64,000 nucleotides of DNA from a bacterium (GTDB taxonomy: Bacteria; Sysuimicrobiota; Sysuimicrobiia; Sysuimicrobiales; Kaftiobacteriaceae). The notes beneath the pieces were generated by a model, which made no database searches, was not told the DNA's origin, and worked only from the letters and a program-made list of their open reading frames with translations. Shown piece after piece: positions 1 through 64,000 of this stretch (positions are counted from its first letter, which is position 1; each line of letters opens with the position of its first letter). A program made the position numbers and the translations under genes. The stretch covers positions 12,288 through 76,287 of the forward strand of contig DATDQT010000083.1 in the NCBI GenBank assembly GCA_035292085.1, written 5' to 3'.

Positions 1-620
1 CCGGCGACCTGGGGCTCGATCCGCGCAAGTGCCGGACGGCGACGGTGGTGATTATCGTCGACACGATCCAGCTGTATCCGAAGGAGGCGTATGAGCGTGG
101 CCTGCGGGTGGTCACGGCGACCACGCGCAAGCACCGTCCCGACGCCCTGTCGCCGCAGGCGAAGACCCTGAACTACCTCAACAACATCCTCGCCCGGATC
201 GAGGCCAATCAGGCCGGCGTGGATGAGGCGATCATGTTGACCGTTGACGGGTATGTCAGTGAGTGCAGCGCGGACAACTTCTACATCGTGCACGACGGCG
301 TGATCTGGACCGCCCCCGTCGCGCTGGGCATCCTCAAGGGTGTGACCCGCGGGGTCGTGCTGGAGCTCGCCGCCGCGCTGAACGTCCCCGTGTACGAGAA
401 GGCCTTCACCCTCCACGACGTGTACACGGCCGATGAGGCGTTCCTCTCGGGGACCGGGGCGGAGATCGGCCCGGTTGTCGAGGTCGACGGCCGGCCGATC
501 GCCGCAGGACACCCCGGACCGGTCTTTGAGCGGCTGCACCGCGCCTTCCGGGAGATGGTGAGTCGAGAAGGTACGCCGGTGCCCTACAAGCCGCTGGTGT
601 CGACCTCCGTGGCACCGTAG
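1..620 (+). CDS. ilvE: Branched-chain amino acid aminotransferase (fold-type IV), C-terminal part; 5' end lies outside the window
   Basis: The reading frame of ORF 45..620 stays open to the window edge. Translation LNYLNNILARIEANQAGVDEAIML...ADEAFLSGTGAEIGPVVEVDGRPI is typical of class IV aminotransferases. Confidence 0.75.
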   Translation, partial: GDLGLDPRKCRTATVVIIVDTIQLYPKEAYERGLRVVTATTRKHRPDALSPQAKTLNYLNNILARIEANQAGVDEAIMLTVDGYVSECSADNFYIVHDGVIWTAPVALGILKGVTRGVVLELAAALNVPVYEKAFTLHDVYTADEAFLSGTGAEIGPVVEVDGRPIAAGHPGPVFERLHRAFREMVSREGTPVPYKPLVSTSVAP

Positions 621-625
621 GGTCG

Positions 626-1165
626 ATGCCGCGGGACGAGCGGGTCATCCGCTCGACGCGGATCTACGAGGGTCACGTCGTGTCCGTTCGCCTCGACGAC
701 GTCGAGCTGCCCAGCGGCCGGACCACGGTGCGCGAGATCGTGGAGCATCGCGGGGCGGTCGCCGTCGTGCCCCTGACGCCCGGCGGCGACGTCCTGCTCG
801 TGCGCCAGTACCGCGCCCCGGCCGGGCGGCGGCTGCTGGAGATTCCGGCGGGGACGATGGAACCCGGGGAGTCGGTTGAAGGCTGCGCCGCCCGCGAGCT
901 GGCGGAGGAAGTGGGCATGCGTGCCCGGCGGTGGCAGCCGCTGGGCGCGATCTATCCATCGCCGGGTTTTCTCACCGAAGTCGTCCACCTGTTTGTGGCC
1001 GGCGATCTCTCTCCGCACACACTGGAGGCGGAGGAGGAGGACCTGGAAGTCGTCGCCGTGCCGCTGGCGGACGCCCGGCGTCTGGTGCTCGCCGGAGACA
1101 TCTGCGATGCCAAGTCGGTCGCGGGGATCCTCCTGGCGTCGCTGCGTGAGGCCGGCCGGCCATGA
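626..1165 (+). CDS. NUDIX hydrolase, ADP-ribose pyrophosphatase-like
   Basis: 179 aa with Nudix box GTMEPGESVEGCAARELAEEVG. The stop overlaps the xerD start. Confidence 0.8.
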   Translation: MPRDERVIRSTRIYEGHVVSVRLDDVELPSGRTTVREIVEHRGAVAVVPLTPGGDVLLVRQYRAPAGRRLLEIPAGTMEPGESVEGCAARELAEEVGMRARRWQPLGAIYPSPGFLTEVVHLFVAGDLSPHTLEAEEEDLEVVAVPLADARRLVLAGDICDAKSVAGILLASLREAGRP

Positions 1166-2106
1166 CCCGCCCACCGGCCGGACCGGCCGCGTTCTTCGAT
1201 CACGTGGACGCGTTCCTGGCCTACGCGTTGGCGGAAGCCGGGCTGGCCGGCAATTCGGTCGAGGCATACTACCGCGACCTGCGCGATTTCGCCGCGTTTG
1301 CCGCCCGCCGGGACGTACAGACGCCCGTGGATGTGACGCGCGCCGCCGTGTCGCTGTATCTGCTGGAGCTGCGGAAACGGGGACGGTCGGTGAGTACCGT
1401 GAAGCGGCGGACCGCGGCGCTGCGGTCGTTCTTCAGATTCCTGCAGCGGGAAAACCTGATCGACCATGACCCGACGCTGGACCTGCAACCCCCCCGGCCC
1501 ACCCGGCGCCTGCCCCGTGTGCTGACGGAAGATGAAGTCGCGCGTGTGCTGGCGATGCCTGACCCGGCCACGCCGGTCGGGTCGCGGGATCGCGCCCTGC
1601 TGGAACTGCTCTATGCCAGCGGCCTGAGGGTCTCGGAGGCGACCAGCCTGGATCTGGGGGATGCCGATCTGTCGGAAGAGACCGTGCGCGTCGTGGGCAA
1701 AGGGAACCGGCAGCGCGTCGTCCCGATGGGGAGCAAAGCCATCGCGGCGCTGGCGGCCTACCTCAAGGCCGCCCGGCCGCGCCTCGCGCGTGGCCGCGCC
1801 GCCGCCCAGGCGGTGTTCCTCAACCGCCGCGGTGGCCGGCTGAGCCGGCAGAGTTGCTGGAAACTGCTCCGCCGCTATGCCCGCGCCGCGGGTATTACCC
1901 GGGCGCTGTCCCCACACGTGCTGCGCCACTCGTTTGCGACGCATTTGCTGGAACGCGGCGCGGACCTGCGCGCAGTCCAGGAGATGCTGGGGCACGCCTC
2001 GGTGGGTACGACGCAGGTGTACACGCACGTGTCGCGTGCGCGCCTGAGAGAGGTGTACGTCCGCGCCCACCCCCGCGGCGGCATGCGCGTGCGCTCGGCG
2101 AAGTGA
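1162..2106 (+). CDS. xerD: Site-specific tyrosine recombinase XerD
   Basis: 314 aa. The C-terminal catalytic region [36 protein letters not shown] is present, and the gene sits in the xerD-deoB-punA context. Confidence 0.85.
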
Positions 2107-3293
2107 CGGGTTCAGGACGGCGGTTTGACCGGTCCGTCATCCTGGTCCTCGACAGCGTCGGCGTCGGCGGCGCGCCCGATGCCGACCGCTACGGCGACGC
2201 CGGCAGCGCGACGCTCCCCCACATCGCCGAGGCCGTCGGCGGTCTGCGGCTGCCCACCCTCCAGGGCCTGGGCCTGGGATGCATCGTCCCGATCGCCGGT
2301 GTCCCCGCGGTCGCGCATCCGGCGGCGGCGTATGGCCGGCTGACGGAGACGTCGCCGGGGAAGGATTCGACAACCGGCCATTGGGAACTGATGGGCGTGA
2401 TCCTCGACCGTCCGTTCCCGACCTATCCGGAGGGCTTTCCGCCGGAAGTGCTGGAGCCGTTCGAGCAGGCGATCGGCACGCGCACCCTCGGCAATGTCGC
2501 GGCCTCGGGTACCGAGATCATCGCGCGGCTGGGTGAGGAGCACCAGCTCACGGGCTATCCGATCGTCTACACGTCCGCCGACAGCGTCTTCCAGGTGGCC
2601 GCGCATGAGGAGGTCATTCCGGTCGACCGGCTGTACGACATCTGCCAGACCGCCCGCGGGCTGCTGACCGGTGCTTACGCCGTCAGCCGCGTGATCGCCC
2701 GCCCGTTTGTCGGGTCCCCCGGTCACTACGTGCGCACCGACCGCCGCCGGGACTTCTCTGTGCTCCCTCCGCGTCCCACCGTCCTCGACGCCGCCGCGGC
2801 CGCCGGGTGGCCCGTGGTCGGGATCGGCAAGATTCCCGACCTGTTCGGTCACCGCGGCATGACCGCGGAAGTGCACACGCACGACGATCTCGACGGGATG
2901 GCGCAAACGGTGCAGATGCTGGAGCGTACACCGCGCGGGATCATCATGACCAACCTGGTCGACCTGGACACGAAGTTCGGCCACCGCAACGATCCCCGCG
3001 GCTACGCCGCCGACTTGGAGGCGATCGACGCGGCCCTGCCGCAGATGCTGACCCGGCTGACCTGCGGCGACCTGTTCGTGATCACCGCAGACCACGGCAA
3101 CGATCCAACCACGCCGAGCACCGATCATGCCCGCGAACAGGTGCCGATGCTGTGGACCGGTCCGCGCATCCGGCCCGCCGACCTGGGCGTCCGGTCCACG
3201 TTCGCCGACGTCGGCGCCACGGTGGCCGACGCGCTCGGCATTTCCTGGCCGGGGCCCGGGACGAGCCTGCTGCCGGCGATGGGGGGGACGTGA
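2103..3293 (+). CDS. deoB: Phosphopentomutase
   Basis: Trimmed from ORF 1854..3293 to the in-frame GTG at 2103 (GTGA overlap with the xerD stop). The N-terminus [16 protein letters not shown] and the C-terminal [10 protein letters not shown] motif are typical of DeoB; length 396 aa. Confidence 0.85.
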
Positions 3294-4114
3294 TGGAACT
3301 GCGCGCGCGCATGGAGGCGGCGGTCGCGGTCATCCGGCGGGCCTCACCGCTGGTGCCGCAGATCGCGATTACGCTGGGATCGGGGCTGGGGCGGCTGGCC
3401 GACCACATTGACCGGGCGACGGCCATCCCCTACGACCAGGTCCCGCACTTCCCGCGGTCTACCGTGGAAGGCCACGCCGGGCGGCTCGTCCTGGGCCATC
3501 TGGAGGGACGGCCCGTGGTCACTATGCACGGACGCGTGCACTACTACGAGGGGCACGGGATCGCCGACGTCGTGTTCCCGCTCCGGATCATGCACGCCCT
3601 GGGCGCGCGCATCTTCATCGTCACCAACGCCGCCGGCGGGATCAACCGGCGGTGGACGGCCGGCGATCTGATGATCATGGCCGATCACATCAACCTCATG
3701 GGCGTCAACCCGCTAATCGGGCCGAACGATCCGGCGATGGGCCCCCGGTTTGTGGATCTCGCCCGCGCGTACGATCCCGAGTTGATCGAGGTGGCCGAAC
3801 GGGCCGCCGCCGCGGAAGGCATCAACATCCGCAAAGGCGTCTACGCGGCAGTGAGCGGCCCGAACTACGAGACCCCCGCGGAACTGCGCATGATGGGCCG
3901 GCTGGGGGCCGACGCGGTGGGCATGTCGACGGTCCCGGAGGTCATCGCGGCGCGGCATCTGGGGATGCGGGTGCTGGGGATCACGGCGATTACCGACATG
4001 GCGACCGGCGAGCAGGCGGTCTCGGTGTCGCATGACGACGTGCTGGCAACGGCCCGCGCGATCGAGCCGCGCTTCGTGGCTCTCGTGAGGCATATTGTCA
4101 GGGACATCGAATGA
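3293..4114 (+). CDS. punA: Purine nucleoside phosphorylase (PNP/MTAP family, trimeric type)
   Basis: Trimmed from ORF 2807..4114 to ATG 3293 (ATGA overlap with the deoB stop). Contains ITLGSGLG...[13 protein letters not shown]...VHYYEG...GMSTVPEVI; 273 aa. Confidence 0.85.
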
Positions 4115-4124
4115 TGTGCCTGCG

Positions 4125-5432
4125 ATGAGCCGAGCCTATGAGCTGATCCAGAAGAAGCGCGACGGTGGATCCTTGACCGACGAGGAGATCCGCGCCGCGG
4201 TGGCCGGGTACCTCTCCGGAGAGATCCCTGACTACCAGATGGCCGCGTTCTTGATGGCGGTCTTCTTCCGTGGGATGACTGCGCAGGAGACCACCGCGCT
4301 GACGATGGCGATGGTGCATTCGGGTGAGATCCTCGACCTCAGCGCGATCCGGGGCATCAAGGTCGACAAGCACAGCACGGGCGGAGTGGGGGACAAGACC
4401 TCCCTGGTCCTGGTCCCACTCGTCGCCGCGGCCGGGGCGCCGGTGGCCAAACTCTCCGGCCGGGGGTTGGGGCATACCGGGGGGACGCTCGATAAGCTCG
4501 AAGCGATTCCCGGTATGCGGGTAGAACTGACCTCGGAGGAGTTCATCGACCAGGTGAACCGTGTGGGCTGCGCGATTGCCGGCCAGACGGCCAACCTGGT
4601 CCCCGCCGACAAGAAGCTGTACGCGCTCCGCGACGTGACCGCGACCGTGGACAGCATTCCGTTGATCGCCGCCAGTGTGATGAGCAAGAAGATCGCCGCC
4701 GGCGCGGATGCGATCGTGCTGGATGTGAAGACCGGCCGCGGCGCGTTCATGGAAGACCTCGCCTCGGCCAGAGCACTGGCCGAGCTGATGGTGGCCATCG
4801 GGTCGGCGGCCGGGCGGCGGACCGTGGCCGTCATGTCGGACATGGACCAGCCGCTGGGGGCGGCCATCGGCAACGCCCTCGAGGTGGCCGAGGCCCTGCA
4901 GACGCTGCAGGGGGAAGGTCCCCCCGACCTGCAGGAGCTCTGTCTGGCCTTGGGATCCCACATGCTCGTGCTGGCCAGGGTCGCGGGATCGCTGGACGAC
5001 GCGCGCGACACGCTTCAGCGAGCCCTCGAAAACGGCGGGGCACGGGCCAAGTTCAAGGAACTCATTGACGCGCAGGGAGGCGACGGCCGCGTGGTCGAGG
5101 AGCCGGACCGTCTCCCGCAGGCGCCGGTGACGCTTCCGGTTCCAGCAGAGGCGGACGGGACCGTGGCCGCCATCGATGCCGAACGGCTCGGGACGGCCGC
5201 CATGGCGCTGGGGGCCGGACGGACCAGAAAGGACGAGAGAATCGATCCCGCCGTCGGCCTCGTCCTGCGACGCAAGGTCGGCGACCCGGTGGCGCGCGGG
5301 GACATCCTCGCCGAGGTCTATGCCGCCGATCGCGCGCAGGGTGCCGGCGCGGTCGGACGCGTGCGGTCCGCGTACACCATCGGGCGGGCGGCGCCGCCGC
5401 CGCGTCCGCTGATTCACGGTGTCGTCACCTAG
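4125..5432 (+). CDS. pdp: Pyrimidine-nucleoside (thymidine) phosphorylase
   Basis: Starts at ATG 4125 ([15 protein letters not shown]...). Contains [18 protein letters not shown] and [16 protein letters not shown] motifs; 435 aa. Confidence 0.85.
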
Positions 5433-5527
5433 TGCCGTACCAACTTGATATGTGCGCCTATCTTCCGAGCGACTCTCAAGGTTCCAAGGAAACGCACATG
5501 TGGCAAATCAAGTTGGTACGGCACTAG
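5429..5527. repeat. 99-nt hairpin element with perfect 21-bp inverted arms plus an inner 7-bp stem
   Basis: CTAGTGCCGTACCAACTTGAT at 5429-5449 is the exact reverse complement of 5507-5527. An inner ATGTGCG/CGCACAT pairing follows. The pdp stop TAG (5430-5432) lies inside the left arm, and the next gene's ATG (5530) is 3 nt after the right arm. Confidence 0.8.
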
Positions 5528-5529
5528 CG

Positions 5530-6063
5530 ATGCAGTTGGTGATCCCGGACCCGTCGCTGGTTGTCTTGTGCGGGCCCGCCGGGAGCGGGAAGAGCACCTT
5601 CGCGTCCCGCCACTTCGCAGAGACTGCCGTGGTATCATCGGACCGCTGCCGCGCGCTCATCGCCGATGATGAAGGCGAGACGCGAGTGTCCGGTGAGGCC
5701 TTTACGCTGTTCCATCATATTATCGACGCCCGTTTGCGCTACCGCCGGCTTACCGTCGCCGACAGCACCGCGTTGAGCCCTCCGGCCAGACAGGACCTGT
5801 TGAAACTGGCCCGCCGGCGATCGGTGCCCGCCTACCTGATCGTCTTTGATGTGTCCGAGGAGGTCTGCCGGCAGTGGAATGCGCGGCGCGGCCGGGTGGT
5901 CCCGCCCGACGTCATCCACCGCCAGCGGCAGGCGCTGGAGCAGGCGCTGGCGCACGTGGGCACCGAAGGATTTGCCGAGGTCGCAGTGTTCCATGCCGAT
6001 GAGATCACCGACGCACGCGTGGAGATCGCTCGGCCGCCTTCGCGGCGTCCCGGGCGCGGATAG
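5530..6063 (+). CDS. P-loop kinase, AAA_33 / polynucleotide-kinase-like ATP-binding protein
   Basis: Trimmed to ATG 5530. Walker A LVVLCGPAGSGKSTFA is followed by VVSSDRCRALIADDEG...LTVADSTALSPPARQDLLKLA...YLIVFDV, a layout typical of bacterial Pnk-type kinase domains; 177 aa. Confidence 0.6.
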   Translation: MQLVIPDPSLVVLCGPAGSGKSTFASRHFAETAVVSSDRCRALIADDEGETRVSGEAFTLFHHIIDARLRYRRLTVADSTALSPPARQDLLKLARRRSVPAYLIVFDVSEEVCRQWNARRGRVVPPDVIHRQRQALEQALAHVGTEGFAEVAVFHADEITDARVEIARPPSRRPGRG

Positions 6064-6075
6064 GAGGGAAGAGTC

Positions 6076-6528
6076 GTGTTCAGCCACATCGTCTTGGGAG
6101 TCGACGGGTCCGAGGTATCGAGCAAGGGGGTGGACGTCGCCGCCGGCCTTGCCGCAACACTGCAGGCGCGGGTCACGGTTGTCCATGCCCTCGTCGACCC
6201 GATGATGGTCATGCCGCCGGTCGCGCCCACGGAGGCGATGATTACGCCGCCGCTGCTGTCAGAAGACGCGCTGGCCGAACTCGAGAAGGCCGGCCGGGAG
6301 ATCGTCGGCGCGGCGGTGGACCGGCTCAGACAGGCCGGGGTGACCGCGGAGGGACGCCTCGAGCGCGGACCCGCCGGCGCTCAGATCGTCCAGGCGGCGC
6401 GGACGGCCGGAGCGGACCTCATTATCCTCGGCAGCCGCGGACACGGCAAACTGGAAGAACTGCTGCTCGGGAGCGTCAGCGATGCCGTCGTGCGCGAGGC
6501 GCCGTGCTCGGTGCTCATCGTGCGCTGA
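6076..6528 (+). CDS. Universal stress protein (UspA family)
   Basis: 150 aa with HIVLGVDGSEVS at the N-terminus and DLIILGSRGHGKLEELLLGSVSDAVVREAPCSVLIV at the C-terminus. Confidence 0.8.
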   Translation: MFSHIVLGVDGSEVSSKGVDVAAGLAATLQARVTVVHALVDPMMVMPPVAPTEAMITPPLLSEDALAELEKAGREIVGAAVDRLRQAGVTAEGRLERGPAGAQIVQAARTAGADLIILGSRGHGKLEELLLGSVSDAVVREAPCSVLIVR

Positions 6529-6551
6529 ATGACAGACTGAGACTTCCTGGT

Positions 6552-6620
6552 GTCATTGCGAGGAGCGCAGCGACGAAAGCAATCCCAGTTCTGAGATTGC
6601 TTCGCTCCGCTCGCAATGAC
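6552..6620. repeat. Imperfect palindromic intergenic repeat (REP/MITE-like), copy 1
   Basis: GTCATTGCGAGGAGCGCAGCGACGAAAGCAATCCCAGTTCTGAGATTGCTTCGCTCCGCTCGCAATGAC. It is near-identical to 17243..17310, and its 11-bp termini GTCATTGCGAG/CTCGCAATGAC are perfectly complementary. Confidence 0.85.
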
Positions 6621-6648
6621 AAACCCTTCTATTGGAGGCCATCGATCA

Positions 6649-7509
6649 ATGGACATTCGAACAGTAGGGGTCGTAGGCTGCGGGCTCATGGGTGTGGGCA
6701 TCGTCGAGGTCTGTGCGCGCGCCGGGTATGACGTCGTGGTCAGGGAGATCAACGACGACCTGCTCAAGAAGGGACTGGACCGGGTGGCGGCGTCGATCGG
6801 CCGCGCCGTGGAGCGAGGGAAGGTGGCCGCCGCCGACGCCGAGGCAGCACGAGCGCGCATTCGGGGCACGACGCGCCTGGAGGAGTTGGGTGATGCCGAC
6901 CTGGTCATCGAGGCCGTCGTCGAGAACATGGATCTCAAGAAGCAGGTCTTCCGGGAACTCGATGCCATTGCCCGGCCGGGGGTGGTCTTCGCGAGCAACA
7001 CCTCATCGCTGTCGATCACCGAAATGGCGTCGGCGACGTCCCGTGGCGAGCGGTTTGTGGGGATACACTTCTTCAATCCGGTCCCGGTGATGAAGCTCGT
7101 CGAGCTGATCCGGGGTCTCCAGACCTCCGCCGAGACGATGGCCGACGGCCGGGCTTTCGCGGAGTCGGTCGGCAAGACGGTTGTGGTCTGCAAGGACAAC
7201 CCGGGGTTCATCGTCAACCTGCTGCTGGTCCCCTTCATGCTCGATGCCGTGCGGGCGCTGGAGACCGGCGTCGCGACCAAAGAGGATATCGACACCGCGA
7301 TCGTGCTGGGCCTGGCCCACCCGATGGGACCGCTCACGCTGCTGGACTACGTGGGGATCGACACAACGTACTACATCGCTCAGGCGATGTTTGAGGAATT
7401 CAAAGACACCCGCTACGCCGCGCCGCCGCTGATGAAACGCATGGTTCTCGCCGGTTTGCACGGACGGAAGACCGGCCGGGGTTTCTACGACTACTCACCT
7501 GCGAAGTAG
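6649..7509 (+). CDS. hbd: 3-hydroxybutyryl-CoA dehydrogenase
   Basis: Trimmed to ATG 6649, preceded by GGAGG. The N-terminus VGVVGCGLMGVGI is a Rossmann motif, and the central FFNPVPVMKLVELI is typical of the 3-hydroxyacyl-CoA dehydrogenase family; 286 aa. Confidence 0.8.
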   Translation: MDIRTVGVVGCGLMGVGIVEVCARAGYDVVVREINDDLLKKGLDRVAASIGRAVERGKVAAADAEAARARIRGTTRLEELGDADLVIEAVVENMDLKKQVFRELDAIARPGVVFASNTSSLSITEMASATSRGERFVGIHFFNPVPVMKLVELIRGLQTSAETMADGRAFAESVGKTVVVCKDNPGFIVNLLLVPFMLDAVRALETGVATKEDIDTAIVLGLAHPMGPLTLLDYVGIDTTYYIAQAMFEEFKDTRYAAPPLMKRMVLAGLHGRKTGRGFYDYSPAK

Positions 7510-7512
7510 CTG

Positions 7513-7592
7513 GCGGGCGGTAGGAGGCCCGGGTCCTGAGGGGTCCCCGTGAAGTGGTCTCGGGGAGAGGACCCGGGCCTCCTACCGCCCGC
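7513..7592. terminator. Bidirectional hairpin with perfect 25-bp arms between convergent genes
   Basis: GCGGGCGGTAGGAGGCCCGGGTCCT (7513-7537) is the exact reverse complement of 7568-7592. It lies between the hbd stop (7509) and the stop of the minus-strand ORF (7598). There is no clear U-tract. Confidence 0.5.
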
Positions 7593-7597
7593 GGACG

Positions 7598-7822
7598 CTA
7601 CTCCGCTCCCCTGGCCTTCTTGATCGCCGCTTCGACGTGATCCGCCAGCACGAGGATGCCACGCTGGCGGCCTTTGACCGCCTTCCCAATCGATGCGAAC
7701 GGGATCTTGCGCGCCCGCAGCCAGTTGACCGTGCGGTTGAAATCTTCCTTGCTGTTCGGATCCAGCCCCGCCTTCTCCATCAAGTCCCTGATTCCGACAA
7801 TCCGGCTCCACGCGCCGTCCAT
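7598..7822 (-). CDS. Small hypothetical protein (74 aa), possibly DNA-binding
   Basis: The ORF has ordinary (not Arg/Pro-rich) composition and sits 20 nt downstream of the DUF1444 gene on the same strand. I recognised no family; the segment NWLRARKIPFASIGK weakly resembles an excisionase-type HTH. Confidence 0.4.
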   Translation of the reverse strand: MDGAWSRIVGIRDLMEKAGLDPNSKEDFNRTVNWLRARKIPFASIGKAVKGRQRGILVLADHVEAAIKKARGAE

Positions 7823-7842
7823 GCCGCCACCTCAGATTGAGA

Positions 7843-8715
7843 TTATTCGGTGTGCTGTCCTTTCGCTGGGACCCGGGGCGCCTCCTGGCCACCGCCGAGG
7901 GCCACGACGCCCTCGGGACCGGGCGTGAACAGTTGCCTGGTCAGGGGGAGATCCGCCCCCGCGTAGAGGGCGGCCGCGCGGGCGGCGAGCGCGCTGGATT
8001 GGTCCGCGGATGCGATGAGGCAGGCGTGCGCGTGGGGGATCGCCACGACCGGGTCGGAGATTCCGTGGGGCACGACGAGGTCGAGGACCAGCACCCGCGC
8101 CGCATCGTACCCATCCAGCGCGACGTACTCCGTCTGCGGCCCCCCCAAATCCTCGAGCAGATGGCGGGTCTTGGTGCGCAGATTCTCCACCGCCAGGGCA
8201 TGCAGGTGCACAACGCTGAGTCCCCACGCCGACAGCATCCCCTCAGTGATGGACGTCATCTGAAACTGGCCCTCGATGACGTAGGCCACGACCACGTCGC
8301 TGGCCATCGGGGTGCGGACGGGGAAGTGCTGCCGGCGGTAGCCCTTGGAAAGGACGAGGTCGGCCTCACGTCTGAGGACCGGAAGCAGCCGGTCCCGGAC
8401 CAGCGGGAACGGCGGCGGGGTGACTGGCGGCACACGCTGTCTGAGCGCGTCGGTCAGCGCCTGGAAGAGTTCTGATTCGTCTTCCCGGTGTCGGAGCTGG
8501 AAGATGTACGACTCGAGGAGGTCCACTTCCAAAGGGAGGCCGGACACCGCGCACAGCATGCCTGTGGGCGTGTCTTTGCGCCACTCGATGTCCGGAGCGT
8601 TCGATAGGTGCGCACGGAAGCGCCCGCGGAACGCGACGAACCCGACCCGCAGGCGCCAGGCCAGGAGTCCCGTGGCCGCTAGCAACCCAAACAGACTCGG
8701 TGCGATCCACGACAT
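7843..8715 (-). CDS. DUF1444 / UPF0354 (YtpQ-like) family protein with N-terminal membrane anchor
   Basis: 290 aa. LDGYDAARVLVLDLV...VVAIPHAHACLIA resembles the DGYDATRIL...VVAVPHQDVLIIA region remembered from Bacillus YtpQ. The N-terminus is hydrophobic. Confidence 0.55.
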   Translation of the reverse strand: MSWIAPSLFGLLAATGLLAWRLRVGFVAFRGRFRAHLSNAPDIEWRKDTPTGMLCAVSGLPLEVDLLESYIFQLRHREDESELFQALTDALRQRVPPVTPPPFPLVRDRLLPVLRREADLVLSKGYRRQHFPVRTPMASDVVVAYVIEGQFQMTSITEGMLSAWGLSVVHLHALAVENLRTKTRHLLEDLGGPQTEYVALDGYDAARVLVLDLVVPHGISDPVVAIPHAHACLIASADQSSALAARAAALYAGADLPLTRQLFTPGPEGVVALGGGQEAPRVPAKGQHTE

Positions 8716-8740
8716 CGGTAGACTGGTCCTCGGAGCCAGA

Positions 8741-8782
8741 GGAGGTGACAGTCACCCGATCAGTCGGGTGACTGTCACCTCC
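8741..8782 (-). terminator. Hairpin with perfect 19-bp arms downstream of the DUF35 gene
   Basis: GGAGGTGACAGTCACCCGA (8741-8759) and TCGGGTGACTGTCACCTCC (8764-8782) flank a 4-nt loop. The hairpin sits between the stop at 8804 and the next gene's start at 8715. Confidence 0.45.
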
Positions 8783-8803
8783 TGCCGAACACCTGATCGA
8801 GTC

Positions 8804-9265
8804 CTACCTGGCCGGAGCAAACCCGAGCAGATCGGCGAGGTTGCCACGCCGCCTCCTGGACGGCGCCAGCACGGCGGTGACAGGCATCTCCAGCTGCACG
8901 TCGCCTGGTGCCACCTTCAGCAGCCGTGCGACCAGGCCGCCGTCGGTACCGTCGATGCGCACATACGCGACAACCTCCGGCACCGGCAGGGGCCGGCCGA
9001 GCCCGTCGGCATGTACCACGGTAAACGTGTGGACCCGCCCCGTCAGCGGGGCCTCTTTCCACGTAGCGGAAAGGTCGGCGAAGCAGCGTTCACAGTAGAT
9101 GCGCGGCGGGAAGTAGGTCAGGTTGCATTCGTCGCACCGTGTGACCTCAAACTGGCCCCGGCGGCGCAGGGTCTGGAAGAACCGTTCCCCCGCTGCACCG
9201 GCAGTGTAAAGAAACTCCACCGGCATCTTCCCGCGCCAAGCCGACGGCCGCGATGCCTGCATCAC
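8804..9265 (-). CDS. Zn-ribbon/OB-fold protein (DUF35 family)
   Basis: 153 aa. Zn ribbon CDECNLTYFPPRIYCERC is followed by an OB-fold region (GRVHTFTVVH...). It lies next to thiolase-like genes, as is usual for DUF35. Confidence 0.75.
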   Translation of the reverse strand: MMQASRPSAWRGKMPVEFLYTAGAAGERFFQTLRRRGQFEVTRCDECNLTYFPPRIYCERCFADLSATWKEAPLTGRVHTFTVVHADGLGRPLPVPEVVAYVRIDGTDGGLVARLLKVAPGDVQLEMPVTAVLAPSRRRRGNLADLLGFAPAR

Positions 9266-9825
9266 CGCCGCTTCCCTGCCGGGGCGAAGTGCAGGATGTC
9301 GGTGATGGCTCCGGTGCGGTCACGCGGTTTCTTCCAGACCGCCCGCACGGGCATCCCAATGGAAATCTGCTCCCGGATGTCCTCGACCGTGTTCCCGGAC
9401 ACCCCGCCGAGAAGGTGCAGGAAGCCGCCGCGAGGGGTTGTGCCGTCGATGTCGATCACCGCGGGAATCTGCGGCCGCCGCAGCGGCTTCATGTCCCAGG
9501 TGATATAGCAGATCGAGAACGTGTTGATCGTGCCGGTGTCGGCCAATTCCACCCACTCGTCCATCGGTTTGAAGTCCAGTTCACAGAACGCCCGCGGGGG
9601 GGTGACCGTGCGGCCGCACTGGCGGCAGTGGGTCCCGTAGATCTTGCCCTCCTGCAAGCCCTCGAGGAACCGGCCGATCGCGAGGCCGGTGTCCCACCCG
9701 TACTCCAGGACCGGCGTCCATGGCGTGACCGAGACCCGGCGGCGGAACTCGTCGTCGCGCAGGCCCCGGCCGCGCAGCGGCTGCGGCGGGGGCGCGTCGA
9801 TCCGGCGCGAGTTGGGGGGCGCCAT
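9262..9825 (-). CDS. Zn-ribbon/OB-fold protein (DUF35 family), second copy
   Basis: 187 aa. CRQCGRTVTPPRAFCELD zinc ribbon is followed by an OB-fold segment GTINTFSICY. Four-nucleotide overlaps with both neighbours suggest translational coupling. Confidence 0.75.
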   Translation of the reverse strand: MAPPNSRRIDAPPPQPLRGRGLRDDEFRRRVSVTPWTPVLEYGWDTGLAIGRFLEGLQEGKIYGTHCRQCGRTVTPPRAFCELDFKPMDEWVELADTGTINTFSICYITWDMKPLRRPQIPAVIDIDGTTPRGGFLHLLGGVSGNTVEDIREQISIGMPVRAVWKKPRDRTGAITDILHFAPAGKRR

Positions 9826-11000
9826 CAGTGCACCCCCAGCACGGCGACGGTCCCGATCTGCATGAGATCGCCCCAGGCCTGCGCCACGCCGCGCTCGGGC
9901 GTCCCGGGGACCTGGCGCGCGCCGGCTTCCCCGCGCAGCTGCCAGAACAATTCACAGACTTTCATGAGGCCGGCTGCCGCGATCGGGTTCCCCACGCCCA
10001 TCAGACCGCCCGACGGGCAGGTGGGGAGTTCCCCGGTGCGGTCGAACCGTCCGGCGGCGAGGTCTTCCGGCGCCTTCCCGCGGTCGGCGAGCTGCAGTCC
10101 TTCCAGGTGGTGCAGTTCTTTGTACGCGAATGGGTCGTAGGGCTCAGCGATGTGGATCTGCTTGCGCGGTTCGGTGAGCCCCGCCATCTCGTACGCCATC
10201 TTCGCGGCGACTTCGACGTAGCGGGGATACGACAGGTCGCGGTTGCCCCAGTACGATGTATCCAGCGCCCAGCCGACCCCCTGCACCCAGATCGGTTTGT
10301 CGGTCAGGCGCTGGGCAATCGAGTCCGCGGCGAGGACGATCGCCGCCGCGCCGTCAGACACCGGGCTGACCATCAGCCGGTGGACCGGCCACGCCACGAC
10401 CTCGGACGCCAGCACGTCGGCGACCGTCAGGTTCGCGGCGACCTGCGCGGCAGGATGGTCCAGCGCGTTGCGCTTGTTCTTCACCGACACCAGGGCGATG
10501 TCTTCGTTGCGGATCCCGTAGGTCTGCATGTACCGCTGCTGCTCGAGGGAGAAAATCCACAGCAGGTTCGGGCCCAGCGGCCGCTCGATGGTGTGGTCGA
10601 AGATGGTCAGGAAGGCGCCCTGGGGATGCGGCTGGCAGCTGCTCATCTTCTCTTCGGCGACGACCAGGACGAGATCGAAGAGGCCCGAGGCCACCAGCGT
10701 CCATCCGCTGATGAGGCTGAAGACCCCCGAGCCGCCGCCCACGTAGGCCCGCAGGTACGGTTTCCGGGTCCCGCCGGCGCCGTCGAGCAGCCATTCGCCT
10801 TTCATGTGCACGCCGTCAAAGGCATCGGGGGCCGTGGCCATGGTGACGGCCTCGATGTCCTTGAGCCGCACACCGGCGGATTCGAGGGCCTGCTGGGCGG
10901 CGTAGTACGAGAGCTCGCGTCCGGTCTCCAGCGCCCGGCGCATGAACAGGCTCATGCCGGCGCCGACGACGGCGACGCGGCGTCGGATCTTCCGCGTCAT
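9825..11000 (-). CDS. Thiolase-like protein (SCP-x / non-specific lipid-transfer type thiolase)
   Basis: 391 aa. The N-terminus RRVAVVGAGMSLF and overall thiolase-fold layout fit, with C-terminal PSGGLMGVGNPIAAAGLMKVCELFWQLRGEAG. Confidence 0.75.
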   Translation of the reverse strand: MTRKIRRRVAVVGAGMSLFMRRALETGRELSYYAAQQALESAGVRLKDIEAVTMATAPDAFDGVHMKGEWLLDGAGGTRKPYLRAYVGGGSGVFSLISGWTLVASGLFDLVLVVAEEKMSSCQPHPQGAFLTIFDHTIERPLGPNLLWIFSLEQQRYMQTYGIRNEDIALVSVKNKRNALDHPAAQVAANLTVADVLASEVVAWPVHRLMVSPVSDGAAAIVLAADSIAQRLTDKPIWVQGVGWALDTSYWGNRDLSYPRYVEVAAKMAYEMAGLTEPRKQIHIAEPYDPFAYKELHHLEGLQLADRGKAPEDLAAGRFDRTGELPTCPSGGLMGVGNPIAAAGLMKVCELFWQLRGEAGARQVPGTPERGVAQAWGDLMQIGTVAVLGVH

Positions 11001-12113
11001 TCAGTGATCTCCAAGGACGAGGGCTCCTCCCGTCTGCGTCGGGACCCCGCGCCACGAGAGGACCAGGCCCGTGGTCGCTCCCGGCACCTGATTCCGGCCG
11101 GCCTCACCGCGGATCTGGCGCACGGCTTCTGCCGTCCGGTACAGGGCGCTGGCATCGTAGCAGTATCCCATGCCCAAACTGCCGCCGGACCGGTTGACCG
11201 GTACCAGGGGCTCCCCACCAGGCGCGGTCAGGCGGGCCGCGTCGAGGTGCTGCAGTTGTTTGTGGGCATACGTGTCGTCGACTTCGGCGAACGCGAGCTC
11301 GTCCGCGGGCCGCTCAATCCCCGCCATCTGGTAGGCCATCGCAGTCGCCAGGGCCGCGTACGTGGCCGTCGCCCAGTCGCGCATCGACAGCGCCGAGGTG
11401 TCCGACGACCAGCCGATCCCCCGGATCCAGACCGGTCTGAGCGCAGCCTCCGCCCGCTCTTCTGAGGCCAGGACCAGCACCACGGCCCCGTCGGCGTAGG
11501 CGCTGATCATCGATGCACGCAGCGGTTCGCTCACCAGCGCCGCCGCGAGCACGTCGGCGGCGGTGAGGACCGCGCCGTACGGCGCAATCGGGTTGCCCAG
11601 CGCCCGGCGCCGGTTCTCCACGACGACGTCGGCCACGGCGGTGTCCGTCCTGCCGGAGTCGTGCAGGTAGCGGCGCATCTCCATCGCCGCCACGTAGTGG
11701 GGATTCACGCCCAGCGGCCGTTCATACACGGGATCGAGGCCCATCGCCAGGACCTCGTCATGCCGCAGGATGTTGCTGGACTTGGCGTGCGCCTCGACGG
11801 CGACGACGTCGGCGATGCCCGAGCGGATCAGCATGAACGCCGTGGCGATGCCCTGGATGCCGTCGCCGGCGATGGTCTGGACGGGCCGCAGCACGGCGCC
11901 GAGCTGGTCGGGCACGTACTCGTCGGTGATGCTGGTCCCTTCGTGGAAGTCCTCGCAGACGCTGATGAAACTGTCGATGTCCCGGTGGCTCACGCCTGCG
12001 TCCTCGTAGGCGCGGGCGGCCGCGGCGAAGGTCATTTCGCGGAACGACTGGTCGGGCGAGAGGGGACGGGGCGGTGTTGTCCCGGCACCCACGATGGCCA
12101 CGCGATCGCTCAT
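11001..12113 (-). CDS. Thiolase-like protein, second paralogous subunit
   Basis: Trimmed from ORF 11001..12218 to ATG 12113 (MSDRVAIVGAGTTP...). The C-terminus is SGGSLGMGYCYDASALYRTAEAVRQIRGEAG; 370 aa. It directly abuts the preceding thiolase-like gene. Confidence 0.7.
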   Translation of the reverse strand: MSDRVAIVGAGTTPPRPLSPDQSFREMTFAAAARAYEDAGVSHRDIDSFISVCEDFHEGTSITDEYVPDQLGAVLRPVQTIAGDGIQGIATAFMLIRSGIADVVAVEAHAKSSNILRHDEVLAMGLDPVYERPLGVNPHYVAAMEMRRYLHDSGRTDTAVADVVVENRRRALGNPIAPYGAVLTAADVLAAALVSEPLRASMISAYADGAVVLVLASEERAEAALRPVWIRGIGWSSDTSALSMRDWATATYAALATAMAYQMAGIERPADELAFAEVDDTYAHKQLQHLDAARLTAPGGEPLVPVNRSGGSLGMGYCYDASALYRTAEAVRQIRGEAGRNQVPGATTGLVLSWRGVPTQTGGALVLGDH

Positions 12114-12179
12114 ACCGGCTCCGTGGGGGTATTCGGTACGGGGGAGGACAGGCCTGCAGGCGGTGGAAATGGACACACG

Positions 12180-13325
12180 GTGGATTTCCAGCTGACCGAC
12201 GAGCACAAACTCGTCCAATCGACCGTCCGCGAGTTCGCCGACAAGGAGATCCGTCCCCGTGCCGCCGAGCTCGATCGGACCGCCGCGTACCCCGCCGACA
12301 TCATCGCCAGAGCCGCAGCCCTCGGGTTGATGGGCATGACCGTGCCCGAGGAGTACGGCGGGGCCGGGATGGGCCTCGTGGCCTACGTGGTCGCGCAGGA
12401 AGAGCTCGCGCGGGCCTCGGCGGGCGTCCAGACCATCATCACCGTCAACAACTCGCTCGTCTGCGATCCACTCGTCCGGTTCGGCTCCGGGGCGCAGAAG
12501 CGCCGGTACCTCCCCTCGCTGTGTTCCGGCGCGTCGCTGGGCTGTTACTGTCTCACCGAGCCGGCATCCGGGTCGGATGCGATGTCCCTGCAGACCGCCG
12601 CCCGGCGGGACGGGGCGGCGTGGATGCTCTCGGGCACCAAGAGCTTCGTCACCAACGGCGCCGAGGCCGACGTCTGCATCGTGTACGCCCGGACCGGCCC
12701 CGAGCCGGGGGCGCGCGGGCTGTCCGCGTTCATCGTGGAGAAGTCCCTGCCCGGCGTCAGGGTGGGGAAGCTTGAGAAGAAACTCGGCATCAAGTGCTCG
12801 TCAACCACCGAGATCGTGTTCGAGGACGTGCCGGTCCCGGACGCCAACCTGCTGGGCGAGCCGGGGATGGGCGGGCGGATTGCGCTGGGCACGCTGGATG
12901 TCGGCCGCATCGGCATCGCGGCCCAGGCGCTGGGGATCGCCCGGGCGGCGCTGGAAGACGCGCTGGCGTACGCGGCCTCACGGAGACAGTTCGGCCGTGC
13001 GATCGCCGAGTTCCAAGCGATTCAGTGGATGCTGTCGGACATGGCGACGCGCCTCGACGCCGCGCGGCTGCTCACCTACCGGGCGGCCTACCTCCGGCAG
13101 TCCGGCGCGCGCTGCACGAAGGAAGCGGCAATGGCCAAACTCTTCGCATCGGAAACTGCGATGTGGGCGGCGCACAAGGCCGTGCAGATTTACGGCGGCT
13201 ATGGGTTTATCCAGGACTATCCCGTGGAACGGTACTTCCGGGACGCCAAGATTACTGAGATCTACGAGGGGACGTCGGAGATCCAACGCGTCGTCATTGC
13301 GAGGAACGTACTCGAGGCTACTTGA
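12180..13325 (+). CDS. Acyl-CoA dehydrogenase
   Basis: Trimmed from ORF 11661..13325 to GTG 12180 (VDFQLTDEHKLVQSTVREFADKEI...). Contains CLTEPASGSDA and, at the C-terminus, QIYGGYGFIQDYPVERYFRDAKITEIYEGTSEIQ; 381 aa. Confidence 0.85.
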   Translation: MDFQLTDEHKLVQSTVREFADKEIRPRAAELDRTAAYPADIIARAAALGLMGMTVPEEYGGAGMGLVAYVVAQEELARASAGVQTIITVNNSLVCDPLVRFGSGAQKRRYLPSLCSGASLGCYCLTEPASGSDAMSLQTAARRDGAAWMLSGTKSFVTNGAEADVCIVYARTGPEPGARGLSAFIVEKSLPGVRVGKLEKKLGIKCSSTTEIVFEDVPVPDANLLGEPGMGGRIALGTLDVGRIGIAAQALGIARAALEDALAYAASRRQFGRAIAEFQAIQWMLSDMATRLDAARLLTYRAAYLRQSGARCTKEAAMAKLFASETAMWAAHKAVQIYGGYGFIQDYPVERYFRDAKITEIYEGTSEIQRVVIARNVLEAT

Positions 13326-13340
13326 GATGTGGGGTTGAAG

Positions 13341-14135
13341 ATGAAAATCGTGGTCTGCGTGAAGCAGGTTCCGGACACGGAGGCGCCGATCCGGATTCGA
13401 CCCGACGGGCAGGGGATCGATGAGACCGGTCTCAACCTCGTCATGAACTACTATGACGAGCATGCGACCGAAGCGGGGCTGCGCCTCCGCGAGCAGTTCG
13501 GCGGCACCGTGACCCTGGTCGCCGTTGGCCCCGAGCGCTCGAGAGAAGCGCTGCGCACGGGCCTGGCGATGGGCGCCGATGACGCGCTGCTCGTCACCGA
13601 TCCGGCGCTGAGCGGCGCGGATCACCTGTCGACCGCGCGGGTGCTGGCCGCCGCCATCACGCCCCTGGCGCCCGATGTCGTGATCTGCGGAAAGCTGAGC
13701 ACCGACGCCAATGCCGGCATCGTGGGACCGGCGGTGGCAGAGTTCCTCAACCTGCCCCAAGCCACGGCCATCGCCGCGCTGGAGATGGATGCAGCGGGCA
13801 CGGTCGCCACGGTGCATCGCGAAGTCGAAGGCGGCATCGAGGTCCTCGACGTGCCCCTGCCCGCGGTGCTGACGGTCGAACGGAGCCTCAACGAGCCCCG
13901 ATATCCTTCGCTTCCCGGCATCATGAAGGCCAAGCGGAAGGAGATCGGCGTCCGCTCACTCCAGGATCTCGGTCTGGCGGGCGAGACCGTCGGCGGGGCG
14001 GCGGCGTCGACGCGGCTCGTGCGCCTGGACCCGCCGCCGAAGCGGCAGCCGGGCCGCTCGGTGGACGGCGAGGCCGAGGAGATGGTCGCCGCGATTGTCA
14101 CCTTCCTGAAGCATGAGGCCAAGGTGATCTCATGA
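13341..14135 (+). CDS. etfB: Electron transfer flavoprotein beta subunit
   Basis: ATG 13341 gives MKIVVCVKQVPDTEAPIRI..., a typical EtfB N-terminus; 264 aa. It lies directly upstream of etfA. Confidence 0.85.
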   Translation: MKIVVCVKQVPDTEAPIRIRPDGQGIDETGLNLVMNYYDEHATEAGLRLREQFGGTVTLVAVGPERSREALRTGLAMGADDALLVTDPALSGADHLSTARVLAAAITPLAPDVVICGKLSTDANAGIVGPAVAEFLNLPQATAIAALEMDAAGTVATVHREVEGGIEVLDVPLPAVLTVERSLNEPRYPSLPGIMKAKRKEIGVRSLQDLGLAGETVGGAAASTRLVRLDPPPKRQPGRSVDGEAEEMVAAIVTFLKHEAKVIS

Positions 14136-14148
14136 CGGGGTCCGGGAC

Positions 14149-15141
14149 ATGAGCACGGACGTGTGGGTGCTCATCGAGCACCAGGACGGCGCGCCGAAGA
14201 AGATCAGCCTGGAATTACTCGGACACGCGCGCGTGCTGGCGGCCCAGCTCGGCGGGAAGGCCGTCGCGTGGCTTGCGGGCGCGGGTGTCGCCGCCATGGC
14301 ACAGACGCTGGGGGCACACGGCGCGGATGTCGTCGTGCTGGCGGAGCATCCACTCCTCGAGCCGTACACGACCGAAGGCTACACCACTGCGCTGGCGGGT
14401 GCACTGACCGGTGCCGGCGCGCCCATCGTGCTGATCGGTTCGACCGCGCTGGGACGGGATCTGGCCCCCCGGCTCGCGGCCCGGGTGGGGGCGGGGATCG
14501 TCACCGACTGCGGGGGCCTGGCCCTGACCGACGGACGCCTCGAAGCGATGCGGCCGATGTACACCCGTAAGGCTATCGGGACGGTGGCCTTCACCGCTGA
14601 CGGAGTCAGAATCGCCGTCGTCTTGCCGGGTGTCTATGCCCTCCCGGAGCACGAACCGGGCCGGGCGGCAGACGTTCATCGGGCCACATTCTCCCTCGAC
14701 GCGGGCCAGATCCGCACGTCCGTAAGGGAGACGAAGACCATCGAGCGAGAAACGGTGCCGCTCACCGAGGCGGATGTGATCGTCTCGGGGGGCCGCGGGA
14801 TGAAGGCGCCGGAACACTTCGCGCTGCTGGATGCCCTGGCCCGCGCACTCGGCGCCGCGGTCGGGTCCTCACGGCCCCCGGTGGATTCGGGATGGGTCCC
14901 GCATGACTACGAGATCGGCCAGACGGGCAAGACGGTGAGCCCGCAGGTGTACATCGCCTGCGGCATCTCCGGCGCCCCGCAGCACCTGGCCGGCATGTCC
15001 GGGTCGAAGTACATCGTGGCCATCAACAAGGATCCCAATGCCCCGATCATGCAGATGGCGGACCTCGGCGTGGTCGGAGATGTGTTTGACATCGTGCCCA
15101 AGTTGACCGAAGCGCTGAAGCGCGAAACACGCAAGACCTAG
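14149..15141 (+). CDS. etfA: Electron transfer flavoprotein alpha subunit
   Basis: 330 aa. The C-terminal FAD-binding region is [43 protein letters not shown]. Confidence 0.85.
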
Positions 15142-15150
15142 AGCGACCAG

Positions 15151-16752
15151 ATGTCCAACGACGAGCGGCGCAAGGACTTCACGACCCTGTCAGGGCTCCC
15201 GGTCAAGCGGCTCTACCGGTCCGCGGATCTTGCGGACGTCGACTACGACCGCGATCTCGGGGCGCCCGGAGGGTATCCGTTCACGCGCGGGATCCACCCG
15301 GCGATGTACCGCAGCCGGCTGTGGACGATGCGGCAGTTCGCCGGGTTTGGCGCGCCGGAGGATACCAACCGGCGGTTCCACTACCTCCTGGAGCACGGGC
15401 AGACCGGCCTGTCGGTCGCCTTCGACATGCCCACCCTGATGGGCCGTGACGCCGACCACCCGCTGGCCCTCGGAGAAGTCGGCCGCGAAGGCGTCGCCGT
15501 GAGCAGCCTGGCGGACATGGAGGTTTTGCTGCGGGGGCTGCCCCTGGACCGGACCACGACCTCGATGACCATCAACGCCCCGGCGAACGTCGTGCTTGCG
15601 ATGTACGTCGTGGCGGCCGAGAAGGCGGGATTCCCCCGGCAGGCCCTCGGCGGGACGGCGCAGACGGACATGCTCAAGGAGTTCATCGCCCAGAAAGAGT
15701 GGATTGTGCCGCCGCAGCCGAGCATGCGTCTGATCCAGGACATGCTCGTCTTCGGGACGCGCGAACTCCCGCGGTGGAACGTCATCAGCATCAGCGGGTA
15801 CCACATCCGCGAAGCCGGCGCGACGGCGGTCCAGGAACTGGCGTTCACGCTGGCCGACGGGATCGCCTATGTCCAGGCGGGCATTGACGCCGGGCTGGAG
15901 GTGGACGCGTTTGCGCCGCGGCTGTCGTTCTTCTTTGACTGCCACGTCGACTTCTTTGAAGAAGTCGCGAAGTTCCGCGCGGCGCGTCGGATGTGGGCCC
16001 GGATCATGCGGGAGCGGTTCGGCGCGAAGGATCCGCGGTCATGGTGGCTGCGGTTTCACACCCAGACGGCGGGGGTATCGCTGACCGCGCAGCAGCCGAT
16101 GAACAACGTCGTGCGGACGACGCTGCAGGCCCTCGCCGCGGTGCTGGGCGGGACCCAGTCGCTGCACACCAATTCGCTCGACGAAACCTACGCACTGCCG
16201 ACCGAGGAAGCCGTCCGCCTGGCCCTGCGGACCCAGCAGATCATCGCCCACGAAACCGGAGTCGCCGACACCGTCGACCCGCTCGGAGGCGCCTTCTTCG
16301 TCGAGTCGCTCACGAACACCATGGAGTCCGCGGCAGGAGCCTACATCCGCCGCATCGACGAACTCGGCGGCATGGTGCGGGCGGTGGAGGCGGGGTACCC
16401 GCAGCGTGAGATCGCCGAGGCCAGCTATGCGTTCCAGCAGCAGCTTGAACGGCGGGAGAAAGTCATCGTCGGCGTCAACGAGTTCGTCGTCCCGGAGGAA
16501 CAGCCCATCCCCATCCTCCGGATCGACCCGCAGGTCGAGCGGCGCCAGATCGAGCGCCTCCGCGAGGTGCGCACGAACCGCGACGCCCGCCGCGTCGAGC
16601 AGACCCTGGCTGCGCTCCGTCAGGCCACCGAGCAGGGCGACAACACCATGGAGCGCGTCATCGACTGCGTGAAGGCCTATGCCACCCTCGGCGAAATCTG
16701 CGACGTCTTCCGGGCGGTCTACGGCGAGTACCGCGAGCCCGCGATCATCTGA
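15151..16752 (+). CDS. Acyl-CoA mutase large (substrate-binding) subunit, methylmalonyl-CoA mutase family
   Basis: 533 aa. Contains [27 protein letters not shown] and [16 protein letters not shown] motifs. Substrate specificity (methylmalonyl, isobutyryl or other) cannot be decided by eye. Confidence 0.8.
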
Positions 16753-16768
16753 GACAGGACGTAGTAGG

Positions 16769-17194
16769 ATGAGCGTAGCGATGGCTCAGCAGAGGATCCG
16801 TATCGTAGTGGCCAAACCCGGTCTCGATGGGCATGACCGCGGCGCGAAGGTGGTGGCGCGCGCACTGAGGGATGCCGGGTTTGAAGTCATTTACACCGGG
16901 TTGCACCAGACCCCCGAAATGATCGTCAACGCGGCGATTCAGGAAGACGCCGACGCGATCGGGCTGTCGATCCTGTCCGGCGCGCACATGACGCTGTTTC
17001 CCCGCGTGATGGAGTTGCTGCGCGAGCGCCGGGCGGGCGACATCGTCGTGTTCGCCGGCGGCATCATCCCCGAAGGGGACATCGCGCCGTTGAAGGCCGC
17101 CGGCATTAGCGAGATCTTCACGCCGGGCACGTCCCTGGAAGCGATCGTCACGTGGGTCCGCGATCACGTCCGCCCCCGCGGCGTGCCCGCCTAA
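16769..17194 (+). CDS. Acyl-CoA mutase small subunit, cobalamin-binding domain
   Basis: Trimmed to ATG 16769. Contains the B12-binding motif [31 protein letters not shown]; 141 aa. Confidence 0.8.
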
Positions 17195-17242
17195 CCGACA
17201 CAGCTCACACAACCTACACAACCGCCCACAGAGCATTCTGAT

Positions 17243-17310
17243 GTCATTGCGAGGAGCGAAGCGACGAAGCAATCCCAGTCCTGAGATTGCTTCGCTACGC
17301 TCGCAATGAC
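17243..17310. repeat. Imperfect palindromic intergenic repeat (REP/MITE-like), copy 2
   Basis: GTCATTGCGAGGAGCGAAGCGACGAAGCAATCCCAGTCCTGAGATTGCTTCGCTACGCTCGCAATGAC. It differs from copy 1 by three substitutions and one indel. Confidence 0.85.
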
Positions 17311-17325
17311 ACACGGGTGTGGGTG

Positions 17326-18138
17326 ATGCGTACAGGTCCGCTCCAGGAAGGCGAACCCGTCTTACTGGTCGACCGCAAACAGCGCCGGTACCTGATCACG
17401 CTGCGGTCCGGCGCCGTCTCCGATCTCCGCGGCGGCAAACTGGGTCATGATGCGTTGATCGGGACCGACGAAGGGCGTCTGGTCGAGACCTCCCGCGGAG
17501 AGACCGTCCTGCTCCTGCGTCCGACCCTCGCCGAGTTCGTCCTGGAGATGCCCCGCGGCGCGCAGGTGATCTACCCGAAAGACCTCAGTGTGATCCTCAT
17601 CGCCGCCGACATCTATCCGGGTGCGCGGGTCCTGGAAGCGGGGACCGGGTCGGGGGCGCTGACGATGACGCTGGTACGCGCCGTTGGGCCCGCCGGCCGT
17701 GTGTTCAGTTACGAGGTCCGGCCCGAGTTCATGCGCATCGCGTCGGCCAACATCACCCGTTATCTGGGCCCGGCAGATGCCCTGATCCTGCGCGACCAGG
17801 ACGTGTACACGGCCATTCCCGACCAGCCGCTGGATCGCATCGTCTTGGACGTGCCTGAGCCGTGGCGCGCGGTGGAGCCCGCCGCGGCCGCGCTGCGCCC
17901 CGGGGGGATCCTCTTGACGTACTTACCGACGGTCCCCCAGGTCGCCCAGGCCGTCGAGACAATCCGTCGATCCGGCGCCTTCGCGATGATCGAGACCACC
18001 GAAACGTTGCTGCGTCCATGGAACATCGAGGGCGCGAGTGTGCGGCCCGCTCACCGCATGGTCGCGCACACCGCCTTTCTCACCACCGCACGGCGGATCA
18101 CCCCGCCTATGGCCGAAGCGGAACGATCCGGGGGATAA
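17326..18138 (+). CDS. trmI: tRNA (adenine-N1)-methyltransferase (TrmI/Gcd14 family)
   Basis: Trimmed to ATG 17326, excluding repeat-derived codons. Contains RGAQVIYPKDLSVILIAADIYPGARVLEAGTGSGALT, a SAM motif; 270 aa. Confidence 0.75.
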   Translation: MRTGPLQEGEPVLLVDRKQRRYLITLRSGAVSDLRGGKLGHDALIGTDEGRLVETSRGETVLLLRPTLAEFVLEMPRGAQVIYPKDLSVILIAADIYPGARVLEAGTGSGALTMTLVRAVGPAGRVFSYEVRPEFMRIASANITRYLGPADALILRDQDVYTAIPDQPLDRIVLDVPEPWRAVEPAAAALRPGGILLTYLPTVPQVAQAVETIRRSGAFAMIETTETLLRPWNIEGASVRPAHRMVAHTAFLTTARRITPPMAEAERSGG

Positions 18139-19906
18139 TCAGCGCACCGAGGACGACCAGCAGCACGGCCAGCGGCAGGCCGATCCGGAAGTAATCCTTC
18201 ATCGCATAGCCCCCCGGCCGCATCACCAGGAGATTCACCGGCGTCCCAATCGGCGTGAACGTGGTGGCCGTTCCGGCAACGACGGCCAGCATGAACGGGT
18301 ACACGCTCGCCCCGGTGACCGCCGCAATGTTGAACGCGACCGGTACCAGCACGACGGTGGCCGCCACACTGGGCATGACCTGATTCAGGACCGCCGCGGC
18401 GGCGAGCAGTCCCACGAGGGCAGGAAAGGGGCTCGGTCCGAACACGCCAAGAGTGCCCTGGACGATCGTCGTCGCCGCGCCGGTGGAGGCCACGGCTGTC
18501 CCCAATGGGATCAGCGCACCGATGAAGACCAGCGACCGCAGGTCGATGGCCTGATAGACTTCCTCCGCTGTCAGACAGCCCGAGGCGACGACCACGACCG
18601 CCGCCAGCAGGGCGGCCACGGCGATCGACGTGAGCCCGCTGACCGACAACACCACCATCAACGCCAGCGCGGTCACGGCCCACGAAACCTTCGCCCGCCG
18701 CGGGGGTTCCACTTCCCCGGTTTCGATGACGAGGAAGTCCGGGTCGTGTTTGAGCATCCTGATCCGTTCCCGGTGGCCCTGGACCAGCAGCGCATCGCCC
18801 ACCTGGAGCGGTACGTCGGCGAGGACCGTGCGCTTGGGCTGTCCTTCCCGCCAGATCGCCAGCACCGTGAGCCCAAACGCCTCTCGGAAATTCAGGGCTC
18901 GGAGCGTTTTCCCGAGCAGTGACGACCGCGGCGGCAGGATGACCTCCGCCACGCGCACGTCGCCGGACTCGATGGCGTAGGCCTCCGCCGTGGTCGCACC
19001 GTGAAGGCCGAGGGGTTCCAGCGCGCCGGCCTGGGACAATTCCTCGAAACGTCCCTGCACAAGGAGCCGGTCGCCGCCGATGAGGCGTTCTGACGGCGGA
19101 GGCGCCGTGATCACCCGAACGCCGCGCGTGACGCCGACGACGGTGACGCCGAGCGTCTTCCCCAGTTCGCTTTCGGCGATCGACCGGCCGACGAGGGGAG
19201 AGTCTGCGGGGATACGCACTTCAAACAACCGCTCCCGCAGGCGGTAGAGCTCCATCAGGCGGCCGGGCCGGGGGACGTCGATCGAGGCCACGCTAGGGAG
19301 CCACCGGCGCCCCACGGCGGCGATGAATGCCAGCCCGACCACCAGAAACACCGCCCCAAGGGGGAAGAACGTGAACAGGCCAAACGGGTCCGCGCCACCG
19401 TCGACGAGGGCCTGGCTGGCGATGAGGTTGCTCGGACCGGCGATCAGCGTGAGGACTCCGCCCAACCGCGTCCCTAGTGCCATCGGGAGCAGCAGTTTTG
19501 ACGGACTGATCTTCGCCTCCCGGGCCGCTACCATGGCCGCCGGCAGCAGCACGGCAATCGCGCCGAGGCTGTTGATCAGTCCGGCGAGCAGACCCGCCGC
19601 CATTCCGAAGGTCAGGATCAACCGGGCTTCGTTCCCCCCGGCGATCCGCAGGATGCCGCGGCCGGTCCATGCCGCCAGGCCCACGCGTTCGAGGGCCGCG
19701 CCCAGGACGAAGATCGAGGCCACGGCGAGCAGCGCGGGAGACCCGAAGCCCGAAAACCCTTGCTCGGTCGTGACGGTCCCAGCCAGCAGGAGAGCCAGCA
19801 GCACCGCCACGGCGATGAAGTCGGGACGCCATCGCCCGCTGAGGAAGGCCACCGTGGCGAGGGCAAGCACCACGAGGACGAACGCTGCTGAGGAGCTCAG
19901 TTCCAT
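18107..19906 (-). CDS. SLC13/DASS-type anion permease with two central TrkA-C (RCK_C) domains
   Basis: Trimmed from ORF 18107..20245 to ATG 19906 (MELSSSAAFVLVVLALA...). The protein is polytopic and hydrophobic, with two internal soluble repeats: VRIPADSPLVGRSIAESELGKTLGVTVVGVTR and VILPPRSSLLGKTLRALNFREAFGLTVLAIWR. 599 aa. Confidence 0.75.
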   Translation of the reverse strand: MELSSSAAFVLVVLALATVAFLSGRWRPDFIAVAVLLALLLAGTVTTEQGFSGFGSPALLAVASIFVLGAALERVGLAAWTGRGILRIAGGNEARLILTFGMAAGLLAGLINSLGAIAVLLPAAMVAAREAKISPSKLLLPMALGTRLGGVLTLIAGPSNLIASQALVDGGADPFGLFTFFPLGAVFLVVGLAFIAAVGRRWLPSVASIDVPRPGRLMELYRLRERLFEVRIPADSPLVGRSIAESELGKTLGVTVVGVTRGVRVITAPPPSERLIGGDRLLVQGRFEELSQAGALEPLGLHGATTAEAYAIESGDVRVAEVILPPRSSLLGKTLRALNFREAFGLTVLAIWREGQPKRTVLADVPLQVGDALLVQGHRERIRMLKHDPDFLVIETGEVEPPRRAKVSWAVTALALMVVLSVSGLTSIAVAALLAAVVVVASGCLTAEEVYQAIDLRSLVFIGALIPLGTAVASTGAATTIVQGTLGVFGPSPFPALVGLLAAAAVLNQVMPSVAATVVLVPVAFNIAAVTGASVYPFMLAVVAGTATTFTPIGTPVNLLVMRPGGYAMKDYFRIGLPLAVLLVVLGALIIPRIVPLRP

Positions 19907-19923
19907 CCTGCAGGGCGGTGCGG

Positions 19924-21102
19924 TTACACTCGCTCGACGGCCATGGCCACGGCCTCGCCGCCGGCCAGACAGATCGCGGCCACCCCGCGCCGGGCTTCGT
20001 ACCGCGGCATGGCGTGCAGCAGCGTCGTGAGGATGCGGCCTCCGCTGGCGCCGATGGGATGGCCCATGGCCACCGCGCCGCCGTGGACGTTGACCCGGTC
20101 GGTGCTGACCCCGAGATCGCGGGTCACGCCGATGACCACCGCGGCGAACGCCTCGTTGATTTCGAAGAGGTCGACGTCGCCGGTCGTCCAGCCGATTTTC
20201 TCCAGCAGCGCGCGGGTGGCGTGCGCGGGCGCAATCGTGAACCACTCCGGGGCCATCGCCGCGCCGGCGTAGCCGACGATGCGGGCCATCGGCCGCAGAC
20301 CCAGGGTGGCGGCGACGTCGGCCGCGGCCAGGACCACGGCGGCGGCGCCGTCGCTGTTGCTGCTCGCGTTGGCCACCGTGACCGTGCCGTTCTCCTCAAA
20401 TGCGGGCTTGAGCTTGCCCAGCTTCTCGAAGTCCACGCGCCGGGGCTCTTCGTCCTCACCGATCACGACCGGTTCGCTCTTCGGCTGCGGGACCTCGACC
20501 GCGACGACCTCGTCGGCGAACAGTCCGTCGTCCATCGCCCGCAGCGCCCGCGTGTAGCTCAGGCGCGCGAAGTCATCTTGCTCCCCCCGCGAAATCCGGT
20601 ACTCCCGGGCCAGCAGTTCGGCGCAGTTGCCCATGTGGAGCTGCTGATACGCGTCGGTGAGTCCGTCGTGCAGCACGCTGTCGATGATCCGTTCGTGGCC
20701 CAGACGGTACCCCGTCCGCGCCCGCGTGAGCAGGTACGGCGAGCCGCTCATGTTCTCGAACCCGCCGGCGACGACGATGTCCGCATCGCCGAGGGCGATC
20801 GCCTGTGCGGCCAGCATCGCGGCCTTGAGTCCGGATCCGCACATCTTGTTGACCGTGGTGGCCGGGACCGATGGCGGGAGGCCCGCGTACAGCGCGGCCT
20901 GCCGCGCCGGTGCCTGGCCGAGTCCGGCGCTGAGCACATTGCCCATGATCACTTCGGAGACGGCATCCTTCTCCAGGCCGGCCCGCCGCACCGCCTCGGC
21001 GATGGCGATGCTGCCCAATTTCGGGGCGGGGATCGTCGCCAAACCGCCGAGAAACCGCCCGATCGGCGTCCGGGCCGCGCTGACAATGACGACGTCTCTC
21101 AT
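19924..21102 (-). CDS. Acetyl-CoA C-acetyltransferase (thiolase II)
   Basis: Only the C-terminal 392 codons of the 877-aa ORF 19924..22557 are used. ATG 21102 is preceded by GGAGG. Begins MRDVVIVSAARTPIGRFLGG, with VNKMCGSGLKA (active-site Cys) and C-terminal CLAGGEAVAM. Confidence 0.85.
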   Translation of the reverse strand: MRDVVIVSAARTPIGRFLGGLATIPAPKLGSIAIAEAVRRAGLEKDAVSEVIMGNVLSAGLGQAPARQAALYAGLPPSVPATTVNKMCGSGLKAAMLAAQAIALGDADIVVAGGFENMSGSPYLLTRARTGYRLGHERIIDSVLHDGLTDAYQQLHMGNCAELLAREYRISRGEQDDFARLSYTRALRAMDDGLFADEVVAVEVPQPKSEPVVIGEDEEPRRVDFEKLGKLKPAFEENGTVTVANASSNSDGAAAVVLAAADVAATLGLRPMARIVGYAGAAMAPEWFTIAPAHATRALLEKIGWTTGDVDLFEINEAFAAVVIGVTRDLGVSTDRVNVHGGAVAMGHPIGASGGRILTTLLHAMPRYEARRGVAAICLAGGEAVAMAVERV

Positions 21103-21144
21103 TCTTAACCTCCATCTACCATCTCCAATCGTACTGCGCTGCCC

Positions 21145-21173
21145 TTGAACAGGGTAGGGGGACTTGCTAGAGT
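21145..21173 (+). promoter_or_regulatory. Putative sigma-70-type promoter of lysA (TTGAAC-17 nt-TAGAGT)
   Basis: TTGAAC at 21145-21150 and TAGAGT at 21168-21173. The lysA ATG at 21181 lies about 7 nt downstream of the -10 box, and no Shine-Dalgarno sequence is visible. Confidence 0.3.
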
Positions 21174-21180
21174 ACACGCG

Positions 21181-22509
21181 ATGACCTCGAACCTCGCCGC
21201 ACGGCATGGGTACGGCGTGGACGCCTCCGGACACCTCAGCCTCGGTGGGTGCGATGCGCTCGCGCTGGCCCGCGAGTTCGGCACGCCGCTGCACGTCATC
21301 GATGAAGACCGCTTCCGGGCCAACTGCCGTGCCTACCAAGCCGCCCTGGCCGACGTCTACGGCGCCAACGCCCGGCCTCTGTACGCGTCCAAGGCGCTGT
21401 GCGTCGTCGCGACCTGCCAGCTGGCCGTCCAGGAAGGGCTCGGGATCGACGTCGCGTCGGGGGGAGAAATTCACACGGCGCTCCGCGCCGCCGTCCCCCC
21501 ATCTGATTTGTACTTTCACGGGAACAACAAGACCCCGGCCGAGCTCGAGTACGCACTGCGGGTCGGGGTCGGCCGCATCATCGTCGACAACGAGTACGAA
21601 CTCGATCTCCTCGACGCGCTCACGCAGCGCCTGGGCGTCGACGCGCACATCCAGCTGCGGCTGACCCCGGGGATCGAGCCGCACACGCATCGGGCCATCC
21701 GCACCGGCGGTGTGGATTCCAAGTTCGGGTTCGGCATGCTGGACGGATCCGCCCACCAGGCGGTGGCCCGGGCGAGCCGGATGACCCGGGCGCGCCTTCA
21801 CGGGATTCACGCGCACATCGGATCGCAGGCGTTCGACCTCGACCCGTTCCGGCTCTCCGCCGCGGCGCTGGTGGAGTTTGCGGCCCGGGTGCGGGACGAT
21901 CTCGACGTCACCATCGAGGAAATCAACTGCGGAGGCGGGTTGGGCATCCGCTACCTGGCGTCCGACGAACCGCCGACGATCGGCGATTTCGTCGCGGCGG
22001 TGGCCGGGACGGTGAAGGCGGGCGCCGCGCAGTATCATCTCAGCCCGCCGGCGCTGTTCGTCGAACCCGGCCGCTCGATCGTCGGGGATGCGGGGGTGAC
22101 TCTCTACACGGTGGGCGCGATCAAGACGATTCCCGGGGTCCGGACGTACGTAGCCGTGGACGGCGGCATGTACGAGAATCCACGGCCCGCCCTCTATGGG
22201 GCGCGCTACGAGGCCGTGCGGGCCGACCGGCCCACTGATCCACCGTCGCAAACCGTAGCCCTGGCGGGGCAGTGCTGCGAGTCGGGGGACATCCTGATTT
22301 GGGAAGCCGCCATTCCGCCGGTCAGCGGCGGCGACGTGCTGGCCGTCTTCGCGACGGGCGCGTACACGTACTCGATGGGGAGCAACTACAACCGGTTTCC
22401 GCGGCCGGCCATCGTGCTGGCCGGCGGGGGCCGCGCCCGGGTCGTCGTCGCGCGCGAGACCTACGAGGATCTCGTCAGCCGGGACGTGGCGCTGGATGCT
22501 GGGCCTTAA
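21181..22509 (+). CDS. lysA: Diaminopimelate decarboxylase
   Basis: ATG 21181 (MTSNLAARHGY...). Contains GTPLHVIDEDRFRANCRAY...YASKA (PLP Lys region) and C-terminal CESGDIL...GAYTYSMGSNYN; 442 aa. Confidence 0.85.
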   Translation: MTSNLAARHGYGVDASGHLSLGGCDALALAREFGTPLHVIDEDRFRANCRAYQAALADVYGANARPLYASKALCVVATCQLAVQEGLGIDVASGGEIHTALRAAVPPSDLYFHGNNKTPAELEYALRVGVGRIIVDNEYELDLLDALTQRLGVDAHIQLRLTPGIEPHTHRAIRTGGVDSKFGFGMLDGSAHQAVARASRMTRARLHGIHAHIGSQAFDLDPFRLSAAALVEFAARVRDDLDVTIEEINCGGGLGIRYLASDEPPTIGDFVAAVAGTVKAGAAQYHLSPPALFVEPGRSIVGDAGVTLYTVGAIKTIPGVRTYVAVDGGMYENPRPALYGARYEAVRADRPTDPPSQTVALAGQCCESGDILIWEAAIPPVSGGDVLAVFATGAYTYSMGSNYNRFPRPAIVLAGGGRARVVVARETYEDLVSRDVALDAGP

Positions 22510-23122
22510 CCCGGCGATCCTGCCGTATCTGGCCGTGGCCCTGATCGTGGCGGCCACCGTGCACGAGTTCGCCCACGCCTACGTAGCGGACCGGTTGGGC
22601 GATCCGACGCCGCGGGGCATGGGCCGGCTCACCCTCAACCCCCTGGCGCACCTGGATCCCATCGGCTCGCTGATGATTCTGCTGGTCGGGTTCGGATGGG
22701 CCAAACCGGTGCAGATCAACCCGGCCAACTTTGCGGACTGGCGGCGCGATTCCATTCTCGTCGCGCTGGCGGGGCCGCTGGCCAACGTGACGCTGGTCTT
22801 TCTGCTCGGCCTGCCGTTCAAGCTCGAACTGGTCGACACAGGCAGCGGCGTCCTGTTCGGCCTGCTGGGGTGGGGACTGCAGATCAACGCCATGCTGGCG
22901 GTCTTCAATCTCATCCCCATCCCCCCGCTCGACGGCTCGAAGGTCCTCGTCGGCCTGCTCCCGGGCAATCTGGCCATCAGTTACGCGCGGGTGGAACGGT
23001 TCGGGTTTCTCATTCTGCTGGCCTTGATCTTCACCCGGGCCTTGCCGGCGATCGTCATTCCGCCGATGCGGTGGCTGATCGCGCAGGCGACGGGATCGTT
23101 CGGCATCGGGCTGTTCTTCTGA
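22496..23122 (+). CDS. Site-2 protease family (peptidase M50) membrane metalloprotease
   Basis: 208 aa. HEFAHA zinc motif sits in the first TM region, followed by LTLNPLAHLDPIGS and NLIPIPPLDGSKV. Confidence 0.75.
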   Translation: MLGLNPAILPYLAVALIVAATVHEFAHAYVADRLGDPTPRGMGRLTLNPLAHLDPIGSLMILLVGFGWAKPVQINPANFADWRRDSILVALAGPLANVTLVFLLGLPFKLELVDTGSGVLFGLLGWGLQINAMLAVFNLIPIPPLDGSKVLVGLLPGNLAISYARVERFGFLILLALIFTRALPAIVIPPMRWLIAQATGSFGIGLFF

Positions 23123-23132
23123 GGATGACCGC

Positions 23133-23840
23133 ATGTACACGGTGAAGGTGGCGGGATTCGAAGGACCGCTCGACCTGCTGGTGACGCTGGCGCAGCAGGG
23201 GCAGATCGATCTGCGCGCCGTGGCCTTGGGCCAGATTGCCGAGGACTACCTGGCCGGTTCGAAAGGGGCCTTTGACCTGGAGGAGGCCACGGAGGTGTTG
23301 TGGACGCTGGCCGCGCTGGTGGAAATGAAATCTAAACTCCTCGTGCCCAAGCCCGTGGAGAGCGAACCGGTCGTCATTGAAGAGGCGGACGGGGACCTGG
23401 CCGAGCAACTGGAAGGGAAGCTCAGAGAGTACCGGGCGTTCAAAGAGGTCGCGTCGGCGCTGCGCGCGCTGGAAGAGGTCCAGCGCCAGGTGTTTGCCCG
23501 TCCGCTCGACGACGAGGCGGGGGAAGTGATCCTGGAAGGGGTCGCCTTGCAGGATCTCTTCGCGGCTTTCCAGCAGGTCCTCACCCGGGCCAAGGATGAA
23601 GTCGGCGAGGTCCGCGGGGAAGAGGTCAAGGTTGGGCAGCAGATCGACATGCTGCTGGCTCTGCTGACGGCGCAGCCCAACGGGGTCGTATTCCCGGAGC
23701 TGTTCGACCAGCGGGCCACAAAGCTGCACGTGATCGTCACGTTCCTCGCGCTGCTGGAACTGATCAAAGAACGCCGGGTCCGCGTGCAGCAGAGCGGGCC
23801 GTTTGCGGCCATCCGGGTGGTGCTGGTGCATGGAGCCTGA
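23133..23840 (+). CDS. scpA: Segregation and condensation protein A
   Basis: 235 aa. The N-terminus FEGPLDLLVTLAQQGQIDL is typical of ScpA, and the gene lies upstream of scpB. Confidence 0.8.
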   Translation: MYTVKVAGFEGPLDLLVTLAQQGQIDLRAVALGQIAEDYLAGSKGAFDLEEATEVLWTLAALVEMKSKLLVPKPVESEPVVIEEADGDLAEQLEGKLREYRAFKEVASALRALEEVQRQVFARPLDDEAGEVILEGVALQDLFAAFQQVLTRAKDEVGEVRGEEVKVGQQIDMLLALLTAQPNGVVFPELFDQRATKLHVIVTFLALLELIKERRVRVQQSGPFAAIRVVLVHGA

Positions 23841-24393
23841 AGGCGCGCTGGACCGCGACCGCCTTCTGCGGGCCATGGAATGCCTGCTGCTGGTGGGAGG
23901 CGGTCCCGTCCGCGTCGATCAACTGCGTGACGTGCTGGGCGTGAGCGACGAGGTCGTTAGGGATCTCGCCGGGGAGTTGATCCGGCTCTACGACCAGCGG
24001 GGATTGCAGGTCCAGCAGATTGCCGGCGGGTACCAGCTCACGACGCGGCCGGAGTTCGCCCCGTACGTGTCGCGCCTGCTGGGCCTGGAGCGCCGGGAGC
24101 CGGTGTCGCGCGCATCACTGGAAACCCTGGCGATCGTCGCCTACCGTCAGCCGGTCACGCGGGCGGAGGTGGAAGCGGTCCGGGGGGTCCGCTGCGAGCA
24201 CGTGCTCGAACGGCTCACGGAACTGGAGCTGATTCGCGCGATCGGACGCCGGCCGACGTTGGGCCGGCCCATCCTGTATGGTACGACCGAGGCGTTCCTC
24301 CGGCACTTCGGCTTGAAGGATCTGAGTGATCTCCCCCCATTGGAGGGCCATGATCCACGCCAGGCGCTGGCCTCTGATCCTCTGGCGCCCTGA
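23830..24393 (+). CDS. scpB: Segregation and condensation protein B
   Basis: ATG 23830. Contains LETLAIVAYRQPVTRAEVEAVRGV...LELIRAIGRRPTLGRPILYGTTEAFLRHFGL; 187 aa. Confidence 0.8.
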   Translation: MEPEGALDRDRLLRAMECLLLVGGGPVRVDQLRDVLGVSDEVVRDLAGELIRLYDQRGLQVQQIAGGYQLTTRPEFAPYVSRLLGLERREPVSRASLETLAIVAYRQPVTRAEVEAVRGVRCEHVLERLTELELIRAIGRRPTLGRPILYGTTEAFLRHFGLKDLSDLPPLEGHDPRQALASDPLAP

Positions 24394-25225
24394 ACCACTC
24401 GCGCCGTTCGGGTTCAGGGCAAGTCCTCTTGTTGGTCTTATGGTCGCCCTGGCCGTGGCCTTCTCGGTTGGGGCCGCAGCCCCGCCGCCTCCGCCGGCTG
24501 TTGACGCGGCCGCGGCCATCCTCGTCGATGCCCGCACGGGACGGGTCCTCTTCGCTCGCAACGAGCACCAACGCCTCCCGCCGGCGTCGACGACGAAAAT
24601 CATGACCGCGTTGCTGGCGGCGGAAGCCCTGCCGCTGGACGCCCTGGTCGCGATCAGCGCGCGGGCGGCCAACGAACGCGGCGGGGCGGCGATCGGCCTG
24701 GAGCGCGGCCAGTGGTGGACCGTTGATGATCTCCTCCGCGCCATGCTGCTGCACTCGGCCAACGATGCGGCCGTGGCGCTGGCCGAAGCCGCCGCAGGGT
24801 CGGTCGAGGCGTTTGCATCGCGCATGAACGCCAAGGCGCGGACGTTGGGCGCCAGGGACACGCACTTCGTCACGCCCAACGGACGGTATCATCCGCGGCA
24901 CCTCACCTCAGCGTACGACCTTGCCCGGATGGCTCAGGCCGCCCTCGCCAATCCGGTCCTGGCCCGGATGGTGGTGCTCCGGACCTGGCAGCTGACGAGA
25001 CCGAACACGCCGCCGCGCGTGATCATCAACACCAACCGCCTCCTCTGGCAGTTCATCGGCGCGGACGGGGTGAAGACCGGCTGGATTGCCGAGTCCGGTC
25101 GCTGCCTGGTGGGGTCGGCCACGCGCAACGGCCGGCGGCTGATCGTGGTGCTCCTCAGCGCGCCCAACTTGTTCACCGATGCCGCGCATCTGCTCGAGTA
25201 CGGTTTCACTCAGGTCCCGCCGTGA
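24350..25225 (+). CDS. D-alanyl-D-alanine carboxypeptidase (peptidase S11, PBP5-like)
   Basis: Signal/anchor N-terminus, SxxK motif PPASTTKIMTA, SAND (SxN) and KTGW (KTG) motifs. The start is uncertain (ATG 24350 or GTG 24326). Confidence 0.75.
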   Translation: MIHARRWPLILWRPEPLAPFGFRASPLVGLMVALAVAFSVGAAAPPPPPAVDAAAAILVDARTGRVLFARNEHQRLPPASTTKIMTALLAAEALPLDALVAISARAANERGGAAIGLERGQWWTVDDLLRAMLLHSANDAAVALAEAAAGSVEAFASRMNAKARTLGARDTHFVTPNGRYHPRHLTSAYDLARMAQAALANPVLARMVVLRTWQLTRPNTPPRVIINTNRLLWQFIGADGVKTGWIAESGRCLVGSATRNGRRLIVVLLSAPNLFTDAAHLLEYGFTQVPP

Positions 25226-25274
25226 AACGTCTGTACCGCTCGCGTACCGACCGCATCAAGTTGGTACGGGGCTG

Positions 25275-25862
25275 ATGCGAGCGGACCGGACAAAGTGGGA
25301 CCGGCGCTACAAGAGCGGCGACCGGCCGCACGACGGACCGCCGTCGGAGTTCCTCACGCGCTGGCTGCCGTATCTGCCCCGGGGCCGGGGGCTCGACGTG
25401 GCGACCGGTCTGGGACGCAACGCGGTCTTGCTGGCAGAGGCGGGCTATCGCGTTGACGCCGTCGACATTTCATCGGTCGGCTTGGGGCTGGCAGGCGCGC
25501 GCGCCGCGGCCCGCGGCACGCGAATCCGGTGGATTGAGGCCGACTTGGACTCGTGGGTTCCCCCGGCCGACCGCTACGCCGTGGTCGTGATGGCCTTCTA
25601 CCTGAACCGGAAACTCATGCCGCGCCTGCTGGCGGCGGTCAGGCCGGGAGGCGTGATGATCGTGGAGACGCACCTGCGTGCAGATCGTGAACCGTGCCGA
25701 TCTCGCTACCGCCTGCGGCCCGGCGAACTGCGCCGCCAGTTTGCGGCCTGGGAGATCCTGGAACTCGAAGAGGGGAAATTCGGCGGCGGCGGGCACGGCG
25801 TCGTCAGCCGCATCGTCGCCCAACGCCCCGGCGGCCGCCGGCTCAATACGCCATGCCGGTAG
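25275..25862 (+). CDS. Class I SAM-dependent methyltransferase (TehB-like)
   Basis: Trimmed to ATG 25275. WDRRY at the N-terminus, motif I GLDVATGLGRNAVLLAEAGYRVDAVDIS, and a later PGGVMIVE; 195 aa. Confidence 0.7.
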   Translation: MRADRTKWDRRYKSGDRPHDGPPSEFLTRWLPYLPRGRGLDVATGLGRNAVLLAEAGYRVDAVDISSVGLGLAGARAAARGTRIRWIEADLDSWVPPADRYAVVVMAFYLNRKLMPRLLAAVRPGGVMIVETHLRADREPCRSRYRLRPGELRRQFAAWEILELEEGKFGGGGHGVVSRIVAQRPGGRRLNTPCR

Positions 25863-25957
25863 GTTCTTTAGGCCCTCCACCCGCCCCCTGTAGGTCAGCC
25901 GGACGAATTTCTCGGCATTGGAAGACTGCGGCAGGCCGCCGCCTTGCGGTGGAGCGC

Positions 25958-26293
25958 CTACCCGATCCGGCCGCCCAACTCCGCCTCTTTGTCGGGCATC
26001 AGCAGCACGATGCGGCCGCCGTGCTCCATGACGCCGAGCGTCAGCACTTCGGAGGAAAAATCCGCGATCTGGCGCGGCGGGAAGTTCGTCACACAGACCA
26101 CCTGCCGGCCGAGCAGCTCGTCCTTCGCGTAGAAGGGACGGATCGCGACCGACGACCGTTTCGTGCCGAACGGTCCGAAGTCGATAGTCAGTTTGTACGA
26201 CGGCTTGCGTGCTTTCGGAAAGTCCTCGACGGCGACGATCGTGCCGACGCGCATCTCGACCCGCTCGAAATCGTCAATCGAAATCGTGGACAT
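25958..26293 (-). CDS. csaA: tRNA-binding protein CsaA (EMAP/OB-fold domain)
   Basis: Trimmed to ATG 26293 (MSTISIDDFERVEMRVGTIV...). Contains KLTIDFG...QVVCVTNFPPRQIADFSSEVL; 111 aa. Confidence 0.75.
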   Translation of the reverse strand: MSTISIDDFERVEMRVGTIVAVEDFPKARKPSYKLTIDFGPFGTKRSSVAIRPFYAKDELLGRQVVCVTNFPPRQIADFSSEVLTLGVMEHGGRIVLLMPDKEAELGGRIG

Positions 26294-26793
26294 CAGGTGA
26301 GCGTCCACGCCCGGCGCCAGCTGTCCGGCAGAGGCAGATCGGCAATCTTTGCGTAGAAGGTCCACATGCCGTGGTGGAGCGTTTCATGCTGCAGGAGCCT
26401 GGTCAGATGCTGCGCGAGCGAGACCTCCGCTCCATCTCCCCAGTCGATCCGGCCCGCCCGCTGGTCCTCGGACAGGGCCGAGAGGAGGTCGACCATGCGG
26501 GCATCCAGCGCCTGGAGGTAGGCGGCGACGTCATCCTTCGAGCGTTCGAGCGTTCGCTGCCGCCGGTGGGCCGCGAAGTCCATGCGACCGCGTTCAATCG
26601 CCGTCATGTACGCGGCCTGGATGTCTCCGACGTGGCGGATCTGCCGGATGAGCGTGCCGAAGTCCGGGTGAGGCGAGAAGTTCATCACGGAGTAGGGGAG
26701 CGTCTCCAGCAGGTCGTACGTGAGCCGGCGCGTCGCCGTCCACTCCGTCAGCCACGCCGCGAATTCCGCAGGGATTCCAGGCGCATCAGCCAT
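26293..26793 (-). CDS. DinB-family (DinB_2) metal-dependent four-helix-bundle protein
   Basis: 166 aa. The His pattern (IRHVGD...HETLHHG) and length are typical of the DinB superfamily. It overlaps the csaA start by 1 nt. Confidence 0.6.
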   Translation of the reverse strand: MADAPGIPAEFAAWLTEWTATRRLTYDLLETLPYSVMNFSPHPDFGTLIRQIRHVGDIQAAYMTAIERGRMDFAAHRRQRTLERSKDDVAAYLQALDARMVDLLSALSEDQRAGRIDWGDGAEVSLAQHLTRLLQHETLHHGMWTFYAKIADLPLPDSWRRAWTLT

Positions 26794-26887
26794 GCTGCTC
26801 TCGGTTTCTCGGCATCTTCCGGTCTCCCTGTCTCCCCGCCGCGAGGCCGGAGGTCATCAGAAGCAGGTGGGGAAAGAGAGTGCGGAT

Positions 26888-27571
26888 ATGGACGGTTCTG
26901 CCAGGACGGCTCCCGTGGTCGCCATTGACGGGCCGGTCGGCGCGGGAAAGAGCACCGTCGCGCGCCGGGTCGCCCAACGCCTTGGCTATCACTACGTGGA
27001 TACCGGCGCCATGTACCGGTCGGTGGCGCTGAAGGCATTAGAGGAGGGGATCGACCTGCATGACGAAGCCGCGGTGGTGGCCGTGGCGGAGTCCCTGCGG
27101 GTCGAGTTCCGGCCCGAGGGGGAGCAGCAGCGCGTCGTGGCCAACGGCGCCGATGTCACCGAGGCCATCCGGACGCCGGACGTCAGCGAGGGGGCGTCGA
27201 TCGTCAGCGTCTACGCGGGCGTCCGGCGGGCGATGGTGGCCATCCAGCGTGCGATGGGCCGCGAGGGAGGGGTCGTCATGGAGGGCCGCGACATCGGGAC
27301 GGTCGTGTTCCCCGACGCCGACGTGAAGGTCTTCCTGGACGCGACGCTCGAGGAACGGGCCCGCCGCCGGTATGAAGAACTGCGTGCGCGGGGCGTGGAC
27401 GTCGACCTCGACAGCGTGCGGCGGACCGAAGAAGAGCGGGACCGCCGCGATGCCACCCGGAGGCACTCGCCGTTGCGTCCGGCGGCGGATGCCGTGATTA
27501 TCGACAGCACCAATCGTTCGGTCGACGACACCGCCGCCGCCGTGATCGCCCTGGTCGAAGCACACCGATGA
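26888..27571 (+). CDS. cmk: Cytidylate kinase
   Basis: ATG 26888. Contains VVAIDGPVGAGKSTVARRVAQRLGYHYVDTGAMYR; 227 aa. Confidence 0.85.
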   Translation: MDGSARTAPVVAIDGPVGAGKSTVARRVAQRLGYHYVDTGAMYRSVALKALEEGIDLHDEAAVVAVAESLRVEFRPEGEQQRVVANGADVTEAIRTPDVSEGASIVSVYAGVRRAMVAIQRAMGREGGVVMEGRDIGTVVFPDADVKVFLDATLEERARRRYEELRARGVDVDLDSVRRTEEERDRRDATRRHSPLRPAADAVIIDSTNRSVDDTAAAVIALVEAHR

Positions 27572-28257
27572 GCGACACACTCTCCTCCCCTGCCGGCGCC
27601 CGCCTGGGCGGTCTCCGCCGGGTGGCCAGCGACGTCTGGTACCACTTCTGGAAGAATCTCGTCGGGCTGATCGGACGCCTGGCCTTTCGCATGCGCGTCG
27701 AAGGCCGTGGCCACGAGCCGCGGTCCGGGCGGGTGATCGTGGCCGGCAACCACGTGAGCGCCATCGATCCGCCGCTGGTCGGGAGCGTGCTGCGCCGCCG
27801 GGCGGCGTACATGGCCAAGGAGGAACTGTTCTCGGTTCCCATCCTCGGCCCGTGGCTGCGGTCGGTCGGGGTCTTTCCCGTCAAGCGCGGACAGCCCGAC
27901 CGGCGCGCCATCCGGCGTTCGCTGCAGGTGCTCGAGCGGGGCGGCGTGCTGGTCATGTTTCCGGAGGGCACGCGCAGCGAAGACGGCCGGCTGCGGGATC
28001 CCGAACCCGGCGCCGCCATGATCGCGCTGCGCACGGGCGCGCCGGTCCTGCCGGTGGCGGTGGTGGGCAGCCACAGGATTCTCCCCAAGAGTGCGCGCTG
28101 GCCGCGGTTCACCCAGGTCGTCGTCCGGATCGGGCCGCCGCTTCTGGTGCCGCGCATCGAAGGACGGCTAGAGCACGCCGTGCTGGAGGAGTGGGGACGG
28201 CGGATTATGGATGCGATTGGGGCGCTGCTTCCGGAAGACCAGCAGCCGGTACGATGA
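27568..28257 (+). CDS. plsC: 1-acyl-sn-glycerol-3-phosphate acyltransferase
   Basis: 229 aa. Contains the HX4D motif AGNHVSAIDPP and the FPEGTRS motif. ATGA overlap with the cmk stop. Confidence 0.8.
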   Translation: MSDTLSSPAGARLGGLRRVASDVWYHFWKNLVGLIGRLAFRMRVEGRGHEPRSGRVIVAGNHVSAIDPPLVGSVLRRRAAYMAKEELFSVPILGPWLRSVGVFPVKRGQPDRRAIRRSLQVLERGGVLVMFPEGTRSEDGRLRDPEPGAAMIALRTGAPVLPVAVVGSHRILPKSARWPRFTQVVVRIGPPLLVPRIEGRLEHAVLEEWGRRIMDAIGALLPEDQQPVR

Positions 28258-29143
28258 CCTCAAGCGCCTGGGGCAGGACCCGGAAGTACGCCGGCACGTG
28301 CCCGACGGTTTCGCCGTCGGCGTGGATCGCCAGCGGGGTGTCGCTGTCCACGCGGACCTCGCGGGCCGTCGTGTGCGAGACCTTTGGATGCCGGAGGTGC
28401 CCCCCGGAGAAGAGCCTGGGAAGCAGAGCCAGCGTTTCCCCCTTGCCCAGGTCTTCCGCCCACACGACCGCCAGCAGGCCGTCGTCAATCCGCGCGTGCG
28501 GGGCCATGTACATGCCACCCGCGTACCAGTTGGTGTTGGCCGCCGCGAGCAGGAACATCTTCGTCTCCTGCGTGGTCCCGTCGATGGTGATGCGGGATAG
28601 AACCGGGCGGTATGTCGCCAACATCGTCACGATTCCGGCGATGTACAGGACGGTGCCGCCGATGAACCGCGGCCAGCGGTTGACAAGCTGGGCGACTTCC
28701 GCGTCAAACCCAACCCCGGAGATGGTCGCGTAGTAGCGATCGTTCACCTTCCCCACGTCGACACGATGCCGGGCGCCGTCCAGCAGGACACGCGCCGCCG
28801 CCTGCGGATCGAAGGGGATTTTGAGGCACCGCGCGAGATCGTTGGCCGTGCCGGCGGGGATCAGGCCGAGGGCAGGGGGAACGGCGACCTGGGCGTTGAG
28901 CATCCCGTTGATGACTTCGTGGTTGGTTCCATCCCCGCCGACGGACACGATGGTGTCATAGCCGCCGGCCGCGGCCTGGGCGGCGAGTTCCCACGCGTGC
29001 ATCCGCCGCTCCGAGATCGCCTCGTCCACACGGTACCCGCCGTCCTGAAGGATCTCCCGGACCGCCGGCCACACGCGGTGGGCCCGGCCTTTGCGCGACA
29101 CGGGATTGATGATGGCAAACAGCCGTTTGTCCGGGGCAGGCAC
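28205..29143 (-). CDS. Diacylglycerol/lipid kinase family protein (YegS/BmrU-like)
   Basis: Trimmed from ORF 28205..29335 to GTG 29143 to avoid overlap with ispH. Contains LFAIINPVSRKGRA and SVGGDGTNHEVINGM motifs; 312 aa. The start is uncertain. Confidence 0.7.
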   Translation of the reverse strand: MPAPDKRLFAIINPVSRKGRAHRVWPAVREILQDGGYRVDEAISERRMHAWELAAQAAAGGYDTIVSVGGDGTNHEVINGMLNAQVAVPPALGLIPAGTANDLARCLKIPFDPQAAARVLLDGARHRVDVGKVNDRYYATISGVGFDAEVAQLVNRWPRFIGGTVLYIAGIVTMLATYRPVLSRITIDGTTQETKMFLLAAANTNWYAGGMYMAPHARIDDGLLAVVWAEDLGKGETLALLPRLFSGGHLRHPKVSHTTAREVRVDSDTPLAIHADGETVGHVPAYFRVLPQALEVIVPAAGLPEAAPQSHP

Positions 29144-29210
29144 GTCTCCCCCATTACGCCCCGCGTTGGGGTACTCCTCTGATGGCCGGCGACCGTGTAT
29201 CCTAAGGTAC

Positions 29211-30068
29211 GTGGAGATCATTGTGGCCAGGCACATGGGCTTCTGCGGCGGGGTGAAGCGCGCCGTGGAGATGGCCCGCAGTACGGCGGAAGGCGCGTCC
29301 GGCACGGTATACACGTGGGGCCCACTCATCCACAATCCCCAGGTCGTGGACCGGCTGGAACAGGCCGGGGTCCGGGTCGCCGAGGCGCTGGACGATCTGG
29401 AGGGTGAGGCGTTTGTCGTGTCGGCCTACGGCGTCGACCACGCCGTCCTCGACGCCGCCCGCGACAAGGGCATGCGGGTGGTCGATGCCACGTGTCCGGT
29501 CGTGATCCGGGCGCACTCCCTGGCCTTCAAACTGGTCGAGGAGGGCTACCAGGTGATCGTGGTCGGCGACCACGGGCACCCGGAAATGGTGACGCTCAAA
29601 GAGGTCCTCGGCGACAAGGTCACGATTGTCCACGATCGCGACGAAGCCCGGGGGGTCAAGCTGCGCGGGAAGATCGGTGTGTTGTCGCAGACCACGCAGT
29701 CGATGGAGAACTTCAGCCAGATCGTGGCCGATCTGGCGCTGCGGACTAAAGAGCTCAAGGTTGTCAACACACTCTGCCCGGCGATCACTGTGCGCCAGGA
29801 AGAGGCGGAGAAACTCGTCGATGAGGTCGATGCCCTGGTCGTCATCGGGGGCCATCACAGCGCGAACACGACGCGCCTGTGGGAAATCGGCCGCGGCCGA
29901 GGCCTGCCGACCTATCACATCGAGGTGCCCGACGAGATTGACCCGCTCTGGTTTGCCGGAGTGCGGAAGGTCGGCGTGATGTCGGGGGCGAGCACGCCCG
30001 AATGGATCATTGCCGACGTGCTGCAGCGCCTGGAGGCAATTGACACGGAGTTGAAAGTCGGACGTTAG
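29211..30068 (+). CDS. ispH: 4-hydroxy-3-methylbut-2-enyl diphosphate reductase
   Basis: GTG 29211 (VEIIVARHMGFCGGVKRAVEMA...). Conserved Cys contexts TCPVV and NTLCPAI, and later GGHHSANTTRL; 285 aa. Confidence 0.85.
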   Translation: MEIIVARHMGFCGGVKRAVEMARSTAEGASGTVYTWGPLIHNPQVVDRLEQAGVRVAEALDDLEGEAFVVSAYGVDHAVLDAARDKGMRVVDATCPVVIRAHSLAFKLVEEGYQVIVVGDHGHPEMVTLKEVLGDKVTIVHDRDEARGVKLRGKIGVLSQTTQSMENFSQIVADLALRTKELKVVNTLCPAITVRQEEAEKLVDEVDALVVIGGHHSANTTRLWEIGRGRGLPTYHIEVPDEIDPLWFAGVRKVGVMSGASTPEWIIADVLQRLEAIDTELKVGR

Positions 30069-30073
30069 CGGGA

Positions 30074-31405
30074 ATGCCGCGCCCCGTCGTGGCCATCGTG
30101 GGCCGTCCGAACGTCGGTAAGTCCGCGCTGTTCAACCGCCTGGTCGGCCGCCGCACCGCGATCGTTGAGGACCGCCCGGGTATCACCCGCGACCGGCTGT
30201 ACGGTACCGTCAGCTGGCGGGACCGCGAGTTCACCCTGATCGATACCGGCGGGTACGTGTCCGCGTCGGACGAACGGCTGCTCGCGCGGGTCCGCGAACA
30301 GGCCGCCCGGGCGGTCGAAGACGCCGACCTGATTCTCTTCGTCGTGGATGCCCGCGACGGACTCACCCCCGAGGATCAGGACATCGCCGACTATCTGCGC
30401 AGGAGCCGGCGGCCGATGGTGCTGGTGGCCAACAAGGTCGATCACCCGTCGCACACCGGCGCGTACGAGTTCTACGCCTTGGGGCTGGGCGATCCGGTTG
30501 AACTGTCGGCGATCCACGGCCTCGGGACGAACGACCTCCTCGATCAGATCGTCGCCGCGCTGCCCGAAGAAGAGACCGAGGTCCCCGAAGAACCCGCCGT
30601 CCGCGCCGCCATCGTCGGCCGCCCCAACGTCGGGAAGTCGTCGCTGCTGAATGCGATCCTGGGCGAAGAACGCGTCGTCGTCGATGAGGTTCCCGGCACG
30701 ACGCGGGACGCCGTGGATACGGTGCTGATCCGGGACGGCCGGCGCCTCGTGCTGGTCGACACGGCCGGCCTGCGGCGCAAGGCGCGGATCGGCGAAGTCG
30801 TGGAGCGGTACAGCGCCGGCCGGGCCCTTGCCGCCATTGACAGCGCCGACGTGGCCGTCGTGGTCGTGGATGCGACCCAGGCCCCGGCGGATCAGGATCA
30901 GGAGATCGCCCGCTACGCGCTGGAGAAAGGTCGGGCGTGTGTGATCGCCGTGGCAAAGTGGGATCTCATCGCCGACACGCCGGACGCCGCCCCGCGCCTG
31001 CTGGCCCCGCTGCGGGATGCCATGCGCTTTGTCGCCTACGCGCCGATCGTCATCACGTCGGCCCGCAAAGGGTGGGGGATCGCCGAGCTGCTCGAGCGCG
31101 TGGACCAGGGCGCGGAGGCCCATGCCCGCCGGGTCGCCACCGGTCCCCTCAACCGGGTCCTGGAGGAGGCGGAAGCGGCTCACTCGCCGCCCGCCGACAG
31201 GCACGGCCGGCAGTTGAAGATCTACTATGCGACGCAGCCAAGGACAAAACCGCCCACCATCGTGCTGTTCGTCAACGATCCGGCCCTGCTGCCGGATGAG
31301 TACCAGCGCTATCTGGACGCGAAACTGCGGGACGTCTTCGACTTCGAGGGTACACCGATCCGGATCGAGGCGCGTCCGCGGAGTCGTCGGACCCCCGCTG
31401 TGTAA
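30074..31405 (+). CDS. der: Ribosome-biogenesis GTPase Der (EngA), two tandem G domains
   Basis: 443 aa with two P-loops, GRPNVGKSALFN and GRPNVGKSSLLN, plus a KH-like C-terminus. Confidence 0.9.
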   Translation: MPRPVVAIVGRPNVGKSALFNRLVGRRTAIVEDRPGITRDRLYGTVSWRDREFTLIDTGGYVSASDERLLARVREQAARAVEDADLILFVVDARDGLTPEDQDIADYLRRSRRPMVLVANKVDHPSHTGAYEFYALGLGDPVELSAIHGLGTNDLLDQIVAALPEEETEVPEEPAVRAAIVGRPNVGKSSLLNAILGEERVVVDEVPGTTRDAVDTVLIRDGRRLVLVDTAGLRRKARIGEVVERYSAGRALAAIDSADVAVVVVDATQAPADQDQEIARYALEKGRACVIAVAKWDLIADTPDAAPRLLAPLRDAMRFVAYAPIVITSARKGWGIAELLERVDQGAEAHARRVATGPLNRVLEEAEAAHSPPADRHGRQLKIYYATQPRTKPPTIVLFVNDPALLPDEYQRYLDAKLRDVFDFEGTPIRIEARPRSRRTPAV

Positions 31406-31518
31406 CACTTCTGTAACTAAGTCTGGACCCAGTTATGCATCGAGTGGAGTCCTTCCACGCACCACCGTTCGCCCAGTTTCTGGCAGAGTAAGTCAGCAGA
31501 CTTCGGCGACAGGAGCCC

Positions 31519-31547
31519 TTGCTCGTTGGTGTCAATAATGATATCAT
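31519..31547 (+). promoter_or_regulatory. Putative promoter of hicAB (TTGCTC-17 nt-TATCAT)
   Basis: -35-like TTGCTC at 31519-31524 and -10-like TATCAT at 31542-31547. The hicA GTG at 31554 is only 6 nt downstream, which suggests a leaderless transcript. Confidence 0.25.
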
Positions 31548-31553
31548 CCTTGT

Positions 31554-31865
31554 GTGCCGAGCAAGACCATCGAGGCAATCGTGTCCGACATGGAAGCAGG
31601 TCGAGAGATCCGCTTCGATGACGTCGCCAGCGTCTGCGATCACTACTTCGGTACGCCGCGACGGAGCGGCACAAGTCATCGCGTCTACAAGATGCCGTGG
31701 CCCGGCGATCCACGAGTGAACATCCAAAACGATAAGGGCAAGGCGAAGCCGTACCAAGTGCGACAGGTGCTCAAGGCGATCGTGAGGCTCAAGGAAGAGC
31801 GCGAGAGGAAGACGGCGACGACCGAGGTCAAGAAGAAGAGATCCGAACGGAAGAAGCGGCAGTGA
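31554..31865 (+). CDS. hicA: HicA-family toxin-like protein with long Lys/Arg-rich C-terminal tail
   Basis: 103 aa. The core GTSHRVYKMPWPGDPRVNIQNDKGKAKPYQVRQVLKAI fits the HicA pattern GSHxxF...P...K...ILK. It is followed by the tail KEERERKTATTEVKKKRSERKKRQ. Confidence 0.55.
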   Translation: MPSKTIEAIVSDMEAGREIRFDDVASVCDHYFGTPRRSGTSHRVYKMPWPGDPRVNIQNDKGKAKPYQVRQVLKAIVRLKEERERKTATTEVKKKRSERKKRQ

Positions 31866-31897
31866 GCAGCCGGGTGGTGAGAAGAGGAGATCCCGAG

Positions 31898-32224
31898 ATG
31901 CAGAACCCCGAGATGTACACCTACCGCGTGATCTGGTCCGAGGAGGATCAGGAGCACGTCGGGCTGTGTGCGGAGTTCCCATCGCTGAGCTGGCTGGCGC
32001 GGACGCCGGGTGAAGCCCTGAACGGGGTTACCAGGCTCGTCGCCGACACGCTGAAGGACATGGCGAAGAACAAGGAGCCGAGACCGGAGCCGCTGTCCTT
32101 ACACACGTTCAAGGGGCGCATCGCGGTGCGCGTTCCCCCCGACCAGCATCGCGAGCTCGCGATGGAAGCGGCCGAGCAAGGCGTGTCTCTGAACCGGCTC
32201 ATCAGCCGAAAACTGGCGCGCTGA
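31898..32224 (+). CDS. hicB: HicB-family antitoxin with C-terminal ribbon-helix-helix
   Basis: YTYRVIWSEEDQEHVGLCAEFPSLSWLARTPGEAL is the HicB N-domain, and RIAVRVPPDQHRELAMEAAEQGVSLNRLISRKL is the RHH. The start is ambiguous: GTG 31862 (GTGA overlap with the hicA stop), ATG 31898 or ATG 31913. Confidence 0.6.
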   Translation: MQNPEMYTYRVIWSEEDQEHVGLCAEFPSLSWLARTPGEALNGVTRLVADTLKDMAKNKEPRPEPLSLHTFKGRIAVRVPPDQHRELAMEAAEQGVSLNRLISRKLAR

Positions 32225-32407
32225 CTGTTAGACACGGTCAATCGAGCAAGCGGCCCGTAAGACCATATTCGGCCGGCGGCGGGACATCGGCCGATAATAT
32301 TCAGCTCAGATGTAGGGCCCACAACGCTTATGAAGCAGAAATGTTCTTTGGTTCCTCCGCGTCTGACACCAGCTGATCAGGAATGCGAAGTGTGGGGTCG
32401 AGGCCCG

Positions 32408-32416
32408 TGCTATAAT
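32408..32416 (+). promoter_or_regulatory. Extended -10 promoter element (TGcTATAAT) for tRNA-Pro
   Basis: TGCTATAAT at 32408-32416, 9 nt upstream of the tRNA 5' end. There is no good -35 box. Confidence 0.4.
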
Positions 32417-32425
32417 CTGGCACGT

Positions 32426-32502
32426 CGGGCCGTAGCGCAGCATGGTAGCGCGCCTGAATGGGGTTCAGGAGGTCCCCGGTTCAAGTCCGGGCGGCCCGAC
32501 CA
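32426..32502 (+). tRNA. tRNA-Pro (anticodon GGG)
   Basis: Manual cloverleaf: acceptor CGGGCCG/CGGCCCG, D-stem GCGC/GCGC, anticodon stem CCUGA/UCAGG with loop AUGGGGU (GGG at positions 34-36), T-arm CCCGG-UUCAAGU-CCGGG, discriminator A and encoded CCA. Confidence 0.85.
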
Positions 32503-32606
32503 TCGATAAACGCGGCTTCGTGGCTGTCGTGGCTACGTGGCTGGCGGAAGACCGAGTAGCCGATATCGGCCGTAGTCCCCGAAGCCACCTAGCCGCGTAG
32601 CCGCGG

Positions 32607-32969
32607 CTACCGTCCCGACAGCACGTAGTCCCGCAGGCGGTTCCGCATGCGGGTCGCGTCGTCCAACTCATCGGCCGCGGTGAAGATGGAGATCAGGGTG
32701 CGCCTGGAGGACAGTGAGTAGCAGATCAGCCAGGCCGAAACCGGGCCGTCGGACGCCGCCACCGCGGTCGGATCGCGCTGGATGTCCGTGTACCCGGCGG
32801 CCCGCAACGCGTTGACGCTTCGGGTCACACACGTGGCCACCGTAATGTCGAGCGTGCGCTGGGACCAGGCCGTCGACGGGCCCGCCCAGACTTCCGTCGC
32901 GATGACGAGGATCGAGAGCGCAGACAGCACGAGCACACTGATGATCCTGCGGGGTTTGACACGATGCAC
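32607..32969 (-). CDS. Hypothetical signal-anchored protein (120 aa)
   Basis: Trimmed from ORF 32607..33116 to GTG 32969, which is preceded by GAGGAGG at 6-nt spacing. A hydrophobic N-terminus IISVLVLSALSILVIA is followed by a ~90-aa domain of no recognised family. Confidence 0.45.
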   Translation of the reverse strand: MHRVKPRRIISVLVLSALSILVIATEVWAGPSTAWSQRTLDITVATCVTRSVNALRAAGYTDIQRDPTAVAASDGPVSAWLICYSLSSRRTLISIFTAADELDDATRMRNRLRDYVLSGR

Positions 32970-33151
32970 AGGAGGCCTCCTCACCTGAAATTCCTCGTGC
33001 AGTTCGCCCGCGGCTACCGGTCTCCTGCCGCGACGAGCAGGTCGCCGGTTCCCAGGATAAACGAGAAGGCAGGCCGCCCCGCGGTTTGAGTCGAACACGT
33101 CTGTTACACGGGGCACGAATATGGAGCGGTCTCGTTTCAGGGAGGGTTCAG

Positions 33152-33580
33152 ATGTCGGAACAGAACAAAGCGATCGTCCGCCGGCTCTTCGAGGGAATCA
33201 GCCAGGGACATGACGCGGTCATTGAGGAGCTGGTGGCCCCGGATTTCGCCGCGAAGGAAGCGGGCGAGATGCGGATGATGGGGGCCGAAGGGTTCAGGGA
33301 AGTCGTGGCGACCTACCGGAGCGCATTTCCCGACATGCGGTTCACGATCGAGGACCTGATCGCCGAAGGCGACAAGGTGGTCGTGTGGTCGACATTTACC
33401 GGCACGCACCAGGGGCCGCTGGGAGAACTCCCTCCCACCGGGAAATCCGTGGCGGTGAAGGATGTCGACATGTACCGAGTGCGAGATGGGAAGGTCGTCG
33501 AAGGGTGGACGAATTTTGACCAGTGGGGCTTGATGAAGCAACTCGGCGTGGTTGGCGCCGAGGGCGGCGAAGAAGGTTAG
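33152..33580 (+). CDS. SnoaL-like ester/polyketide cyclase family protein
   Basis: ATG 33152 is preceded by GGAGGG. Contains NKAIVRRLFEGI...FPDMRFTIEDLIAEGDKVVVWSTFTGTHQGPLGELPPTGKSVAVKDVDMYRVRDGKVVEGW, typical of the ester cyclase family; 142 aa. Confidence 0.7.
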   Translation: MSEQNKAIVRRLFEGISQGHDAVIEELVAPDFAAKEAGEMRMMGAEGFREVVATYRSAFPDMRFTIEDLIAEGDKVVVWSTFTGTHQGPLGELPPTGKSVAVKDVDMYRVRDGKVVEGWTNFDQWGLMKQLGVVGAEGGEEG

Positions 33581-33599
33581 GCAAGTCGGAAGAGGCGAC

Positions 33600-34544
33600 A
33601 TGATTCGTCGGCGTGCGGTTGCGGCGGTTATCACCGCGCTGTTGGGGGTCCTCATCGGTCCGGTATCGGCGCAGGAGTCGCCGGACGCGGCGGCGACCTG
33701 CATCGGCAGATCGGGCCCGGTGACGGCGACGGTAGGCATTCACCGGTTGCCCGCGGCGGTCGAGATCGACCTCCTGCTCGTCAACCAGGGACCGGGGACG
33801 GTCCAGTTCGACCCGTCGAAGGCCGTGCTGCGGACCGCCGAGTCGACGGCGGCCCCGTGGTCGGCCGCGGAAACCAAGCGCGCGCATCGGGACTGGGGAG
33901 CCTACATTCTGGCGGGCGGGATATTTCCAATGCTGCTGCCGCTCCCGCTGATCGCGCAACTCAACTTCAACCGCTACGTCGACTCCCGCGCGTTCCGCGC
34001 CGCGGAGGTCCAGCCGGGGCAGACGGCGAGGGGATCGCTCTTCTTTCCCCTTCCGCCCGACCGCCAGACTCGGGCCGTCCTCGAACTCGGCGGACCGGTC
34101 CCGGCATCGGGAGGGTCACGGCCGCTGAAAATGTACTGCGGCCTCCCGCGGGATGAGTCCCCCGGCGCGCCGCAGGTTCCAACCCTGACGGTGTCTGTGG
34201 ACGCCACCGGGCGGTCCGGAGCCGCCGAAGTTCGGGTGGATACGGTCGAGTTCTCCGCGGACTACACGGCGGTTGAACTGTCGATCTCGAACCGCTCCGA
34301 GACGAGCGCGGAGATCTTCATGGCGATGGTCAATGCCTCGCTCCGCGACAGTGAAGGACTCGTCTACACGCAGCGGTCCATCCGCAGCCAATTCGTCGAT
34401 CGAATCCCGGCCAGATCGAGTGTCTTCGCGCGCCTGGTGTTCGCCGCGATGCCGCGAACGACCACGGCGGCCTCGCTCAGGATCCCTGGGGTGTGGTTCG
34501 GTCCGGAGAACTCTGTGGACGTGACCGTCGACCTGAAGTTTTAG
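33600..34544 (+). CDS. Hypothetical secreted protein (314 aa), possibly with a DUF4352-like beta-sandwich C-terminus
   Basis: Trimmed to ATG 33600. Signal-peptide-like MIRRRAVAAVITALLGVLIGPVSAQE. The C-terminal region (VELSISNRSETSAEIF...LRDSEGLVYTQ) loosely resembles DUF4352. No confident family. Confidence 0.45.
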   Translation: MIRRRAVAAVITALLGVLIGPVSAQESPDAAATCIGRSGPVTATVGIHRLPAAVEIDLLLVNQGPGTVQFDPSKAVLRTAESTAAPWSAAETKRAHRDWGAYILAGGIFPMLLPLPLIAQLNFNRYVDSRAFRAAEVQPGQTARGSLFFPLPPDRQTRAVLELGGPVPASGGSRPLKMYCGLPRDESPGAPQVPTLTVSVDATGRSGAAEVRVDTVEFSADYTAVELSISNRSETSAEIFMAMVNASLRDSEGLVYTQRSIRSQFVDRIPARSSVFARLVFAAMPRTTTAASLRIPGVWFGPENSVDVTVDLKF

Positions 34545-34817
34545 GCGCCGAGCGCCGCCGGCCCCCGGGTTCGCCTGCCCTCGACCATCCGCCTCACCAG
34601 GCGTGTGGCAATCTCCCTGCCAAAGTAGGCCCCCAAAGGAGAAGCGGGCAACCGGCAGAGGCCTGTTGCCCGCTGTTGGCGAGGCAGGCGGCACGGCGAG
34701 GCCGCCACAGGTGGAGTTACCCTGTCCGGCGCCGGGCTAAACATCCGCCGGGGGAAATTTTTCGCACCGGGCGAACTACTCCGGGGGACGTCCCGACCTT
34801 CAGGAGGCGGCGGCAGG

Positions 34818-35309
34818 ATGAACCATCCGATCACCGTGACTGTGAATCAGCGCGTGCACCAGCACAGCGTGGAACCCCGTCTGCTGCTCGTGTACTTCCT
34901 CAGGGAGACGCTGGGTCTGACCGGCACCCACGTCGGCTGTGACACCACCAGCTGCGGCGCATGCACGATCCTGCTCGATGGCCAGGCCGTCAAATCGTGC
35001 ACCGTGCTCGCGGTACAGGCCGACGGCAGTGAGATCCTGACCGTGGAGGGGCTGGCCCGTGACGGCGCCCTCCATCCCATTCAGGAAGGGTTCTGGGAGG
35101 AGCATGGCCTGCAGTGCGGGTTCTGCACGCCGGGGATGATGCTCACCGCGCTCCAACTGCTGGCACGGACCCCCGACCCCACGGACAGGCAGATTCGGCA
35201 TGCGCTCGACGGGAATCTCTGCCGCTGCACCGGATACCAGCACATCGTCAACTCAGTTCGCTACGCGGCCCGCAAACTGCGGGATGCGGACCCGCCGGAG
35301 AGTCAATGA
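34818..35309 (+). CDS. (2Fe-2S)-binding small subunit of a xanthine dehydrogenase/CO dehydrogenase-family enzyme (CoxS/CutS-like)
   Basis: 163 aa with two [2Fe-2S] Cys clusters, [16 protein letters not shown] and CGFCTPGMM...CRCTGY. Confidence 0.85.
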
Positions 35310-36160
35310 TCCCCGCCGCATTTGAGTACCACCGCCCATCGACGCTGGACGAGGCGTTGAAACTGCTCGCCGATCTTCCCGATGCGAAGGTGCTGGCGGG
35401 CGGCCACAGTCTGCTGCCCCTGATGAAGCTCCGTCTGGCGAGCCCGGCCCACCTCATTGATCTCGGCCGGATGCCCGCCCTCCGGTACATCAGGCGGGAG
35501 GGAGATACCGTTGCGCTCGGCGCCATGACCACGCACTGGATGGTGGAGTCGTCCGACCTGGTTGGCCGCACCGTCCCGCTGCTGGCCGAGGCCGCATCAA
35601 CGGTGGGTGACGTGCAGGTCCGCAATGTCGGGACCATCGGGGGCAGCCTGGCCCACGCCGACCCCGCCGCCGACTATCCGGCCGCGCTCCTGGCGTTGGG
35701 CGCCTCGATGGTCGCGCAGAGTCCTCGTGGCCGGCGGACGATCGAGGCCACGGCTTTCTTCACCGGGCTGTTCGCCACGGCGCTGGCGCCCGATGAGCTG
35801 CTGGTGGAAATTCGGGTGCCCGTCCAGCGCGGCAGCGGCGCCTACATGAAGTTCCCGCATCCGGCGTCTGGATTTGCCGTCGTCGGCGTGGCCGTGTCGG
35901 CCGTGGTGGCGGGCGGGCGTTTCGGAGACGTGCGCGTGGGTCTGACCGGGGTCGGGTCCGTCCCCTATCGGGCGGGAGGCGTCGAGTCCGCACTCGCCGG
36001 TCAGCCGGCATCGCCCGAAGCGATCGCGGCGGCCGCCGAGCATGCCCCGGACGGAGTCGACGTCAACGACGATCTGTTCGCGCCCGCAGACTATCGGGCG
36101 CACCTGGCGCGGGTGTACACCAAGCGCGCGCTGCTGCTGGCCGTCGAGCGAGCGGGCTAA
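35306..36160 (+). CDS. FAD-binding medium subunit of a xanthine dehydrogenase/CO dehydrogenase-family enzyme (CoxM/CutM-like)
   Basis: Trimmed to ATG 35306 (ATGA overlap with the coxS-like stop). Begins [21 protein letters not shown]...AGGHSLLPLMKLR, and contains NVGTIGGSLAHADPAADYP; 284 aa. Confidence 0.85.
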   Translation: MIPAAFEYHRPSTLDEALKLLADLPDAKVLAGGHSLLPLMKLRLASPAHLIDLGRMPALRYIRREGDTVALGAMTTHWMVESSDLVGRTVPLLAEAASTVGDVQVRNVGTIGGSLAHADPAADYPAALLALGASMVAQSPRGRRTIEATAFFTGLFATALAPDELLVEIRVPVQRGSGAYMKFPHPASGFAVVGVAVSAVVAGGRFGDVRVGLTGVGSVPYRAGGVESALAGQPASPEAIAAAAEHAPDGVDVNDDLFAPADYRAHLARVYTKRALLLAVERAG

Positions 36161-36167
36161 GGAGACG

Positions 36168-36596
36168 ATGATGAGCATGGAGACCCGGGACGACCTGATC
36201 GGGACCCTGGCGGGATTGACGCTGTTTGCCGATCTGAGCCGGCCCCAGCTCGAGGCCGTGGTGCACCTGCTGGAGGACGAGTATTTCGCCGAAGGCCAGC
36301 GGATCCTGCGCCAGGGTTTCAGCGGGAGCAACCTGTACTTCATCGTGGAAGGCGAAGCCGGCGTGGTCATCAACGGCACGCAGCGCAGCAAACTCGGGAA
36401 GGGAGATTTCTTCGGCGAGGTCTCCGTGCTGCTGGGTGAGCCGCCGATCGCCGACGTCGTCGCGCTGCGGCCGCTGCGCTGTCTGGTGCTGCCCGGCCCG
36501 GATCTGGAGTCGTTCCTCCTCGCCTACCCGCACGTCACCTACCGGATGCTCCAGGCGGAGGCCCTCCGCTTACGCAACGCCAGCCAGTGGCGATGA
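36168..36596 (+). CDS. Cyclic-nucleotide-binding domain protein (stand-alone cNMP domain, no output domain)
   Basis: ATG 36168 is preceded by AAGGAG. Contains LFADLSRPQLEAVVHLL...GDFFGEVSVLLGEPPIADVVA; 142 aa. Confidence 0.75.
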   Translation: MMSMETRDDLIGTLAGLTLFADLSRPQLEAVVHLLEDEYFAEGQRILRQGFSGSNLYFIVEGEAGVVINGTQRSKLGKGDFFGEVSVLLGEPPIADVVALRPLRCLVLPGPDLESFLLAYPHVTYRMLQAEALRLRNASQWR

Positions 36597-38167
36597 GGGG
36601 CCGCCGGGCATCACGTCGCGACTCGCCTCGGGCGCCGGCCCGGTCACGCCCCGGACCACGCGCGGCCAAGACTCGTGCGCCCGCCAAACCGTTTCCCCCC
36701 GGCGAGTATCCGATTGTCATCGTGGGCAGCGGTCCCGGCGGGCTCCAAATGAGTTACTTCCTCTCCGCGCTGGGTCTTCGCCATGCGATGATCTCGGCCG
36801 ATCCGGGGCCGGGCGGCATGTTCAGGCAATTTCCGCTGTTCCAGAAGCTGAACAGCTGGTCGAAGCCGTATCCGCCCGTGGCGCCGACCTCCCGGCACTA
36901 CGCCTGGTACGACTGGAACAGTCTGCTGGCCGATGACGCGGCCCAGCACGTGCTGGTGCCCGAGTTCATGGACGGAAGCACGTACTTCCCGACGCGGGAA
37001 CAGATGGAGCTGGGCCTGGTCACATTCGCGGAGCGCGCCGCGATCGCGGTCCGCTACGGCTGCCGCTGGGAATCCACCCGCCGAGCCGAGGGTGGGGGCC
37101 TCGTCCTTGGGACCTCCGACGGTGAGTACGCCTGCCGGGTGGCGATCTTCGCGGTTGGGATGGCGGAGCCGTGGAAACCGGTCGTGCCGGGCATCGACAT
37201 GGTCCCGCACTACGCCGAAGCGAAGATCTCGCGCCAGTACGCCGGCCGCACCGTCTTCATCTTGGGGAAGCGGACCTCCGCGTTTGAGATGGCCGACGCG
37301 ATACTCCCGTGGGCCCGGCAGATCGTCCTGCTGTCTCCCCGGCCGCCCCTGCTGTCCATCAACACGCGGTCGACGGCCGGCGTGAGGGCGCGGTATCTCC
37401 TCCCCTATGAAGACTACGTCCTGGGGGGCGGCGTGTTTGCGATCGACGCGGCGGTGAGCCGGATCGAGCGGGCGGCGGCAGGCTACCGGATCTATGCGTC
37501 CGGGACGACGCGGCCGGGTGACTTCATCTTCGACGTCGATCTCGTGCTCGCCGCCACGGGGTGGACGACGCCGCTGGGCGACCTGCGCACCCTCGGGCTG
37601 GCCACGTTCGCGCAGGACCGGATTCCGGCGCTGACGCCGTTTTGGGAGAGCACCACCGTCCCGGGCATCTTTTTTGCCGGCGCGACGACGCAGGGGGCGG
37701 TGGGATTGCGCAAGTACGGCATCCCCAGCAACTCCGGCGGGGTGGGGGGATTCCGGCACAATGCCCGGGTGCTGGCCGCCTACCTCGGCCGCAGACACTT
37801 CGGTCTGGACCTGCCGAAACCGCGCGTCTCGCCGGACCGCGTTGTCCCATACCTGCTGTCCGAAGCGAGTACGGCGGCCGAATTGTGGAACCAGCGGTCC
37901 TATCTGGCCCGCGTGGTGAGTTTCGATGCCTCTGACGGCATCCGCGATGACGGGATTCTCCCGCTGCAGTTCTTCGTCGACTCCCCCGGTGCCGACGCGG
38001 CCGCGGTGGTGTTGGAGACGGATCAGAGTGGCGACAACCATCCGGCGGTCTACGTGCGGCGCGGCAACCAGGTCAGCGAGCACGCCCTGGACGGCGATCC
38101 GCTGCTGAACTTTCAGTCGCCCCGGCACGCGGAGCAGCTGAGCGCGCTGTTGAAGGGTCTTCTCTAG
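36593..38167 (+). CDS. FAD/NAD(P)-binding oxidoreductase (flavin-monooxygenase / pyridine-nucleotide-disulfide-oxidoreductase-like), 524 aa
   Basis: ATG 36593 forms an ATGA overlap with the preceding stop. After an Arg-rich ~45-aa N-terminus comes the dinucleotide motif IVIVGSGPGGL, then a second Rossmann-like FILGKRTSAFEMAD and a late FFAGATTQG. The C-terminal ~100 aa are unassigned. Confidence 0.65.
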   Translation: MRGRRASRRDSPRAPARSRPGPRAAKTRAPAKPFPPGEYPIVIVGSGPGGLQMSYFLSALGLRHAMISADPGPGGMFRQFPLFQKLNSWSKPYPPVAPTSRHYAWYDWNSLLADDAAQHVLVPEFMDGSTYFPTREQMELGLVTFAERAAIAVRYGCRWESTRRAEGGGLVLGTSDGEYACRVAIFAVGMAEPWKPVVPGIDMVPHYAEAKISRQYAGRTVFILGKRTSAFEMADAILPWARQIVLLSPRPPLLSINTRSTAGVRARYLLPYEDYVLGGGVFAIDAAVSRIERAAAGYRIYASGTTRPGDFIFDVDLVLAATGWTTPLGDLRTLGLATFAQDRIPALTPFWESTTVPGIFFAGATTQGAVGLRKYGIPSNSGGVGGFRHNARVLAAYLGRRHFGLDLPKPRVSPDRVVPYLLSEASTAAELWNQRSYLARVVSFDASDGIRDDGILPLQFFVDSPGADAAAVVLETDQSGDNHPAVYVRRGNQVSEHALDGDPLLNFQSPRHAEQLSALLKGLL

Positions 38168-38601
38168 TGCCGGTGTTGTTCGCTCGTCGATCTGAGGCGG
38201 TGGACGACTTCGCGCATGATCTGCAGCGTTACCTTGGGATTCTTCTCGAGCAGTTTGGTGAACTCCCACGAGGCCAGCGCCAGGCAGGTTGTTGGTTCTT
38301 CCGTGAGCACGTGCGCCATCCGCGGTGACTGATCGAGAACGGAGAGTTCTCCAAAGAAATCGCCCGGCCCCAGCGTGTTGAGCGTCTCGCTGCCGCGGAT
38401 GACCCGGGCCCGGCCGGCCACGATGAGGTAGAATCCCGTGCCGATCTGTCCCTGGCGGACGATGTACCGGCCCGCAGGGAACTCGATGACCTCGGCCCGG
38501 TCGGCCACGGCCCCGAGCGCCCTCGGTCCAAGCCCCGAGAACAGGGAGACGCCGCGCAGCCACTTGACCTTCTCCGCCCGTGTCATCGCCATGATCGTCA
38601 C
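38164..38601 (-). CDS. Cyclic-nucleotide-binding domain protein (second stand-alone copy)
   Basis: 145 aa. Contains LFSGLGPRALGAVADRAEVIEFPAGRYIVRQGQIGTGFYLIVAG...GDFFGELSVLD. It converges on the flavoprotein gene with a 4-nt overlap. Confidence 0.75.
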   Translation of the reverse strand: MTIMAMTRAEKVKWLRGVSLFSGLGPRALGAVADRAEVIEFPAGRYIVRQGQIGTGFYLIVAGRARVIRGSETLNTLGPGDFFGELSVLDQSPRMAHVLTEEPTTCLALASWEFTKLLEKNPKVTLQIMREVVHRLRSTSEQHRH

Positions 38602-38772
38602 CGCTCTCTATGAACGTTCGGGTCGCACGCGCAGATTCCCGCGGCGGCCCTCCACCAGCCCCATCCCCATCGCGCTTGCGCCTTGCACCGACCGCCTGCC
38701 TGGAACTGAAGGAGGTCGCCGACATCCGGTCAAATAGGCCAGGGAGGTATCCTCCGGGGAGGTGGCGGGAGC

Positions 38773-40245
38773 ATGGCTGACGAGCATGGCAGCAAGTGGG
38801 TTCAGGTTTCGGAGAATCGCTGGCGGCGCGTCTCGCGCCGCGAGTTTCTCAAACTTACGGCCGGGGCCGCGGCGGGCGCGGGCCTGGCGGCGGGCAGTTT
38901 TGGATCCCTCCTGACCTCGTTTGTCAAAGCGCAGCCGCGCGCGCTGCGCATCATGACGTGGGCGCACTTCGTCCCCTGGGCGTACCACCCCTGGTTCGAC
39001 AACTTCGCGAGGGAGTGGGGGCGGAGCAAGGGGATCGAGGTCACGATCGACCGCGTCAGTTTCGCCGACATCGTCCCGCGGGCGACGGCCGAAGTGGCGG
39101 CGCAACAGGGGCACGACATGTACTTCTTCATCTCTCCGCCTTCCCAGTTTGAGCAGCAGGTCCTCGACCTGGCGGATGTCAACGGCGACGCGGCGCGGCG
39201 CTACGGCCCGATCCTCCCGGTGGTGCGCGACAGTACCTACAACCCGCACACGCGGAAGTGGTTCGGGTTCTCCGACAACTGGGTTCCAGACCCGGGCGAC
39301 TATCTGAAGAGTGCCTGGTCTGCGGTTGGGTACACGCAGGGGCCGAAGACGTGGGAGGACCTGCTCACCGCCGGCCGGCGGATCAAGGAGAGGTTTCCCA
39401 ACATTCAGATCCCCATCGGCGTCGGGTACTCGCAAGACATCGACTCCAACATGGCGACGCGGGCGATACTCTGGTCGTTCGGCGCGTCCGTCCAGGACAA
39501 AGATTCAAACGTCGTGCTCAACTCTGAAGAGACAGTCAAGGCGGTGGAGTGGGGAGTCCGGCTCTTCCGCGAGGTGATGACACCGGCCGTGATGAGCTGG
39601 AACGCCGCCTCCAACAACCAGGCGCTGGAAGCGGGAGCCACCTCGTATATCCTCAACTCGATTTCCGCGTACCGGTCCGCGCAGTTCCGGCGGCTGCCGA
39701 TTGCCGCCGACATCAACTTCGTCCCCGCACTGAGGGGTCCAGTCCGCGCCCTGGCCGCCACGCACGTCATGGGCGTGTGGGTCATCTGGAGGTTCGGGCG
39801 TGCGCCAGATCTGGCGAAGGAGTTCCTACTCCACCTGACCGACAACGCGCGCGCGTCAACCCTGGGCAGCGAACTGTACAACTTCCCGGCCTACATGGGG
39901 GCTGCGGCCGAGAAATCCACTCCGGTGGCGCAGAAACCGGCCGAGGGGCTGAGATGGATCCAGAGCCAGGTGCGCAGAGACCGTTTCGGGTCACTCCCTC
40001 CGGACAAACTGAAAGTGTTGGCTGATTCCCTGAACTGGTCGGCCAACATCGGCTGGCCCGGGGTGGCCAACCCCGCCGAAGGCGAGATCTTCGACACCAG
40101 CGTCACCGCCGACATGTTCGGCAAGGCGGCGACGGGACAGTCAACACCGAAGCAGGCCGTCGAAGAGGCCAGCCGCCGTGCGAAGGACATTTACGCGAAG
40201 TGGCGGCGCGCCGGTCTCGTGGGGGGCGGCAGCAAGGATCGTTGA
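38773..40245 (+). CDS. ABC transporter extracellular solute-binding protein (family 1, carbohydrate-type) with Tat-like signal
   Basis: 490 aa. The N-terminus SRREFLKLTAGAAAGAGLAAG is Tat-like, and the gene is followed by ATPase and two permease genes. Confidence 0.75.
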   Translation: MADEHGSKWVQVSENRWRRVSRREFLKLTAGAAAGAGLAAGSFGSLLTSFVKAQPRALRIMTWAHFVPWAYHPWFDNFAREWGRSKGIEVTIDRVSFADIVPRATAEVAAQQGHDMYFFISPPSQFEQQVLDLADVNGDAARRYGPILPVVRDSTYNPHTRKWFGFSDNWVPDPGDYLKSAWSAVGYTQGPKTWEDLLTAGRRIKERFPNIQIPIGVGYSQDIDSNMATRAILWSFGASVQDKDSNVVLNSEETVKAVEWGVRLFREVMTPAVMSWNAASNNQALEAGATSYILNSISAYRSAQFRRLPIAADINFVPALRGPVRALAATHVMGVWVIWRFGRAPDLAKEFLLHLTDNARASTLGSELYNFPAYMGAAAEKSTPVAQKPAEGLRWIQSQVRRDRFGSLPPDKLKVLADSLNWSANIGWPGVANPAEGEIFDTSVTADMFGKAATGQSTPKQAVEEASRRAKDIYAKWRRAGLVGGGSKDR

Positions 40246-40332
40246 GGCTCTCGGGACCACTACGAGCTGGTGAGCAGGGGAGCAGGGGACACGGTGCTCC
40301 CCTGTTGCCATGTTCCACTGATGGGGACGGCG

Positions 40333-41373
40333 ATGGCATACGTTGAGACCAAAGATCTGCGCAAGGCGTTCGGCGACGTGGTCGCCGTCGATGGAGTCAG
40401 CCTCTCCGTCGGAGAGGGGGAACTCCTCGTGCTCCTCGGCCCGTCCGGGTGCGGCAAGACCACGCTGATGCGGATGATTGCCGGACTGGAGACGCCCACG
40501 TCGGGGGAGATCTGGATCGCCGGCGAGCGCGTCGACGTCGATGTGCCGCCGCGGGCGCGCGGGATCGCGATGGTGTTCCAGAGTTACGCGTTGTACCCGC
40601 ACAAGACCGCCTATAAGAACATCGCGTTCCCCCTGGAAGCCATGGCGACGCCCCCGGCGCAGGTCCGCGAGCGGGTCGCCATCGGCGCCAGACGGTTCGG
40701 CATCGAGCGGCTGCTCAGCCGCTTTCCCCGCCAGCTCTCCGGCGGGGAGCGGCAGCGCGTGGCCCTCGCCCGGGCGGTGGTGCGCGATCCCAAGGTGTTC
40801 TTGTTCGACGAACCGCTGTCCAACCTCGACGCGCAGCTGCGGGCCCTGGCCCGCTATGAACTGCGGGAGTTTCAACGTCAGATCGGTACGACCACGATCT
40901 ACGTGACCCACGACCAGGTCGAAGCGATGGGGCTGGGCGACCGCATCGCGGTCATGGACAAAGGCAAGGTGCGGCAGGTCGGGACGCCGCAGGACGTGTA
41001 CGATTACCCCACCGACACGTTTGTCGCCACGTTCCTCGGGTCGCCGCCGATGAATCTGGTCGAACACGATGAACAGACGCTGTATGGATTCCGACCGGAG
41101 CACCTGCTCCCGCGGGCGGCGTTTGCCCAGGAGGAGGACGTGGTCATTTATCACCTGCGGGTGCGGCAGGTCGAGCATCTGGGCGCCGATCGGCTGATCT
41201 ACGGTCACCTGGAGGAAGAGACGCGGGCGGACCAGCCCGTGATCGCGGCGCTCCCGGTGACGATCCCGACGCCGGTCGCAGAGGACCAGGTCTACGAGTT
41301 CGCGGTGCCCGCCCGAGCCATGCGGTACTTCGACCGGACCACGGGACTGAGGCGACTCGATGGCGCTGCCTGA
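40333..41373 (+). CDS. ABC transporter ATP-binding protein (MalK/UgpC-like)
   Basis: ATG 40333 (ATG 40321 is also possible). Walker A GPSGCGKTT, signature LSGGERQRVALARA and Walker B VFLFDEPLSNLD; 346 aa. Confidence 0.85.
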   Translation: MAYVETKDLRKAFGDVVAVDGVSLSVGEGELLVLLGPSGCGKTTLMRMIAGLETPTSGEIWIAGERVDVDVPPRARGIAMVFQSYALYPHKTAYKNIAFPLEAMATPPAQVRERVAIGARRFGIERLLSRFPRQLSGGERQRVALARAVVRDPKVFLFDEPLSNLDAQLRALARYELREFQRQIGTTTIYVTHDQVEAMGLGDRIAVMDKGKVRQVGTPQDVYDYPTDTFVATFLGSPPMNLVEHDEQTLYGFRPEHLLPRAAFAQEEDVVIYHLRVRQVEHLGADRLIYGHLEEETRADQPVIAALPVTIPTPVAEDQVYEFAVPARAMRYFDRTTGLRRLDGAA

Positions 41374-42304
41374 ACAGGCACCGGCGGCGGCACGGCCTGC
41401 GCCGCTCGCCCTGCGCCGGGCCACGCTGGCCGACCGCGAAGGGGCGTTGGGTCGGCTCCTGATGGCGCCTGCGTTCCTGTACGTCATCTTGCTGGTGGGC
41501 ATTCCGTTCGTGCTGGCGATTTTGCTCAGTTTCAGCGGGGCGCGATCGGGGAGCCTCGCGTTCTCCTGGGTCGGTCTCTATCACTTTGCCACGATCATCC
41601 GGGATGATCAGTTCCAGCGGACCCTCGTCAACACCCTGATCTTCACGGTGGTCTCGCAGATCCTGGTTATGATCCTGGCCACCACCGCGGCCAACGTGCT
41701 GGAAGCGGCCTTCGTCGGCAAGCGCGCCGTGCGGATGGTGCTGCTGCTCCCCTGGGCCGTACCGGTCTCGCTGGCGACGATGGCCTGGGCGTGGATTTTC
41801 GACTCAACGTTCAGCGTCATCAACTGGACGCTGCGCGCGGGAGGGTTGATGAAGGGCTGGATCTACTGGCTCGGCGACACCGAACTGGCGATGGCGGCCA
41901 TCATCATCATCCATGTCTGGCGGATGTTCCCCTTTGCCACCGTAGTCCTGCTGGCCGGCCTGACAGCCATCCCCACAGAAATCCGGGAAGCGGCGGTCAT
42001 CGACGGGGCGTCCTTCTGGCGCCGGCTCTTCCAGGTCAACTTACCGCTGCTGCTACCCGTCGTCGCCGTCGCGGTCCTCTTCGGCGTCGTCTTCACCTCG
42101 ACGGACCTGAGCGTCGTCTACCTGCTTACGCGCGGCGGCCCGTACAACAGTACACATGTCCTGTCCAGCCTGGCGTTCCAGCGGGGAATTCTGGGAGGCG
42201 ACCTCGGCCAGGGCGCGGCGATCGCCCTGTTCCTGCTGCCCGCGCTCGTCCTTGTCGCCATCGGGCTGCTCCGTCTGGCGCGGCGGTCGGAGGTCGGCGG
42301 ATGA
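41360..42304 (+). CDS. ABC transporter permease (MalF/UgpA-like)
   Basis: 314 aa, polytopic, with the EAA-type loop EIREAAVIDGASFWRRLFQVNLP. Confidence 0.8.
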   Translation: MALPEQAPAAARPAPLALRRATLADREGALGRLLMAPAFLYVILLVGIPFVLAILLSFSGARSGSLAFSWVGLYHFATIIRDDQFQRTLVNTLIFTVVSQILVMILATTAANVLEAAFVGKRAVRMVLLLPWAVPVSLATMAWAWIFDSTFSVINWTLRAGGLMKGWIYWLGDTELAMAAIIIIHVWRMFPFATVVLLAGLTAIPTEIREAAVIDGASFWRRLFQVNLPLLLPVVAVAVLFGVVFTSTDLSVVYLLTRGGPYNSTHVLSSLAFQRGILGGDLGQGAAIALFLLPALVLVAIGLLRLARRSEVGG

Positions 42305-43161
42305 GGCCGCGGCGGGTGGTCGTGATCCTGAAGCGGATCGCCCTCTACGCCACGGCCGGGTTCTTCACGCTCCTGTCGATCTTCCCGTTCTACTGGATGC
42401 TCGTGACCGCGTTCAAAGAGGATAACGATCTGTACGTCGCGGGGACCGTCCGGGACCACATTCCTTGGATTTTCAACGAACCTCCCACGCTCGAGCACTA
42501 TCAATACTTGCTCGGCGACACGGCCTACCTGGTATGGGTGCGCAACACACTGCTGGTCGGGGCGGCTGTGGTCGTGATCACGCTGCTGCTGGCGGTCCCC
42601 GCCGGCTACGCGCTGGCGCGCTTGACGGGCCGGTGGGGAGAGCGACTGGGCATTGGGATCTTCCTGACATACCTGATCCCGCCGACCCTGCTGTTCATTC
42701 CATTCTCCCGCGTCGTGTCGGTGCTGGGACTGCAGAACTCCCTGTGGGCGCTGGTCTTGGTCTATCCGACGTTCACGATTCCTTTCTGCACCTGGCTGTT
42801 GATGGGATTCTTCCGGTCCATCCCGCGGGACATTGAGGAGCAGGCGATGATCGACGGGTACAGCCGTCTAGCCGCGATCCGGATCGTTGTGCTCCCGCTG
42901 GCCATGTCCGGCGTGCTCACCGCGGCATTCTTCTCCTTCGCCCTTGTCATGCAGGACTTCGTGTACGCCCTGACCTTCATCAGTTCGGTGGGCAAGATGA
43001 CCGTCAGCCTGGGCATCCCCGTGGCGCTGTTCCGCGACGTGTTCAACTGGGGGGCGATGATGGCCGCCGCGCTGATCACCAGCGTGCCCATCGCCATCGT
43101 CTACAACCTGTTCATCGACCGGTTCATCGCCGGCCTCACCACCGGAGCCGTGAAAGGATAG
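42301..43161 (+). CDS. ABC transporter permease (MalG/UgpE-like)
   Basis: Trimmed from ORF 41791..43161 to ATG 42301 (ATGA overlap). Contains FPFYWMLVTAFK and the EAA-type loop DIEEQAMIDGYSRLAAIRIVVLP; 286 aa. Confidence 0.8.
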   Translation: MRPRRVVVILKRIALYATAGFFTLLSIFPFYWMLVTAFKEDNDLYVAGTVRDHIPWIFNEPPTLEHYQYLLGDTAYLVWVRNTLLVGAAVVVITLLLAVPAGYALARLTGRWGERLGIGIFLTYLIPPTLLFIPFSRVVSVLGLQNSLWALVLVYPTFTIPFCTWLLMGFFRSIPRDIEEQAMIDGYSRLAAIRIVVLPLAMSGVLTAAFFSFALVMQDFVYALTFISSVGKMTVSLGIPVALFRDVFNWGAMMAAALITSVPIAIVYNLFIDRFIAGLTTGAVKG

Positions 43162-43219
43162 ACGGACAGAGGGCCCGACCGTCAATCGTCGAAGGAGCCT
43201 CGGGGAGGGGTGTTCCAAA

Positions 43220-43738
43220 ATGGCAACAGCAAAGCCCGACGGCGGCCGGCCCGGGGCCAGAGCCTTCGGCGCCTACGTGAGGCTGCTCCGGGAGAACTTC
43301 TACGAGCAGGGGAGGGGAAAAGGCCTGCGCCAGCTGGCGCGGGAGACGGCGATCGCGCCCAGCGTACTCTCTCGCGGGGAGCGAGGTCTGCAGGATCTCC
43401 GCCAGGTGACGTACATCGAGCGGCTCGCCCCGCACCTGGGGGTCCGGACCTCGGTGCTCAAGCGGGTTGCCGACCTCATCACGCCCGAGGACATCACCTA
43501 CTTCCAAGGCGAGGGCAAAGGGCACGTGCCGGTCGCCGAACTAGGGCGCCGGGGAGCCAGCACGGTGCTGTGGTCCAGGCTGCTTGGGGAGATGGAACAC
43601 CTCCGGGAGTCATCGCCGGAGACGCTGGAGGCGGTCCTCGTCTACGTGGAGTTCTTGCGCACCAGGCTCAGAGGGGAACCCGCTGGAATTCGCGAGGGAG
43701 ACGGCAAGACGGTCCGTATGGCTCCTTCCCGATCGTGA
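43220..43738 (+). CDS. XRE-family helix-turn-helix transcriptional regulator
   Basis: 172 aa. GLRQLARETAIAPSVLSRGERG fits the Cro/C1-type HTH. I recognised nothing in the C-terminal half. Confidence 0.55.
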   Translation: MATAKPDGGRPGARAFGAYVRLLRENFYEQGRGKGLRQLARETAIAPSVLSRGERGLQDLRQVTYIERLAPHLGVRTSVLKRVADLITPEDITYFQGEGKGHVPVAELGRRGASTVLWSRLLGEMEHLRESSPETLEAVLVYVEFLRTRLRGEPAGIREGDGKTVRMAPSRS

Positions 43739-43808
43739 CGGCGCCGAGAATGGTCATCTCCGCGACAGAGAAACCCGCCGGTTCTCCCAGGACACTATGT
43801 AGGAGATT

Positions 43809-44933
43809 ATGGCAACAGTGAAGACGACACCGCGGAAGATTCCGATTGCCCGGCCTGTGATCTCGGAGAGTGAGAAACGCCGGGTCATGGCCGTGCTCGA
43901 CTCGGGCATGCTCGTAGCCGGGGTCCAGGTGAAGGCGTTCGAGGCGGCATTTGCCGCGTACCTTGGGATCGGACATGCCGTGGCCACGTCGTCCGGCACG
44001 ACGGCGCTCCAGGTGGCGTTGGAGGCCCTGCGCATCGGGCAAGGAGACCGCGTCGTGACGACGCCGTTTACGTTTGTGGCGACCAGCAACGCCATTCTCC
44101 ACGCCGGGGCCGCGCCGGTGTTCGTGGACGTGGACCCGGTCACGTACAGCCTCGACGCCGACGCCGTGGAACGGGCAGGACGGGATGGCGCCAGGGCGGT
44201 CCTATGCGTGCACCTCTATGGGATGCCGTGCCGGATGGACCCGCTGGTGGACATCTGCCGCCGGTACGGGATGCTGCTGATCGAAGACTGCGCGCAGGCC
44301 CACGGCGCGCGATACCGCGGCCGGATGGTGGGGACATTCGGCGACGCCGCGATTTTCAGTTTCTACCCGTCCAAGAACATGACAACCGGGGAGGGCGGGA
44401 TGGTCGTGACCGGCGAGGCCGACGCTGCCGACCGGGCCCGGCTGCTGGTCAATGTCGGGCAAGATGGCGCCGGCGAGTATCGCTACGAGACGATCGGCTA
44501 TAACTACCGGATGACCGACATCGCGGCCGCGCTGGGACTGGGGCAGCTCGAACGGCTCGACGACATGAACGCCGTGCGGTGGGCGCACGCGCGCCAGCTC
44601 ACCGAGCGCTTCAACGGCCTCGAGTGGCTGACCCCGCCGGCAGAGCCCGAGGGCCATCTCCCCGTCTACAACCAGTACACGGTTCGTGTGACCGACGGTC
44701 GCGACGCGCTGGCGCGCCGCCTGACCGTGGCCGGCATCGGACACCGAGTGTACTATCCTTCGCTGATTCCGGATTCGCCCGCCTACCGGCGCCTGGGCTT
44801 CGGGGGAGAGTTCCCCACGGCCGGCCGGCTGACGCAGGAGGTCCTGTCCCTGCCGGTGCATCCCGCGCTGGAACACGGCGATCTGGCGCGCATCGTGGAG
44901 GCCGTCACTGGGTTCACTCCGGGCCATTCCTAG
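43809..44933 (+). CDS. DegT/DnrJ/EryC1/StrS-family PLP-dependent sugar aminotransferase
   Basis: 374 aa. Contains TSSGTTALQVAL, DCAQAHGA and FSFYPSKNMTTGEGGMV, which carries the PLP Lys. Confidence 0.85.
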   Translation: MATVKTTPRKIPIARPVISESEKRRVMAVLDSGMLVAGVQVKAFEAAFAAYLGIGHAVATSSGTTALQVALEALRIGQGDRVVTTPFTFVATSNAILHAGAAPVFVDVDPVTYSLDADAVERAGRDGARAVLCVHLYGMPCRMDPLVDICRRYGMLLIEDCAQAHGARYRGRMVGTFGDAAIFSFYPSKNMTTGEGGMVVTGEADAADRARLLVNVGQDGAGEYRYETIGYNYRMTDIAAALGLGQLERLDDMNAVRWAHARQLTERFNGLEWLTPPAEPEGHLPVYNQYTVRVTDGRDALARRLTVAGIGHRVYYPSLIPDSPAYRRLGFGGEFPTAGRLTQEVLSLPVHPALEHGDLARIVEAVTGFTPGHS

Positions 44934-44949
44934 CGGCGAAGCGCAGCGC

Positions 44950-45882
44950 GTGCAGCAGACGACCCGGCTCGGTGTCGTGGGGCTTGGCCAGTGGGGGCGT
45001 CACCATGCCCGTATCTATGCGGGCCTCCCAGGAGTGACGCTGGTGGCGGTGGCCGACCGCGACGGGGCGGGGGCCCGCTCGTTCGCGCACCGCTACGGGT
45101 GCCAGGCGCTCACGGACTACCGCGATCTGATTGGTCGGGTCGACGCGGTCAGCGTCGTGGTGCCGACGGGGTTGCACTACCAGGTCGCCCGGGATTTTCT
45201 CGCCGCCGGCGTCCACGTCCTCATCGAGAAACCGATGACGTCCACCCCGGACCAGGCGGCCGACCTCGTGGCGCGCGCCGAGCAGCACGGTTTGGTCCTC
45301 CTGGTCGGCCACGTGGAGCGCTTCAAGCCGGCCGTCAGGCAGCTCGCACAGCTGGCGCCTGAGCCCGTGTTCATCCAGGCGCGCCGGGTGCGCCCGTTCG
45401 ACCGGACCCGGGCCATGGACGTGGGCGTCGTCATGGACCTCATGATTCACGACATCGACATCATCCTGGGCGTGACCGGGGGCCGCGTGACGGAAGTCAG
45501 CGGGATGGGCCTGCGCATGCACAACTCCCACGAAGACCTCGCCGTCGCCCATCTGCAGCTGTCGACGGGCTGCGCCGCCTGGCTCCTGGCCAGCCGCATC
45601 TCTGCCGAGAAGGCGGCGGAGATCGAGATCACGACCGCGGACTCGGCGATCCGCCTCGACTACCTCCGCCAGCACACCGTGGTCCAGCCGTTCGGCGGGG
45701 AAGCACGGCGCATCGCCACCCACGCCGAAGAACCCCTCAAGGCCGAACTGCAGCATTTTGTGGACTGCGTGCAAGGACGCGACCAGCCGCTCGTCTCAGG
45801 CGCGGACGGCCTGCGTGCGCTGGAAGTGGCGCACCGGTTGTTGACGACGATGGCGGTGGTCGCTCCGCCAGTGCGGGTGTAG
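44950..45882 (+). CDS. Gfo/Idh/MocA-family NAD(P)-dependent oxidoreductase
   Basis: 310 aa. The N-terminus LGVVGLGQWGRHHARIY and the EKPM motif (VLIEKPMT) fit. It is paired with the DegT aminotransferase, as in amino-sugar pathways. Confidence 0.8.
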   Translation: MQQTTRLGVVGLGQWGRHHARIYAGLPGVTLVAVADRDGAGARSFAHRYGCQALTDYRDLIGRVDAVSVVVPTGLHYQVARDFLAAGVHVLIEKPMTSTPDQAADLVARAEQHGLVLLVGHVERFKPAVRQLAQLAPEPVFIQARRVRPFDRTRAMDVGVVMDLMIHDIDIILGVTGGRVTEVSGMGLRMHNSHEDLAVAHLQLSTGCAAWLLASRISAEKAAEIEITTADSAIRLDYLRQHTVVQPFGGEARRIATHAEEPLKAELQHFVDCVQGRDQPLVSGADGLRALEVAHRLLTTMAVVAPPVRV

Positions 45883-45903
45883 TTGCGAACCGTGAGCTGT
45901 GCG

Positions 45904-46152
45904 TTAGGGTTTTACGATGACGCAGGTCGCGACTTCGACCACTCCGTCGATCCTGCGCACGGCGGCCGTGAGGCTGGGAAAGCCCCGGGTTCCCTCGAGC
46001 TCGGCGATCGCGACGACATCATAGTCGCCCATGGTCACGTGGGCATCGACCACGCCGTCCAGCTGCCGGATCGCCCGCGCCACCGCGGCCGGAGTGCTGC
46101 GGTTGATCGAGACCAGTACGTATGCCACCTCGGTCACGCCCCCAACTTTCAA
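45904..46152 (-). CDS. Lrp/AsnC ligand-binding-domain-only small protein
   Basis: 82 aa. AYVLVSIN...GVVDAHVTMGDYDVVAIAE...IDGVVEVATCVIV matches the AsnC_trans_reg (RAM) domain pattern. The start (TTG 46152 or a downstream GTG) is uncertain. Confidence 0.6.
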   Translation of the reverse strand: MKVGGVTEVAYVLVSINRSTPAAVARAIRQLDGVVDAHVTMGDYDVVAIAELEGTRGFPSLTAAVRRIDGVVEVATCVIVKP

Positions 46153-46206
46153 CTTCCAGTTGGGTCTGTCCTGTTGCAGTTACCCACCACCTAGCGCTGG
46201 GGTGGA

Positions 46207-46236
46207 TTGACAGCCGGCGCGGGCGGGCTTTACCCT
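46207..46236 (+). promoter_or_regulatory. Putative promoter of the FMN-riboswitch/ribU transcript (TTGACA-18 nt-TACCCT)
   Basis: Consensus -35 TTGACA at 46207-46212 and TAnnnT-type -10 TACCCT at 46231-46236, about 25 nt upstream of riboswitch stem P1. Confidence 0.35.
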
Positions 46237-46259
46237 TACGAGGAGCACTACCGAAGCCC

Positions 46260-46474
46260 GCAGCGCTCTGGGGCAGGGTGAGTCCTAACCGCGGTTAGGG
46301 CAATTCCCGATCGGCGGTGACAGCCCGTGACGGCTGCCAGGCGGCGGCCGGTGGCCCGGTGAAATTCCGGGGTCGACGGTAAGCCCCGTTCCAAGTCGGC
46401 AGGTACGTTGTGCAGTTTCGGAGCATGTGGCAGCCGACTTGGAACGGGGTAAGTCCGTATGAGGTGAACGCTGC
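46260..46474 (+). promoter_or_regulatory. FMN riboswitch (RFN element) aptamer with two atypical hairpin insertions
   Basis: P1 is GCAGCG(46260-65)/CGCUGC(46469-74). Core strands: GGGGCAGGGUGA..AAUUCCCGAUCGGCGGUGACAGCCCGUGAC..CCGGUGAAAUUCCGGGGUCGACGGUAAG..UAAGUCCGUAUGAGGUGAAC. These match the remembered B. subtilis ribD RFN consensus (GGGGCAGGGUGAAAUUCCCGACCGGCGGU...AGCCCGUGAC...GCCGACAGUGAAAGUCUGGAUGGGAGAAG). A RibU-like gene follows. Confidence 0.75.
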
Positions 46475-46501
46475 GAGATGCCGGCGCCCCAGCGCCCCGA
46501 G

Positions 46502-46531
46502 GACGCCCGACGTTGGGCGTCTTTTGCTTTT
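46502..46531 (+). terminator. Intrinsic terminator of the FMN riboswitch expression platform
   Basis: GACGCCC (46502-08) pairs with GGGCGTC (46515-21), followed by TTTTGCTTTT, upstream of the ribU RBS AGGAGGGG. Confidence 0.7.
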
Positions 46532-46565
46532 GGGCGACCGGAGGTCGTGCGTAGGAGGGGTATTC

Positions 46566-47090
46566 ATGAAGACCCGAGATCTTACCGTCACCGCGCTGCT
46601 CATCGCGTTGACCACCGTCGCCACGATGGTGGTGCGCATCCCCGTGCCGGCGACTCAGGGCTATATCAACCTGGGGGACTCACTGGTTTACATCGCCGCG
46701 CTGTTGTTCGGCCCACTCACAGGCCTCATCGCCGGAGGGGTGGGATCGGCGCTCGCGGACCTGCTCGGCGGCTACACGCAGTTCGCACCATATACCCTCG
46801 TGATCAAGGGTCTGGAAGGGCTGTTGGTGGGTCTGGTCGCATGGCGGCTGACACGGGGACCGACGGCAACGGCCGGTGGAGTGGCCGCCGCGGTCCTGGC
46901 CATCCTCATCGGCGGCGCGGTCATGGTCGGAGGCTACTTCGTGGCGGAAGCGTTCATCATGGGGTTAGGCACCTCGGCGGCCGGCGCTGAAGTCCCGGGA
47001 AACATCTTCCAGGTCGCGGGCGGGCTGGTGGTCGCCATCCCCGCGGCGCTCCTGCTCCGCGGTCTCGTCCCGTCCCGGCGCGCGCCGTAG
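46566..47090 (+). CDS. ribU: ECF-transporter S component, riboflavin transporter RibU-like
   Basis: Trimmed from ORF 46410..47090 to ATG 46566. 174 aa, six hydrophobic segments, LTVTALLIALTTVATMVVRIPVP...GYINLGDSLVYIAALLFGP. The assignment is supported by the upstream FMN riboswitch. Confidence 0.7.
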   Translation: MKTRDLTVTALLIALTTVATMVVRIPVPATQGYINLGDSLVYIAALLFGPLTGLIAGGVGSALADLLGGYTQFAPYTLVIKGLEGLLVGLVAWRLTRGPTATAGGVAAAVLAILIGGAVMVGGYFVAEAFIMGLGTSAAGAEVPGNIFQVAGGLVVAIPAALLLRGLVPSRRAP

Positions 47091-48104
47091 GTGGCCGTGC
47101 TCCGCACCGGCAAGGTGCCGCCGGATCTTCTCCGCGCGCTGATCTTTCCGTACCTGGGACGGCGGGCCGATGTCCTCGTTCATGCAGGCATCGGACAAGA
47201 CAGCGCGGTCCTCGACTTCGGCGAGTGGGCCGCGGTCTTGACCTGCGATCCGATTACCGCAGCCCGGCGTCACCTGGGCCGGCTGGCCGTTCACGTCACC
47301 TGCAACGATCTCGTGACCACCGGCGCAGAACCGGTGGGCCTGCTCCTGACGCTGCTGCTGAGGGAAGACACGCCCGACGGTGAACTGGCCGCCATCATGC
47401 GCGAGGCCGGCGAGACCGCCCTCGCGCTGGGTGTCGAGATCATCGGGGGGCACACGGAAGTGACGCCTGGGATCGACCGCACGATCGCCATGGTAGCCGG
47501 CATCGGCCGCGTACGCAAAGCCGACCTCATCACGCCCCGCGGCGCGAGGGCCGGGGATGCTGTCCTCATCACAAAAGGGGTCGCGGTGGAAGGCACGGCC
47601 ATCCTCGCCGACGACCTGGCCGGCGTCCTGCGCGGGCGCGTCGACGGCGCAGTCCTCGACCGCGCCCGGACACTGATCGACCGGATCAGCGTGGTCCCCG
47701 ACGGCTTGATCGCATCACGCAACGGCGCCACCGCCATGCACGACATCACGGAGGGCGGAGTCCTCGCCGGTGCGTGGGAACTGGCTGAGGCGGCTGGCGC
47801 CGGCATCGAGATCTGGGCGGACCGCATCCCGGTATTCCCGGAAACCTCGGCGATCTGCGCGGTGCTCGACGTCAACCCGCTGGCCCTCATCGGCAGCGGG
47901 GCCATGCTGGTCGCCACGCGCACCCCGCGGCGGACCGTGGAAGCGCTGGAAGGCAACGGTATCCCCGCCGCCCACATCGGGATGCTCACCGAGGCCGCAC
48001 GTTCCATCCATACGCCCGCGGGCGTCCGGGAGCTTGTGCCGCCGGACCGCGATGAACTCTGGCGAATTCTCGAATTGACACAATCGACTCAACGTACGCA
48101 ATAA
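47091..48104 (+). CDS. AIR-synthase-related (PurM/HypE/ThiL-fold) protein of unknown specificity
   Basis: 337 aa. GTG 47091 directly follows the ribU stop. GIGQDSAVLDFGEWAAVLTCDPIT and EIIGGHTEVTPG are typical of the PurM-like N and C domains. Confidence 0.65.
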   Translation: MAVLRTGKVPPDLLRALIFPYLGRRADVLVHAGIGQDSAVLDFGEWAAVLTCDPITAARRHLGRLAVHVTCNDLVTTGAEPVGLLLTLLLREDTPDGELAAIMREAGETALALGVEIIGGHTEVTPGIDRTIAMVAGIGRVRKADLITPRGARAGDAVLITKGVAVEGTAILADDLAGVLRGRVDGAVLDRARTLIDRISVVPDGLIASRNGATAMHDITEGGVLAGAWELAEAAGAGIEIWADRIPVFPETSAICAVLDVNPLALIGSGAMLVATRTPRRTVEALEGNGIPAAHIGMLTEAARSIHTPAGVRELVPPDRDELWRILELTQSTQRTQ

Positions 48105-48177
48105 CTTGCTTCGGCCCGACAGAGGAGCGGCAGGTCATCGAGTCGATTGTGTGCCTGGTGTCAATCGTGTACATTGA

Positions 48178-48276
48178 TAGGTAGAGGGGAGCTCGGGCCA
48201 CCGGGCTGAGAGTGCACCTTATCGCGGTGCAGACCCTTACGACCCGATCCAGGTAATGCTGGCGTGGGGACATCGG
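48178..48276 (+). promoter_or_regulatory. TPP (THI-box) riboswitch
   Basis: GGGGAGCUCGGGCCACCGGGCUGAGAGUGCACC...GCAGACCCUUACGACCCGAUCCAGGUAAUGCUGGCGUGGGGA carries the conserved CUGAGA, ACCC and GAUC-AGG-UAAUGC-GGCG blocks. A GC-rich hairpin at about 48291-48316 plus UUCAUCAUU follows. The thiT-thiN genes lie downstream. Confidence 0.8.
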
Positions 48277-48335
48277 ATACGCAGCGAGGCGCCGCACCCC
48301 GGATTCGGGTGGCGGCGTTCATCATTGGTGGTGAG

Positions 48336-48605
48336 ATGGATACCCGTCTCGTTGAGGTCAAAGCGGAGCGCCTGCTGTGCCATCTCTGAGCGGCGCGCGT
48401 CCAGGCGGCCTTGGAGAGGCTGCCGGGGGTAACACGCGCCCGTGTCGATTTCGCGACCAAGACCGCGGTGGTCGAGGGGGATGCCCGAATCACCCCGGAG
48501 GTCGTACGCCGCCGCATCGACGGCCTCGACACGCGGTTGACGGCGCGACACTGGCTGCACCGGGTGTGGTCCAGAATACGTGACCCGAGGGGGGACAGGC
48601 GATGA
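48336..48605 (+). CDS. Candidate selenoprotein or pseudogene: HMA (heavy-metal-associated) domain protein with an in-frame TGA at the second Cys of CxxC
   Basis: ATG 48336, after GGTGGTGAG, gives MDTRLVEVKAERLLCHL-TGA(48387)-AARVQAALERLPGVTRARVDFATKTAVVEGDARITPEVVRRRIDGL..., which fits the HMA pattern C-x-x-C-x-x-x-V-x-x-x-L-x-x-x-x-GV-x-x-x-x-V. The SECIS-like hairpin is at 48392-48440, and the stop overlaps the thiT ATG. Confidence 0.4.
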
Positions 48606-49123
48606 GTAGACACACGCTGCAGCGACTGGTGGAGACCGCCGTGGCGCTCGCGCTGGTGGCCGTGCTCAGCCGCATCAAGGTGTACCAGCTCCCGCAGGGC
48701 GGCTCGATCACCGCGGGAAGCATGGTGCCGGTATTCTATGTGGCCCTGCGCTGGGGCGGGTGGTGGGGAATCCTCACCGGCGTCCTGGCCGGGGTGCTCA
48801 ACTACGTGAGCGAGCCCTTTTTCGTGCATCCAATCCAGGTCCTCCTCGACTATCCGGTCGCCTTCGGCGCGCTGGGGGTGGCGGGATTCTTCCAGCGGGC
48901 GCCGATCGTGGGAATCATCCTGGGCGGTGCCGGGCGGTTCGTTGCCCACTTCCTCTCCGGAGTGGTGTACTTTGCCTCATTTGCGCCCGAAGGCGTGTCC
49001 CCCATGGTGTACTCGGCGGCGTACAACGGCAGCTACATGTTGCCTGAGGTGATCGTCAGTATCGTGCTGACACTGGTCGTGCTGCGGGCCATGCAGCGGG
49101 TCAGGCCGGTTCCGGCCGCGTGA
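48602..49123 (+). CDS. thiT: Energy-coupling-factor thiamine transporter S component ThiT
   Basis: 173 aa. Contains LPQGGSITAGSMVPVFYVALRWGGWWG...LDYPVAFGALG, downstream of the TPP riboswitch and upstream of thiamine pyrophosphokinase. Confidence 0.75.
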   Translation: MSRHTLQRLVETAVALALVAVLSRIKVYQLPQGGSITAGSMVPVFYVALRWGGWWGILTGVLAGVLNYVSEPFFVHPIQVLLDYPVAFGALGVAGFFQRAPIVGIILGGAGRFVAHFLSGVVYFASFAPEGVSPMVYSAAYNGSYMLPEVIVSIVLTLVVLRAMQRVRPVPAA

Positions 49124-49761
49124 AGTCCGCGGTCATTATTGCCAACGGCAGGTTTCGTCCGTCTGCCGGTCTGCGTGAGGTAGTCGCGGCCGCCGACGTG
49201 GTGATCTGCGCCGACGGCGGGCTGCGCCATGCCCGGACGCTTGGCCGCGCGCCGCACATCGTGGTGGGGGATTTCGATTCCGTTCCCCCGCGCCTGCTGG
49301 CCTGGGCCGAGCGGCGCGGGGCGGAGTTACGGCAGCATCCCACGGCCAAGGACAAAACGGACACCGAGCTCGCGCTCGATGCCGCCGTCGCCTGGGGCGC
49401 CCGGCTCGTCGACTTCCTCGCCGTCATGGGCGGCCGCCCGGATCACGCGCTGGCGAACCTGTTCCTGCTGGTCGCCGCCCGGCGGCACGGCGTGCGCTCG
49501 CGCATCCATGATGGCCGCCGTCTGCTGTTTCTGGTAGAGTCCGAGGAAGTGGTGCCCGGCACTCGAGGCGATACCCTGTCCTTCCTGGCGCTGTCAGACG
49601 CCGCGGAGGGTATCACGACAGCAGGACTCCGCTATCCGCTCGCCGGCGGCAGGCTGGCCGTGGGGTCTTCCCTGGGCATCAGCAACGTGATCGAGTCGGT
49701 ACCGGCCAGGGTGACCGTGAAGCGCGGTGTGCTCCTGGCGATGTTGAGTCGGCGAGGGTAG
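49120..49761 (+). CDS. thiN: Thiamine pyrophosphokinase
   Basis: 213 aa. Contains ADGGLRHARTLGRAPHIVVGDFDS and KDKTDTELALD motifs. Overlaps the thiT stop. Confidence 0.8.
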   Translation: MKSAVIIANGRFRPSAGLREVVAAADVVICADGGLRHARTLGRAPHIVVGDFDSVPPRLLAWAERRGAELRQHPTAKDKTDTELALDAAVAWGARLVDFLAVMGGRPDHALANLFLLVAARRHGVRSRIHDGRRLLFLVESEEVVPGTRGDTLSFLALSDAAEGITTAGLRYPLAGGRLAVGSSLGISNVIESVPARVTVKRGVLLAMLSRRG

Positions 49762-49765
49762 GACT

Positions 49766-50647
49766 GTGAGCGACTATCTGGTGCGTACGATCAGCGAAGA
49801 CGGCACGGTCCGGGCGCTGGCCGCGGTCACGACCTCGACCGTCGAGCGGGCGCGGCGCCGGCATGGCACGGCGCCGACGGCCACCGCAGCGCTGGGCCGG
49901 ACGCTGACCGCCGCGGGCCTGTTGGGCGCCACGTTAAGGGACGGCCAGACCGTCATGGTGCGCGTGCTGGGGGATGGGCCGCTGGGCGGCGTCCTCGCGA
50001 GCGGCGATGGGGCAGGGGCGGTGCGAGGGTATGTCGCCAACCCGGAGGTCCACCTGCCGCCCACGCCCGCGGGGAAACTCGACGTGGGAGGTGCCGTGGG
50101 GAGGGGAACCCTGCATGTGACGATGGACCTGGGACTGCGCGTGCCCTACCACGGCAGCGTGCCCCTGGTGTCAGGGGAGATCGGCGAGGACCTGGCGTCC
50201 TATCTGGTGACGTCCCATCAGATTCCGTCAGTCGTGGCGCTGGGCGTGCTAGTCTCACGGGAGGAGCGCGTGCTCGCCGCCGGCGGGTTGCTCGTGCAGC
50301 TCTTGCCTGGAGCCGACGACGCCGTGGTCCAGCGTCTTGAGGAACGGGCCCGCGTGCTTCCCACGATCACGTCGATGATCAGCCACGGGCGCACGCCAGA
50401 GGACATCGTCGCCGAAGCCCTCGGCGACCTTCCCATCCGGATCGTCGACCGCAAGATCGTGCGCTTCCGCTGCCGCTGTTCCATCGCGCGGGTGCGCGGC
50501 ATGCTGTCACTGCTGGGCGCCGAGGAACTGCGGGAGATCGTGAGCGAGCAGGGGCGGGTGGAAGTTCAGTGCAATTTCTGCGCGCGCCGGTACGTGCTGA
50601 ACGCAGTTCAGGTAGAAGACTTAATTGCGCGGAAGACGATTCAATAA
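49766..50647 (+). CDS. hslO: Hsp33-family redox-regulated chaperone
   Basis: 293 aa with the C-terminal zinc centre CRCS...CNFCARRY and the N-terminus DYLVRTISEDGTVRALAAVTT. Confidence 0.8.
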   Translation: MSDYLVRTISEDGTVRALAAVTTSTVERARRRHGTAPTATAALGRTLTAAGLLGATLRDGQTVMVRVLGDGPLGGVLASGDGAGAVRGYVANPEVHLPPTPAGKLDVGGAVGRGTLHVTMDLGLRVPYHGSVPLVSGEIGEDLASYLVTSHQIPSVVALGVLVSREERVLAAGGLLVQLLPGADDAVVQRLEERARVLPTITSMISHGRTPEDIVAEALGDLPIRIVDRKIVRFRCRCSIARVRGMLSLLGAEELREIVSEQGRVEVQCNFCARRYVLNAVQVEDLIARKTIQ

Positions 50648-50661
50648 CGGTTTCCGGTACG

Positions 50662-50853
50662 TCAGCTCGCTCTCGCCAGCCGGCCCGATCTCAGGCAGGT
50701 CGTGCAGACCAGCAACCGCCGTCGTGTTCCCCCGACGACCCCGTGGACCCGCTGCAGGTTGGGCATAAACCGGCGCTTGGTTTTCACCTTGGAATGGCTG
50801 ATCGAATGTCCGCTTGCCGGACGCTTGCCGCAGATGTCACAGACCCTGGCCAT
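50662..50853 (-). CDS. rpmB: 50S ribosomal protein L28
   Basis: Trimmed from ORF 50662..51078 to ATG 50853, preceded by GGAGG. Sequence [34 protein letters not shown]; 63 aa. Confidence 0.85.
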
Positions 50854-50932
50854 CGTTTGACCTCCACCACCGGTGAAGTGTAACACACACGGCAGGCAAG
50901 GGAAAGCCGACCCGCGTAGAACATTAGCGGCG

Positions 50933-53056
50933 ATGGCCACGACGCGCCGCAGCGCTGTCCCTCCGACGACCCCTCCGCGGACGGCACGTGACCTCCCGCC
51001 GGCAGACGTTCCCGCCCAGTTCGTGAAGGGTGTGGGGCCTGTCCGGGCGGCCCAGCTCGCCCGCCTTGGGGTGCACACGGTCGACGATCTGCTGCATCAC
51101 AAACCCGCGCGCTACGAAGACCGCAGCCACATCGCGGCCATCGGATCGCTGGTTCCCGGCATGCGCCAGACCACACAGGGCACGGTGGTCGCCGTCAGCG
51201 AGCGGCGGCACGGGACCTACCAGTTCCAGGCGGCGCTGCGCGACGACACCGGTGTCCTGCAGGCGACCTGGTTCGGCCAGCGGTATCTGCGCAAACTGAT
51301 CCGCCGCGGCACCCGCCTGATCGTCTACGGCAAAGTCGACCGGTTCGGCGGTTTCCAGATGGTGGTTGATGACTTCGAGATCCTCAGCGGCGATGAGGAA
51401 GATACCCTGCACACCGGCCGGGTTGTGCCGGTTCACCCCGCGACGGAAGGACTCACACCGCGGGCGCTGCGGACCGTGATCGCCCAGGCCCTCGAGACCT
51501 ATGCGGATGCGGAGCCGGACGTGCTCCCGGACCCGCTGCGCCGGCGGTTTGGATTCGCCGGCATCGCCGAGGCAGTGAGAGCGCTGCACTTCCCCTCCAC
51601 CCTGGCCGATGCCGACCACGCCCGTCGCCGCCTGGCGTTCGAAGAGTTCTTCGTCCTGCAGGCCGGTCTGTTGCAGCGCAAGCACGCTCTCGACACGATC
51701 GACAAAGGCGTCCGCTACCAGAAGGCCGACGCCCTCATCCAGCGGCTGGTGGCGACACTGCCGTATGCGCTGACCGGCGCGCAACGGCGCGTGATCGCCG
51801 ACATCGCGCGCGACCTGCAGCGCAGCCAGCCGATGAACCGGCTCCTCCAGGGAGACGTCGGATCCGGCAAGACCGTCGTCGCGGCGACCGCCTTGTGGCT
51901 TGCCATCGGCAACCGGCTACAGGGCGCGCTGATGGCGCCGACGGAGATCCTCGCCGAGCAGCACTATCTCACCCTCCGCCGGCTGCTGGCCCCTCTGCGG
52001 GTGAAGGTCGCGCTGGTGACCGGTGGCGGCCGGAAGCGCGAGCGGGAGTCTGTGCGTCGTGATATCGTCTCCGGGGCCGCCGACCTCGTCGTCGGTACGC
52101 ACGCACTGCTGGAGGGAGGGGTCGCGTTCAAGCGGTTGGGACTTCTCGTGGTGGATGAGCAGCACAAGTTCGGCGTGATGCAGCGCGCGGCGCTGCGGCG
52201 GAAGGGGTTCCACCCCGACGTGTTGATCATGACGGCAACCCCGATCCCGCGCACTCTATCGATGACCCTCTACGGCGACCTGGACGTGTCGGTGCTGGAC
52301 GAGATGCCCCCGGGCCGCGGGATTGTCAAGACGTACGTGCGCGCGCCGGAGAAGCGTCCGGACGTCTACGCCTGGGTGCGCGAGCAGGTCCGCGCCGGCC
52401 GGCAGGCCTATGTCGTGTGCCCCCTGATCGAAGGGTCCGAAAAGCTGCAGGCGGAGGCCGCCGTGGCTCTCGCCGCACGGCTCCGGCATGAGGTCTTCGC
52501 GGGGATCCGTCTGGCCCTGCTGCACGGCCGGATGCCCACGGATGAGAAGGAGGCCACGATGGAGCAGTTCCGGCGTGGGGTCGTCCAGGTGCTCGTGGCG
52601 ACCTCGGTCATCGAGGTCGGCATCGACGTGCCGGCTGCGACCATCATGGTCGTGGAAGATGCCGACCGGTTTGGTCTGGCGCAGCTCCACCAACTGCGCG
52701 GACGGATCGGCCGCGGGGCGGAAACCTCGTTCTGCATCCTGCTCACCTCGCCGCGGACGGACGCGGCCCGGGAGCGAATGGACGTCATGGCCCAGACGAA
52801 AGACGGGTTCATCATCGCGCAGCGGGACCTTGAACTGCGGGGCCCCGGCGAAATCTTCGGGACCAGACAGCACGGCCTGCCGGACCTGCGGATTGCCGAT
52901 CCCGTCGCCGACCTACCGCTGCTCGAGGCCGCCCGGCAGGAAGCCCGGATGGTCGTCGAGCGGGATCCGCGGCTGGACGATCCAGCCCACCGTGCGCTGC
53001 GCCACGCCGTGCAGGCCCGGTTCCTCAAGCCCGGTGAAGCGGCGGCGGTCGGCTGA
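50933..53056 (+). CDS. recG: ATP-dependent DNA helicase RecG
   Basis: Start ATG 50933 (GTG 50873 is also possible). Contains [14 protein letters not shown], helicase motif [19 protein letters not shown] (VVDEQHKFG) and [12 protein letters not shown]; 707 aa. Confidence 0.85.
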
Positions 53057-53630
53057 TTCGCCGCGCCGCTCCGCTGCCCGGAGTGGGCCGGCCGGGCCCG
53101 GATCCGGCGATCGCGTCAGGAGCGGGTTCCGGCCGACGTCGGGGGTGGTGCGCGACGCGCTGTTCAACATCCTGGGGGGACGTCTCGACCTGGCCGGCGC
53201 GCGGGTGCTCGATCTCTTTGCCGGATCCGGCGCGTTGGGCCTGGAAGCGCTGCGGCGCGGCGCCTCGTTCGCCGTGTTCGTGGAGCGCGATCATGCGTTG
53301 GCCGGCGCCATCCGCGCCCGCGGCCAGCGCGCCCAGTGGACCGACCGGATCGAGGTCTGGCGGAGAGATGCCGTCCCCGCCGTCCACGAACTCGCCCGGA
53401 GGAGCCGCACGTTTGACCTCATCGTGCTGGACCCGCCGTACGGGGGGCAGTGGATCCCGAAGGTCCTGCGCGCGATCGTGGCCGACGGCATCCTGGCTCC
53501 CGGAGGCATCGTCGTGGCCGAGGGCCACTGGCGCGACCGGCCGGACGCCGCCGGCCTCGTCCTGGTCCGGGAGGCACGGTACGGCGAAACGGTGCTGTGG
53601 TTTTTCGCGCAGGAAAAGGAGGGAGGCTAA
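53034..53630 (+). CDS. rsmD: 16S rRNA (guanine966-N2)-methyltransferase RsmD
   Basis: Contains RPTSGVVRDALFNILG...VLDLFAGSGALGLEALRRGA...LDPPY. No canonical start occurs in frame after the recG stop, so the start is set at GTG 53034, overlapping recG by 23 nt. The start is uncertain. Confidence 0.65.
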   Translation: MKRRRSADSPRRSAARSGPAGPGSGDRVRSGFRPTSGVVRDALFNILGGRLDLAGARVLDLFAGSGALGLEALRRGASFAVFVERDHALAGAIRARGQRAQWTDRIEVWRRDAVPAVHELARRSRTFDLIVLDPPYGGQWIPKVLRAIVADGILAPGGIVVAEGHWRDRPDAAGLVLVREARYGETVLWFFAQEKEGG

Positions 53631-53633
53631 CCC

Positions 53634-54116
53634 ATGACGACCGCCGTGTACCCCGGCAGTTTCGACCCCGTCCACCTCGGCCACCTCGATGTCATTGAAC
53701 GCGCGGCGCGCGTGTTCGAGACGGTCATCATTGCCGTCGCCCGCAATGCCGAAAAGTCGGCCTTGTTCACGGTCGAAGAGCGCATGGAGATGCTCCGCGC
53801 GGCGACCGGACACCTGCGCGGCGTGACCGTGGATAGCTACGAGGGCCTCACGGTCGAGTACGCGACCGCTCGGGGCGCGCGGGTCCTTGTGAAGGGCCTG
53901 CGGGCGATCGGAGATTTCGAGTATGAACTCAAGCAGGCGGTCATGAACCAGCGCCTGCGGCCGGACCTGGACACGGTGTTCTTCATGACCGCCCCCGCGT
54001 ATTTCTTCCTGTCCTCGAGCCTGATCCGCGAGGTGGCTCGCCTGGGCGGGGAGGTCGCCGGCCTGGTGCCGGCCGGGCTGGAATCCCGCATTCGCGCCAA
54101 GGTCAGGCGGCGGTGA
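53634..54116 (+). CDS. coaD: Phosphopantetheine adenylyltransferase
   Basis: 160 aa. The N-terminus AVYPGSFDPVHLGHLDVIERA contains the HxGH-type motif. Confidence 0.9.
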   Translation: MTTAVYPGSFDPVHLGHLDVIERAARVFETVIIAVARNAEKSALFTVEERMEMLRAATGHLRGVTVDSYEGLTVEYATARGARVLVKGLRAIGDFEYELKQAVMNQRLRPDLDTVFFMTAPAYFFLSSSLIREVARLGGEVAGLVPAGLESRIRAKVRRR

Positions 54117-54117
54117 C

Positions 54118-54588
54118 ATGCGGCCGCTTCCGCCGCGGGCGTCGGTGATGGAACTGCTCGACCGTCTCGAGGAACTCGTCGCGCGCAGCGCCGCGGTCCC
54201 GCTGACCGAGAAGAAGATGGTCGACGCCGCCGCCGTGATCGGTCTCATCGAGATGATCCGCACGGCACTCCCGCTGGATCTGCACGATGCGCACCGCCTG
54301 CGCGAGGAGATGGAGGCGCGGCACCGGGACGCTCAAGACGAGGCGCGGCGCATCGTGGAAGAGGCCCAGGCCACCGTGCGGACGATGGTGGAGCACAGTG
54401 AGGTGATGCGTGAAATCCGGCGCCGCGCGGAAGACCTGCTCCAGCAGGCGCGGTCGGACGCCGGGGCGACGCGCGACGGCGCCGATGCGTATGCCCGGCA
54501 GGTCCTCGACGAACTGGAGGCGCACCTCGTCCGGATCCTCGACGCCGTGCGCAGAGGACGCGACGTGTTGCAACGCGGTGATACGTAG
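54118..54588 (+). CDS. Hypothetical coiled-coil protein (ATP-synthase-b/ATPase-like low-complexity helix)
   Basis: 156 aa, rich in Glu/Arg/Ala heptad-like segments (EEMEARHRDAQDEARRIVEEAQ...). The start could also be ATG 54148. No family assigned. Confidence 0.45.
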   Translation: MRPLPPRASVMELLDRLEELVARSAAVPLTEKKMVDAAAVIGLIEMIRTALPLDLHDAHRLREEMEARHRDAQDEARRIVEEAQATVRTMVEHSEVMREIRRRAEDLLQQARSDAGATRDGADAYARQVLDELEAHLVRILDAVRRGRDVLQRGDT

Positions 54589-54597
54589 GCCTATAAT
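54568..54597 (+). promoter_or_regulatory. Putative promoter of the yceD-rpmF-fab operon (TTGCAA-18 nt-TATAAT)
   Basis: TTGCAA at 54568-54573 and a perfect TATAAT at 54592-54597, about 30 nt upstream of the yceD-like start. Confidence 0.45.
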
Positions 54598-54626
54598 GAG
54601 AGGATTTCGTCCGCGGTGGTGCTGGA

Positions 54627-55079
54627 GTGCGAATCGATGCCGACGCGCTCGAACCGGGTCAGGTCGTGCGCGCGAGCTTCGACGAGCGCGTGGTCAGCGG
54701 CAGCAACGAGCTCATGCTGGATGCCCCCGTGACGGGGCGGCTGGAAATCACCCGCACGCCGCTCTCGCTCCACCTCCGGGGAACCGTCGGCACCATCGCC
54801 ACGGTGGTCTGCAGTCGCTGCCTGATGGAGATCGGGCGCCCGCTGACGGCCGCGTTCGAGGAGGAGCTCGAGCTCGACACGCTCGACGTGACCGAGGTTG
54901 TCCGGCAGCACTTGCTGCTGGCCGCGCCGATGGCGCCGCTGTGCCGGCCGGACTGTCAAGGCATCTGTCCGGAATGCGGGGCCAACCGGAACGAGGCGGA
55001 CTGCGGGCACGCATCGAGGCCCTCCGATCCGCGCTGGGCGCCGCTGGCGCAACTCAAGATCGACGATCGTCAGCCGTGA
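54627..55079 (+). CDS. yceD: YceD-family (DUF177) protein, large-subunit rRNA accumulation factor
   Basis: 150 aa with the C-terminal Cys motif CRPDCQGICPECGANRNEADCGH. It lies directly upstream of rpmF, the conserved context. Confidence 0.8.
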   Translation: MRIDADALEPGQVVRASFDERVVSGSNELMLDAPVTGRLEITRTPLSLHLRGTVGTIATVVCSRCLMEIGRPLTAAFEEELELDTLDVTEVVRQHLLLAAPMAPLCRPDCQGICPECGANRNEADCGHASRPSDPRWAPLAQLKIDDRQP

Positions 55080-55092
55080 AGGGGGTTGAAGG

Positions 55093-55290
55093 ATGGGGAT
55101 CCAGAAGCACCGGCGGTCGCGGAAGGCGGGATTGACGCGGCGGGCCCATTGGCGCGCGCAGGTACCCACGCTCGTGGAATGTCCGCAGTGCCACCAGCGC
55201 ATGCGCACGCACTACGTCTGCCCAAACTGCGGCTACTACGCCGGCCGCCAGGTCGTCGAGGTCGAGGAGGCCGAGACGAAGCGACGGTGA
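55093..55290 (+). CDS. rpmF: 50S ribosomal protein L32
   Basis: 65 aa with the zinc ribbon CPQC...CPNCGYY. The N-terminus is basic (QKHRRSRKAGLTRRAHW). Confidence 0.85.
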   Translation: MGIQKHRRSRKAGLTRRAHWRAQVPTLVECPQCHQRMRTHYVCPNCGYYAGRQVVEVEEAETKRR

Positions 55291-55318
55291 GCGGGCCGAT
55301 CGGCGAAGGGGGCCGGAC

Positions 55319-56326
55319 GTGAGAGGGTCGACGATCGCCGGGATCGGGCGGTATGTCCCTGATCGGGTGCTGACCAACGCCGAGCTCGAGCGGATGGTGG
55401 ACACCACCGACGAATGGATCATGACCCGCACCGGCATCCGCGAGCGCCGCATCGCGGCGCCCGAGCAAGCCAGTTCCGATCTGGCCTACGAGGCATCCCT
55501 CGAAGCCCTCGCCCAGGCGGGGGTGCAGCCGTCTGATCTCGACTTGATCATCGTCGGCACGGCGACCCCGGACATGCTGTTTCCGGCCACCGCCTGCGTC
55601 CTGCAGGATCGTCTCGGGGCGCGCCGCGCCGGCGCATTCGACCTATCGGCCGCGTGCAGCAGTTGGGGGTATGCCGTCGCCATGGCCCACGGGTACATTG
55701 CCGCCGGAAGCGCCCGCCACGTGCTGGTCGTCGGCGCGGAAACGCTCTCCAAGATTACGAACTGGAAGGACCGGAATACCTGCGTGCTGTTCGGCGACTC
55801 CGCGGGGGCGGTCGTGATGTCGCCCGCGGAACCGGGGCAGGGCTTTCTGTCGTTCTACCTCGGTGCCGACGGACGCGGAGGGTCGCTGATCATCCTTCCG
55901 GCCGGCGGGTCGCGGATTCCGGCCAGTTTCGAGTCCGTGGAGCGAGAGCAGCACTACCTGAAAATGAACGGGCGCGAGGTCTATAAATTCGCGGTCCGGT
56001 GCATCCCCAAGGCGATCGAAGAGGCGGCCGCCCGCGCGGGGGTGGCCTTGGAAGACGTAGACTACTTCATCCCGCATCAGGCGAACATCCGGATCATCGA
56101 TGCCGCGGCCGAGCGGTTGGGCCAGCCCCGTGAGAAATTCTTCGTCAATGTGCAGCGCTACGGAAACACCTCATCCGCGTCGGTACCGGTCGCGCTCTAC
56201 GAAGCGGTCATGGCCGGCCGGATCAAACCCGGCGACCTGATCATTATGGTGGCGTTCGGGGGCGGTCTCACCTGGGCGTCGTGCGCGATGCGCTGGACGC
56301 TGCCGGTTCCGGCCACCGTCTCGTGA
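55319..56326 (+). CDS. fabH: Beta-ketoacyl-ACP synthase III
   Basis: 335 aa. Begins IAGIGRYVPDRVLTNAELERMVDTTDEWIMTRTGIRERR. Active-site Cys context SAACSSWGYA, with HQANIRI and NTSSASVP. Confidence 0.9.
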   Translation: MRGSTIAGIGRYVPDRVLTNAELERMVDTTDEWIMTRTGIRERRIAAPEQASSDLAYEASLEALAQAGVQPSDLDLIIVGTATPDMLFPATACVLQDRLGARRAGAFDLSAACSSWGYAVAMAHGYIAAGSARHVLVVGAETLSKITNWKDRNTCVLFGDSAGAVVMSPAEPGQGFLSFYLGADGRGGSLIILPAGGSRIPASFESVEREQHYLKMNGREVYKFAVRCIPKAIEEAAARAGVALEDVDYFIPHQANIRIIDAAAERLGQPREKFFVNVQRYGNTSSASVPVALYEAVMAGRIKPGDLIIMVAFGGGLTWASCAMRWTLPVPATVS

Positions 56327-57249
56327 TCGCGTGGGTCTTTCCCGGGCAGGGCGCGCAGGTCGTGGGCATGGGCAAAGACATGGCCCGGGCCTTTCCGGCC
56401 GCGCGCGCGGTGTTCGCGCGCGCCGATGAGGCGCTGGGCTTCGAGTTGACCCGCGTGTGCTGGGACGGGCCTGACGACACCCTCCGGCAAACCGAAATCA
56501 CCCAGCCGGCCCTGCTGGCCGCCAGCGTGGCCTGCATGACGGTGCTGCAGGAGGCCGGCCACCATCCGGATCTCGCGGCGGGGTTGAGTCTGGGGGAGTA
56601 CACCGCGCTGGTGTGCGCCGGCGCGCTCGCGTTTGACGACGCCGTGCGGGTGGTGCGCGCCCGCGGCCGGTTCATGCAGGAGGCCGCGGCAGGACGCCGG
56701 ACCGCGATGGCGGCGATTCTGGGACTGGACGCCGAGGCGGTCCGCCGGGTGTGCGCCGAGGCCTCCGCCGCCGGGGTCGTCGAGCCGTCGAATTTCAACA
56801 GCCCCGGCCAGGTCGTGATCGCCGGCGACGAAGCCGCCGTGCAGGACGCCATCGTGCGGGCCAAAGCGGCGGGCGCCCGGCGGGCCGTGCTGCTGCCCGT
56901 CAGCGCGCCGTTCCATACCAACCTCATGGCCCCCGCCGCGGAGCGCCTCGCCGGGGCGCTGGCCGCAGTCCCGATTGCGGCGCCCGGCGTCCCGGTGGTC
57001 AGCAACGTGACCGCGCAACCCGTTGCCGGGCCCGACGACATCCGCCGGCTGCTCGTGACGCAGGTCGCCAGTCCCGTGCGCTGGGATGATTCGGTCCGGA
57101 CCATGGTGGAGGCCGGGGCGGAGGCGTTCATTGAGATCGGCCCGGGCACGTCGCTGTCCGGCATGGTCCGGAAGACAGTCGAGGGCGTAAGGACACTGCA
57201 CGTCGAGGATCCGAAATCGCTGGACGAGACGCTGCGTGCGCTCCAGTGA
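56323..57249 (+). CDS. fabD: Malonyl-CoA:ACP transacylase
   Basis: GTG 56323 (GTGA overlap with the fabH stop). Contains FPGQGAQVVGMG and the GLSLGEYTAL active-site Ser; 308 aa. Confidence 0.9.
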   Translation: MIAWVFPGQGAQVVGMGKDMARAFPAARAVFARADEALGFELTRVCWDGPDDTLRQTEITQPALLAASVACMTVLQEAGHHPDLAAGLSLGEYTALVCAGALAFDDAVRVVRARGRFMQEAAAGRRTAMAAILGLDAEAVRRVCAEASAAGVVEPSNFNSPGQVVIAGDEAAVQDAIVRAKAAGARRAVLLPVSAPFHTNLMAPAAERLAGALAAVPIAAPGVPVVSNVTAQPVAGPDDIRRLLVTQVASPVRWDDSVRTMVEAGAEAFIEIGPGTSLSGMVRKTVEGVRTLHVEDPKSLDETLRALQ

Positions 57250-58007
57250 GCGGGCCACGTGGGACCCTCGACGGTAAGGTCGCGGTCGTGACCGGGGCAT
57301 CCGGCGGGCTCGGCCGGGCGATCGCGCTCGCGCTGGCGAAAGACGGCGCCGCCGTCGCAGTCCATTACGGGACCAACCGCGACGCGGCCGAGCAGGTCGT
57401 TAGTGACATTACCACCCGGGGGGGCCGTGCGATCAGCGTGCAGGGCGACCTCACGGCGTCGGAGCCGGCGCAGCGGATCATGGCCGCGGCAAAAGACGCA
57501 CTCGGCGGCGTGCACATCCTGGTGAATAACGCCGGCATCACGAAGGATACGCTGCTGCTGCGGATGCGCGATGAGGACTGGGAGGCCGTGCTCGCCGCCA
57601 ATCTCAGCGCCACGTTCTACTGCACGAAGGCGGCCCTGCGGGAGATGCTGCGCCAGCGCGGGGGGCGAATCGTGAATATGACGTCGGTCGCCGCGCAGCT
57701 CGGCCCGGCCGGCCAGGCGAACTACGCCGCCTCGAAGGCCGGGATCATCGGATTCACGAAGGCGGTGGCGCGGGAAGTCGGATCGCGCGGCATCACCGTC
57801 AACGCCGTGGCGCCGGGGTTCATCGCGGTCGGGATGACGGACCGGTTGCCGCCGGAGGTGGTCAACACGTACGTAGAGCAGGTTCCCCTAGGACGCGCGG
57901 GGAAACCTGAGGAAGTAGCCGCCGTGGTAGCCTTTCTCGCATCCGACGATGCCGCCTACATTACCGGGCAGGTCATCCATGTGAACGGCGGCCTGGTGAT
58001 GCACTAA
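57246..58007 (+). CDS. fabG: 3-oxoacyl-ACP reductase
   Basis: 253 aa SDR. Contains [17 protein letters not shown] and YAASKAG (YxxxK). Confidence 0.9.
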
Positions 58008-58032
58008 CACCAATGCGGGGGTGGGATTGAAC

Positions 58033-58293
58033 ATGGCAGCAGCATTCGAGCGGGTGAAGGGCATCGTCGTCGACCAGCTCAACGTGGCCCCGGATGAGGT
58101 GACCGTGGAGGCTTCCTTCATCGAGGACTTGGGGGCCGATTCCCTCGACGTGGTGGAGCTGGTCATGGCCCTGGAGGAAGAGTTTGGGATCAGCATCGCC
58201 GACGAGGATGCCGAGAAGATTGTGACCGTCGGCGACGCGGTGAAGTACATCGAATCGCATGCCGGAGACACGTCTGGCGCGGGCACGTCGTAG
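58033..58293 (+). CDS. acpP: Acyl carrier protein
   Basis: ATG 58033. Contains the [21 protein letters not shown] phosphopantetheine-Ser motif; 86 aa. Confidence 0.9.
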
Positions 58294-58314
58294 CACGCGG
58301 GAGGACGGTCCCTC

Positions 58315-59559
58315 ATGACGCGCCGCGTGGTGGTCACCGGCCTGGGCGTCGTCAGCCCGATCGGGACGGGCGCGGAGGCGCTGTGGCAGGGTCTGATGAC
58401 CGGCCGCAGCGGCGTCCGGCGCGTCACCAGCTTCGATGCATCGCCCCTGGAGACACAGATCGCGGCCGAGGTCACCGACTTTGACCCGGTCTCGTTCATG
58501 GACCGGAAGGAAGCGCGCCGCAACGACCGCTTCGTCCAGTTCGCCCACGCGGCGTGCCGCATGGCGCTGGACGACGCCGCCTTCGCGATCACGCCCGAGA
58601 ACGCCGGCCAGGTCGGCGTGTTGATCGGGTCCGGCATCGGGGGGGCGACCACCTGGGAAGCGCAGCACCGCATCCTCATCGAGCGCGGCCCGCAGCGCGT
58701 CAGCCCGTTCTTCATCCCGATGATCATCATCAACATGGCCTCCGGCGTGTGCTCCATCCTGCTGGGCGCCAAGGGGCCCAACAGCGCGGTCGTCACCGCG
58801 TGCGCGACGGGAGGGAATGCGATCGGGGAGGCCATGCGGATCATCCAGCGCGGCGAGGCGGTCGCGATGCTGGCCGGCGGGTCGGAGGCGGCGATCACGA
58901 TGCTCAGCATGGCCGGGTTCTGCTCGATGCGGGCGATGTCGACCCGGAACGACGAACCGGAAAAGGCCAGCCGGCCGTTCGACGCCGAACGCGACGGGTT
59001 CATCATGGGGGAGGGCGCCGGGATCGTACTCGTCGAGGACCTGGAACATGCGCTGCGCCGGGAAGCCCACATCTACTGCGAGTTGATCGGCTACGGGATG
59101 AGCGGCGACGCTTACCATATCACCCAGCCCGATCCCGACGCCGACGGCGCGTCGCGGAGCATCCGCAACGCGCTGCACGATGCGAAGATCGATCCGTCGG
59201 AGGTCGACTACATCAACGCCCACGGGACCAGCACGCCCTACAATGACCGGACGGAAACGCTCGCCATCAAGCGGGTCTTCGGCCCGCACGCGAGGGCGGT
59301 GGCGGTCAGTTCGACCAAGTCGATGACCGGACACCTGCTCGGCGCGGCCGGGGGGGTCGAACTCATCGTCTGCGCCCTGGCCATCGAACACCAGGTGCTG
59401 CCTCCCACGATCAATTACACCCATCCCGATCCAGAGTGCGACCTGGACTACGTGCCCAACGAGGCCCGGCCGGCGAAGGTCCGGACGGCGATGTCGAACG
59501 CGTTTGGGTTTGGAGGGCACAACGCGATCCTGATCGTCCGCAAGTATGATGCCGCCTGA
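58315..59559 (+). CDS. fabF: Beta-ketoacyl-ACP synthase II
   Basis: 414 aa. Begins RRVVVTGLGVVSPIG. Active-site context VTACATGGNAIGEA, with HGTSTPYND and GHLLGAAG. Confidence 0.9.
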   Translation: MTRRVVVTGLGVVSPIGTGAEALWQGLMTGRSGVRRVTSFDASPLETQIAAEVTDFDPVSFMDRKEARRNDRFVQFAHAACRMALDDAAFAITPENAGQVGVLIGSGIGGATTWEAQHRILIERGPQRVSPFFIPMIIINMASGVCSILLGAKGPNSAVVTACATGGNAIGEAMRIIQRGEAVAMLAGGSEAAITMLSMAGFCSMRAMSTRNDEPEKASRPFDAERDGFIMGEGAGIVLVEDLEHALRREAHIYCELIGYGMSGDAYHITQPDPDADGASRSIRNALHDAKIDPSEVDYINAHGTSTPYNDRTETLAIKRVFGPHARAVAVSSTKSMTGHLLGAAGGVELIVCALAIEHQVLPPTINYTHPDPECDLDYVPNEARPAKVRTAMSNAFGFGGHNAILIVRKYDAA

Positions 59560-60304
59560 CATCGACCAGGCCGCCGATCTTCAACTCGACGAACCCCGGG
59601 TCGCCCAGCTGCAGGAGCTGGAGGCCAAGCTCGACGTCCGGTTCCGCGACCGGACACTGCTCAACCTCGCCCTCCAGCACGGTTCCTACGGCCACGAGGG
59701 CCGCGGCGGCCGGCGGGAGAGTTACGAGCGGCTGGAACTGCTGGGCGACGCGGTACTGAACCTCGTCGTGTGCGACTACCTCTACTACCGGTTCAGTGAT
59801 GCGCCGGAAGGAGAACTGGCGAAACTGCGGGCCCGGATCGTCAGTGAGCCGTGGCTGGCGCGGATCGCGCGGAGCCTGGACCTGGGCCGGTACATCCTGA
59901 TGGGCAAAGGAGAAGAGAAGTCCGGCGGCCGCCTGCGGGCGTCCATGCTGGCGGACGTGGTCGAGGCCGTGCTGGGCGCCGTGTACGTCGACTCGGGCTT
60001 CGGTGTGGCGCACGCGGTGACCTCGCGGCTGCTGCAGGACGTCTACGAGGACCTGGAAGCGCCGTCGGAGGATTACAAGAGCGAACTCCAGGAGTTGCTG
60101 CAGGAACGCGAACGACGGCTGCCGCGGTACCGTATTACCGACCAGGAAGGCCCCGACCACGCGAAACTGTTCGTCGCGACGGTCGAGGCCGGCGGGCGGA
60201 TCCTCGGCGAGGGGAAGGGACAGAACAAGAAGCAGGCGGAGCAGGCCGCGGCCCAATCGGCGCTGGAGTTCCTGCGGCGCAAGAAGGCCCGCGCCCGCCG
60301 ATGA
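59546..60304 (+). CDS. rnc: Ribonuclease III
   Basis: 252 aa. RNase III signature ERLELLGDAVL, MLADVVEAVLGAVY, and a C-terminal dsRBD (GPDHAKLFVATVEAGGRILGEGKGQNKKQAEQAAAQSAL). Confidence 0.9.
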   Translation: MMPPDIDQAADLQLDEPRVAQLQELEAKLDVRFRDRTLLNLALQHGSYGHEGRGGRRESYERLELLGDAVLNLVVCDYLYYRFSDAPEGELAKLRARIVSEPWLARIARSLDLGRYILMGKGEEKSGGRLRASMLADVVEAVLGAVYVDSGFGVAHAVTSRLLQDVYEDLEAPSEDYKSELQELLQERERRLPRYRITDQEGPDHAKLFVATVEAGGRILGEGKGQNKKQAEQAAAQSALEFLRRKKARARR

Positions 60305-60436
60305 GTGCCGGACCAACCCGGCTGTCTCATGCCGCGGCCAGCACAGTTGCCTGCCGGGTTGGTACGGCATGAGTCCCGTCCCAACCCGGCTGCCCTCTGT
60401 GCGCGACCGGATGCCTGACTGCCGGGTTGGAACAGG
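60301..60436 (+). repeat. Two tandem 68-nt direct repeats, each with an internal inverted repeat (CCAACCCGGCTG / CTGCCGGGTTGG)
   Basis: Unit 1 is 60301-60368 and unit 2 is 60369-60436. Both start with ATGAGT and share ...CCAACCCGGCTG...TGCCTG..GCCGGGTTGG.AC.... The arms of unit 1 can form a ~20-bp stem with two mismatches. Confidence 0.8.
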
Positions 60437-60931
60437 ATGAGGCAGCTCTGGGCCCCCTGGCGTCTCGCCTACATTCAGCAGGACCATCCTGAAGGCTGCA
60501 TCTTCTGCGCGGCGGCGGCTGGCGGGGACGACCGGGCAAATCTCGTAGTCTACCGCCGCCGTCACGCGTTCGTCATGCTGAACCTGTATCCGTACAACTC
60601 AGGACATGTCATGGTCGTCCCGTCCCGGCACGTGGCCCGGCCGGCCGACCTCGACGACGCCGAGCTCCTCGAGGTGATGCAGACCACGACGCTAAGCCTG
60701 CGGACCCTGGAACACGTCTTTCATCCCGAAGGAGCCAATGTCGGAATGAACCTGGGACGCGCCGCCGGCGCCGGGATCGACGAACACCTGCACGTCCATG
60801 TCGTGCCGCGCTGGGTGGGTGACACGAACTTCATGCCGGTGCTCGGGGATGTGAAAGTGATTCCGGAACACTTGGACGCGACGTACGACCGGCTCCTTGG
60901 GGCATTTCGAGACCTGGCGGCCGCCGGATGA
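60437..60931 (+). CDS. HIT-family (histidine triad) nucleotide hydrolase/transferase
   Basis: 164 aa. Contains LYPYNSGHVMVVP and the histidine triad DEHLHVHVVPR. Confidence 0.8.
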   Translation: MRQLWAPWRLAYIQQDHPEGCIFCAAAAGGDDRANLVVYRRRHAFVMLNLYPYNSGHVMVVPSRHVARPADLDDAELLEVMQTTTLSLRTLEHVFHPEGANVGMNLGRAAGAGIDEHLHVHVVPRWVGDTNFMPVLGDVKVIPEHLDATYDRLLGAFRDLAAAG

Positions 60932-62187
60932 ACGGGTTTCGCCTCACCGTGCGTCTGTTGGTCTCTCTCGCCGTGCTGGCCCTGGCGGCCACCACCCTGG
61001 CAGCTCCGGCCGCTGCGCCGGCCCTGCCGGCGGCCTCGCCGCAGCTGGCGATCGAGCATACCGCCGTCCTCAGCCAGCAGATCGGTCCCCGGCCGGCCGG
61101 ATCGCCCAACGACGCCCGGGGCGCCGACTACCTGGCTGACCAGTTTCGCCGGCTGGGGTACGCGGTCGAGCGGCAGCGGTTTTCATTCCGGTACTTCGAG
61201 GAGGTCCGGGCGCCGTCGCTGACGGTCACGGCACCGGCGGCAGGGTCGATCCGCGCCGTGACGTTGGAGTTCTCGGCCTCGACGCCCGACGCGGGCGCGG
61301 AAGCCGAGATCGTCTCTGTCGGGCTGGCCCGGCCGCAGGACCTGACCGGAAAGAATCTCGACGGCAAGATTGCGCTGGCGGAGCGTGGACAGATCCAGTT
61401 CCGCGAGAAGGCCGCCAACGTCGCCGCGGCCGGCGGCGCGGCCGTCATTGTCTACAATACGCAGGGCGGTCCGATCGCCGCGACGCTGGTCGAGCCGTCG
61501 CGCATCCCCGCCGTCATCATCGGCCAGGACGACGGCCAGCGCCTGCTGGATTTGTCGAGGGCGGGTCCGGTCCGCGTGCGGTTGGTCGTGAGCGCGATCA
61601 TCGAGCAGCGGATGACCGAGAACGTCATCGGGATCAAGCGCGGGACGGCGGCCTCCAACGAGGTCGTCGTCGTCGGCGGGCACCGCGACTCCGTGCGCGT
61701 CAGCCCGGGCGCCAACGACAACGCGTCGGGGACGGCTGCGGTCCTTGAAGCGGCCCGCCTGCTGGCGGCCGTCCCGACGGCGCGGACCATCCACTTCATC
61801 GGATTCGGGGCCGAGGAAGTGGGACTGGTGGGTTCTGCATTCTACGTCAGGAACGCGACCGGTACCATCGTCGGGATGGTGAACATGGACATGGTGGGCC
61901 GCGGCCCCTCGATCATGGCCGGCAACGCCAGCGGCAACCCGCTCATGCTGGACATCGCCGATGCGGCGGCCCGGCGGCTCGGGATGACCCTGCGCCGCTT
62001 CCGGTTCGGCTCGAGCGATCACGTGTCATTCGAGCAGGCCGGCGTGCCGGCCGTGTTCCTCCACACCGGGGACGACGATGCCATCCACACCCCCAGCGAC
62101 ACGCTCGAGCGCGTCAGCGGCCAGCTCATCGCCACCGCAGCCGGCCTCGCCGCGGGCATCGCACTCGACGTGGCCTCCCGTCGATAA
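60928..62187 (+). CDS. M28-family aminopeptidase with signal peptide and PA domain
   Basis: 419 aa. Signal-like N-terminus LLVSLAVLALAATTLAAPAAA. Metal-ligand contexts VVVVGGHRDSV, GANDNASGTAAVLE, FIGFGAEEVGLVGS and SSDHVSF. Confidence 0.8.
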   Translation: MNGFRLTVRLLVSLAVLALAATTLAAPAAAPALPAASPQLAIEHTAVLSQQIGPRPAGSPNDARGADYLADQFRRLGYAVERQRFSFRYFEEVRAPSLTVTAPAAGSIRAVTLEFSASTPDAGAEAEIVSVGLARPQDLTGKNLDGKIALAERGQIQFREKAANVAAAGGAAVIVYNTQGGPIAATLVEPSRIPAVIIGQDDGQRLLDLSRAGPVRVRLVVSAIIEQRMTENVIGIKRGTAASNEVVVVGGHRDSVRVSPGANDNASGTAAVLEAARLLAAVPTARTIHFIGFGAEEVGLVGSAFYVRNATGTIVGMVNMDMVGRGPSIMAGNASGNPLMLDIADAAARRLGMTLRRFRFGSSDHVSFEQAGVPAVFLHTGDDDAIHTPSDTLERVSGQLIATAAGLAAGIALDVASRR

Positions 62188-62274
62188 ACCGCACGGCGTC
62201 CCGGCTGCGCGCACCGCGAGTTCGTTGCGGACAGCGGCCCCCAGGACTACAATTCAACCAAGGTAGAACCACTC

Positions 62275-63216
62275 ATGGCCAACCCGCAATTTCCGGAAGA
62301 GGACGCAGAGAAGTTAGCCGCGTTCGAGGCCAAGATTGCCTCGGGGGACCGGCTCGATGCCGGCGAGTGGCTGCCCGCGCAGTACCGCTACGAGTGCCTC
62401 CGCCTGATCCAGATGCATGCCAACTCGGAGTTGATGGGCGCCCTGCCGGAACGGGAGTGGATCCCGCGGGCCCCGACGCTCAACCGCAAGATGGCGCTGG
62501 TCGCCAAAGTCCAGGACGAGGTGGGCCACGCACAGCTGCTGTACCGGGTGGCGGAAGACCTGGGCAAGTCGCGCCGGCAGATGATCGAAGAGCTGCTGTC
62601 GGGCAAGAGCAAGTTCCACAACGTGTTCCACTACCCGGCGCAGACGTGGGCCGACGTCGCGGTGATCCAGGTCTTCGTGGACGGCGCCGCGATGCAGACC
62701 CAGGGATCGCTGCGCGCGTCCAGTTACGCGCCCTATGCGCGGGTGCTCAAACGCATCTGCTACGAAGAGGATTTTCACATCCGGCTGGGGATCGACGTCT
62801 ACCGGACCCTGGCCGAAGGCACCGCCCGGCAGCGCGCGATGCTGCAGGACGCGATCGACCGCTGGTGGCAGCCGATCATGCACTTCTTCGGTCCGCGCGA
62901 TCAGGCGTCGCCGCACCTGGAGACCATGATGCGCTGGCGGATCAAGGTCAAGACCAACGACGAACTCCGCCAGCAGTTTCTCCGGCAGTTCGTGACGCTG
63001 ATCACCGACTACGGGCTGCGCGTGCCGGATCCCCACCTGCGCTGGAACGAGGCGGAGAGCCGCTATGATTACAGCGAGCCCGATTGGGAGGAGTTCAGGC
63101 GCGTGATTCGCGGCGAGGGCCCGAAGTCGGCGGCGCGGCTGGCACTCCGCAACGACTACTGGCGGCGGCACGAGTGGGTGCGCGAGGCCATGGGACACTG
63201 GGGGATGGCGGCATGA
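62275..63216 (+). CDS. paaA: 1,2-phenylacetyl-CoA epoxidase catalytic subunit PaaA
   Basis: 313 aa, di-iron carboxylate type. Contains SELMGALPEREWIPRAPTLNRKMALVAKVQDEVGHAQLLY and YEEDFHIRLG. Confidence 0.8.
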   Translation: MANPQFPEEDAEKLAAFEAKIASGDRLDAGEWLPAQYRYECLRLIQMHANSELMGALPEREWIPRAPTLNRKMALVAKVQDEVGHAQLLYRVAEDLGKSRRQMIEELLSGKSKFHNVFHYPAQTWADVAVIQVFVDGAAMQTQGSLRASSYAPYARVLKRICYEEDFHIRLGIDVYRTLAEGTARQRAMLQDAIDRWWQPIMHFFGPRDQASPHLETMMRWRIKVKTNDELRQQFLRQFVTLITDYGLRVPDPHLRWNEAESRYDYSEPDWEEFRRVIRGEGPKSAARLALRNDYWRRHEWVREAMGHWGMAA

Positions 63217-63749
63217 CGGTCACCGGCGAGGGGTTCACGCCACCACACCTGCACGACTATCTGGTGAAGGCGCGGGCCAGGCTCTTTGACTGGGTACGGC
63301 CGCTGTCGGCCGACCAGTACGCGCGGGAATTCCCGATGGGATTGAAGACGCTGCGGGCGACCATGGTCGAGATCGCCAGCGGCGAGTGGGTGTACACGCG
63401 GCGCCTAAGCGGAGAAGACATGCCCCCGCCCGAGGACCGTCCGTTTACGCGCTTTGCCCACACCGGCTTCGCCGACCTCGAGCCGGTGTGGCAGCGGGAG
63501 ACCGAACGCACCGCCGGCGCGTTGCGGGAGATCGCCGACTGGACTGCGCCGGTGGAGTACGTGGTCAGGCCGGCGGACCGTCCGGCCATCCGGGTGCAGA
63601 CGACGACCGGCGGGATCGCCGCGCAGCTGCTGTTCCATGAGGTGCACCACCGCGCGCAGGCGATGGCGATGCTGCGCCAGCTGGGGATCGCCGCCCAGAA
63701 CCTGGATTTCTCGGTCTTCATGTTCCACCGGACCGACCTCCCCGCCTGA
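63213..63749 (+). CDS. DinB-family protein
   Basis: Trimmed to ATG 63213 (ATGA overlap with the paaA stop). 178 aa, with the C-terminal LLFHEVHHRAQAMAMLRQLG typical of DinB/DUF664-type bundles. Confidence 0.6.
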   Translation: MTVTGEGFTPPHLHDYLVKARARLFDWVRPLSADQYAREFPMGLKTLRATMVEIASGEWVYTRRLSGEDMPPPEDRPFTRFAHTGFADLEPVWQRETERTAGALREIADWTAPVEYVVRPADRPAIRVQTTTGGIAAQLLFHEVHHRAQAMAMLRQLGIAAQNLDFSVFMFHRTDLPA

Positions 63750-63759
63750 GCCCTGGTTC

Positions 63760-64000
63760 ATGCCCGCGCTCTGGCAATTGCTGGGCAAGGACGAGTCCGA
63801 CGCCGCACATCTGTTTGCGGTATTCCGCCAGGACACCAAGAACGATCCGCACGTCCATGTGGGCGACGTCCATGCCACGGATCCGGAGATGGCCCTCGTG
63901 CTCGCCAAGGAGCAGTTCGCCCGCCGCGATCCGTGCGTCAACCTGTGGGTGGTGCCGTATACGGCCGTGGCAGCTACCGCCTACGACGAGGCCGAGATGT
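63760..64000 (+). CDS. paaB: 1,2-phenylacetyl-CoA epoxidase subunit PaaB (3' end beyond the window)
   Basis: Not in the ORF track because the frame runs off the window. Manual translation from ATG 63760: MPALWQLLGKDESDAAHLFAVFRQDTKNDPHVHVGDVHATDPEMALVLAKEQFARRDPCVNLWVVP... This matches the PaaB pattern (VF.R...H.HVGSVHA.D...AL..A...Y.RR....IWVVP). Confidence 0.7.
   Translation, partial: MPALWQLLGKDESDAAHLFAVFRQDTKNDPHVHVGDVHATDPEMALVLAKEQFARRDPCVNLWVVPYTAVAATAYDEAEM

Follow-up and report, generated by a model that had tools for sequence, protein, structure and literature searches.

An FMN riboswitch with an inherited helix in L2 and a probable copy of a mobile hairpin repeat in L6, upstream of a ribU-like gene

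The window, a stretch of 64,000 nt of bacterial DNA, carries on its forward strand an FMN riboswitch aptamer (46260–46474, from the 5′ strand to the 3′ strand of P1) with an intrinsic terminator as its expression platform (46499–46531; stem 46499–46524, T tract to 46531). A ribU-like gene for the S component of an ECF-type riboflavin transporter (46566–47090, forward strand; PF07155, E = 5.8e-39) begins 35 nt after the terminator. The second gene of the operon (47091–48104, forward strand) is related to AIR synthase (ThiL/HypE/SelD-like; PF00586, PF02769), with all of its NCBIfam matches lying below the cut-offs, and it is found in synteny behind this riboswitch across the family. The original prediction had named an FMN riboswitch, a ribU-like gene and a terminator, and the core strands, a local match to the Rfam model RF00050, the PF07155 domain and the terminator were all recovered. 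The features it had listed, namely the RFN strands, P1, two extra blocks within the loops L2 and L6, a UAAG repeat and the terminator, were likewise found base for base.

All features of the aptamer are on the forward strand. Its six helices P1 to P6 are complete, with P1 closing the structure (GCAGCG, 46260–46265, paired with CGCTGC, 46469–46474). The core strands occur in order, the first half comprising J1/2 GGGGCAGGG, L2 UGA..AAUU, J2/3-P3 CCCGAUCGGCGGU and AGCCCG, and the second half P5/L5 CCGGUGAAAUUCCGG, J5/6-P6 CGACGGUA and AGUCCG-AUG. P2 (GGG/CCC) and the L2 T-loop UGA^AAUU span 46276–46308 and are interrupted by a helix, P2a (46282–46301, GTCCTAACCGCGGTTAGGGC), of 8 bp with a 4-nt CGCG loop, which splits GGGTGA^AATTCCC. 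According to the Rfam alignment and parsing, P3 (GCGG/CCGU) with a minimal 7-nt L3 (UGACAGC) and without P3a is followed by a variable P4 hairpin (together 46312–46352), and the alignment places P5 with a canonical L5 T-loop (CCCGG UGAAAUU CCGGG) at 46355–46371. P6 (CGG/CCG) and L6 extend over 46377–46457 (residue roles after PMC3764141). L6 bears a hairpin of 66 nt (46384–46449) with a 32-nt loop and perfect 17-bp arms (CCCCGTTCCAAGTCGGC, 46384–46400, and GCCGACTTGGAACGGGG, 46433–46449), and on either side of it lies a copy of the direct repeat TAAG (46380–46383 and 46450–46453). The core of this riboswitch is identical at 59/59 anchor positions to class-U riboswitches of the genus g6. Its architecture is far beyond chance and recurs in the second riboswitch of the genome and in relatives.

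The reference FMN riboswitches are the F. nucleatum impX aptamer (PDB 3F2Q) and the B. subtilis ribD leader, the RFN element being described by RF00050. The riboswitch of the window shares with the canonical form its junction and loop sequences, the six-helix architecture, the T-loops L2 and L5, the L6 sequence U-A-(N)-A-G-U, the position upstream of a riboflavin transporter gene and the terminator type of expression platform. It differs in having a 20-nt helix in L2, an L6 longer by 70 nt and a minimal L3 that lacks P3a.

A search of the window with RF00050 gave no match at the gathering threshold of 66.2 bits. A significant local match was present below this threshold (46298–46388, model positions 17–121, 43.3 bits, E = 1.1e-8), and the L6 hairpin is the exact point at which its alignment stops. 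For the genome's second riboswitch the score was 57.3 bits, also below the threshold, with the 3′ end misaligned. Orthologues which naturally lack the L6 hairpin served as the deletion control. The congeneric one aligned in full (model positions 1–138, 61.6 bits), while class-U orthologues without the hairpin reached 60–69 bits and class-D orthologues about 100 bits. The score of the window riboswitch thus falls short because of the 70-nt insert in L6. The covariance model handles the L2 block as an insert state within L2, as seen in the alignment of the orthologue, and the two segments are placed in L2 and L6 and not in the variable P3 region.

The two extra segments have different distributions. 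Among 56 FMN riboswitches of the order, a count which leaves out six spurious opposite-strand matches of the fuzzy regular expression, 52 carry a helix at the exact position of the L2 block, in 50 distinct sequences. At least 4 bp form at the base of this helix in 43 of the 52 (shuffles: mean 7.5, maximum 16). The L6 element is present in 8 of the 56. A T-loop of L2 interrupted by a helix is a described optional feature of FMN riboswitches (Barrick and Breaker, 2007; PMC2258182), and the variable insertions reported there interrupt the T-loop at the same point as the L2 helix here. The L2 block had been proposed to be an insertion. An extra hairpin does stand at the predicted place; with a covarying helix there in 52/56 relatives, the insertion event itself was not upheld, and on comparison of the relatives the block is best described as an inherited optional helix. 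Both inserts of the window riboswitch resemble the earlier reported insertions in being stable stem-loops that spare the core, and at L2 as at L6 a paired helix is found at a fixed loop position with a sequence that varies among relatives. The text of PMC2258182 names the loops of P2, P3 and P5, not L6, and the insertions described there are of unknown origin, whereas the origin of the L6 helix described here can be assigned to a family of mobile repeats.

It had further been suggested that L2 and L6, which are tertiary partners, were extended jointly as a co-adapted variant of their contact. Both loops are indeed extended in both riboswitches of the genome, and class-U riboswitches of the G008 and G016 type carry the same element family in L2 as well as in L6. 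However, the distribution already contradicts joint extension, with the L2 helix far more widespread in the order than the L6 element, and with a canonical L2 in 140/215 L6-extended riboswitches of other taxa. The L2 helices of the genome's own two riboswitches are, moreover, unrelated in sequence and in length (20 nt and 12 nt). Co-adaptation of the two loops is therefore considered highly improbable.

In relatives L6 has the form GGU-ANA-GUCC. In the window it reads UA-AG-(66-nt hairpin)-UA-AGU, so that all five conserved residues are kept around the hairpin and the variable residue alone is replaced. In the numbering U89-A90-N91-A92-G93-U94 the hairpin would occupy the place of the single variable nucleotide N91. 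Of the conserved residues, A90 is intercalated in the T-loop of L2 and G93 is the pairing partner of C30 (PMC3764141). Both A90 and the G93–C30 pair would stay in place despite the hairpin, and the L6 helix should therefore point outward, in the way that P3a projects from the pseudo-symmetric L3.

A scan of 185,000 species for L6-extended FMN riboswitches returned 237 loci in other phyla with hairpin-forming L6 inserts of 10–71 nt, the 5′ half of the riboswitch being verified in 221 of them. More than 220 bacterial species thus carry extra helices at the same L6 position, and many of these riboswitches score above the Rfam threshold. In matches of 72.9–97.9 bits, which include Variovorax, Leucobacter, Micromonospora and Salinispora, the Rfam model itself puts inserts of 29–57 nt inside L6. 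Further examples come from Actinoplanes, Microbacterium, Plantibacter and many Clostridia. As in the window, the hairpin lies between the 5′-GU of P6 and AGUC-3′ in an otherwise canonical aptamer, with some having the helix 5′, not 3′, of the unpaired purine. These helices, at 10–60 nt, are shorter than that of the window; they are lineage-specific and do not belong to its repeat family, and the riboswitches bearing them mostly pass the Rfam threshold, whereas that of the window fails. L6 thus appears to be a permissive site for helices at its one variable nucleotide, a position for which no published description of a helix was found.

The original prediction had offered a MITE-like insertion as a second reading of the L6 block, and here the genome itself proved informative. 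The arms recur and pair perfectly, and a search for further copies found about 46 in this genome (92 matches; matches were counted on both strands and the copy number is about half). The repeat unit is 62–68 nt long with 17-bp arms, and two genera hold 2–30 copies per genome. There were 4–37 matches in the genomes G001 to G003 and 46–59 in the genus g6; a genome of a third genus (G005) had two matches, representing a single copy, and the family was absent from the other 33 genomes of the order. Copies are extragenic and located at gene ends. In the window a tandem pair (60306–60369 and 60374–60437) was detected by the repeat search in the order TGAG-copy-TGAG-copy-TGAG, at the TGA stop of the upstream gene. 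In an alignment of 26 copies 97.1% of the stem cells were paired, a value reached by 0/500 shuffles, and changes on both sides of the arms were seen in 10 of 17 stem pairs. The loops, about 32 nt long, could not be aligned between most copies. An attC-like site was considered for the hairpin and rejected, as its GTT and AAC motifs are in reversed order and its arms are perfect.

Exact flanking direct repeats of at least 4 nt were found in 13 of the 19 copies first inspected, against about 0.07 expected by chance, the repeats being 4 nt long and in two cases 5 nt. These figures rest on the inspected set, as automatic calls of target-site duplications from nhmmer matches under-count owing to mismatches in the outer arms and to palindromic duplications (CTAG) which shift the ends. 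The two TAAG copies at the L6 hairpin would accordingly represent such a duplication. Like bacterial MITEs, for example the Correia elements of Neisseria or IS5-derived MITEs with 4-bp YTAR-type duplications, the repeat is short, non-coding, multicopy and lineage-restricted, has terminal inverted repeats and target-site duplications and is inserted in leaders and at gene ends. It differs from them in being only 62–68 nt long, in having internal sequence that is unrelated among copies, in its covarying arms and in that no autonomous partner was found. Pairs of arm-like motifs 0.3–4 kb apart were chance pairs only and did not disclose an autonomous element. A DDE transposase (PF01609) was absent from six genomes, which is weak evidence in MAGs that are 83–95% complete. 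A literature search on MITEs in riboswitch aptamers also gave nothing relevant.

Three observations count against the MITE account. A strict duplication model needs a 5-nt L6 (UAAGU) before the insertion, and all relatives have the 6-nt UANAGU. Copies of the repeat in L2 of two relatives lack a target-site duplication. It should also be noted that unrelated loops among copies are unusual for a MITE family. A different origin was weighed, in which the repeat would be no DDE-type MITE but a REP/REPIN-like element moved by a transposase of the Y1 (RAYT/IS200-like) type. Each of the six family-bearing genomes has genes for a Y1 transposase (PF01797), this one having four. The extragenic location, and a hairpin in which the arms are conserved and the loop is free to vary, are also as in REPINs. 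HUH/Y1 transposition produces no target duplication, however, and the copies here are flanked by variable 4-bp direct repeats. Nor do the flanks of the four Y1 genes contain copies of the family. A REPIN-like origin is thus regarded as quite unlikely, and the recurrence of the arms and the duplications support the view that the L6 hairpin belongs to a MITE-like family of mobile hairpin repeats restricted to this lineage. The targets of the family may be A/T-containing tetranucleotides such as CTNA, and in these high-GC genomes stop codons and the conserved A/U-rich loops of riboswitches would be the main places where such tetranucleotides occur. It is suspected that such a target preference made L6 a hot spot.

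Both FMN riboswitches of the genome have a member of the same subfamily at one and the same position in L6. The element is also present in L6 of six riboswitches of the genus g6 and of 7 metagenome contigs, and it was not present in the riboswitches of the congeners compared. In the class-D1 riboswitch of G016, removal of the element and of one TAAG restores the GGTATAGTCC of the orthologue, and the loop of this element and that of the genome's own paralogue differ by 1 nt. This comparison, the one case in which it could be demonstrated, indicates that at least one L6 copy was derived from a paralogue by conversion. After its first entry into L6, the element would be able to move from one paralogous riboswitch to another by gene conversion, for which the conserved flanks in the aptamer would serve, and this may be its general route.

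The arms of L6-borne copies were 34/34 identical in every comparison, whether between genera, classes or metagenome contigs. Their loops agreed at 16–22 of about 31 positions, the aptamer core at 49 to 59 of 59 and the near-neutral sequence beside the copies at about 80%. Given this flank identity, 34 unchanged arm positions have P ~5e-4 per pair. Such invariance would not be expected of a selfish insert that is simply tolerated, which leaves the identity of the arms unexplained. The arms could have been co-opted as a selected, sequence-specific module, for example a binding site for RNase III or another protein, or a folding aid. This would fit arms that remain fixed while the loops and even the core vary, and other copies of the family do vary in their arms, with compensation. 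However, conversion between paralogues could also homogenise arms. The 26 copies of the family, with 5 wobble cells and 14 non-pairs, have no excess of G-U over A-C mismatches and thus give no sign of selection on the RNA. In addition, congeners, like most of the family, do without the hairpin, and the sample comprises about 10 independent copies from two genera only. Co-option in this sense is accordingly judged rather unlikely.

The insertion had also been suggested to have inactivated ligand sensing. L2-L6 docking would then fail, termination would no longer respond to FMN and the operon would be constitutive, the aptamer appearing intact only because the insertion is recent. L6 does make two conserved tertiary contacts, that of A90 with L2 and the G93–C30 pair (PMC3764141), the lack of the insert in congeners means that it may be young in this genome, and both riboswitches of the genome score below the gathering threshold. 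Against loss of sensing, the five conserved L6 residues are kept around the insert, and in the genus g6, where the insertion is older than the split of three species, the core has since remained 93–98% identical while P3/P4 and the leader have drifted to about 80%. Between the orthologues of G008 and G013, which share the insertion, identity is 55/59 in the core, 50/62 in P3/P4 and 103/130 in the downstream leader. All class-U orthologues, both those that have the L6 hairpin and those that lack it, have kept the terminator, and the operon is conserved too. Helices at the L6 position are, as described above, common in riboswitches that pass the Rfam threshold. Inactivation is thus unlikely. The riboswitch is probably functional, with a retained FMN response, because the core, the terminator and the operon have remained conserved since the insertion. 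No convincing antiterminator was seen in MFE folds of the leader; a possible pairing of GGCGCCC (46485–46491) with the 3′ arm of the terminator was spotted by eye.

The locus is therefore likely to represent a working, transcription-terminating FMN riboswitch with an inherited helix in L2 and a MITE-like hairpin at a permissive site in L6, which may have spread by conversion. A wider proposal, which we put forward only tentatively as a possible one, is that small mobile hairpins quite generally give rise to 'variable insertion' helices in riboswitches and that the L6 copy has been domesticated under a sequence-level constraint, as a module of the riboswitch and no longer a tolerated parasite. 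In this lineage a single repeat family supplies helices to FMN aptamers in three loops, L2, L3 and L6.

Owing to the 70-nt insert in L6, both FMN riboswitches of the genome fall below the Rfam threshold, and standard pipelines would fail to annotate the riboflavin regulon of this uncultured soil lineage. For the aptamer, the findings suggest that a helix is accepted in L6, the loop which receives the L2 T-loop, and that this helix would be the counterpart of P3a in the pseudo-symmetric half. Some of the species with an extended L6 are cultured (Micromonospora, Microbacterium, Leucobacter and Variovorax), which makes direct testing possible. The L6 hairpin would also give a concrete origin for a 'variable insertion' of an aptamer, namely a transposon-like hairpin which filtering left at a permissive site and which was afterwards copied from one paralogous riboswitch to another. 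If it is true that the invariant arms have a function, this would be a mobile element domesticated inside a riboswitch.

The leader of the ribU-like gene was read over 46100-46700 on the forward strand, and every element originally listed in it was found: the closing helix P1 (GCAGCG, 46260-46265, pairing with CGCTGC, 46469-46474), a 20-nt block in L2 (46282-46301) set between GGGTGA and AATTCCC and folding into 8 bp with a CGCG loop, a 66-nt hairpin in L6 (46384-46449) with perfect 17-bp arms set between GACGGTAAG and TAAGTCCGTATG, and an intrinsic terminator (stem 46499-46524, T tract to 46531). P3, P4 and P5 read as canonical. On the window, RF00050 scored below its gathering threshold. With permissive filters a local match was obtained at 46298-46388 (43.3 bits, E = 1.1e-8, model positions 17-121), which ends exactly at the start of the L6 hairpin. 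The leader is a genuine FMN riboswitch of the known class, as had been predicted. The sole Rfam matches at gathering threshold within the window were a TPP riboswitch (48175-48287, 61.6 bits) and, farther upstream, a tRNA gene (32426-32499).

The ribU-like gene (46566-47090), 35 nt past the terminator, encodes an ECF riboflavin-transporter S component (PF07155, E = 5.8e-39). It is followed by an AIR-synthase-related gene (47091-48104), 70 nt ahead of the TPP riboswitch, whose product resembles ThiL, HypE and SelD, with every match under the NCBIfam cut-offs, and may be an ATP-dependent enzyme such as a flavin-related kinase. This operon behind an FMN riboswitch is syntenic across the family. 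When the ribU-like protein was compared with those of loci L052, L060, L061, L072, L046 and L064, it showed 63–76% identity to those of other genera and only 48–50% to those of the three congeners, whereas the neighbouring AIR-synthase-like protein is 74–78% identical to its congeneric counterparts. This suggests that the ribU-like gene may have been replaced, or the locus recombined.

The window belongs to contig C83 of a 1.97-Mb metagenome-assembled genome (87% complete), in which the sole other RF00050 match lies on contig C98 (8220-8354, minus strand). The riboswitch there (locus L001, 8168-8354) precedes another ECF S-component gene and scores 57.3 bits, partly from its 3′ end being misaligned into a hairpin arm. 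Its L2 reads GGGTGA[GGTCGTAAGACC]AATTCCC and its L6 GGTAAG[CCCCGTTCCAAGTCGGC ... GCCGACTTGGAACGGGG]TAAGTCCGGATG. The L2 helix occupies the same position as in the window but is a different, 12-nt, GNRA-capped helix; the L6 hairpin has identical arms and the same flanks with a different loop.

To place the two helices, RF00050 was scanned against 41 genomes of the same order, and all matches were retrieved and parsed on the conserved strands, giving 56 distinct riboswitches. An extra 10–109 nt separates GGGU-GA from AA-UUCCC in 52 of these, with 50 different sequences, and at least four consecutive pairs form at the base of the insert in 43 of the 52 (500 shuffles: mean 7.5, maximum 16). The Rfam model handles these nucleotides as an insert within L2, and the loops on P2, P3 and P5 are described as T-loops (Barrick and Breaker, 2007; PMC2258182). 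On these grounds the L2 hairpin of the window is an ordinary, lineage-wide optional helix, inherited and already known, and does not stem from an insertion event in this particular leader. Helices were also seen in the L5 T-loop, of 70 nt in L035 (G010:C19) and 18 nt in L055 (G035:C3), so that L2, L3, L5 and L6 are all able to bear extra helices within the order. Separately, some 70–120-nt L2 and P4 inserts of relatives (L042, L068, L069, L072, L074 and L075) consist of mirrored runs of short units, e.g., GTCGTTGATCGTTCGTCG, and form a repeat family distinct from the L6 hairpin.

The L6 helix has another origin: it is a MITE-like mobile hairpin, common to paralogous riboswitches, at a naturally permissive position. 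Further occurrences of its 17-mer arm were found in the genome, where a relaxed search gave 19 copies of 62–68 nt. From 26 copies a covariance model was built, which gave 92 matches in this genome with both strands counted, thus about 46 copies. Counted likewise, there were 4–37 matches in the three congeners, 46–59 in the three genomes of the sister genus g6, and two in one further genome; the remaining 33 genomes of the order yielded no match. Of the 19 copies, 13 lie between exact direct repeats, which are 4 nt long or, in two cases, 5 nt (CGGG, CAGG, CTAG, CTGA, CTGG, CGAA, TGAGG, CACG, TGAG twice, CATCG and TAAG twice); these repeats and the dispersed copies uphold the earlier reading of the L6 block as a MITE-like insertion. 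The loops are unrelated among most copies. The arms vary from copy to copy and still pair within each (97.1% of cells), with changes on both sides at 10 of 17 stem pairs; in none of 500 shuffles was the observed value reached. Wobble (5 cells) is not enriched over mismatch (14 cells), so nothing favours selection on RNA over a DNA palindrome.

Many copies adjoin the ends of reading frames, and a tandem pair (60306-60437; TGAG-copy-TGAG-copy-TGAG) sits on the TGA stop of its upstream gene. Read on a single strand, many targets match CTNA or CTNG, which at about 70% G+C are located mostly at stop codons and in the A/U-rich conserved loops of riboswitches. We infer that a preference for such tetranucleotides explains the insertion into L6 (UAAG). 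PF01609 is absent from all six genomes bearing the family. Y1 transposase genes are found in these genomes, four of them in the genome of the window; the repeat was not found in the flanks of those four, and Y1 transposition makes no target duplications. Ahead of one of the four (IS200/RAYT-like, C122:4424-4759) lies a palindrome (C122:4285-4345) with perfect 23-bp arms, GCAGGAGGGGACAGTCCCCGTAC-TTG-GTACGGGGACTGTCCCCTCCTGC, which has the initial CCCCGTAC of the hairpin family in common with it.

An identical subfamily (arms CCCCGTTCCAAGTCGGC, flanks GGTAAG ... TAAGTCC) is present at the identical L6 position in 8 of the 56 riboswitches, two in the genome of the window and six in g6, as well as in seven metagenome contigs from g6-like populations. 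Both riboswitch classes of the three congeners have the canonical GGT-ANA-GTCC. Other loops are occupied as well: L2 of the class-U riboswitches (the class of the window's riboswitch) of the g6 genomes G008 and G016, by members of the family without target duplication, and L3, from which P3a normally emerges, of the ribD riboswitch L033 (G013:C16), by a related 66-nt hairpin, CCCCGAACGAAGTCGCC ... GGCGACTTCGTTCGGGG. A further copy with the duplication CTAA lies about 130–150 nt upstream of the class-D2 riboswitch in G013 and G016 (L078, 5050-5112; L085, 1501-1563), so exact-arm copies cluster around FMN leaders in g6. Under a strict duplication model the L6 before insertion would be of 5 nt (UAAGU), which was found in no relative. 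The ribD leader of G016 reads GGTATAG[element]TAAGTCC; with the element and one TAAG taken out, the orthologue's GGTATAGTCC is recovered exactly, and the element's loop differs by one base from the L6 copy of another G016 riboswitch. This fits conversion from the paralogue through the conserved aptamer flanks, rather than a fresh transposition.

The arms of the L6-borne copies are identical at 34 of 34 positions across genera, riboswitch classes and metagenome contigs, in a small sample, while only 16–22 of about 31 loop positions are identical and the aptamer core also varies. With neighbouring unconstrained sequence about 80% identical, 34 unchanged positions would have a probability of about 5e-4 per pair under neutrality, which is therefore unlikely to account for them. 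One explanation would be homogenisation by conversion or repeated replacement; another, a sequence-specific function of the arms.

In the Fusobacterium nucleatum structure L6 is U89-A90-N91-A92-G93-U94, with A90 intercalated between A21 and A22 in the T-loop of L2 and G93 paired with C30 (PMC3764141). N91 is A, C, U or G among relatives and is the only L6 position to vary. The window reads U-A-[AG-hairpin-UA]-A-G-U, so the insert takes the place of N91 and every contact residue is retained; L3, its counterpart in the aptamer's pseudo-symmetric half, is arranged likewise, U-A-[P3a]-A-G-C. In G008-type loops the linker base 3′ of the hairpin varies (UUAGU) and AGU is constant. One genome per species for 185,000 species was scanned with GGTG-N5-CC-N4-CCGAC-N-GT, 10–40 or 41–71 nt, AGTC-N-GGATG, giving at least 237 loci with L6 inserts, at least 221 of them preceded by the 5′ half of an FMN aptamer. 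Among the matches listed, the inserts fold as hairpins and occur in Micromonospora, Actinoplanes, Salinispora, Microbacterium, Leucobacter, Plantibacter, Variovorax, many Clostridia, CPR bacteria and Omnitrophota. Seven such loci align to the Rfam model at full length (72.9–97.9 bits), and in the four alignments inspected inserts of 29–57 nt are placed within L6. A coordinated extension of L2 and L6 had been proposed; L2 is canonical in 140 of the 215 L6-extended riboswitches among the matches listed, so the two extensions are uncoupled.

It had also been suggested that the insertion inactivated ligand sensing. In g6 the insertion is common to orthologous leaders of three species, and between G008 and G013 the core anchor positions are 55/59 identical, against 50/62 in P3/P4, 103/130 over the 150 nt downstream and 21/32 in the hairpin loop; the core has thus been held since insertion while its surroundings drifted. 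Twelve leaders across the family, with or without the L6 hairpin, share a conserved class-U expression platform (terminator GACGCCCG-loop-CGGGCGUC, U tract, RBS and start codon); no antiterminator was identified in the window's leader or the other class-U leaders. Together with the conserved operon, this makes inactivation unlikely, and the riboswitch of the window probably still works. No description of helices in L6 of the FMN aptamer was found in the literature, the text of Barrick and Breaker (2007; PMC2258182) naming P2, P3 and P5. The novelty, though modest, is real: L6 serves widely as an insertion point, an aptamer helix can be traced back to a mobile element as its origin, and the annotation of these riboswitches has a blind spot.

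Follow-up and report, generated by a model that had tools for sequence, protein, structure and literature searches.

The window, i.e. the whole stretch of 64,000 nucleotides that was analysed, contains on its forward strand an operon that is headed by a TPP riboswitch and includes the thiamine genes thiT and thiN. A small frame with an internal TGA codon lies between the riboswitch and thiT. The features of the locus are as follows.

48175..48287 (+), TPP riboswitch aptamer at the operon head (Rfam RF00059, 61.6 bits; gathering threshold 54.3)
48289..48318 (+), GC-rich hairpin directly 3' of the aptamer, candidate expression platform (stem-loop fold; near-invariant in the alignment)
48336..48605 (+), proposed full selenoprotein ORF of 89 codons including Sec, with a predicted HMA-fold domain and, at the C-terminus, a basic tail
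48378..48380 (+), TGC, encoding the Cys of C-x-x-U, without change in all 13 lineages
48387..48389 (+), in-frame TGA, proposed selenocysteine codon, in one alignment column throughout the 13 lineages and at the second CxxC Cys of solved HMA domains
48404..48424 (+), core SECIS-like hairpin with an 8-bp stem (48404-11 / 48417-24) and the loop UGGAG (48412-16)
48546..48560 (+), R-H-W-L-H tail motif (…D·RL··RHW·H…), family-specific in the alignments
48602..49123 (+), thiT, ECF thiamine S-component (Pfam Thia_YuaJ 1e-48; TIGR02357 135.8 bits, above the cut-off)
49120..49761 (+), thiN, thiamine diphosphokinase (TIGR01378 158.5 bits, above the cut-off)

An earlier note on this DNA had described one continuous 89-codon frame with a lone in-frame TGA. 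The frame was re-derived from the window sequence with the same result: on the plus strand it runs from ATG 48336 to the stop at 48603-48605 and is interrupted only by the TGA at 48387-48389. The conceptual translation on the two sides of this codon is MDTRLVEVKAERLLCHL*AARVQAALERLPGV... When a cysteine was put at the TGA, residues 8-62 matched the Pfam HMA family PF00403 with 49.9 bits (E=4.3e-13; profile positions 2-57 of 62), where the gathering threshold is 24.8 bits, and the proposed HMA identity was borne out. HMA chains of the PDB matched with E ~1e-13, the nearest solved chains being 2rml and 1p6t, HMA domains of CopA from B. subtilis. Their GMTCAAC aligns with ERLLCHL-U, and the TGA coincides with the second of the two Cu-binding Cys in CxxC, where the earlier note had placed it. 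No transmembrane or hydrophobic segment was found in the window protein. The AlphaFold model of the fragment that follows the TGA had a low confidence (pLDDT 62.6) and contained beta-2, beta-3 and a single long helix.

The conservation of the TGA was examined in the relatives for which DNA was fetched. In all 13 distinct lineages, with protein identities of 40-80%, the TGA is found at the same column and within the motif (A/V)DR(I/L/M)(L/W)-C-x-(L/I)-TGA-A-x-RV. The metal loop of the family reads D-R-(I/L)-L-C-x-(L/I)-U, so that Cys and the proposed Sec occupy both places of the metal ligands; the G-M-T/S context of the canonical G-M-x-C-x-x-C loop was missing in 13 of 13 lineages. The RHWLH-type tail motif sets the family apart from ordinary HMA proteins and is missing in the generic HMA matches (P0100-P0105). 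The in-frame ATG and the N-terminal peptide are kept in the relatives, and decay of the gene, which would have spoken for a pseudogene, was not seen: there are no further stops or frameshifts, and pN/pS was 0.17-0.30 upstream of the TGA and 0.20-0.26 downstream. In the 12 codons before the TGA, pS was 0.69 and pN 0.11, and in the remainder of the gene pS was ~0.5 and pN ~0.1. Because the part upstream of the TGA is under purifying selection, the N-terminal 17-26 codons must be translated in the TGA frame. Elsewhere in the window, TGA ends about half of the genes as an ordinary stop and therefore has not been globally reassigned.

The family comprises ~38 database clusters with full-length products of 79-96 aa. 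Every member is called as a fragment of 51-73 aa that follows the TGA, and the public databases label these fragments "CopZ" or "HMA domain". The carriers are uncultured bacteria with a Bacillota-like gene order. A full-length CxxC form was not found within the ~38 clusters and 13 lineages, and the only near relative with a Cys is P0050, a distant protein of the CxxxC form. The same column is occupied by TGC or TGT in 12 ordinary HMA genes, which were taken as controls and do not have the hairpin described below. A Sec/Cys pair, for which the earlier note had suggested a search, is accordingly seen in the alignments at the level of the superfamily; because the family has no Cys orthologue, its Cys side is provided by HMA proteins of the wider superfamily and by P0050. 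Selenoprotein families that lack a Cys orthologue are atypical (PMC12013277). A metagenome scan returned two more copies of the window sequence together with unrelated HMA domains, and the latter were reused as negative controls. Among the GTDB species, a single carrier MAG of the same lineage as L001 was obtained in a scan that did not sample the wider family, as one of its two patterns demanded a Cys codon at the Sec position.

The SECIS-like hairpin begins 14 nt past the TGA. The upper stem 48404-10 / 48418-24 and the position of the loop GG, 26-27 nt from the U of UGA, were both reproduced from the earlier description. The 7-nt loop UUGGAGA given there was correctly located and is better read as a 5-nt loop UGGAG, with U48411 and A48417 forming a pair that lengthens the upper stem. 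The base stem 48392-97 / 48435-40 was confirmed for the window, and the four closest relatives retain it in part; across the family as a whole it is not conserved. The 60-nt fold had a free energy of -33.8 kcal/mol (z = -2.3 against shuffles). Together with the TGA, the hairpin was retained in all 13 lineages in an identical register, with the loop U-G-G-A-R and an MFE of -9.5 to -19 kcal/mol. Pairing was observed in 94.2% of the cells, compared with 42-59% in slid controls. The covariation score was 0.45 against 0.06-0.13 for slid registers, and 0 of 500 shuffles attained it. Compensatory changes were present in 4 of the 8 pairs, one of them at the synonymous third position of an Ala codon, which changes along with a second-codon position; this signal is drawn from about three clades and so includes few independent compensatory events. 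Across the hairpin pS falls to 0.25, i.e. the synonymous rate is halved.

For bacterial SECIS elements, the published rules are a loop of 3-9 nt that has a G in its first two nucleotides, a stem of 4-16 bp, a distance of 16-37 nt from the UGA and an MFE of at most -7.5 kcal/mol (PMC13188914). With its 5-nt UGGAR loop, 8-bp stem, 22-nt spacing and the MFE range given above, the hairpin agrees with all four rules, and the SECIS-like geometry ascribed to it holds for an element that also covaries. The loop U-G-G-A-R further fits the published N1-G-[G|U]-N-N2 (PMC13188914). With the consensus bacterial SECIS (bSECISearch model; PMC13188914 Fig. 2) it shares the 5-nt loop with a G at position 2 followed by another G, N1 and N2 that are able to pair, the 8-bp upper stem and the 22 nt between UGA and loop. 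It differs from the consensus in that no lower stem or bulge is conserved past the core of the window hairpin. No Rfam SECIS match was obtained in 48280-48620, either at the gathering score or in a permissive search; this negative carries no information, because the bacterial SECIS models of Rfam are lineage-specific.

The gene always adjoins an ECF S-component, ThiT or ThiW, and two gene orders were observed. In the window clade, the order is riboswitch, Sec gene, thiT and thiN. In the second, the Sec gene stands between thiW and thiM, within thiXYZ-tenA-thiW-...-thiE-thiL-thiD. TPP riboswitches above the gathering score also occur at the equivalent site in L001, L002, L004, L008 and L009, and the long operons of L028 and L032 are headed by one. 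The hairpin at 48289-48318 is followed by a T-rich run in the relatives and by CATCATT in the window, where a strict terminator scan of the riboswitch platform returned no terminator. The gene is co-directional with its neighbours, tightly spaced and located downstream of the riboswitch, as is characteristic of a member of the THI (TPP-riboswitch) regulon.

Translational coupling to thiT had been proposed from the ATGA in which the thiT ATG overlaps the stop of the proposed selenoprotein gene. This overlap exists in the window; it is missing in the four closest relatives, where a gap of 18-23 nt and a separate SD sequence precede thiT. Elsewhere in the family, overlap with the downstream gene is common, and start/stop overlaps were seen with thiW, thiM or thiT. 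At the thiW-linked loci (5 of 5), the Sec gene has an ATG or GTG that shares bases with the stop of thiW (NTGA), and the TGA follows 21-26 codons downstream in the same frame. The thiamine operon had also been called an unexpected home for such a domain. The location is real and turned out to be constant throughout the family, and as judged from the loci compared here it is a defining conserved property of the whole family.

Genes for the Sec machinery were searched for in the same regions. Neither selA, selB, selD nor tRNA-Sec was found in the window or in the ~10 kb that flank the loci of the relatives on each side. Pfam analysis of the 20 largest window genes revealed no SelA, no SelB and no true SelD, and ARAGORN detected only a tRNA-Pro in the window and no tRNA in the relatives' loci that were scanned. 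The neighbouring AIRS protein (47091-48104) was tried as a SelD candidate and rejected, as it scored below the cut-off for SelD, HypE and ThiL alike. In a search of the window for a second gene with an in-frame TGA, only a shadow-frame match at 39407(-) was obtained with a filter so strict that it missed the HMA TGA too.

The earlier reading of the TGA as a Sec codon is supported by the conservation of the codon, the selection pattern, the covariation of the hairpin and the HMA alignment. From this comparative evidence we infer that selenocysteine is inserted, and window 48336-48605 is very probably a genuine, unannotated selenoprotein gene. The family to which it belongs was so far unrecognised, with a predicted Sec codon in all members examined. 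According to this model, the ribosomes would initiate at ATG 48336 and the UGA at 48387 would be decoded as selenocysteine, directed by the SelB-type SECIS hairpin at 48404-48424. The product would be an 89-aa cytosolic HMA-fold protein with a C-x-x-U metal/redox motif and a basic, His-containing RHWLH tail.

Four other explanations were weighed against the decoding of the TGA as selenocysteine. In the first, the TGA is a true stop that terminates a leader peptide of 17-26 aa, the C-terminal two thirds are made from an internal GTG, TTG or ATG, and the hairpin serves termination-reinitiation, pausing or mRNA stability. The gene callers do place internal starts 1-7 codons past the TGA in every lineage, and in the window clade the gene is part of a riboswitch leader, a place in which a small regulatory ORF would be plausible; the failure to find Sec machinery in the window and the ~10 kb flanks also fits a stop. 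However, the upstream peptide corresponds exactly to beta-1 and the first HMA Cys and is contiguous in frame with the rest, and a domain deprived of beta-1 and the metal loop would fail to adopt the HMA fold. The internal starts vary among ATG, GTG and TTG and lie 1, 2, 3 or 7 codons past the TGA, the loop sequence and spacing of the hairpin fit SelB-type SECIS rules, and the thiW-type operons hold the gene internally, outside any leader. We therefore regard a true stop as unlikely.

Stop-codon read-through that is stimulated by a downstream structure is an established phenomenon. In the second explanation, the TGA is read by a near-cognate tRNA (Trp or Cys) with the help of the hairpin, and a full-length protein without selenium results. 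The conservation pattern demands a full-length product, which such a read-through would deliver, and it would need none of the Sec genes that were missing from the regions searched. Yet TGC/TGT or TGG is only one mutation away and was used in 0 of 13 lineages and in 0 of the ~38 clusters. The TGA stands at the classic position of a Sec, that of a redox or metal Cys, and the loop motif and spacing are those of SelB-dependent SECIS elements. Read-through of this kind has in our opinion very little probability.

The third explanation concerns the hairpin, which could be a by-product of coding for the HMA helix (A-L-E-x-L-P-G-V) and have no function as RNA. Indeed, the UGGAR loop is a Leu-Glu codon pair and the arms lie within conserved codons. 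In the 12 ordinary HMA genes, which encode the same helix, only 1.8 of 8 pairs form in this register, whereas 7.5 of 8 form in the family. A synonymous change from GCC to GCU goes together with a change at the second codon position with which it pairs, UUG/AGG is replaced by CUG/GAG or CUG/GGG, and the lowered synonymous rate across the hairpin likewise speaks against a coding effect, which makes it highly improbable. Finally, a recent TGC/TGT-to-TGA pseudogene, which the earlier note had offered as the alternative to Sec, or a sequencing or assembly error would require one base change only and would suit a public annotation that has just the fragment, but both were rejected with near certainty, as the same TGA occurs in 13 divergent lineages with pS 0.5-0.7 among the closest five, purifying selection acts on both sides of a gene free of additional stops and frameshifts, and the identical TGA in three independent assemblies (the window and two other metagenome assemblies) excludes an assembly error.

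If the TGA is decoded as selenocysteine, the question of function arises. The gene is under the TPP riboswitch and, because it is a fixed member of TPP-riboswitch-controlled operons, its expression would be expected at low TPP. The selenolate/thiolate pair may act on, or carry something for, an imported thiazole-containing vitamin. The most likely forms, as a conjecture, would be a thiol/selenol oxidoreductase that acts on thiamine or thiazole whose ring has opened to a thiol or disulfide, or a soft-metal-binding partner of the S-component. As one possibility, a selenol/thiol reductase would turn such ring-opened forms back into usable vitamin; as another, the protein would be a carrier or metal partner that is based on selenolate and located where the transporter faces the cytosol. 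That the family is obligately Sec, with no Cys version anywhere, and dedicated to thiamine/thiazole salvage with ThiT or ThiW is proposed tentatively, as a possibility somewhat short of probable.

Bacterial selenoproteins are systematically mis-annotated, and here a family of ~38 clusters appears to have been hidden as short fragments. By their own admission, the selenoprotein finders of today miss families that have no Cys counterpart (PMC12013277). The thiamine-salvage location in two operon architectures suggests that a step or partner in the uptake of vitamin B1 or thiazole has gone unrecognised, and that this uptake depends on selenium. If a Sec family is dedicated to thiamine salvage, selenium and vitamin B1 metabolism would be functionally linked for the first time, and these soil bacteria would have a hidden need of selenium when they scavenge B1.

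The family was then compared with known systems. No description of it was found in the literature on selenoproteins with HMA, ThiW, thiamine or TPP riboswitch, nor in the reviews of 2022 and 2026, BSepDB, deep-Sep and the SAO preprint, and none of the NCBIfam selenoprotein models covers it. HMA-type selenoproteins with precedent are a UxxC ATPase, a UxxU metal-binding protein and a MerT/CopZ fusion. The UxxU_metal_bind family NF041115 (formerly 'putative mercuric reductase') resembles the window protein as a small stand-alone HMA-like protein with Sec in the metal loop. It has two Sec (UxxU) instead of CxxU and neither the RHW-H tail nor the thiamine context, and the window protein and a relative scored 28.8 and 30.0 bits against its cut-off of 95. 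The MerT/CopZ fusion-like heavy-metal transport selenoprotein NF045683 also has an HMA/CopZ-like domain with Sec. It is a membrane fusion of 235 aa, unlike the window protein with its lack of a TM segment, and the scores of 26.4-27.2 bits lie far below the cut-off of 375.

The best sequence matches were obtained with CopZ and the N-terminal HMA domains of CopA (2rml, 1p6t, 1cpz; PF00403), which align over the whole domain with CxxC on C-x-x-U. In the family, D-R-(I/L)-L-C-x-L-U stands in place of their G-M-T/S-C-x-x-C loop, and the basic tail …RVD·RL··RHW·H… in place of their C-terminal G-Y/beta-4 region. The window protein stayed under the cut-off of each CopZ/MerP model of NCBIfam. The CopZ models (NF047957, NF033794/5, TIGR00003) gave at best 42.4 bits against a cut-off of 85, and TIGR00003 gave 18 against 62. 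The operons of the family are thiamine salvage operons and not cop or mer operons, and no copA or csoR was present among the neighbours.

The cation-transporting P-type ATPase (E1-E2) selenoprotein has a UxxC in its N-terminal HMA domain, e.g. ABB15669.1 (PMC13188914, PMC9312934). As proposed for the window protein, Sec takes the place of a Cys of the HMA CxxC, and a bacterial SECIS lies inside the coding region. The Sec is the first residue of the motif in the ATPase (UxxC) and would be the second in the window protein (CxxU). The ATPase domain is part of a large membrane pump, occurs in metal-efflux contexts and has many Cys homologues, whereas the proteins of the family lack a Cys orthologue, are free-standing with 79-96 aa and are encoded in thiamine operons.

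The candidate selenoprotein gene (the Sec gene) translates as MDTRLVEVKAERLLCHL, the in-frame TGA and AARVQAALERLPGVTRARVDFATKTAVVEGD..., so the single 89-codon frame from ATG 48336 with a lone TGA that the earlier note had described was confirmed. The features of its locus are as follows.

Sec gene locus in the window
48175-48287, TPP riboswitch
48289-48318, + strand, GC-rich hairpin directly 3' of the TPP aptamer, conserved in 5/5 close loci
48336-48605, + strand, Sec gene: ATG, 16 codons, TGA (48387-48389), 71 codons, stop
48602-49123, thiT, with its ATG overlapping the Sec gene stop
49120-49761, thiN

When a Cys was placed at the TGA, the 89-aa product matched the Pfam HMA domain (PF00403; 49.9 bits, E=4.3e-13, residues 8-62). 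Among solved structures it was most closely related to both HMA domains of CopA from B. subtilis (E about 1e-13; 2rml, 1p6t). There, the copper-binding GMTCAAC aligned with ERLLCHL-[TGA] and the TGA took the position of the second ligand Cys, in agreement with the earlier reading of the CxxC motif. The riboswitch, thiT and thiN were likewise found where they had been reported, and the descriptive claims on the window locus were all correct. The full-length family products are basic, have 79-96 aa and no hydrophobic segment, and each contains exactly one Cys and one Sec. A structural model of the post-TGA fragment was of low confidence (pLDDT 63).

A search of 5.8 billion proteins returned only five relatives, each called as a fragment of 59-71 aa that covers the post-TGA part only. 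Their contigs were syntenic, with an ECF S-component, an AIRS-family gene, the riboswitch, the HMA fragment, thiT, thiN and hslO. When the DNA was aligned, the TGA stood at the identical column in 5/5 distinct close lineages, an in-frame ATG was present 15-17 codons 5' of it in all five, and all kept the N-terminal peptide …R(R)IEV·A(D/E)RLLC(E/H)L-TGA, whose Leu codons differed at third positions. About 40 nt 3' of the TGA were almost invariant. Substitutions were then counted by segment.

Nei-Gojobori-type counts by segment around the TGA
12 codons before the TGA: pS 0.69, pN 0.11
16 codons after the TGA: pS 0.25, pN 0.065
remainder of the Sec gene: pS 0.47-0.50, pN 0.10-0.12

The low pN relative to pS before the TGA shows that the upstream peptide is under purifying selection in the Sec gene frame, and the region after the TGA carries an extra constraint on synonymous sites. 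A recent TGC/TGT-to-TGA pseudogene, which had been raised as the alternative, was excluded by this selection and by the TGA common to the relatives. An assembly error was also excluded, since the window sequence with the identical TGA occurs in two other metagenome assemblies (Ga0209520, Ga0209108) and the gene of the close-relative type L001 also has the TGA in a GTDB soil MAG (DASYRL01, SMAG_U4510).

The fragment profile was run with HMMER against 1.84 billion representatives and detected further short proteins, which match the profile from their own residue 1-2 and have in common a distinctive tail, …RVD·RL··RHW·H…. In a second search, by word index, a 12-sequence profile gave about 38 clusters with this tail, all called at 51-73 aa and several labelled "copper chaperone CopZ" or "heavy-metal-associated domain-containing protein"; NCBI annotates family members as HMA-domain fragments of 66-67 aa. 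Eight more distinct lineages were examined as DNA (loci L024-L032). The motif (A/V)DR(I/L/M)(L/W)-C-x-(L/I)-TGA-A-x-RV was present in all eight and hence in 13/13 lineages overall. One subgroup (L029 5019-5300; P0091, P0093, P0095, P0099) has RHAIRHRLL in place of the tail RL··RHW·H and HxxxH in place of the His pair HxxH, a hint that having two His on the same face of a helix matters.

The Sec/Cys pair proposed as a check was found at the level of the HMA superfamily: 12 ordinary HMA genes from a metagenome scan had TGC/TGT at the Sec column, but the family clusters had no CxxC form. An intact N-terminus with CxxC was seen only in P0100-P0105, which are generic CopZ/ATPase domains that lack the tail. 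P0050 (106 aa), the sole candidate for a relative with Cys, has the loop VCDRVC (CxxxC), 38% identity to the window protein over 72 aa and a divergent tail (RRLLHRL). This absence of Cys orthologues is unusual and places the family in the class of selenoproteins that is stated to be missed by homology-based finders (PMC12013277).

The SECIS-like hairpin of the earlier note folds in the window (-33.8 kcal/mol over 60 nt, z = -2.3), but its lower stem is kept only among close relatives. The hairpin region has no indels, and therefore 13 sequences could be aligned in register (alignment A6, TGA at columns 7-9). When folded alone, all of these TGA-carrying sequences formed one common core of a 7-9 bp stem with a U-G-G-A-R cap, and RNAalifold recovered the same helix. 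In the helix columns 24-31 / 37-44, 94.2% of the cells were standard pairs, compared to 42-59% when the 3' arm was slid by 1-3 columns. The covariation score was 0.452 against 0.06-0.125 for the slid arms and 0.19 for shuffled alignments, and was reached by 0/500 shuffles. Changes on both sides were observed in 4/8 pairs (CG/GC, CG/UA twice, GC/UG), stemming from roughly three clades and thus from few independent events. In one covarying pair, the synonymous third base of an Ala codon (GCC/GCU) is tied to the second base of a codon that varies between Arg, Glu and Gly; in another, UUG/CUG (Leu) is tied to AGG/GAG/GGG. Protein constraint alone is an insufficient explanation for this. For a negative control, the 12 ordinary HMA genes, which encode the same helix, formed 1.8/8 pairs in the hairpin register, whereas the family formed 7.5/8; the mean MFE was -8.0 and -15.0 kcal/mol, respectively.

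Bacterial SECIS elements have a 3-9 nt apical loop that has a G within its initial two positions, typically N1-G-[G|U]-N-N2 with N1/N2 pairing, an upper stem of 4-16 bp, a UGA-loop distance of 16-37 nt and an MFE <=-7.5 kcal/mol (PMC13188914). The family hairpin, with a UGGAR loop closed by U·G or U-A, an 8-bp stem, 22 nt spacing and an MFE of -9.5 to -19 kcal/mol, agrees with all four rules and bears out the SECIS geometry noted before. An Rfam search gave no SECIS family matching the window hairpin region.

About half of the ordinary window genes terminate in TGA, which is therefore used as a normal stop by this organism; the Sec gene's in-frame TGA is a local, signal-dependent event and not the mark of a recoded genome. 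No Sec-decoding machinery was seen across the window or in the about 10 kb on either side of each locus. Taken together, the conservation of the TGA, the selection and the SECIS-type hairpin support the selenoprotein interpretation, and the UGA very probably encodes Sec.

At 39407 (-), the TGA scan also picked up an in-frame TGA whose two sides both have high GC3; it lies in a shadow frame, antisense to the gene for the solute-binding protein (38773-40245), and was therefore rejected as an artefact rather than a second selenoprotein candidate. Elsewhere in the window, the 488-aa N-terminal extension of a thiolase ORF has no Pfam match and overlaps an ORF for a CitMHS/TrkA_C transporter on the same strand (19924-22557 (-) and 18107-20245 (-)); the most probable reading is that the ORF is over-extended in high-GC DNA, not a fusion. 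A 330-aa ORF at 33552-34544 (+) has a good coding signal (GC3 0.83) and no Pfam match at E<=1e-5. The cluster 11661-16752 (+) encodes an acyl-CoA dehydrogenase with an extra N-terminal region of roughly 175 aa, the ORF 13329-14135, ETF-alpha and the methylmalonyl-CoA mutase large subunit; it is an ordinary catabolic context unrelated to the Sec gene.

In the window clade the operon runs TPP riboswitch, Sec gene, thiT, thiN. In all other lineages it runs TPP riboswitch, thiZ/X/Y-type ABC transporter, (M20 amidohydrolase), tenA, thiW, Sec gene, thiM, thiE, AIRS (thiL-like), thiD. Both types lie in the same neighbourhood, with degT-gfo on one side and hslO, rpmB (minus strand), recG, rsmD, coaD, yceD, rpmF and the fab genes on the other (regions compared: window 43809-53056, L028 2786-17020, L032 1427-13177 and L029), which indicates that the thiamine module was exchanged in evolution while the Sec gene was kept. 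In 5/5 thiW-preceded loci the thiW stop codon shares bases with an ATG or GTG (NTGA) whose frame reaches the internal TGA 21-26 codons later; the Sec gene stop overlaps the next gene's start in 8/12 loci. The 48289-48318 hairpin is followed by a T-rich run in the relatives (GTTTGTGTT) and by CATCATT in the window, where a strict terminator scan of the riboswitch platform found no canonical terminator.

Directly 5' of the TPP riboswitch, an ECF S-component gene (46410-47090, +; TIGR04002/riboflavin-like, below cut-offs) abuts the AIRS-family gene (47091-48104, +). The pair lies at L001 1722-3241, L002 1968-3496 and L004 8166-9709 in relatives, and thiW-type loci have an AIRS paralogue in the same position without the S-component (L028 4852-5880, L032 3553-4554). 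The window AIRS protein scored below cut-off for HypE (100 bits), ThiL (94) and SelD (72) and was not accepted as SelD.

The Sec gene always adjoins an ECF S-component, ThiT (thiamine) or ThiW (thiazole). This constant adjacency is strong guilt-by-association for a role in the salvage of the thiazole-containing vitamin; confidence in any particular biochemical role is low. Plausibly, a Cys-Sec redox couple could reduce ring-opened thiol or disulphide forms of thiamine/thiazole. It is also plausible that the protein holds a soft-metal site, possibly completed by the conserved His pair of its tail (HxxH, or HxxxH in the L029 subgroup), or that it is a cytosolic partner docking on the S-component via its basic amphipathic tail.

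HMA metal-binding loops with Sec are already known from the cation-transporting ATPase with UxxC, the metal-binding (seleno)protein NF041115 with UxxU and the MerT/CopZ fusion selenoprotein NF045683 (PMC13188914, PMC9312934, NCBIfam). No description of the Sec gene family was found in the literature, recent reviews, BSepDB, deep-Sep or the SAO preprint, and the protein scored far below the cut-offs of these known selenoproteins and of every CopZ/MerP NCBIfam model.

Scores of the Sec protein against NCBIfam models
NF047957 (best CopZ model): 42.4 bits, cut-off 85
NF041115: 28.8-30.0 bits, cut-off 95
NF045683: 26.4-27.2 bits, cut-off 375

In conclusion, the Sec gene represents a predicted new bacterial selenoprotein family with an HMA fold, a C-x-x-U motif and a canonical-type SECIS; it is specific to TPP-riboswitch thiamine salvage operons and hidden in databases as truncated fragments. 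The recoding mechanism is standard, and the functional context is unexpected and testable. The protein has CxxU where the ATPase has UxxC and NF041115 has UxxU, and its loop is DR(I/L)LC·LU in place of the GMTCxxC of known HMA proteins. A family-specific tail sets it apart from the known HMA selenoproteins and from CopZ/MerP, and its thiamine operon contrasts with the metal resistance context of the known systems.
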